A DNA stretch of 64,000 nt from Euglena gracilis (Eukaryota). The stretch is from NCBI GenBank assembly GCA_039621445.1, contig CP154954.1:9364634-9428633 (forward strand), given 5' to 3'. The notes under the pieces were generated by a model, which was given only the letters and a program-made list of their open reading frames with translations, had not been told where the DNA came from and ran no database searches. Of this stretch, positions 1-64,000 are shown one piece after another; positions within the stretch are counted from its first letter, which is position 1, and each line of letters starts with the position of its first letter. A program made the translations under genes and the position numbers.

Positions 1-1347
1 CAGTGTGTCCTTCAACATCAATGCGCGTGTGCACATTCCCCCTTCCCACAGGGTGTGTCCATTGCAAAAAATGCGCACCTGCGCATTCTTTTGGGTTTCC
101 CAAAAATGCGCAGGTGCGCATTCTTCGGCCCTGATACTCAGTGACATCCCCATTGTTTTGACCGTGGGAGAGCTGTGTCTCCATGCCTGCAAGGTGTTCC
201 TTCCCATGCTCATCCCAGGTTCACCAGGCCCTGCCCCCAGGAGCCATCAGCACGCACCGGTGAACACAAGGTGGCACACCCAGGTCCAGGTTGGTGTGCG
301 TCGTCCGTGTTCCGCATGCCGTGTGGAGTGTGCCCAGTGTGAGTCCAGCCACGCACTGTACCACAGTCGTCGGGAAACAGCTGTAAACAGCATGCTGCGT
401 AGTTGAACCAGTAAACAAGGGGATGGTCCTTATGGTCGTGTAATATCCAAACAGCTCATTTTTGTGGTGTTTACCCTCCAGTCTGGAAGAGGCATCAAAC
501 TATGCAAAATGCGCACTTGCGCACTCCGGGTCCAAAATGCGCGGATGCGCATTTTCACTAAAATTGTCATAACTTCAATCCGATCATAACTCAACAAGAA
601 AAGTGCATTCCCGGCCGTCTAAGAAACACGCGGTGTGGAAGTATCCCCAAGGTCCAACCAACAAAATGTTCGTGTGTAACACGCCAAATTTTTCCAGGTC
701 CCCCCCCCCCAAGGTTACAACCCTCGGGGCCAAACTAACAGCAGCAGTTTAAGCAGCTTCTGAACCAGCACAAAGAATCAAATCCTGACGGAAAATGCAG
801 TAACTGCAAAGATGTGCAGGAGAAAACCAAACCACCAATGCTGGCCTTCCACTGTTCCGTTCTTTAACCCGCTGGATTGTGCGCTTGGGGGGAATCTACC
901 TTTAGAAGTGAAATTGCCAAAAAAAGTTGCCCCCCCCCCCCCCATTTGCAAACCCCCCAAGGGACCAACAAAAGGACGATATGAAACCCCCCAGGAAGAA
1001 AAGTGAAAAACGCTGGTGACAATTTTTTTCGGCCCCAAACCACCGAAAAACTCGATTTTTTGGCAATTTTCATGAGACCAACCACCATGAATTTGGGGAG
1101 AAGTGCAGAGCAAGGACCCCGTCCAGACACTGGTCCAGCCAGTTTTGGAAACCCCAGCCTCGCACAGAAGCCCCTGTCCGTCTCAGCTCCAACAACACAA
1201 GGAGAAACCTTCACCAAAGTTTGCCCATGCACCCAATAAGGTCCCCCCTGATATTTCCACCAAAATACAAAAAAAATCGGGCTTCTATTGAGGGGGGGGG
1301 GCTAACTGCATCCTGCTGCAAATTCTGTGTCAAATGCCTGTTCTGGC

Positions 1348-1605
1348 CAGGGTTTTTTTAGTCGTGGACCCCGGGGGGGGGGGAGGGGGGGGGTCGGGCG
1401 GGGCCCCCCGGGGGGGGGGGGTCCCCCGGAGGGGGGTGGGATATACTTTTCGGCGCCGAAGGCGCCGAAAAACTGCTATTTTTAGCACTTTTCGCGATTT
1501 TTCGGCCATTTTTTTGTGGGTCCCCGGGGAGCCCCCCCCCCCGGGGCCCCCCCAGGGGGTGGGTGGGTGGGGGGACCCCCCCCTCCAGGCTTAAAAAAAC
1601 CCCTA
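1348..1605 (+). mobile_element. hAT-like MITE, same family as 50459-50739
   Basis: TIRs CAGGGTTTTTTTA / TAAAAAAACCCCTA; 8-bp flanks GTTCTGGC vs GTGGTGGC (6/8); interior closely matches the reverse complement of 50459-50739. Confidence 0.85.
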
Positions 1606-1950
1606 GTGGTGGCCATGACAGAACCGTCCAAACTCGGGAGCGGAGTGTGGTCGCAAATGCGGGCTGTGCTGGGGGTGCCAGAGGGTGGTTTTTGGCCCAG
1701 ATGTCAAACAAACAACCGTAAACCCCTCATTTATAACCTCCCCCGGGCTTACAGGTCAGCAGGGCTGTGTAGGAATCCCCGCAACCCCATGGGTGGTTGG
1801 GGGGTCGACCACCCCCCACCACCTCCCTCCTGGTGGATGGGGGGGGGGGGGTCCGACCACCCTATTCACCACCACCAGCCCTGTGGGGTCAGCCGAAAGG
1901 GAGGTCATACTTTTTTGGAATGGTGATCAAAATCTGACCCTCCAAATCCC

Positions 1951-1982
1951 TCCTGACGCATTTACCCTCCCCCCCCCTCCAG
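1951..1982 (+). promoter_or_regulatory. 3' splice acceptor just upstream of the gene 1 ATG (candidate spliced-leader trans-splice site)
   Basis: CTGAC branch-like motif, a ~20 nt pyrimidine tract, then CAG|CCATG. SL trans-splicing is established in euglenozoans, but cis use cannot be excluded. Confidence 0.6.
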
Positions 1983-1984
1983 CC

Positions 1985-11200
<9,216 letters not shown>

Positions 11201-11785
11201 CCGTCCGGGTGTTTTCCGCTCGGTCCATCCATATCCCCGACACCTTTATGCATCCGCCCGTTTATTGGCTCGTACCGGTCCAGCTGTACGCTGCTTTGGG
11301 TACTCGGCCAGCACGGCTGGGCGCAACTCCTGTGCCGCTGTCGCCTCTGTTTTATCAGCTTTGCGTTCGGTTTTCAGAAAATTGCAACCATTTTTCGGGG
11401 GAATCTCACATCCGGACTAAAAATCCTGCACGACCACATTTTGTTTGTGTTTGCGATGTCCTTTTAATGGGTGCAGTGTGTATGTGCGCATGTGCACCTT
11501 AGATTTTCTCAAACGTCTACGCTTCTGCTTTGGGGGTTGACAATATTAACCCCCCCTGTCGGGGACACACGGGGTCTTTGACACGCGCCTCGTGTCAATG
11601 GAACATTCAGGAACAATATTTTCAGAGAATATTTTGCTGAAATTTTTGAGATTTTTTTTGACAAGCAAAATTGTTGATTCTGTCCATCTGAGCTGTGGAT
11701 GTTTTTTCCCCTCAAATTTGCTGATTTTGCCAAATATGTGTGCCAAAATTTATGGTGCCGTTCCGTTGACACAACGTGTCGTCGG

Positions 11786-11861
11786 CACACACACACACGC
11801 ACACACGCACATACACACACACACACACACACACCACACGCACACACACACACACACACAC
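11786..11861 (+). repeat. (CA)n microsatellite
   Basis: Direct inspection. Confidence 0.9.
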
Positions 11862-14026
11862 TTTGTCAACGTCCTTGGATCGTTGTTGTGTCTTGGACAG
11901 GGTGGGGTGTCCAGTTTGGGAAATCATTTTTGTAAACCTCGAACCTTGTTGCAGATAGTGTCTGCACATTTTTCGAAAGAACAAATCCAATACATTGATA
12001 ATGAATGGATTAATTAAGTACCGATGTCTCGCAACAACTATTTCTTTGGAGATTTCTTTGCTTTGGGGCCATGGCGTTTGAGATCCAACTGGCCTCTCAT
12101 GGTTTGACGGCAATCCCAGAAATCTGGCGGGTGGTTGTGGATGGGAGGTCGGCCAACCCCCCCCCCCCCAGATCACTGCACCACCCATTTCCGTTTTTTG
12201 GGGGGACGATTTTCCTTGCGAAGGGCGTTGGTAAACCGGCCCCCCCAACAGAAGCGCGGGGCCACCACAAGCGCAGAAAGGTGCAGAAAGTATGCCAAAG
12301 AAGGCACCCATTTTTCAAAAAGGCCCAAAAATGCCAAAAAAAAGTGACCATTGGAGCCTGTGGAGGGGTTTTGGGGTCGATTTTTGACTTCGAAAATTTT
12401 GCCTAAATACTAAACCCCCCGGACCCCAAATTCGAGTGTCCAGATAATAAACCGGGGGGTTTATCATTTGGGGGGGGGTTACAACATCTGCCGTGGGCCT
12501 CGGCCGTAGATGCATTACAATGTCCACTGGACAACATGGGGGGACTTTGGGCCAACCTCCCAACAAAATTTTGATGGTTACCCCTTTTGGGATTCAGACA
12601 CCTGGTGCCCCCAATTAATCAAAATGAAAGTGCCAGGGGGCCACTTTGAGGCATCCGCCCAATTCCGACTCCCGTCCTCAATCCCAACCTCCAACACTTG
12701 CCCACGCAGGGAATTTCTTAAGCTGGACCCACCCTACCACCCTGGGGGAGGGTCAGCCAGCACCTGTTTTCCAGCCAGCAACTCCCAGCCGGGCTGCAAA
12801 CCCCCGACCCAGGAGGGCGGGGAGGGTCGAGCAGTAATGAAGTTTTCGAGCCGGGCTGGGACTAAAATTTTGAACAGGGGTAAAAATGACCAAACTGTCC
12901 ATTTTTGAGGGGATTTTTTTGGGGATTGGGGCGTTCCCATTGCAGTCCTGGGGATAATTCTTCCGATGCGCCGGCGGGAGTGCCCAAGGGTGTGAAAACA
13001 TGCGGATGTCAAAATAAAAATGATTCCAGAAATCGACAGTTTTGGGGGAGTATCTCAAAATTTAGTCTAAAAAAAAAGCATCCCAGCTGGATTTGGGCGT
13101 TCTCGGTTCCAGCCCAGCCTGGCAGCCAGGACGGACCAACCTCCTGGACCCCCATTCCGGTGGCTCTTTTGGACCGCCCTGGGGGGGTCCGTAAGAAGTT
13201 TCCCGCACTCAAAAATCATGGTGTTGTTGTTGTTTTGCCGTTGTTATATCTGACAAAAAAATTTTGGGTCGGTGGAATTTGTGCTTCAAATGCATGTTTG
13301 ATCCTCTTTCTTTCCCTCTCCTTGCCTCGGGAAGCTTCGCCCTCCAAGCACGTATGACCCAGTGGGGGTACCCGTTGTGTGCTTTCCCTCTGGCACCGCC
13401 AGTCACCAGCTATTCCACACCCGGGCCGGTTCTCACACCTCCGGGATGATGCCTCTGCGACCTAGGGGGAAACGGGAATTCTTTTTTTTGCGTTTTTTTT
13501 GCTTTTTTATTTGGCAAATTTGCGTTTTTATTTGTGTTTTTTTGCGTTTTTTGGGGGGGTTTCCTGGTGAATTTTGGTTTTTTGTTGGAAAAATTTTTTG
13601 ACAAGGAAAAGATCCTCTTTTTAGCCCCAATTTTCTCCCGAGATCAAGAACTTTGTCAGTTTTTTTGCATTGTTGCATTTTAACAAAATGTTTTTTTATC
13701 CAAATTTGCAAAATGGACAGTTTTCTCCAGCAGAGCCGAAAAGTTTTTCCAAGTCCTCTCCAGTGGGAAAGTGCATGTCCCAGGGGATCTCCTAAAGGGT
13801 TTTGTATGCAACTTACGTTTATTCGCGTTTATTTGCGTTTTTTTTTTGCCCTTTTTTGCTTTTTTTTGTGTCTCGCTTTTTGAGGGTCCAGCAGGGTCCA
13901 CCACGCAGATTCCAGCACACCACCGCCACCCCACCAGCACGCCATAACCACACCCCCCAGCCCCGGGGCTTTACGGGAATGCCCAAAACAGACGATTCAC
14001 CGCTTCGAGCGCCTCGCCAGCGTAAA

Positions 14027-17000
14027 CCAGGGTGTGACGTAGAGCTGAGCTCTTTGGGAGACCACCCTGGCCCGGGATTCATATTTGGGCCCAAAACGGA
14101 GGGCGGGTGGTCGAAAAACGCTCATTTTCGGCTCAAAAACACTTTTTCTGGGTCCGGGAGTCCAAAAAACATCGTTTCGGGTAAAAAAAACTTCGATTTT
14201 TTCGAATTTTTTTGACCCTGTTTTGACCCAAAATCACTGGGTTGGCGGCCAAAAACGGGGGGCTGGCGGGTCGAAAAACGCTCATTTTCGGCTCAAAAAC
14301 ATGTGTTCCGGGTCCGGGAGACCAAAAAACGTCGATTCGGCCAAAAAATAAATTTCGATTTTTTTCGACTTTTTTGACCCGGTTTTGACCCAAAGTCAAT
14401 GGGTTGGCGAACCAAAACGGGGCGCTGGTGGGTCGAAAAACCCCCATTTTCAGCACAAAAACACTTTTTCCGGGTCCGGGAGGCCAAAAAACATGGTTTT
14501 GGAGGAAAAAAAAATTTCGATTTTTTTCGACTTTTTTGGCCGAAAACGGCTAAGTCGGACAGTGGTAAAAGTGTACAAAACGGCCATTTGGACCGAAAAA
14601 CGGCCATATCTCGGGCCAGGCGGGGAGTTGCGGGAAAATCATTATACCAGTAGATAGGGTGCTCCAAGGGCTTCAAATTAGGTCTCCGGGCATTTTTTCA
14701 ACTCCCCACCATTTTGGAGATATTTTGCAAAAAAAATGGTTTTTTGGCCTGTTTTGGGCTCCAAATGGCCCCCCAAGGCGAAACCACAAAACAGCCGTAT
14801 CTCGGCCCAGGCGGGGAGTTGGCCCAAACCGCGCATACCGGTCGATAGGGCGTCCCAAAGTTGTGGAATGACGTCCTCTTTACGTTTCCTCAATTTCGCA
14901 GCGTTTTCGAGATATTTTGAATTTTTCGATTTTTTGACCCAAAAATTGACCCCTTTTGCCGGTCCAACAAAATTTCTTTGGAAAAAAACGGTAGACAACT
15001 TTTTTGCTCCGCACTGGCCACCATCTCCGGACTGGCGGGGAGTTGCGGGTAAAGTGAGGGCTCTGGAGAAACTAGGGATCCTCTCCTAACCTTTTGGCTA
15101 TTAACTTCTCGGGTCCGGAAATCCAATCACATCGATAATCCTGGGGTGCCCGAGCCTACTCGGGGGGGGGGGGGGGGGGGGGGGGCTCCGGCCCCGGTGG
15201 TGAGCTTCGCTCTTACTCTAAAGAGGTAAGAGCTCAGCGACCAGGGTGTGACGTAGAGCTGAGCTCTTTGGGAGACCACCCCGGCCCGGCCCGCGAAAAA
15301 CGCTCATTTTCGGCTCAAAAACAGTTTTTCCGGGTCATGGAGGCCAAAAAACATCGTTTTGGGCAAAAAATTTTCGATTTTTTTCGACTTTTTTTTGGCC
15401 CGGTTTTGACCCAAAGTCAATGGGTTGGCGGCCCAAAACGGGGTGCTGGCGGGTCGAAAAACGCTCATTTTTGGCCCAAAAATACTTTTTTCGGGGCCGG
15501 GAGGCCAAAAAACATGGTTTTGGGCAAAAAATTTTCGAATTTTTTCGACTTTTTGACCCAAAAATGGCCAAGTCCACCGGCCAGGGGGCGCCCCAGTCAG
15601 GGCATGGGGGGGGGTCCGGGTTGGAAAAAATTTTTTTGCCCAAAAACACTTTTTTTGATGTTCTGAAGTGAAAAAAAGTGTTTTGAGCGAAAAAAGTTTT
15701 TTTCAAAATTTTGGGTCCCAACCTGCCACCCGACCCCCCGCCTGGCCTAGCCGCCCTCACGGGCCGCAGGGGTCCCCGAATACCTAAAACTGGCCCAAAA
15801 TCGCACAACCAGACCCAGACCCCGGGAGCCCCAAAAAAACGGTCAACCCCCCCCCCCCTAAACCTAACGATTGACCCCCTGGTTTGGGTCCCAACTCCCC
15901 GTCTAGCCCGAGATACGGCCAATTTACGGTTTCGGGCCCCGAACGGGCCCGAAATGGCCAAAACTGGCAAAACTGGCCCAAAACCCCAAAACGGCCGTAT
16001 CTCGGGCTAGGCGAGGAGTTGGCCCAAACCGCGCATACCGATCGATCGGGCGTCCCAAAGTTGTGGAATGACGTCCTCTTCACTTTTTCTCAACTCCGCA
16101 GCGTTTTCAAGATATTTTGAATTTTTCGATTTTTTGACCCGTAAATGACCCGGCAATTTCCCGGAAAAAAAAACGGTAGACAACTTTTTTGCTCGGGCCA
16201 TATCTCCGGACTGGCGGGGAGTTGTGGGTAACCCAAGCACTCTGGAGAAACTAGGGATCGTCCCCTAACCCATGGACTATACACTTTGGGGGACCGGAAA
16301 TCCAATCACATCGATAATCCTCGGGTGCCCGGACCTACTCAGGGGGGGCGGGGGGCGGGGGGGGGGGGGGGGGGGGGCGAGGAGGCGTTAAGGGGGCGGG
16401 GGGGGGGGGGGGTCTCCACCCCGGTGGTAATAAGTCCTCCAACCCCGGTGGTAAGCTTCGCTCTTACTCTAAGAGATAAGAGCTCAGCGACCAGGGTGTG
16501 ACGTAGAGCTGAGCTCTTTGGGAGACCACCCCGGCCCGGCCCGGCCTGCCAGCGGCCCAGCGGCACGGCCCGGCCCGGCCGGCGCTCGTTTTCAGTTCAA
16601 AAACATTTTTTCCAGGTCCGGGAGGTCCAAAAACATCGTTTTGGACAAAAATTTTCTATTTTTTTCGACTTTTTTTACCCAAAATCACCCAAAATCCATT
16701 GGTTTCGGGCCAAAAACGGGGGTCCGGGGATCAAAAAACGCTCATTTTCGGCTCAAAAATACTTTTTTCGGGTCCGCGAGGTCAAAAAACATGGTTTTGG
16801 GCAAAAATAATTTTTTCGAATTTTTTGGACTTTTTGACCCAAAAATGGTTAAGTCCACTGGCCAGGGGCGGGCCCAGCCAGGAGGGGGCATGGCGGGGGG
16901 GTCCAGGTCGAAAAATTTTTTTTTGCTCAAAAACACTTTTTTTGATGCTCTAAAGTGAAAAAAAGTGTTTTTGAGCAAAAAAAATTTTTTTTCAAAATTT

Positions 17001-18083
17001 TTGGTCCCAACCTGCCGACCCCTCCTCGCCCAGCCGCCCTCACAGCGCCTGCAGGGGTCCCGAATACCCAAAACTGGCCCAAAATCGCACAACCAGGCCC
17101 CGGGAGCCCCAAAAAACGGTCAACCCCCCCCCCTAAACCTAACGATTGACCCCCTGGTTTGGGTCCCAACTCCCCGTGTAGCCCGAGATACGGCCAATTT
17201 ACGGTTTCGGGCCCCGTAAAGGCCCGAAATGGCCAAAACTGGCCAAACTGGCCCAAAACCACAAAACGGCCGTATCTCGGGCTAGGCGAGGAGTTGGCCC
17301 AAACCGCGCATACCGATCGATCGGGCGTCCCAAAGTTGTGGAATGACGTCCTCTTTACGTTTCCTCAACTTCGCAGCGTTTTCGAGATATTTTGAATTTT
17401 TCGATTTTTTGACCCCAAAATGACCCTGTAATTTCCCCGGAAAAAAAAACTGTAGACAACTTTTTTGCTCGGGGCATATCTCCGGACTGGCGGGGAGTTG
17501 CGGGTAACCTGAAGGCTCTGGAGAAACTAGGGATCGTCCCCTAACCTATAGGCTATTCACTTTTGGGGCCCGGAAATCCAATCACATCGATAATCCTCGG
17601 GTGCCCGGACCTACTGAGGGGGGGGCGGGGGGGGGGCGGGGGGGGGCGGGCCACCCCCCCCGGCCCCGGTGGTAAGCTTCGCTCTTACTCTAAAGAGATA
17701 AGAGCTCAGCGACCCCCCCATTAAACACAATAACAAAAAGGGTGTGAAGAGCTGAGCTCTTTGGGGGCCTGGCCCGGCCCGGCGACCGGCCGGCGGCCCG
17801 GCGGCCCAGCCCGGCCGTCGGTCCGGCGGCCTGGCCCGGCCCGGCCGCAGCGTTTTCAAGATATTTTGAGTTTTTCGATTTTTTGACCCCTAAATGACCC
17901 GGCAATTTCCCGGAAAAAAAAACGGTAGACAACTTTTTTGCTCGGGCCATATCTCTGTACTGGCGGGGAGTTGTGGGTAACCCAAGCACTCTGGAGAAAC
18001 TAGGGATCGTCCCCTAACCCATGGACTATACACTTTGGGGGACCGGAAATCCAATCACATCGATAATCCTCGGGTCCCGGACG

Positions 18084-18120
<37 letters not shown>

Positions 18121-21100
18121 CGGGGGGGGGGGGGGGGGGGGGTGGTCACAACGGTGGTAAGCTTCGCTCTTACTCTAAAGAGATAAGAGCTCAGCGACCA
18201 GGGTGTGACGTAGAGCTGAGCTCTTTGGGAGACCACCCCAGCCCGGCCCGCGAAAAACGCTCATTTTCGGCTCAAAAACAGGTTTTCCGGGTCAGGGAGG
18301 CCAAAAAACATCATTTTGGGAAACAGAAATTTTTCGATTTTTTTCGACTTTTTTGACACGGTTTTGACCCAAAGTCAATGGGTTGGCGGCCCAAAACGGG
18401 GCGCTGGCGGTAGAAAAACGCTCATTTTTGGCCCAAAAAAACCTTTGATGGGTCTGGGAGGTCAAAAAACATGATTTTGGGCAAAAAAAAAATTGAATTT
18501 TTTTGACTTTTTGACCCAAAAATGGCTTTACGCAAAAAAAAATTGACTTTTTTCGACTTTTTTGGCCCGGTTTTGACCCAAAGTCAAAGGGTTGGCAGCA
18601 TAAAAACGGGGCGCTGGAGGGTCGAAAAACGCTCATTTTTGGCTCAAAAACACTTTTTTCGGGACCGGGAGGTAAAAAATCATGATTTTGGGTAAGAAAA
18701 AAATTGAATTTTTTTGACTTTTTGACCCAAAAATGGCTAAGTCCACCGGCCAGTGGGGAGGGCCCCAGCCAGGGGGGGGCATGGGGGGGGTCCGGGTCGG
18801 AAAAATTTTTTTTCGCTCAAAAGCAATTTTTTTGATGTTCTGAAGTGAAAAAAAGTGTTTTTGAGCGAAAAAAAAATTTTCAAAATTTTGGGTCCCGACC
18901 TGCCCCCCGTCGCCCTGCCGCCCTCACGCCGCCCGCTGGGGTCCCCGAATACCCAAAACTGGCCCAAAATTGCACAACCAGACCCCGGGAACCCCAAAAA
19001 ACGGTCAACCCCCCCCCCCTAAACCTAATGATTGACCCCCTGGTTTGGGTCCCAACTCCTCGTCTAGCCTGAGATACGGTCAATTTACAGTTTCGGGCCC
19101 CGAAATGGCCAAAACTGGCAAAACTGGCCCAAAACCAGAAAACGGCCGTATCTCGGGCTAGGCGAGGAGTTGTCCCAAACCGCGCATACCGATCGATCGG
19201 GCGTTCCAAGATCGTGAAATAAGGTCGCCATCACTTTTCCTCAACTCCGCAGCGTTTTCGAGATATTTTGAATTTTTGATTTTTTTGTCCCCGAAAAAAC
19301 CTGCAATTTCCCCGAAAAAAAAAACGGTACACAACTTTTTTGCTCGGGCCCGATCTCCGAACTGGCGGGGAATTATGGCTATTGTGTGGGCGCTTGAGAA
19401 ACCTGGGACCGTCTCCTAACCTATAGGCCATTCACTTTGGGGACCCGGAAAATTGGTCACAACGATAATCCTCAGGCCTCCCTGCCTACTCGGGGGGGGG
19501 CGGGGGGGGGGGGGGGGGCGGGGGGTCAGGGGTGGGTTCCAATCCGGGGTGGTAAGCTTCGCTCTTACTCTAAAGAGATAAGAGCTCAGCGACAGGGTGT
19601 GACGTAGAGCTGAGCTCTTTGGGAGACCACCCCGGCCCGGCCGGCGGCCCGGCGGCCCGGCGTCCCAGCGGCCCGGCCGGGCCGGGCCGCCCGGCCGGCG
19701 CTCATTTTCGGTTCAAAAACACATTTTCCAGGTCCGGGAGGTCCAAAAACATCGTTTTGGGCAAAAAAAAATTTGGATTTTTTCGACTTTTTTTTACCCG
19801 AAAATGACCCAAAATCCATTGGTTTTGGGCCAAAAACGGGGGTCCGGGGATCAAAAAACGCTCATTCTCGGCCGAAAAATACATTTTTCGGGTCCAGGAG
19901 GTCAAAAAACATGGTTTTGGGCAAAAAAAAATTTTCGGATTTTTTCGACTGTTTACCACAAAAAGGGTTCAGTCCACCGGCCAGTGTCAGGCCCCAGCCA
20001 GTGCTGTGGGGTCCGGGTCGGAAATTTTTTTTCGCCCAAAAACACTTTTTTTGATGTTCTGAAGTGAAAAAAAATTTTTTTTTGAGCAAAAAAAATTTTT
20101 TCAAAATTGGGTCCCATGCCCGAGACCCCCCCTCGCCCCAGCCGCCTCGGACCCCCGCAGGGGTCCCCGAATACCCAAAACTGGCCCAAAATCGCAAACC
20201 AGACCGGGAAGGCCCCAAAAAAACGGTCAAACCCCCCCCTAAACTAATGATTGACCCCCTGGTTTGGTCCAACTCCCCGTCTAGCCCGAGATACGGCCAA
20301 TTACGGTTTCGGGCCCGAACGGGCCCGAAATGGCCAAAACTGGCCAAACTGGCCCAAAACCCCAAAAAACGGCCGTCTCGGGCTAGGGGGGAGTTGGCCC
20401 AAACCGCGCATACCGATCGATCGGGCGTCCCAAAGTTGTGGAATGAGGTCCTCTTCACTTTTTCAACTCCGCAGCGTTTTCGAGATATTTTGAAATTTTT
20501 CGATTTTTGACCCAAAATGACCCTGCAATTCCCCGGAAAAAAAAACGGTAGACAACTTTTTGCTCGGGCATATCTCCGGACTGGCGAGTTGCGGTAACCG
20601 AAGGGCTCTGGAGAAACTAGGGACCCCCTAACCTATAGGCTATTCACTTTGGGGGCCCGGAAAATCCATCACCGCGCATCGGGGGGGGGCGGGGGGGGGG
20701 GGGGGGCGGGGGGGGGGGGGGGGCGGGGGGGGGGGGGGGGGGCAAGGGGTTGGGGGGGTCTTTTGGTGCTCCGGGAAAGAGAAAGTTTGGTCAAAGCCCG
20801 GCGAGATTTTTTTCGGAGGCAGGCGGGGGGAGGGCGAGACAGGGGGGGGGAAAGAGGGGGGGAAAAAGGGGGAAAAACAGGTTTGGGAGGGGGGGGTTTT
20901 GGGAAAGGGCGGGGGGGGGGGTTTTGGACCCAAACGGGGCGGGTGGGGGGCGAAAAAAAAGATTGGGAGGGGGGGGGGGGGGAGAAGGGGGGGGGACCGG
21001 CCGGGGAAAGGGCCCCAGCGGCGGGGGGGGGGGGGGGGGGGGGGGGCGCTCATTTTCAGCTCAAAAACACTTTTCCGGTCGGAGGTCCAAAAAACATGTT

Positions 21101-24100
21101 TTGGGCAAAAAAAAATTTCGATTTTTCGACTTTTTTTTTATTCGAAAATGACCCAAAATCATGGTTCGGGCCAAAAACGGGGGTCCGGGTCAAAAACGCT
21201 CATTTCGGCCGAAAATTTTTTCGGGTCCAGGAGGTCAAAAAACATGGTTTTGGGCAAAAATTTTTTTCGAATTTTTTCGACTTTTTGACCCAAAAATGGT
21301 TAAGTCCACCGGCCAGGGGCAGGCCCCAGCCAGTGCGGGGGGGTCCGGGTCGGAAATTTTTTTTCGCCCAAAAACACTTTTTTTGATGTTCTGAAGTGAA
21401 AAAAAGTTTTTTTTTGATCAAAGAATTTTTTGTTAAAATTTTGGACCTGCCACCCGACCGCCCCCCACTCGCCCAGCCGCCCTCGAACCCCCCGCAGGGG
21501 TCCCCGAATACCCAAAACTGGCCCAAAATCGCACAACCAGACCCCGGGAACCCCAAAAAACGGTCAAACCCCCCCCCCTAAACCTAATGATTGACCCCCT
21601 GGTTTGGGTCCCAACTCCCCGTCCAGCCCGAGATACGGCCAAATTACGGTTTCGGGCCCCGAACGGGCCCGAAATGGCCAAAACTGGCCAAACTGGCCCA
21701 AAACCCCAAAACGGGCGTATCTCGGGCTAGGCGGGGAGTTGGCCCAAACCGCGCATACCGATCGATCGGGCGTCCCAAAGTTGTGGAAGGACGTCCTCTT
21801 TCCTTTTTTGCAACTCCGCAGCGTTTTCGAGATATTTTGAATTTTTCGATTTTTTGACCCCAAATGACCCTGCAATTTCCCCGGAAAAAAAAACGGAAGA
21901 CAACTTTTTTGCTCGGGGCAGATCTCCGGACTGGCGGGGAGTTGCCGGTAACCTAAAGGCTCTGGAGAAACTAGGGATCGTCCCCTAACCTATAGGCTAT
22001 TATTCACTTTGGGGGCACGGAAATCCAATCACATCGATAATCCTCGGGTGCCCGGACCTACCCAGGGGGGGGGGCGGGGGGTCAGGGGGGGTCCCAAACC
22101 GGGGTGGTAAGCTTCGCTCTTACTCTAAAGAGATAAGAGCTCAGCGACCAGGGTGTGACGTAGGGCTGAGCTCTTTGGGAGACCACCCCGGCCCGGCCGG
22201 CGGCCCGGCGGCCCGGCGTCCCAGCGGCCCGGCCGGGCCGGGCCGCCCGGCCGGCGCTCATTTTCGGTTCAAAAACACATTTTCCAGGTCCGGGAGGTCC
22301 AAAAACATCGTTTTGGGCAAAAAAAAATTTCGATTTTTCGACTTTTTTTTACTCGAAAATGACCCAAAATCTATTGGTTTCGGGCCAAAAACGGGGGTCC
22401 AGGGATCAAAAAACGCTCATTTTCGGCCGAAAAATATTTTCTTCGGGTCCAGGAGGTCAAAAAACATGGTTTTGGGCAAAAAAAATTTTTTCGAATTTTT
22501 TCGACTTTTTGACCCAAAAATGGTTAAGTCCACCGGCCAGGGGCAGGCCCCAGCCAGTGCGGGGGGGTCCGGGTCGGAAATTTTTTTTCGCCCAAAAACA
22601 CTTTTTTTGATGTTCTGAAGTGAAAAAAAGTTTTTTTTTGAGCAAAAAAATTTTTTTCAAAATGTTGGGTCCCAACCTGCCACCCGACCGACCCCCCCTC
22701 GCCCAGCCGCCCTCGGACCCCCCGCAGGGGTCCCCGAATACCCAAAACTGGCCCAATATCGCACAACCAGACCGGGAAAACCCCAAAAAACGGTCAAACC
22801 CCCCCCTAAATCTCATGATTGACCCCCTGGTTTGGGTCCCAACTCCCCGTGTAGCCCGATATACGGCCAAATTACGGTTTCGGGCCCCGAACAGGCCCGA
22901 AATGGCCAAAACTGGCAAAACTGGCCCAAAACCCCAAAACGGCTGTATCTCGGGCTAGGCGGGGAGTTGGCCCAAACCGCGCATACCGATCGATCGGGCG
23001 TCCCAAAGTTGTGGAAGGACGTCCTCTTTCCTTTTTTGCAACTCCGCAGCGTTTTCGAGATATTTTGAATTTTTCGTTTTTTTGACCCAAATGACCCTGC
23101 AATTTCCCCGGAAAAAAAAACGGTAGACAACTTTTTTTGCTCTGGGCATATCTCCGGACTGGCGGGGAGTTGCCGGTAACCTAAAGGCTCTGGAGAAACT
23201 AGGGATCGTCCCCTAACTTATAGGCTATTCACTTTGGGGGCACGGAAATCCAATCACATCGATAATCCTCGGGTGCCCGGACCTACCCAGGGGGGGGGGC
23301 GGGGGGTCAGGGGGGGTCCCAAACCGGGGTGGTAAGCTTCGCTCTTACTCTAAAGAGATAAGAGCTCAGCGACCAGGGTGTGACGTAGGGCTGAGCTCTT
23401 TGGGAGACCACGCTCATTTTCGGCTCAAAAATACTTTTTTCGGGTCCGGGCGGCCAAAAAATATCGTTTCGGGCAACAAAAAGTTGGTTTTGACCCAAAG
23501 TCATGGGTCGGCGGCCCAAAAACGGGGGCTGGGGGTCGAAAAACGTAATTTTTCGGCCCCAAAACTAGTTTTCTCCCCGGGTCCGGGAGGCCAAAAAACA
23601 TGGTTTTGGGTGGAAAAAATTTTTCGGTTTTTTTCGACTTTTTTTGGCCGAAAACGGCGAAGTCGAACAGTGGGAAAAGTGTACAAAATGGGCCAAATTG
23701 GCCGAAAAACGGCCGTATATCGCGCTAGGCGGGCAAGGGCTTCAAATTATGTCTCCGAACATTTTTTTCAACTCCCCACCTTTTTGGAGATATTTTGCAA
23801 AAACTGGTTTTTTGGCCTGTTTCGGGCTCCAAACGGCAGAGTCCCTCCAAGGCGAAACCACAAAACGGCCATATCTCGGCCCAGGCGGGGAGTTGGCCCA
23901 AACCGCGCATACCGGTGGGTAGGGCGTCCCAAAGTTGTGGAATGAGGTACTCTTTACTTTTTCTCAACTCCCCAGCGTTTTCGATATATTTTAATTTTCG
24001 TTTTTTTTTTTGACCCCAAAAATGACCATTTTTGCCGGTCCAACAAAATTTCTTTGGAAAAAACGGTAGACAACTTTTTTGCTCGGGCCATAACTCCAGA

Positions 24101-27100
24101 CCGGCGGGGAGTTGCGGGCAAAGTGAGGGCTCTGGAGAAACTAGGGATCGTCCCCTAACCTATAGGCTATTAACTTCTCGGGTCCAGAAGTCCAATCACA
24201 TCGATAATCCTCGGGTGCCCGACCTACTCAGGGGGGGGGGGTGTGGGGTAGGGGGGGGTCTCCGGCCCCGGTGGTAAGCTTCGCTCTTACTCTACAGAGA
24301 TAAGAGCTCAGCGACCAGGGTGTAACGTAGAGCTGAGCTCTTTGGCTTTTTGCATGGCTTTGGGCAAAAAAATTTTTTTCGACTTTTTGACCCAAAAATG
24401 CATGGGGGGGGGGGTCCGGGTCGGAAATTTTTTTTTCGCCCAAAAACACTTTTTTTGATGTTCTAAAGTGAAAAAAAAGTGTTTTTGAACAAAAAAATTT
24501 TTTCAAAATTAAACTGGCCCGAAAATCGCACAACCAGGCCCCGGGAACCCAAAAAACGGTCAATAAACCTAATGATTGACCCCCTGGTTTGGGTCCCAAC
24601 TCCTCGTCAAGCCCGAGATACGGCCAATTTACGGTTTCGGGCCCAAACATGCCCGAAATGGCCAAAACTGGCCCAAAACCCCAAAACGGCCGTATCTCGT
24701 GCTCAGCGAGGAGTTGGCCCAAACCGCGCATACCGATCGATAGGGCGTCCAAAAGTTGTGGAATGAGGTCCTCTTTACTTTTCCTCAACTCCACAGCGTT
24801 TTCGAGATATTTTGAATTTTTCGATTTTTTGACCCCCAGCCCAGCAGCCCTCGAACCCGTGCAGGGGTCCCCGAATACCCAAAAATGGCCCAAAATCGCA
24901 CAACCAGACCCCAGGAACCCCAAAAAACGGTCAAAGCCCCCCCCTAAACCTAATGATTGACCCCCTGGTTTGGGTCCCAACTCCTCGTCTAGCCCGAGAT
25001 ACGGCCAATTTACGGTTTCGGGCCCCGAACGGGCCCGAAATGGCCAAAACTGGCAAAACTTGCCCAAACCCCCGAAACGGCCGTATCTCGGGCTAGGCGA
25101 GGAGTTGGCCCAAACCGAGCATACCGATCGATCGGGCGTCCCAAAGTTGTGGAATGACGTCCTCTTTACTTTTTCTCAACTCCCCGGCGTTTTTGAGATA
25201 TTTTGAATTTTTGAATTTTTTGACCCCAAAATGGCCCTGCAATTTCCCCGAAAAAAAAAACGGTAGACAACTTTTTTGCTCGGGCCATATCTCCGGACTG
25301 GCTGGGAGTTACGGGTAACCGAAGTGCTCTGGAGAAACTAGGGAACCTCTCCTAACCTATAGGCTATTCACTTTGGGGGCGCGGAAATCCAATCACATCG
25401 ATAATCCTCAGGTGCCCCGACCTACCCAGGGGGGGGGGGGGGGGGGGGGCGGGGGGGTCCGACCCCCCCGTCGCCGGGGTGGTAAGTTTCGCTCTTACTC
25501 TAAAGAGATAAGAGCTCAGCGACCAGGGTGTGACGTAGAGCTGAGCTCTTTGGGAGACCACCCCAGCCCGGCACGGCCCGGCGGCCCGGCCCGGCGGCAC
25601 GGCCCGGAGGCCCGTCCGGCGGCCCGGCCCGGCCGGCGGCCCGGCGGCCCGGCCCGGCTGGCGGGTCGAAAAACGCTCATTTTCGGCTCAAAAACAGGTT
25701 TTACTGGTCCTGGAGGCCAAAAAACATTGTTCTGGGCAAAAAAAATTTTTTCGATCTTTTCGACTTTTTTTGGCCCGCTTTTGACCCAAAGTCAATGGGT
25801 TGGTGGCCCAAAACGGGGCACTGGATGGTCGAAAAACGCTCATTTTTGGCTCGAAAACACTTTTTTCGGGTCCGGGAGGTCAAAAATCATGGTTTTGGGC
25901 AAAAAAAAAATTTTCGACTTTTTTTCGATTTTTTGACCCAAAAATGGCCACCGGCACAGGGGGGCGGGCCCCAGCCAGGGGGGGCAGGGGGGGTCCGGGT
26001 CGGAAAATTTTTTTTCGCCCAAAAACACTTTTTTTGATGTTCTGAAGTGAAAAAAAGTGTTTTTGAGCGAAAAATTTTTTTTCAAAATTTGGGTCCCGAC
26101 CTGCCACCCGACCCCCCTCGCCCAGCCGCCCTGACGGCGCCTGCAGGGGTCCCCGAATACCCAAAACTGGCCCAAAATCGCGCAACCAGACCCCGGGAAC
26201 CCCAAAAAACGGTCAAAACCCCCCCCCTAAACCTCATGATTGACCCCCTGGTTTGGGTCCCAACTCCCCGTGTAGCCCGATATACGGCCAATTTACGGTT
26301 TCGGGCCCCGAACGGGCCCGAAACGGCCAAAACTGGCCAAACTGGCCCAAAACCCCAAAACGGCCGTATCTCGGGCTAGGCGAGGAGTTGGCCCAAACCG
26401 CGCATACCGATCGATCGGGCGTCCCAAAGTTGTGGAAGGACGTCCTCTTTGCTTTTTTCAACTCCGCAGTGTTTTCGAGATGTTTTGAAATTTTCGATTT
26501 TTTGACCCCAAATTCACCCTGCAATTTCCCCGAATTGCTCGGGCCATATCTCCGGACTGGCGATAGTTGCGGGTCACCGAAGGCTCTGGAGGCTAGGGAT
26601 CGTCCCCTACCCTATAGGCCCTTCACTTTGGGGGGGCCCCGGAAATCCAGGTCACCAGTCGATATCCCGTGGTTTCCGGACCTCCCAACCAGGGTGGGGG
26701 CGGGGGGGGGGGGCGGGGGGGGCGGGGGGGGGGGGGGGCGGGAGGGGGCCGGGGGGGGGCGTGGGGGGTGGGCGGGTTTTGTTAGATGTTCTGCAGTGAA
26801 AAAAAGGGTGTGTCTTGAGGGAAAAAAAAATTTTAACAATTCGCTTACGGCGCCAAATTTTTTTCAAAGAAGGTTTTTTTCGACTTTTGTGACCCCGGTT
26901 TTTGACCCAAAGTCAACGGGCTTCTTCGGCTTCGATGTCGGCTGGCGGGTCGAAGAGATAATCTCATTTTTGCATCCAAAACACTTTTTTCGGGTCCGGA
27001 ACCATAGTGTGACGTATAAAATTTTTTTTTCGATTTTCTTGAGCTTCTTTTTGGCCGCGAGACCACCCCGCCCTGCTCCGTCGGGTCGAAAAACGCTCAT

Positions 27101-30100
27101 TTTTCGGCGCAAAACAGTTTTTTCCGGGTCCAGGGAGGCCAAAAACATCCTTTCGGCGGGCCTAAATTTTTTTTTCGATTTTTTTTTGACTTTTTTGACC
27201 CGGTTTTGATCACAACGTCAACGTTGGTCGGCGGCCCAAAACGGTGGCCGCTGGGCGGTCGAAAAACGCTCGTTTTCCGCTCAAAAACAGTTTTTCTGGG
27301 GCCGGGAGGCCAAAATACATCGTTTGAGGCAAAAAAACAATTTTCGATTTTTTTCACCTTTTTTCGTCCGGTTTTGACCCAAAGTCAATGGGTTGGCGGC
27401 CCAAAACGGGGCGCTGGCGGGTCGAAAAACGCTCATTTTTGGCTCGAAAACACTTTTTTCGGGTGCGGGAGGTCAGAAATCATGGTTTTGGGCAAAAAAT
27501 TTCGAATTTTTTCGACTTTTTGACCCAAAAATGGCCACCGGCCACCGGCCAGGGGGGCGGGCCCCAGACAGGGGGGGGGGGCAGGGGGGGGGACGGGGGG
27601 GAAAATTTTTTTTCGCTCAAAAACACTTTTTTTGATGTTCCGAAGTGAAAAAAAGGGGTTTTGGGGGAAAAAGTTTTTTTCAAAAATTGCCGGGGTACGA
27701 CCTGCCACTCGACGCCCCCTCGCCCAGCCGCCCTCACGCCGCCCGGTGGGGTCCCCGAACACCCAAAACTGGCCCAAAATCGCACAACCAGACCCCGGGA
27801 ACCCCCAAAAAATGGTCAAAACCCCCCCCTAAACCAATGATTGACCCCCTGGTTTGGGTCCCAACTCCCCGTCTAGCCCGAGATACGGCCAATTTACGGT
27901 TTCGGGCCCCGAAATGGCCAGAAATGGCCAAACTGGCCCAAAACCCCCAAAACGGCCATATCTCGGGCTAGGCGAGGAGTTGTCCCAAACCGCGCATACC
28001 CATCGATAGGGCGTTCCAAGGTCGTCAAATGAGGTCGACATCACTTTTCCTCAACTCCGCAGCGTTTTCGAGATATTTTGAATTTTTCGATTTTTTGACC
28101 CCAGCCCGGCCGGCCTCGAACCCCCGCAGGGGTCCCCGAATACCCAAAACTGGCCCAAAATCGGACAACCAGACCCCGGGAACCCCAAAAAACGGTCAAA
28201 CCCCCCCCCTAAACCTAATGATTGACCCCCTGGTTTGGGTTCCAGCTCCCCGTCTAGCCCGAGATATGGGCAAATTACGGTTTCAGGCCCCGAACTGGCC
28301 CGAAATGGCCAAAACTGCCGATCGATAGGGCGTCCAAAAGTTGTGGAGGGATGTCCTCTTTACTTTCCCTCAACTCCACAGCGTTTTCGAGATATTTTGA
28401 ATTTTTCGATTTTTTGACCCCAGCCCGGCCGGCCTCGAACCTCCGCAGGGGTCCCCGAATACCCCAAAACTGGCCCAAAATCGCACAACCAGACCCCGGG
28501 AACCCCCCAAAAACGGTCAAACCCCCCCCCCCTAAACCTAATGATTGACCCCCTGGTTTGGGTTCCAACTCCCCGTCTAGCCCGAGATACGGCCAAATTA
28601 CGGTTTCGGGCCCCGAACGGGCCCGAAATGGCCAAAACTGGCCAAACTGGCCCAAAACCCCAAAACGGCCGTATCTCGGCCCAGGCGAGGAGTTGGCCCA
28701 AACCGCGCATACCGATCGATCGGGCGTCCCAAAGTTGTGGAATGACGCCCTCATTACTTTTCCTCAACTCCACAGCGTTTTCGCTTTTTTTATGTTCTGA
28801 AGTGAGAAAAACTGTTTTTGAGCGACAAAAAAAATTTCAAAATTTTGGTACCCGACCTGCCTCCCGACCCCCCGTCGCCCAACCGCCCTGACGGCGCCCG
28901 GTGGGGTCCCCGAATACCCAAAACTGGCCCAAAATCGCACAACCAGACCCCGGGAACCCCAAAAAACGGTCAAAACCCCCCCCCTAAACCTAATGTTTGA
29001 CCCCTGGTTTGGGTCCCAACTCCTCGTCTAGCCCGGGATACGGCCAATTTACGGTTTCGGGCCCAAACAGGCCCGAAATGCCCAAAACTGGCCCAAAACC
29101 CCAAAACGGCCATATCTCGGCTCGCGAGGGTTGGCCCAAACCGCGCATACCGATCGATAGGGCGTCCAAAAGTTGTGGAGGGATGTCCTCTTTACTTTTC
29201 CTCAACTCCACAGCGTTTTCGAGATATTTTGAATTTTTCGATTTTTTGACCCCAGCCCGGCCGGCCTCGAACCTCCGCAGGGGTCCCCGAATACCCAAAA
29301 ATGGCCCAAAATCGCACAACCAGACCCCGGGAACCCCAAAAAACGGTCAAAACCCCCCCCTAAACCTAATGTTTGACCCCTGGTTTGGGTCCCAACTCCC
29401 CGTCTAGCCCGAGATACGGCCAAATTACGGTTTCGGGCCCCGAACGGGCCCGAAATGGCCAAAACTGGCCAAACTGGCCCAAAACCCCAAAACGGCCATA
29501 TCTCGTGCTCAGCGAGGAGTTGGCCCAAACCGCGCATACCGATCGATAGGGCGTCCAAAAGTTGTGGAATGACGTCCTCATTACTTTTCCTCAACTCCGC
29601 AGCGTTTTCGCTTTTTTTGATGTTCTGAAGTGAGAAAAACTGTTTTTGAGCGACAAAAAAATTTTCAAAATTTTGGTACCCGACCTGCCAATACCCAAAA
29701 CTGGCCCAAAATCGCACAACCAGACCCCGGGAACCCCAAAAAAACGGTCAAAACCCCCCCCTAAACCTAATGTTTGACCCCTGGTTTGGGTCCCAACTCC
29801 TCGTCTAGCCCGGGATACGGCCAATTTACGGTTTCGGGCCCAAACAGGCCCGAAATGCCCAAAACTGGCCCAAAACCCCAAAACGGCCATATCTCGTGCT
29901 CAGCGAGGAGTTGGCCCAAACCGCGCATACCGATCGATAGGGCGTCCAAAAGTTGTGGAGGGATGTCCTCTTTACTTTCCCTCAACTCCACAGCGTTTTC
30001 GAGATATTTTGAATTTTTCGATTTTTTGACCCCAGCCCGGCCGGCCTCGAACCTCCGCAGGGGTCCCCGAATACCCAAAAATGGCCCAAAATCGCACAAC

Positions 30101-33100
30101 CAGACCCCGGGAACCCCCAAAAACGGTCAAAAACCCCCCTAAACCTAATGATTGACCCCCTGGTTTGGGTTCCAACTCCCCGTCTAGCCCGAGATACGGC
30201 CAAATTACGGTTTCGGGCCCCGAACGGGCCCGAAATGGCCAAAACTGGCCAAACTGGCCCAAAACCCCAAAACGGCCGTATCTCGGCCCAGGCGAGGAGT
30301 TGGCCCAAACTGCGCATACCGATCGATCGGGCGTCCCAAAGTTGTGGAATGACGTCCTCATTACTTTTCCTCAACTCCGCAGCGTTTTCGCTTTTTTTGA
30401 TGTTCTGAAGTGAGAAAAACTGTTTTTGAGCGACAAAAAAATTTTCAAAATTTTGGTACCCGACCTGCCTCCCGACCCCCCGTCGCCCAACCGCCCTGAC
30501 GGCGCCCGGTGGGGTCCCCGAATACCCAAAACTGGCCCAAAATCGCACAACCAGACCCCGGGAACCCCAAAAAACGGTCAAAACCCCCCCCTAAACCTAA
30601 TGTTTGACCCCTGGTTTGGGTCCCAACTCCTCGTCTAGCCCGGGATACGGCCAATTTACGGTTTCGGGCCCAAACAGGCCCGAAATGCCCAAAACTGGCC
30701 CAAAACCCCAAAACGGCCATATCTCGTGCTCAGCGAGGAGTTGGCCCAAACCGCGCATACCGATCGATAGGGCGTCCAAAAGTTGTGGAGGGATGTCCTC
30801 TTTACTTTCCCTCAACTCCACAGCGTTTTCGAGATATTTTGAATTTTTCGATTTTTTGACCCCAGCCCGGCCGGCCTCGAACCTCCGCAGGGGTCCCCGA
30901 ATACCCAAAAATGGCCCAAAATCGCACAACCAGACCCCGGGAACCCCCAAAAACGGTCAAAACCCCCCCCTAAACCTAATGATTGACCCCCTGGTTTGGG
31001 TTCCAACTCCCCGTCTAGCCCGAGATACGGCCAAATTACGGTTTCGGGCCCCGAACGGGCCCGAAATGGCCAAAACTGGCCAAACTGGCCCAAAACCCCA
31101 AAACGGCCGTATCTCGGCCCAGGCGAGGAGTTGGCCCAAACCGCGCATACCGATCGATCGGGCGTCCCAAAGTTGTGGAATGACGTCCTCATTACTTTTC
31201 CTCAACTCCGCAGCGTTTTCGCTTTTTTGATGTTCTGAAGTGAGAAAAACTGTTTTTGAGCGACAAAAAAATTTTCAAAATTTTGGTACCCGACCTGCCT
31301 CCCGACCCCCCGTCGCCCAACCGCCCTGACGGCGCCCGGTGGGGTCCCCGAATACCCAAAACTGGCCCAAAATCGCACAACCAGACCCCGGGAACCCCAA
31401 AAAACGGTCAAACCCCCCCCCCTAAACCTAATGTTTGACCCCTGGTTTGGGTCCCAACTCCTCGTCTAGCCCGGGATACGGCCAATTTACGGTTTCGGGC
31501 CCAAACAGGCCCGAAATGCCCAAAACTGGCCCAAAACCCCAAAACGGCCATATCTCGTGCTCAGCGAGGAGTTGGCCCAAACCGCGCATACCGATCGATA
31601 GGGCGTCCAAAAGTTGTGGAGGGATGTCCTCTTTACTTTCCCTCAACTCCACAGCGTTTTCGAGATATTTTGAATTTTTCGATTTTTTGACCCCAGCCCG
31701 GCCGGCCTCGAACCTCCGCAGGGGTCCCCGAATACCCAAAAATGGCCCAAAATCGCACAACCAGACCCCGGGAACCCCCCAAAAACGGTCAAAACCCCCC
31801 CCTAAACCTAATGATTGACCCCCTGGTTTGGGTTCCAACTCCCCGTCTAGCCCGAGATACGGCCAAATTACAGTTTCGGGCCCCGAACTGCCCCGAAATG
31901 GCCAAAACTGGCCAAACTGGCCCAAAACCCCAAAACGGCCGTATCTCGGGCTAGGCGAGGAGTCGGCCCAAATCGCGCATACCGATCGATAGGGCGTCCA
32001 AAAGTTGTGGAATGAGGTCCTCTTTGCTTTTCCTCAACTTCACAGCGTTTTCGAGATATTTTGAATTTTTCGATTTTTTGACCCCAGCCCGGCCGCCCTC
32101 GAACCCCCGCCGGGGTCCCCGAATACCCAAAACTGGCCCAAAATCGCACAACCAGACCCCGGGAACCCCAAAAAATGGTCAAAACCCTCCCTAAACCTAA
32201 TGATTGACCCCCTGGTTTGGGTCCCAACTCCCCGTCTAGCCCGAGATACGGCCAATTTACGGTTTCGGGCCCCGAGCGGGCCCGAAATGGCCAAAACTGG
32301 CCAAACTGGCCCAAAACCCCAAAACGGCCGTATCTTGGGCTAGGCGAGGAGTTGGCCCAAACCGCGCATACCGATCGATAGGGCGTCCAAAAGTTGTGGA
32401 ATGAGGTCCTCTTTACTTTTCCTCAACTCCGCGGGGCTTTCGAGATATTTCGAATTTTTCAATTTTTTGACCCCAAAATGACCCTGCAATTTCCCCGGAA
32501 AGAAAAACGGTAGACAACTTTTTTGCTCGGGCCATATCTCCGGACTGGCGGGGAGTTACGGGTAACCGAAGGGCTCTGGAGAAACTAGGGATCGTCCCCT
32601 AACCTATAGGCTATTCACTTTGGGGGCCCGGAAATCCAATCACATCGATAATCCTCGGGTGCCCCGACCTTCCCAGGGGGGGCGGGGGGCGGGGGGGTCC
32701 GACCTCCCCGTCGCCGGGGTGGTAAGCTTCGCTCTTACTCTAAAGAGATAAGAGCTCAGCGACCAGGGTGTGACGTAGAGCTGAGCTCTTTGGGAGACCA
32801 CCCCGGCCCGGCCCGCCAAAAACGCTCATTTTCGGCTCAAAAACAGTTTTTCCGGGTCAGGGAGGCCAAAAAACATCATTTTGGGAAACAGAAAATTTTC
32901 GATTTTTTTCGACTTTTTTGACCCGGTTTTGACCCAAAGTCAATGGGTTGGCGGCCCAAAACGGGGCGCTGGAGGGTCGAAAAACGCTCATTTTTGGCTC
33001 AAAAACGGGTTTTCCGGGTCCGAGAGGTCAAAAATCATGATTTTGTTCAAAAAAAATTTTTTGGAATTTTTTTGACTTTTTGACCCAAAAATGGCTAAGT

Positions 33101-33933
33101 CTACCGGCCAGTGGGGCGGGCCCCAGCCAAGGGGGGCATGGGGCGGGGGGGGGGGTCCGGGTCGGAAATTTTTTTTCCGCTCAAAAACACTTTTTTTGAT
33201 GTTCTGAAGTCAAAACAAGTGTTTTTGAGCGAAAAAAAATTTTTCAAATTTTTGGGTCCCGACCTGCCACCCGACCCCCCCTCGCCCAGCCGCCCTCACG
33301 GCGCCCGGTGGGTTCCCCGAATGCCCAAAACTGGCCCAAAATCGCACAACCAGACCCCGGGAACCCCAAAAAATGGTCAAAACCCCCCCTAAACCTAATG
33401 ATTGACCCCCTGGTTTGGGTCCCAACTCCTCGTCTAGCCCGAGATACGGCCAATTTACGGTTTCGGGCCCCGAAATGGCCAGAACTGGCAAAACTGCGGG
33501 TTTTGCCAGTTCTTCTTCGGGTTTTGCCGTGTTCTGGTTTGCCAACCAGAACACGGGCCAGGTATGTCGGCAGCCAAAACGGCGAGATAGAATAGAGGGC
33601 CTTAGGGGGTACATTTCGTCAGTGGGACACTTCCGGAAATAATGTAAGTTTTCTCGAGATATTTTCGAAAAATCGATTTTTGGCGAATTTTTGGACTCGC
33701 GGGTGAATAACTCGGGCCTGGCAGGGAGTTTGGGGTCAAATGGAGGTGATTCTGAAACTAGAAATCCTGTCGCTCGCGACTGAAAAAAAATTCCGGGAAC
33801 CAGGCCGTGATCATGGTGCTAATCCCCCGGTTCCCAAGGTGGGCCTGGGGAGGGGGCGGGGGGAGGGTCCGACCCCCCCTTTTCCCCAGGGGTGAGGTTC
33901 GCTCTTACCCATAAAGGGATAAGAGCTCAGCAA
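14027..33933 (-). mobile_element. Head-to-tail array of a ~1.2 kb non-autonomous Helitron2/Helentron-like element (left arm)
   Basis: Junction motif AGAGCTCAGCGA|CCAGGGTGTGACGTAGAGCTGAGCTCT (minor variants) at 15240, 16490, 18197, 19592, 22147, 23372, 24314, 25522, 32762; the array begins exactly at CCAG (14027). On the minus strand units run 5'-TC...CTGG-3'. The tandem repeat is certain; the Helitron assignment is inference. Confidence 0.7.
27700..32430. repeat. Internal satellite of ~390-440 bp subunits with ~830 bp higher-order period
   Basis: Near-identical blocks recur at 29774, 30604, 31435 and at 30165, 30996; subunits derive from the middle of the 1.2 kb unit and lack its termini. 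Confidence 0.9.
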
Positions 33934-34832
33934 CTCCCCCCAACTCCCTGCCAGATCCAAGTTATTCAGCCGACAAGAGGTCCAAACTGGGTAGGATTAC
34001 CCCCCCCCAGTTTCCTCTGAGACCCTCTGCCCCCCTCGTGCGCCGTTTCAGCCGCCGACACGCCTGGCCCATGTTATGCTGTTTTTTTTTTGCAACCCAA
34101 ACGGCCATTTGTGGAGCCTTTTTGGGTCAAACAAAAATAGAATCTTTATAGATATTATTTAAAATAGAATATTGTTCAAAACATCTTAGAAAAGGAGCAA
34201 AATCAAGGGAAATTTCCGGCACCCTGAATCAAAGCCCTCCCTTGGGAATTTATAAAGCCGGACCAGGTTTCGTGTTGTGCTGAGCTCTTTTCCTGCCTGA
34301 TGGCGCTAGGCAGCTCAGCCCAGCCTGGCATGGGCGACAGCTGGAGATAGATATGGGGTGATGAAACGGACCTAAAGTGGCCATAGGTCGGGCTAGCTTC
34401 GGGGAAATCAATTTACCTTTAGACAAGCCATTCCAAGGCCAGTGCAAGAGGGATTCGGGAACCAGGACACTCTCTTCACATCGACCTCTGGTCTTGATTG
34501 CACATCCGACAAACTTTGAACATTATCCAAAAAACTCCCGAGGAACGTTTTTGAAAGCAAGAAACCGACACCATGCCCCCCCCAACGAGCTGTTCCCGTC
34601 CCCGACCCTGTTACGGCCTAATGGGAACAGTATGGGGGGACCTGGGTCCCCCCCCCCCGAGCCATTCCCATACCCGAACCTTGAACAGCCCAAAGGGGGC
34701 CATTTTGGCAACTGTTATTTGGATGTTGGCAAAAATGGTCAATTTTAGGCACATTTGCCCAAAAAAAATTGAAAACGTCCCAAAAACGTCGACTTCTGAG
34801 CACTTTTCTGGGACGTTCTTTATGGGGAGTGG

Positions 34833-37396
34833 TCGCTGAGCTCTTATCTCTTTAGAGTAAGAGCGAAGCTGACCACCCCGGTTTGGGGCCCCCCCTGACC
34901 CCCCCGCCCCCCCCCCCTGAGTAGGCAGGGAGGCCTGAGGATTATCATTGTGACCAAATTTCCGGGTCCCCAAAATGAATATCCTACAGGTTAGGAGACG
35001 GTCCCAGGTTGCTCAAGCACCCCCGCAATAGCCCCAACTCCCCGCCAGTTCAGAGATCGGGCGCGAGCAAAAAAGTTGCGTACCGTTTTTTTTTTCGGGG
35101 AAATTGCAGGTTTTTGGGGGGTCCAAAAATCGAAAAATTCAAAATATCTCGAAAACGCCGCGGAGTTGAGGAAAAGTGATGCAGACCTTATTTGACGATG
35201 TTGGAACGCCCGATCGATCGGTATGCGCGGTTTGGGCCGACTCCTCGCCTAGCCCGAGATACGGCCGTTTTGTGGTTTTGGGCCAGTTGGTCCAGTTTTG
35301 GCTATTTCGGGCCCATTCGGGGCCCGAAAACGTAATTTGCCCATATCTCGGGCTACACGAGGAGTTGGAACCCAAACCAGGGGGTCAATCATTAGGTTAA
35401 CCGTTTTTTTTTTTTTTTGGTTCCCGGGGTCTGGTTGTGCGATTTTGGGCCAGTTTTGGGTATTCGGGGACCCCGGCGGGGGTTCGAGGGCGGCCGGGCT
35501 GGGGTCCAAAAATCGAAAAATTCAAAATATCTCGAAAACGCTGCGGAGTTGAGGAAAAGTGATGACGACCTCATTTGACGACCTTGGAACGCCCTATCGA
35601 TCGGTATGCGCGGTTTGGGACAACTCCTCGCCTAGCCCGAGATAGGGCCGTTTTGGGGGTTTTGGGCCAGTTTTGCCAGTTCTGGCCATTTCGGGGCCCA
35701 AAACCGTAAATTGGCCGTATCTCGGGCTAGACGAGGAGTTGGGACCCAGACCAGGGGGTCAATCATTAGATTTAGGGGGGGGTTTTGACCGTTTTTGGGG
35801 GTTCCCGGGGTCTGGTTGTGCGATTTTGGCCCAGTTTTGGGTACTCGGGGACCCCACCGGGCGCCGTGAGGGCGGCTGGGCGAGGGGGGGTCGGGTGGCA
35901 GGTCGGGACCCAAAAATTTGAAAAAAATTTTTCGCTCAAAAACACTTGTTTTGACTTCAGAACATCAAAAAAAGTGTTTTTGAGCGGAAAAAAATTTTCC
36001 GACCCGGACCCCCCCCCCCCGCCCCATGGCTGGGGCCCGCCCCACTGGCCGGTGGACTGAGCCATTTTTGGGTCAAAAAGTCAAAAAAATTCAAAAAAGC
36101 CGTTTTTGCGGACGGGGGCGGACTCGGCGGCTCTGGGGGGACGGGTTCCGGAGTTTGTAGCTTTCTGATTGGTGTTTTTTTTCTTTTTTTTTTTTTTTTT
36201 TGGGTCAAACCGGGCGGCCAAAAAAGTCGAAAAAAATCGAAAAAATTTTTTTTTTGCCCCAAAAAAAAATAAGGGGGGGGGTGGAAAGCCAACTCGTACG
36301 GACAATCAGAGTTATAGAACACAGCTAGGAAGACGAAAGCTCCATCTCAGATCAAAATTCATAATATAAAATTATAAAATCAAAGGTATTTTTGGGTCGA
36401 AAATGAGCGTTTTTCTACCGCCAGCGCCCCGTTTTGGGCCGCCAACCCATTGACTTTGGGTCGAAACCGGGTCAAAAAAGTCGAAAAAAATCGAAAATCT
36501 TCTGTTTCCCAAAATGATGTTTTTTGGCCTCCCTGACCCGGAAAAACTGTTTTTGAGCCGAAAATGAGCGTTTTTCGCGGGCCGGGCCGGGGTGGTCTCC
36601 CAAAGAGCTCAGCTCTACGTCACACCCTGGTCGCTGAGCTCTTATCTCTTTAGAGTAAGAGCGAAGCTTACCACCCCGGTTTGGGACCCCCCCCCCCCCC
36701 CCGCCCCCCCCCCCGCCCCCCCCCCCCCCCTTGAGTAGGCAGGGAGGCCTGAGGATTATCGTTGTGACCAAATTTCCGGGTCCCCAAAATGAATATCCTA
36801 CAGGACGGTCCCAGGTTGCTCAAGCACCCCCGCAATAGCCCCAACTCCCCGCCAGTTCGGAGATCGGGCGCGAGCAAAAAAGTTGCGTACCGTTTTTTTT
36901 TCCGGGGAAATTGCAGGTTTTTGGGGGGTCAAAAAATCGAAAAATTCAAAATATCTCGAAAATGCTGCAGAGTTGAGGAAAAGTGATGGCGACTTTATTT
37001 GACGACGTTGGAACGCCCGATCGATCGGTATGCGCGGTTTGGGCCGACTCCTCGCCTAGCCCGAGATACGGCCATTTTGTGGTTTTGGGCCAGTTTGGCC
37101 AGTTTTGGCCATTTTGGGCCCATTCGGGGCCCGAAACCGTAATTTGCCCATATCTCGGGCTAGACGAGGAGTTGGAACCCAAACCAGGGGGTCAATCATT
37201 AGGTTTAGGGGGGGGGGTTGACCGTTTTTTGGGGTTCCCGGGGTCTGGTTGTGCGATTTTGGGCCAGTTTTGGGTATTCGGGGACCCCGGCGGGGGTTCG
37301 AGGGCGGCCGGGCTGGGGTCCAAAAATCGAAAAATTCAAAATATCTCGAAAACGCTGCGGAGTTGAGGAAAAGTGATGACGACCTCATTTGACGAC
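34833..37396 (+). mobile_element. Inverted right arm of the same Helitron-like array
   Basis: Starts exactly at TCGCTGAGCTCTTATC (34833); CTGG|TC junction at 36630/36631; second unit truncated near 37396. Confidence 0.72.
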
Positions 37397-37529
37397 ATTG
37401 AGGTGGGGGTTCCGGCCAGGGCCAACCAGGGCAGACCAGGGTCGACCAGGGCCAACGAGGGCCGACTTTGCCATTTGTCAGCCGATGCCCACAGGAAATG
37501 GTGGTCAAGGTCTTCCCTGGCTTGCGTTG

Positions 37530-37990
37530 TTTTGGCCATCATTGCCGCCGTTACCAATTTCCCCCCAATTTTTGCCCCACTTTTGCCCATTTTTTGCCAC
37601 TTTTGGTCCACTTTTGCCTGTTTTTCTGTTTATTTCGACACGTTCAAGCAAAAGGTGACCAAGTCAAAAGAAGGATGTGACCAAAAGGGACCAAAGAGCA
37701 GTCAAAAATGACCAGAAGTCACCAAACAATCAACAGAAGCGGCCTCAAGTGGGCAAAAGTGGCCAAAAAGGAGCAGAAGGAGCCTCAAGTGGGCAAAAAT
37801 GGCCAAAAAAAAGGTGAAGAAAACCGTCTGAAGCAGTAAAAGGTGGCCAAAACTTGGCAAAAGTGGCCAAAGCACTCAAAAGCATCAAAGAGCAGTCAGC
37901 AGTCAACAATGTTGGCCAAATGAATCAAAAAAGTCAGCAAAAGTGGCCAGAAGCAGTCAAAAGCATAAAAGGAACGGCCAAAAGTCGGTG
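37530..37990. repeat. Foldback of degenerate TTTTGGCCA / TGGCCAAAA units
   Basis: T-rich half followed by a complementary A-rich half; similar to 44630-45310. Confidence 0.6.
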
Positions 37991-38167
37991 TCCGAAAGCG
38001 GTCAATGCATTATGTATGTGCTCTGTGCACGTGAGCTGTGGTGCGTGCGTGTGAGGCGCTCCTGTGCACTTTCAATAATAATTGTGTAAACGTTGCAACT
38101 GTTGTCAAATGAACCAAGTGTTGCGCCCAATTGTTGTTAACAACAATTGGGCTCTGGACAAAATTTC

Positions 38168-60210
<22,043 letters not shown>

Positions 60211-60997
60211 CTATCCTTTCCTCTTCTGAGTTTAAGTTTGGGATTTTTTGAGACATTCTTGCCGAAAAAACGCCCTGAAACACAAACTGTCAAAATGTCG
60301 TCTGTTCGTCCCAGCACTTTGCGTCAGAAAAAGAATACAAACATGACCCCCTCCCCTCTTGTTGGGCTGCGGGTGTCATAAAATATGCATGAAAGCGCTT
60401 GAAAATAAAAAGCTGCTTCATCCATCCGAGAGGAAACAAAGCATAACAAGAATCCCTCCTGTGCTGTTCAGATGGAACCACAGACAGAGTGCTGGGAGAA
60501 AAGTACTAAGCTTGAAGGGGGACATTGCACACAGCACACACACGAAACCCTGCAGTACTCGCAATCTTCCATGTGCCAGGCACCCCACTATGCGTGCCAA
60601 ATTGTAACTAAAAAATGAAATGAAGGGTGTGAAATGAAGAGTTATGTCCAAGTTCAGAAGATTCAGCACATGCACAAACCATTCAGACAGGAGAAAAACT
60701 TGTGGTTCAAAATGTGCACACCAATTAATCAGAAGGAAAAAAACAAAAAATTCAAAATGGTAATGAAGGTGCTTCACGGAAATGGATGCAGGAAGGATTG
60801 CCCCTTTTGGAAGAGAATTAAAAATTCAATCAGGAAATTTTCTTTAGGACAAGGGGGTTCCCAAGGGGACCCCCCCCCCTATCCCAATTGGGCTTCTTTT
60901 TTATGGAAGGTTGCACCCTCTGGGGGGGGGGGGGTGCTATGGGCAGGCAGGGGGATAGGCACTTTCAACTCCACGGGGGGTGGGGGATTTGGCTGGA

Positions 60998-61362
60998 TAA
61001 AGCCCCCACTTTTAAACCCCCCACCACTTTTCAACCCCTCGGGCCGACCAACCAAACCTTGACTTATAAACCACCCCCTGGGGAAGAAGAATGAAAGTCG
61101 CCGGGGGACGATTTTTTCGCTGCAAACCACCCAAAAACTGATATTTGGCAATTTTTTGAGACCGACTATCATCAAAATTGCCACATTTGCAAAAAGCCAA
61201 TTTGCCAATTTGGGGGGTTTCGGGGTCATTTTGGGGGGGTCGGATTTTCACCAACAATTCCATGACCTATTACCCCCCCCCACTTATAAACCTCCCCCTG
61301 AAGCTGACCAACCAAACCAGATTCTATAAACCCAGGGGGCTTATAAATGGGGGGGGGGGTTA
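60998..61362 (+). mobile_element. TA-flanked MITE, sister copy of 63198-63551
   Basis: Shares CCCTCGGGCCGACCAACCAAACC, GGGGACGATTTTTT and CACCAACAATTCC blocks in the same order; a decayed copy lies at ~930-1100. Confidence 0.75.
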
Positions 61363-61912
61363 GTGCTATAGCACGCCCCCCGGCGCCGAAGGCGCCGGGG
61401 GCCGAAAATGGCTAAAGGAAAATTGGCTAGGTGGGCAGGCAACAGGGTCCAAAACTGACCCCCCCCCCAGGGAGGGTGCCTGCTATGGCAGGCACCCCAT
61501 AGCACCAGGCACCCACTCCCCCCCGGGGTTGGTAAAGAAGGCCGTTCCAATTTTGGGGGTCAATTTTGGTGTCAAATTTATGTGAAATTTTTCTGGGGGT
61601 TTCGGCCTGACCCCCCCCCCGAGGGTGTCTGGTGGACTGTGGGGTCCGATGACCCACCCCACTCACCCCTCTGGGTCCGACCTCTGAAAAAAAAAAACAC
61701 CTGCCTTCAATATACACAATGTTTACAAAAAAACAAGATGCATGAAGACGGTTTGCAGAAAAATGACGCGGGATGGGAATCCATTGCAACCACGGTTTGT
61801 GAGGCGCCAACCACTAAAACACATGAGGAATTTGTGCCATCTGCCTGCTGTGAGCAGGTAACAAAAGGTAAGGGGCAGGGCTCGCAGCCAGAATTTGAGA
61901 ACATGGACAAAG

Positions 61913-62778
61913 TACCTCCCCCCCCCCTTGTCCAATGACCGGCCTTGTCCAAAGACCACCCCCCCCCGGTCAGTAACGATCTTTTTCCAGGTGATCTTTA
62001 TTTTCCAGACGTTCGCGTTCTTACCTGCAGCCTGTTCTTACATCGTTCATGGCAGATTTTGTACGGAGTTAGCCAGCACATACGGGAACCTATGTTTCGT
62101 GCCTTGTTGATTGCCACACGTTTCTCCCTCTTTTCATCATGAGTCTGAGAGTTGTGGCCATGTCAGGCTAAGGAAACTTTTTTCTTCACTTTGGGGCGAA
62201 GCGGGAAAAAAAATTTTGACCCCGGTCTTGTCTAACGACCACCCCCCTCCCCGGTCAGTAGCGACATTTGCCCAAAATAGCGACCACCCCCCAGTCAGTA
62301 GCGATATTTAGTGGTCGCTGGACAAGGGAGGTAAGGGAAATACTCCAGTTCTTTTGGTTTGTTTGGGTCAATTATGTAACCTTTATGTACCCCCCCCTTG
62401 TCTAAGCTCCGGAAAAGATGGGTAAGAACCGGGGGGGGGGGGTGCTTATTTTGCTAAAATATGGGTAAGAACCAGGGGGGTGGTGCGGGGAAAAAATTGA
62501 CCGCAAAAAAAAATCCGGCGTTTCGCGCCAAAAAGCAAAAATTCCCCTTATTTTGGAGGTCCACTGTTGAACTTACACACATTTGGATGCAGAAATCGAC
62601 AATACCTCACCAAATTAGGTGTCAAAAGTTGCTGAAATTTCGAAATTTTTGAGAAATTTCCCTCAAAAATGCACACAAAAAATAAACCTCCCCGTGACGA
62701 TGACCTTTAAAAAGATGGGTAAGAACCGGGGGGGGGGTGCTTAGACAAGGGTGGTGCTTAGACAAGGGGGGGGAGGTA
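61913..62778. mobile_element. Two adjacent TA-flanked MITEs (~61913-62333 and ~62388-62778)
   Basis: Both begin TACC(n)TTGTC and end GACAAGGG..GGTA. Confidence 0.68.
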
Positions 62779-63197
62779 CATGCAGAAAAAACACACACGC
62801 ATTCTTCTGTGTAGACTTGCTCATTGGATCAATGAAATACACACCGAACACGTTGTGCTTCTCCACAACGATTCACAGACACACAAATAAGTCCTACCCG
62901 CACCCCCCTTGTGCACCGACCGGGTAGACACACATTTCGGTCCGTCGATAGTGGCAGAGTTCTGGAGAGTCTTTTTTGTCACAATCATTGTCTAATTTAA
63001 CTGCGTATCACATTGTCCAAATGGTGGAAATTCGGTCGCCTTCAAACAGGTATGCATCACCTGGTGCTTACAGGCAGCACGGACGCACCAAAACCCACAG
63101 TCATAAAAGCCAGGGTGTACAACCCACCTGTCCGTCTGTTGCTCCAGACGTCCCAGACAGCTCATTAGGATGATAATTTGTAACCTTCATGTTTCCT

Positions 63198-63551
63198 TAA
63201 ACCCCCCCTCCCACTTACAAACACCCCCCCCCTCGGGCCGACCAACCAAACCGGGACCTATAACCCCCCCCCCCCCGGGGAAGAAAAACAAAGCCGTCGG
63301 GGACGATTTTTTTCGGCCACAAACCACCCAAACGCTGATTTTTTGGCAATTTTTTGAGACCGACCATCAACAAAATGCCATTTTTGACGAAACTTGCCAA
63401 AAATTGCCAATTTCGGGGTTCAGGGTCATTTTGGGGGGTCGGATCTTCACCAACAATTCCGGGACCTATAAACCCCCCCCCCTTCGGCCAACCAACCAAA
63501 CCAGATCCATTAAACCCCGGGGGGTTTATAAGTGGGAGGGGGGGGGGGTTA
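63198..63551 (+). mobile_element. TA-flanked MITE
   Basis: TAAACCCCCCCTCCCACTTA ... TAAGTGGGAGGG(n)TTA terminal inverted repeats. Confidence 0.8.
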
Positions 63552-63557
63552 CATGTG

Positions 63558-64000
<443 letters not shown>

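Follow-up and report, generated by a model that had tools for sequence, protein, structure and literature searches.

Approximately 23 kb of Euglena gracilis contig CP154954.1, located within the 64,000-nt stretch analysed here (the window), is an end-to-end chain of non-coding mobile elements. Thirteen units of 485 to 7240 bp, each bounded by conserved termini, are arranged in two arms of opposite orientation (Table 1). The spacer between the arms was considered as a further family member but was rejected, as its likeness to the family is only weak and patchy. An inverted duplication of flanking sequence was likewise rejected as the origin of the facing arms, since the flanks cannot be aligned and have only a GGGGAGT heptamer in common.

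Table 1. Features of the element cluster. Positions are those of the window; approximate positions are marked ∼.
Feature	Position	Strand	Description
Minus-strand arm	14027..33933	-	11 termini-bounded units (U1-U10 and U3b), head to tail, 485-7240 bp
Outer 3′ terminus	14027..14067	-	Conserved block GGTGGTCTCCCAAAGAGCTCAGCTCTACGTCACACCCTGG, then low-copy flank TTTACG
162-bp sub-repeats adjoining 3′ terminal domain	14091..14538	-	2.8 copies; the remaining units have 1.6-2.5
Exact junction (example), U2 3′ end / U1 5′ end	15229..15267	-	AGAGCTCAGC, 17-nt tail to CTGG, TC, GCTGAGCTCT
U2 5′ terminal domain	16455..16490	-	TC, subTIR, hairpin; DNA fold
27-nt filler	17713-17739	-	Between damaged 3′ terminus (17740-17760) and U3 5′ TC
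C-rich low-complexity tract	20700..21045	-	Replaces termini between two U5 bodies
In-situ amplification in U9	28318..32053	-	∼830-bp higher-order repeat, ∼4.5 copies, 98-99.4% identity
U10 diverged 5′ terminus	33884..33933	-	TT for TC at 33932-33933
Junction motif, minus	14027, 15241, 16491, 18198, 19592, 22148, 23373, 24315, 25523, 32763	-	Motif search
Spacer	33934..34832		900 bp; separates two facing 5′ ends
Plus-strand arm	34833..37400	+	P1, then truncated P2
P1	34833-36630	+	First letters exactly TC
Junction motif, plus	36604	+	Motif search
P1/P2 junction	36630/36631	+	Exact; sole junction in plus arm
P2	36631 to ∼37400	+	Truncated mid-unit, at ∼unit position 435

Each unit starts with TC followed by GCTGAGCTCT, and ends with AGAGCTCAGC and a 17-nt tail to CTGG. 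The two ends thereby carry a terminal inverted repeat of 10 bp (11 bp with the flanking T/A), offset by 2 nt at the 5′ end and by 17 nt at the 3′ end, as the initial annotation had described. The 5′ copy lies 2 nt inside all 13 5′ ends, and the subterminal, asymmetrically placed 3′ copy was found 17 nt from the end at all 12 3′ ends, one of which is damaged. TC opens 12 of the 13 5′ ends, the exception being U10 (TT), and CTGG closes 10 of the 12 3′ ends, the exceptions being U5, which has lost one G at its junction with U4 (19592), and U3b, which lacks TGG.

In the 5′ domain of 45 nt, TC is followed by the subterminal repeat, half of which also takes part in a hairpin. The 3′ domain of 31 to 41 nt contains the inverted copy within an overlapping 13-nt palindrome (AGAGCT-C-AGCTCT), followed by the tail. 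DNA folding supports the earlier claim that the 5′ repeat overlaps a hairpin, with z values of −2.2, −2.6 and −2.9 for the predicted structure in three copies; that of U2 has a predicted 7-bp stem, a bulge, a 3-bp stem and a 3-bp outer stem. Across the units, 97.8% of cells in the alignment are paired, and substitutions are confined to the loop or bulge and one compensatory pair; pairing in U10 is preserved by a T-A to C-G double change. The covariation consists of a single pair and was equalled in 65 of 500 shuffles. The predicted 3′ hairpin is weak (5-bp stem, z −0.7) and overlaps the 3′ repeat rather than lying downstream of it, and DNA folding found no hairpin within the 14- to 17-nt 3′ tail. 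At a junction, the arms and the sequence between them can be folded into an 11-bp stem (z −2.6). When GCTGAGCTCT is set beside GCTCAGCTCT, the quasi-palindromic repeat can also be taken for a near-direct terminal repeat.

Junctions on the minus strand read ...AGAGCTCAGC-TCTACGTCACACC-CTGG|TC-GCTGAGCTCT. A 27-nt junction motif was found in 10 copies on the minus strand and one on the plus strand, with at most 1 mismatch in every counted copy, and none are expected (0 matches in 100 shuffles), which agrees with the head-to-tail junctions with TC starts and CTGG ends that had been proposed. The description of units abutting without a spacer holds for 9 of the 11 termini-bearing junctions, which are exact, but one of the others lacks a G (19592) and one carries a 27-nt filler. 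The filler is T-rich toward the upstream 3′ end and has a G-run toward the downstream 5′ end, and at this junction the 5′ half is present without the 3′ half.

Three of the four array ends are in junction phase (chance ∼3e-7). Both ends that had been singled out before were recovered, the outer end with CTGG at 14027 and TTTACG from 14026 (minus strand), and the opposite arm with TC at 34833, and both coincide with the nucleotide bond at which tandem units are joined; the third is at most 2 nt off (33931-33933). The fourth (∼37400) lies mid-unit and has no termini. Ends at random unit positions had been named as evidence against defined Helitron termini, and in the window this applies to the ∼37400 end but not to the other three.

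Unit interiors are composed of G/C homopolymers, tandem sub-repeats of 389 bp and 162 bp, and a (GGCCC)n microsatellite. The ∼830-bp higher-order repeat of U9 comprises two sub-repeats of ∼389-440 bp and is a recent amplification within U9. U5 and U9 also contain body-to-body joints without termini. The name 'satellite', applied to the region by the initial annotation, is a poor fit for units that range from 485 to 7240 bp and fall into at least three subfamilies. The array has neither the uniform, homogenised monomers nor the arbitrary-phase ends of a classical satellite, and only the internal higher-order repeat of U9 behaves like one.

Termini and interiors differ greatly in their conservation. 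Mean pairwise identity is 98.2% over the 5′ 45 nt (12 of 13 units, U10 excluded) and 98.6% over the 3′ 41 nt (11 of 12, U3b excluded), but 86-93% in five internal modules. Overall, interiors have diverged 5 to 10 times more than termini. With CpG sites excluded, divergence amounts to 1.4-2.0% for the termini and 5.8-13.6% for the interior, and variable non-CpG columns number 6 of 80 and 211 of 735, respectively (p=1.3e-5). On these substitution patterns, the termini behave like cis-required sites, with the interior evolving freely. The identity matrix resolves at least three subfamilies, which are interleaved with no positional order. U4 matches its neighbours at only 76-79% identity but P1 of the opposite arm at 92%, and U1 clusters with U7, and U2 with U3b, despite the intervening units. 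The neighbours U5 and U6 share 98% identity in module B. The sequence adjoining the termini varies by subfamily and occurs in several unrelated forms.

Contigs from public read sets were placed on 2.9 kb of the cluster in large numbers, with 234,082 from X1, 232,158 from X2, 66,233 from X15, and 19,272 from X17, which represents a second organism. They show that the family is hyper-abundant in the source organism and is present in the second, and it seems to be one of the main constituents of the E. gracilis genome. Summed depth in junction bins exceeds that of a low-copy flank bin ∼10^4-fold (flank depth 149 in X1), and in internal modules it is 5 to 10 times that of the termini, these depth ratios not being equivalent to copy number. 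The 162-bp sub-repeat module has the highest summed depth across the read sets, and internal modules may also exist as independent repeats. Among the 6 loose-end places listed per run (of >6,600), X1 has a cluster of 165 contigs at 15242 with the 5′ half but not the 3′ half of the junction. None of the places listed for read-set contigs is one where contigs pile up at their own ends. Contigs were counted as bridging when they had at least 31 letters on each side of a junction, so that one X17 contig over the 15240/15241 junction (24 letters on one side) and one X15 contig over the outer boundary (25 letters inside) were not counted.

In line with the earlier statement that the window contains no RepHel ORF, no RepHel-type domain (Helitron_like_N, PIF1) was detected in the 88 scanned ORFs of at least 130 aa (of 144 listed). 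An autonomous Helitron2/Helentron partner would be expected to carry a RepHel gene between the same termini, with an endonuclease as well in Helentrons. Nor did the window yield a recombinase or Rep ORF, and none of the 10 longest ORFs beyond the array matched a Pfam family. Rfam searches of the whole window at gathering thresholds gave 0 matches. Exact-pattern scans returned 0 loci for the 5′ domain in contigs from metagenomes, viruses and prokaryote genomes, and 0 loci for the 3′ domain in metagenome contigs.

Sequence flanking the elements is T-rich at both 3′ ends (TTTACG and TTTTTG), in line with the T-run targets proposed initially. However, it is G-rich at all three 5′ ends in the window and at the X1 loose ends at 15242, where this proposal does not hold, and the base flanking the 5′ end is G, not A. 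No duplication longer than 2 nt surrounds the minus-strand arm. GG directly precedes the 5′ TC in two of three non-tandem ends, and GG also closes the 3′ terminus.

The cluster was compared with known transposon groups as they are described in the available sections of the cited papers. Helitron2 elements have asymmetric inverted repeats of 8-15 bp. The 5′ repeat, which is part of a 5′ hairpin, starts within 0-2 nt of the element end; the 3′ repeat is set back by 20-30 nt and has a 3′ hairpin downstream of it, and the elements of Chlamydomonas insert between TTTT and T/C (PMC3627910, Bao and Jurka 2013). The cluster resembles elements such as Helitron-1N1_CRe (PMC3627910) in its asymmetric repeats, 5′ hairpin, T start and compensatory changes that keep the hairpin, but has a 3′ offset of 17 nt, only a weak, overlapping 3′ hairpin, a G-rich 5′ flank, and TC...CTGG ends, which are a Helitron1 signature. 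In HINEs, subTIRs measure 11-15 bp and are set 2-4 nt in from the 5′ terminus and farther in from the 3′ terminus, 38-60 nt in mites (PMC4067079, Thomas et al. 2014; PMC7492417, Vojvoda Zeljko et al. 2020). Features shared with the HINE, DINE-1 and Cg_HINE accounts are asymmetric subTIRs with a complementary repeat forming the 5′ hairpin, palindromic subTIRs as in mite and Culex families, central tandem repeats with a microsatellite, the lack of coding sequence, a very high copy number, and internal repeats able to expand into satellite-like arrays (PMC4067079, PMC7492417). The cluster departs from them in its shorter 3′ offset, the absence of a separate palindrome after the subTIR, its 5′ flanks, which are G-rich and not T-rich, and its exact end-to-end whole elements, which are not the main pattern in those sections (PMC4067079, PMC7492417). 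The 5′ repeat 0-4 nt from the end, the 5′ hairpin, and the internal tandem repeats with a microsatellite are traits common to the cluster and the Helitron2/HINE descriptions, and the Helitron2/Helentron-type ends suggested initially fit the published 5′ repeat, 5′ hairpin and asymmetric 3′ repeat (PMC3627910, PMC4067079, PMC7492417).

Canonical Helitrons (Helitron1) are matched by the TC (12 of 13) and CTGG (10 of 12) ends, which conform to TC/CTRR, but not by the asymmetric inverted repeat or by a 5′ flanking G where A-T insertion is expected. The primary papers on tandem Helitron arrays are reportedly Pritham and Feschotte 2007 and Xiong et al. 2016. Such arrays are described from bat, silkworm and plant centromeres (PMC4067079, PMC5148889, PMC5876387), with head-to-tail end junctions ascribed to rolling-circle read-through or to insertion beside a resident copy, and precise cleavage of RTS-LTS junctions by Helitron transposase is documented (PMC5876387). 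The units here are non-autonomous, belong to several subfamilies and have their own internal satellites. Heli2Xen of Xenopus laevis, compared by description only, resembles the units in that it is a non-autonomous Helitron2, with a minisatellite of ∼160 bp (166-bp minisatellites) filling most of the element, but its repeats lie inside single elements and do not form whole-element chains (PMC12001565). Replitrons are similar as HUH elements that copy and paste themselves, bear a hairpin or palindrome at the terminus, include many non-autonomous forms and for the most part create no target duplication; they differ in having short direct terminal repeats and, in the sections available, neither asymmetric inverted repeats nor a 5′ hairpin (PMC10288648, Craig 2023).

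The explanation that we favour, and consider somewhat probable, is that the cluster consists of 13 non-autonomous elements of one very abundant HINE-like family and has grown by end-targeted insertion. It is supported by the sharp ends, the conserved termini, the mixed subfamilies, the published end architecture and the genome-wide abundance. Points against it are the lack of a RepHel domain in the 88 scanned ORFs, the G-rich 5′ flanks, the short 3′ offset, the weak 3′ hairpin, the single covarying pair, the array end and two internal joints that lack termini, and the higher summed depth of internal modules. The initial annotation instead proposed rolling-circle amplification of a non-autonomous element; taken literally, read-through would have produced a single concatemer, which would later have decayed in place. 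The 9 of 11 exact junctions and the near-identity of U5 and U6 in module B would be expected from such an event, and terminator bypass has been put forward to explain tandem Helitron arrays in the sections available (PMC4067079, PMC5148889). This origin is nonetheless very unlikely because the termini are far more conserved than the interiors and the subfamilies are interleaved: neutral decay in place would affect termini and interiors equally, yet the termini are at 98% and the interiors at 86-93%, U4 is closer to P1 than to its neighbours, the pairs U1 and U7 and U2 and U3b group across other units, and the sequence next to the termini takes several unrelated forms. Also highly improbable is an ordinary complex satellite that grew by unequal exchange and breaks at a conserved box, the box being either bound by a protein or a fragile palindrome. 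The U9 higher-order repeat indicates that a satellite-type process is at work, body-to-body joints without termini do exist, and internal modules outnumber termini in summed depth. However, two array ends lie on the junction bond and a third at most 2 nt off, and enzymatic cleavage fits better than breakage because the ends share this bond. Unequal exchange does not place a unit diverged to 76-79% mid-array, and many contigs have the 5′ half without the 3′ half.

Rather unlikely, too, is an element of another class, mobilised by a tyrosine or serine recombinase (Crypton-like) or a helicase-less HUH Rep (Replitron-like). The enzyme would act on the junction of a circular intermediate, and circles inserting at junctions already present would give rise to cassette-like arrays. 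Site-specific integration of this kind would be expected to yield mixed units joined at exact junctions, and the 11-bp inverted arms around a 19-nt spacer, foldable as an 11-bp stem, are consistent with this reading. The near-direct reading of the terminal repeat recalls the short direct terminal repeats that mark Replitrons in the available part of PMC10288648, and GG is present both before the 5′ TC and at the end of the 3′ terminus. Against this, no recombinase or Rep ORF turned up in the window, the strongly asymmetric ends and 5′ hairpin match the available Helitron2 descriptions point by point, the Replitron ends described in those sections of PMC10288648 lack such inverted repeats, and G-run flanks alone can account for the GG overlap.

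Under end-targeted insertion, a RepHel transposase (HUH-Y2 plus helicase) encoded elsewhere would nick G^TC, displace one strand, stop at CTGG^ and join the ends to form the CTGG|TC junction. The element would then insert at a G^T site without target duplication. Such a G^T site would arise again wherever a resident 3′ end has T after it and at every existing junction, and we propose that copies of various subfamilies therefore land exactly at resident ends, so that the head-to-tail array becomes mixed. Near-identical neighbours such as U5 and U6 may stem from terminator bypass or unequal exchange, and satellite-type amplification may enlarge internal sub-repeats, as in the higher-order repeat of U9. 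It is possible, though unlikely, that the junction itself is the preferred integration site, the transposase cutting resident CTGG^TC junctions, or a resident 3′ end with T after it, and splicing other family members in. Growth would then be cassette-like, and the array would be the eukaryotic counterpart of an integron, assembled by an HUH enzyme. On this reading, the G-run and T-run flanks would indicate G^T as the target, whereas described Helitrons use A^T or T^T. A bolder variant would have no RepHel partner at all, and termini of an undescribed class.

Annotation of Helitron-type elements is difficult, and little is understood of how they integrate. End-to-end pile-ups are already known, and it is the joining of different family members at exact ends that is notable here. 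The combination of exact ends, mixed subfamilies and conserved termini suggests that the locus is a natural record of resident ends being used as landing sites. Two routes from transposon to satellite, the chaining of whole elements and the amplification of internal repeats, are also seen side by side at this locus.

A 27-nt motif spanning the bond between consecutive units, AGAGCTCAGCTCTACGTCACACCCTGG, was found ten times on the minus strand within 14027-32789 and once on the plus strand at 36604. No copy has more than one mismatch, and the motif did not arise in 100 shuffles, confirming the recurrent terminal junction described in the initial annotation. Each junction is flanked by the 10-nt subterminal repeat GCTGAGCTCT and its complement. 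In minus-strand orientation, units start with TC-GCTGAGCTCT and finish with AGAGCTCAGC-TCTACGTCACACC-CTGG, the exceptions being unit U10, which starts with TT, and a damaged 3' end at a filler sequence. A BLAST search of the window with one unit confined the family to 14027-~37400. Three of the four array ends lie within 2 nt of a junction, for which the chance is ~3e-7 when the unit is taken as ~1.2 kb; the unit ends are therefore real and sharp, and the phase of the array is not arbitrary. Both the outer CTGG followed by TTT and the TC opening the opposite arm were located as first described. Abutting without a spacer was also claimed, and the CTGG/TC bond is exact in 9 of the 11 junctions that bear termini, but one junction lacks a G and another holds a 27-nt filler, with a damaged 3' end on one side and an intact 5' end on the other.

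Positions of array ends and other features in the window
Feature	Position	Strand	Remarks
Outer end of minus arm	14027/14026	-	CTGG then TTTACG
Minus arm inner end	33931	-	repeat stops; next letters TT, not TC
Plus arm start	34833	+	first letters TC
Plus arm stop	~37400	+	mid-unit
Junction lacking one G	19592		
27-nt filler	17713-17739		
G or C homopolymer tracts	16342-16412; 18087-18142; 20681-20742; 26692-26776; 36687-36730		44-85 nt
Inverted motif pairs	35237-35284 / 35321-35368; 35621-35668 / 35694-35741; 37044-37091 / 37128-37175		
Inverted motif pair	33700-33735 / 33937-33972		brackets diverged 5' end of U10
Spacer stretch	34262-34320	+	
10-bp minisatellite	37416-37463		4.8 copies
NAD_binding_10 piece	1985-2100	+	profile positions 1-27, E 1.6e-3, under curated cut-off
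NAD_binding_10 piece	6334-6744	+	profile positions 76-109, E 2.4e-4, under curated cut-off
(TG)n/(TGTG)n microsatellites	53325-55291; 47101-47328; 51530-51867; 63554-64000		one ~2 kb

Thirteen units of 485-7240 bp were delimited (U1-U10 and U3b on the minus strand, P1 and P2 on the plus strand). A canonical unit opens with a 5' domain of 45 nt and continues with a G/C-rich stretch that includes a poly-C tract, a ~389-bp module and an A/T-rich module that is palindromic; a 162-bp sub-repeat follows in 1.6-2.8 copies, often with a (GGCCC)n microsatellite after it, and a 3' domain of 31-41 nt closes the unit. U5 and U9 comprise two bodies each, joined without termini, and in U5 ~350 nt of C-rich sequence takes the place of the termini. 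Homopolymer tracts lie just inside the 5' domain of units, and it is such a tract that has grown to ~350 nt where the U5 bodies meet. U9 includes an 830-bp higher-order repeat made of the 389-bp module (~4.5 copies, 98-99.4% identity), which is the only part of the array behaving as a young satellite. A 36-48-nt motif, CAACTCC..GCC..CCCGAGATA.GGCC, occurs in both orientations, forming close inverted pairs within the ~389-bp module. The minisatellite, with repeat CCAGGGCCAA, begins 16 nt past the point where P2 is cut off.

The termini are far more uniform than the interiors. Mean pairwise identity is 98.2% over the 5' terminal 45 nt (12 of 13 units, U10 being too diverged) and 98.6% over the 3' terminal 41 nt (11 of 12, without the damaged U3b), against 86-93% for five internal modules (8-11 units per module); the corresponding non-CpG divergences are 2.0%, 1.4% and 5.8-13.6%. 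All 6 CpG columns in the termini are invariant, whereas internal ones are 14-19% diverged, and non-CpG columns vary in 6 of 80 terminal versus 211 of 735 interior positions (p=1.3e-5). Directly inside each terminus, several unrelated forms of sequence are found among the units. Neutral decay of the array in place could not have spared the termini, so either the units already differed when placed and the termini were kept by selection for mobility, or conversion has been restricted to the junctions.

The initial annotation proposed rolling-circle amplification of one element into a single concatemer, a reading that the identities of module B, an internal module, do not support. U4 matches U3b and U5, the units on either side of it, at only 76-79% identity, against 92% for P1 on the opposite arm. 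The adjacent U5 and U6 share 98% identity, U2 and U3b share 97% with U3 in between, and U1 and U7 share 91% though distant. The array is thus a patchwork of three or more subfamilies, with a few local duplications, rather than one concatemer of a single element.

The 5' domain folds as a DNA hairpin that takes in half of the subterminal repeat (z -2.2, -2.6 and -2.9 in three copies), as the annotation had proposed. Changes among 13 copies sit in the loop, bulge or weak outer stem, and in U10 a double change from T-A to C-G preserves the pairing; this is a single event with a score equalled in 65 of 500 shuffles, so covariation lends the hairpin weak support. The 3' repeat lies within a 13-nt palindrome whose hairpin has only 5 bp and does not outscore shuffles (z -0.7); the 3' tail of 14-17 nt is unstructured in the fold. 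Across a junction, the two repeat copies are able to pair in an 11-bp stem around 19 nt.

Two 3' ends and three 5' ends border sequence other than a further unit. Downstream of these 3' ends come TTTACG and TTTTTG, and upstream of the 5' ends GGGGAGTGG, GGGGGGG and GGGGGGAG. The expected T-run targets are thus seen on the 3' side but not on the 5' side, where flanks are G-rich. The flanks of the two facing arms share no likeness apart from these G-rich letters, and no direct repeat >2 nt brackets the minus arm. Within the spacer between the arms, one stretch looks by eye like a reverse-complemented 3' terminus (CCAGG...GCTGAGCTCTTT), with a GCTGAGC...GCTCAGC hairpin after it; this stretch is absent from the BLAST matches and may represent a decayed relative.

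For HINE/DINE-1 elements, Thomas and colleagues give subterminal repeats of 12-15 bp, which in mite and mosquito are palindromes, at a distance of 2-4 nt from the 5' terminus and 38-60 nt from the 3' terminus, together with a 3' palindrome, T-rich targets left without modification, and microsatellites or tandem repeats forming up to half of the element [PMC4067079]. Oyster Cg_HINE is reported to share this layout, its central repeats being satellite-like [PMC7492417], and a Xenopus Helitron2 family to have 166-bp minisatellites [PMC12001565]. The Helitron2/Helentron architecture first assigned to the present element fits in its 5' features and internal repeats, but only loosely in its 3' features, and the T-rich target is one-sided. 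Canonical Helitrons share the TC...CTGG signature but differ in lacking inverted repeats and in their A^T target. Replitrons, described with short direct terminal repeats and, in that account, without asymmetric inverted repeats of the kind found here [PMC10288648], are a weaker match, yet the quasi-palindromic repeat of the present element also reads as near-direct. Chaining has been reported as joined ends of Fusarium Helitron2 and three tandem copies in Metarhizium [PMC5148889], and tandem arrays in bat and silkworm were put down to terminator bypass [PMC4067079]. Purified Helraiser transposase forms end-to-end junctions and cleaves them precisely on one strand, in a report that cites head-to-tail junctions and tandem arrays as known [PMC5876387].

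Logan contigs from four public runs were aligned on 13700-16640 at 85% likeness. For the organism of the window, 234,082 (X1), 232,158 (X2) and 66,233 (X15) contigs were placed, and 19,272 for another organism (X17). Summed depth, which is inflated by short overlapping contigs and is not a copy number, rises in X1/X2/X15 from 149/111/29 in the flank bin 13898-13996 to ~1.1e6/1.0e6/3.2e5 in junction bins and up to ~1.1e7/1.2e7/3.6e6 in the 162-bp module. The family is clearly a major repeat in the first organism and is also present in the second. Among the few loose ends listed, out of more than 6,600 rows, X1 has 165 contigs that track the 5' domain to 15242 and then enter diverse sequence (agreement 0.44). 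This sequence is C-rich on the plus strand, which on the element strand places G-rich letters ahead of TC. Elsewhere in the genome, therefore, the 5' half of the junction exists without the 3' half, again behind G-runs. The A/T-rich flank at 13700-13897, left of the array, has a summed X1 depth of 9,000-34,000 versus 149 in the next bin and is therefore itself moderately repeated.

The window has 144 stop-to-stop ORFs that reach 130 aa. The Pfam scan covered 88 of them: every ORF lying beyond both the array and the long microsatellites, and some within the array. None of the 88 matched a Helitron or helicase family, in line with the reported absence of a RepHel (Helitron transposase) ORF from the window. 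The only matches lie left of the array, in two exon-like pieces of an NAD(P)H-binding protein, and point to a multi-exon gene whose introns are of kb size. The very long microsatellites show an extreme GC skew (0.4-0.7).

The ends are exact and conserved, the array is mixed in make-up, growth of satellite type is internal, and the family is abundant genome-wide. Units may have been mobilised in trans by an HUH-helicase transposase via a joined-end intermediate that would integrate at a G^T bond. An element 3' end followed by T would recreate this bond, as would each existing junction, so that resident ends would serve as landing sites, and this would account for exact junctions between unrelated members of the subfamilies. 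Near-identical neighbours could have been added by read-through or unequal exchange. The literature contains the idea that transposon dimers in tandem give rise to satellites through unequal exchange. A Helitron-type origin is the best available reading and, judged on structure, a somewhat probable one. Both this kind of element and chains of Helitron-type elements have precedents; what deserves follow-up is the exact joining of mixed units in one array and the G-rich sequence flanking the 5' ends.
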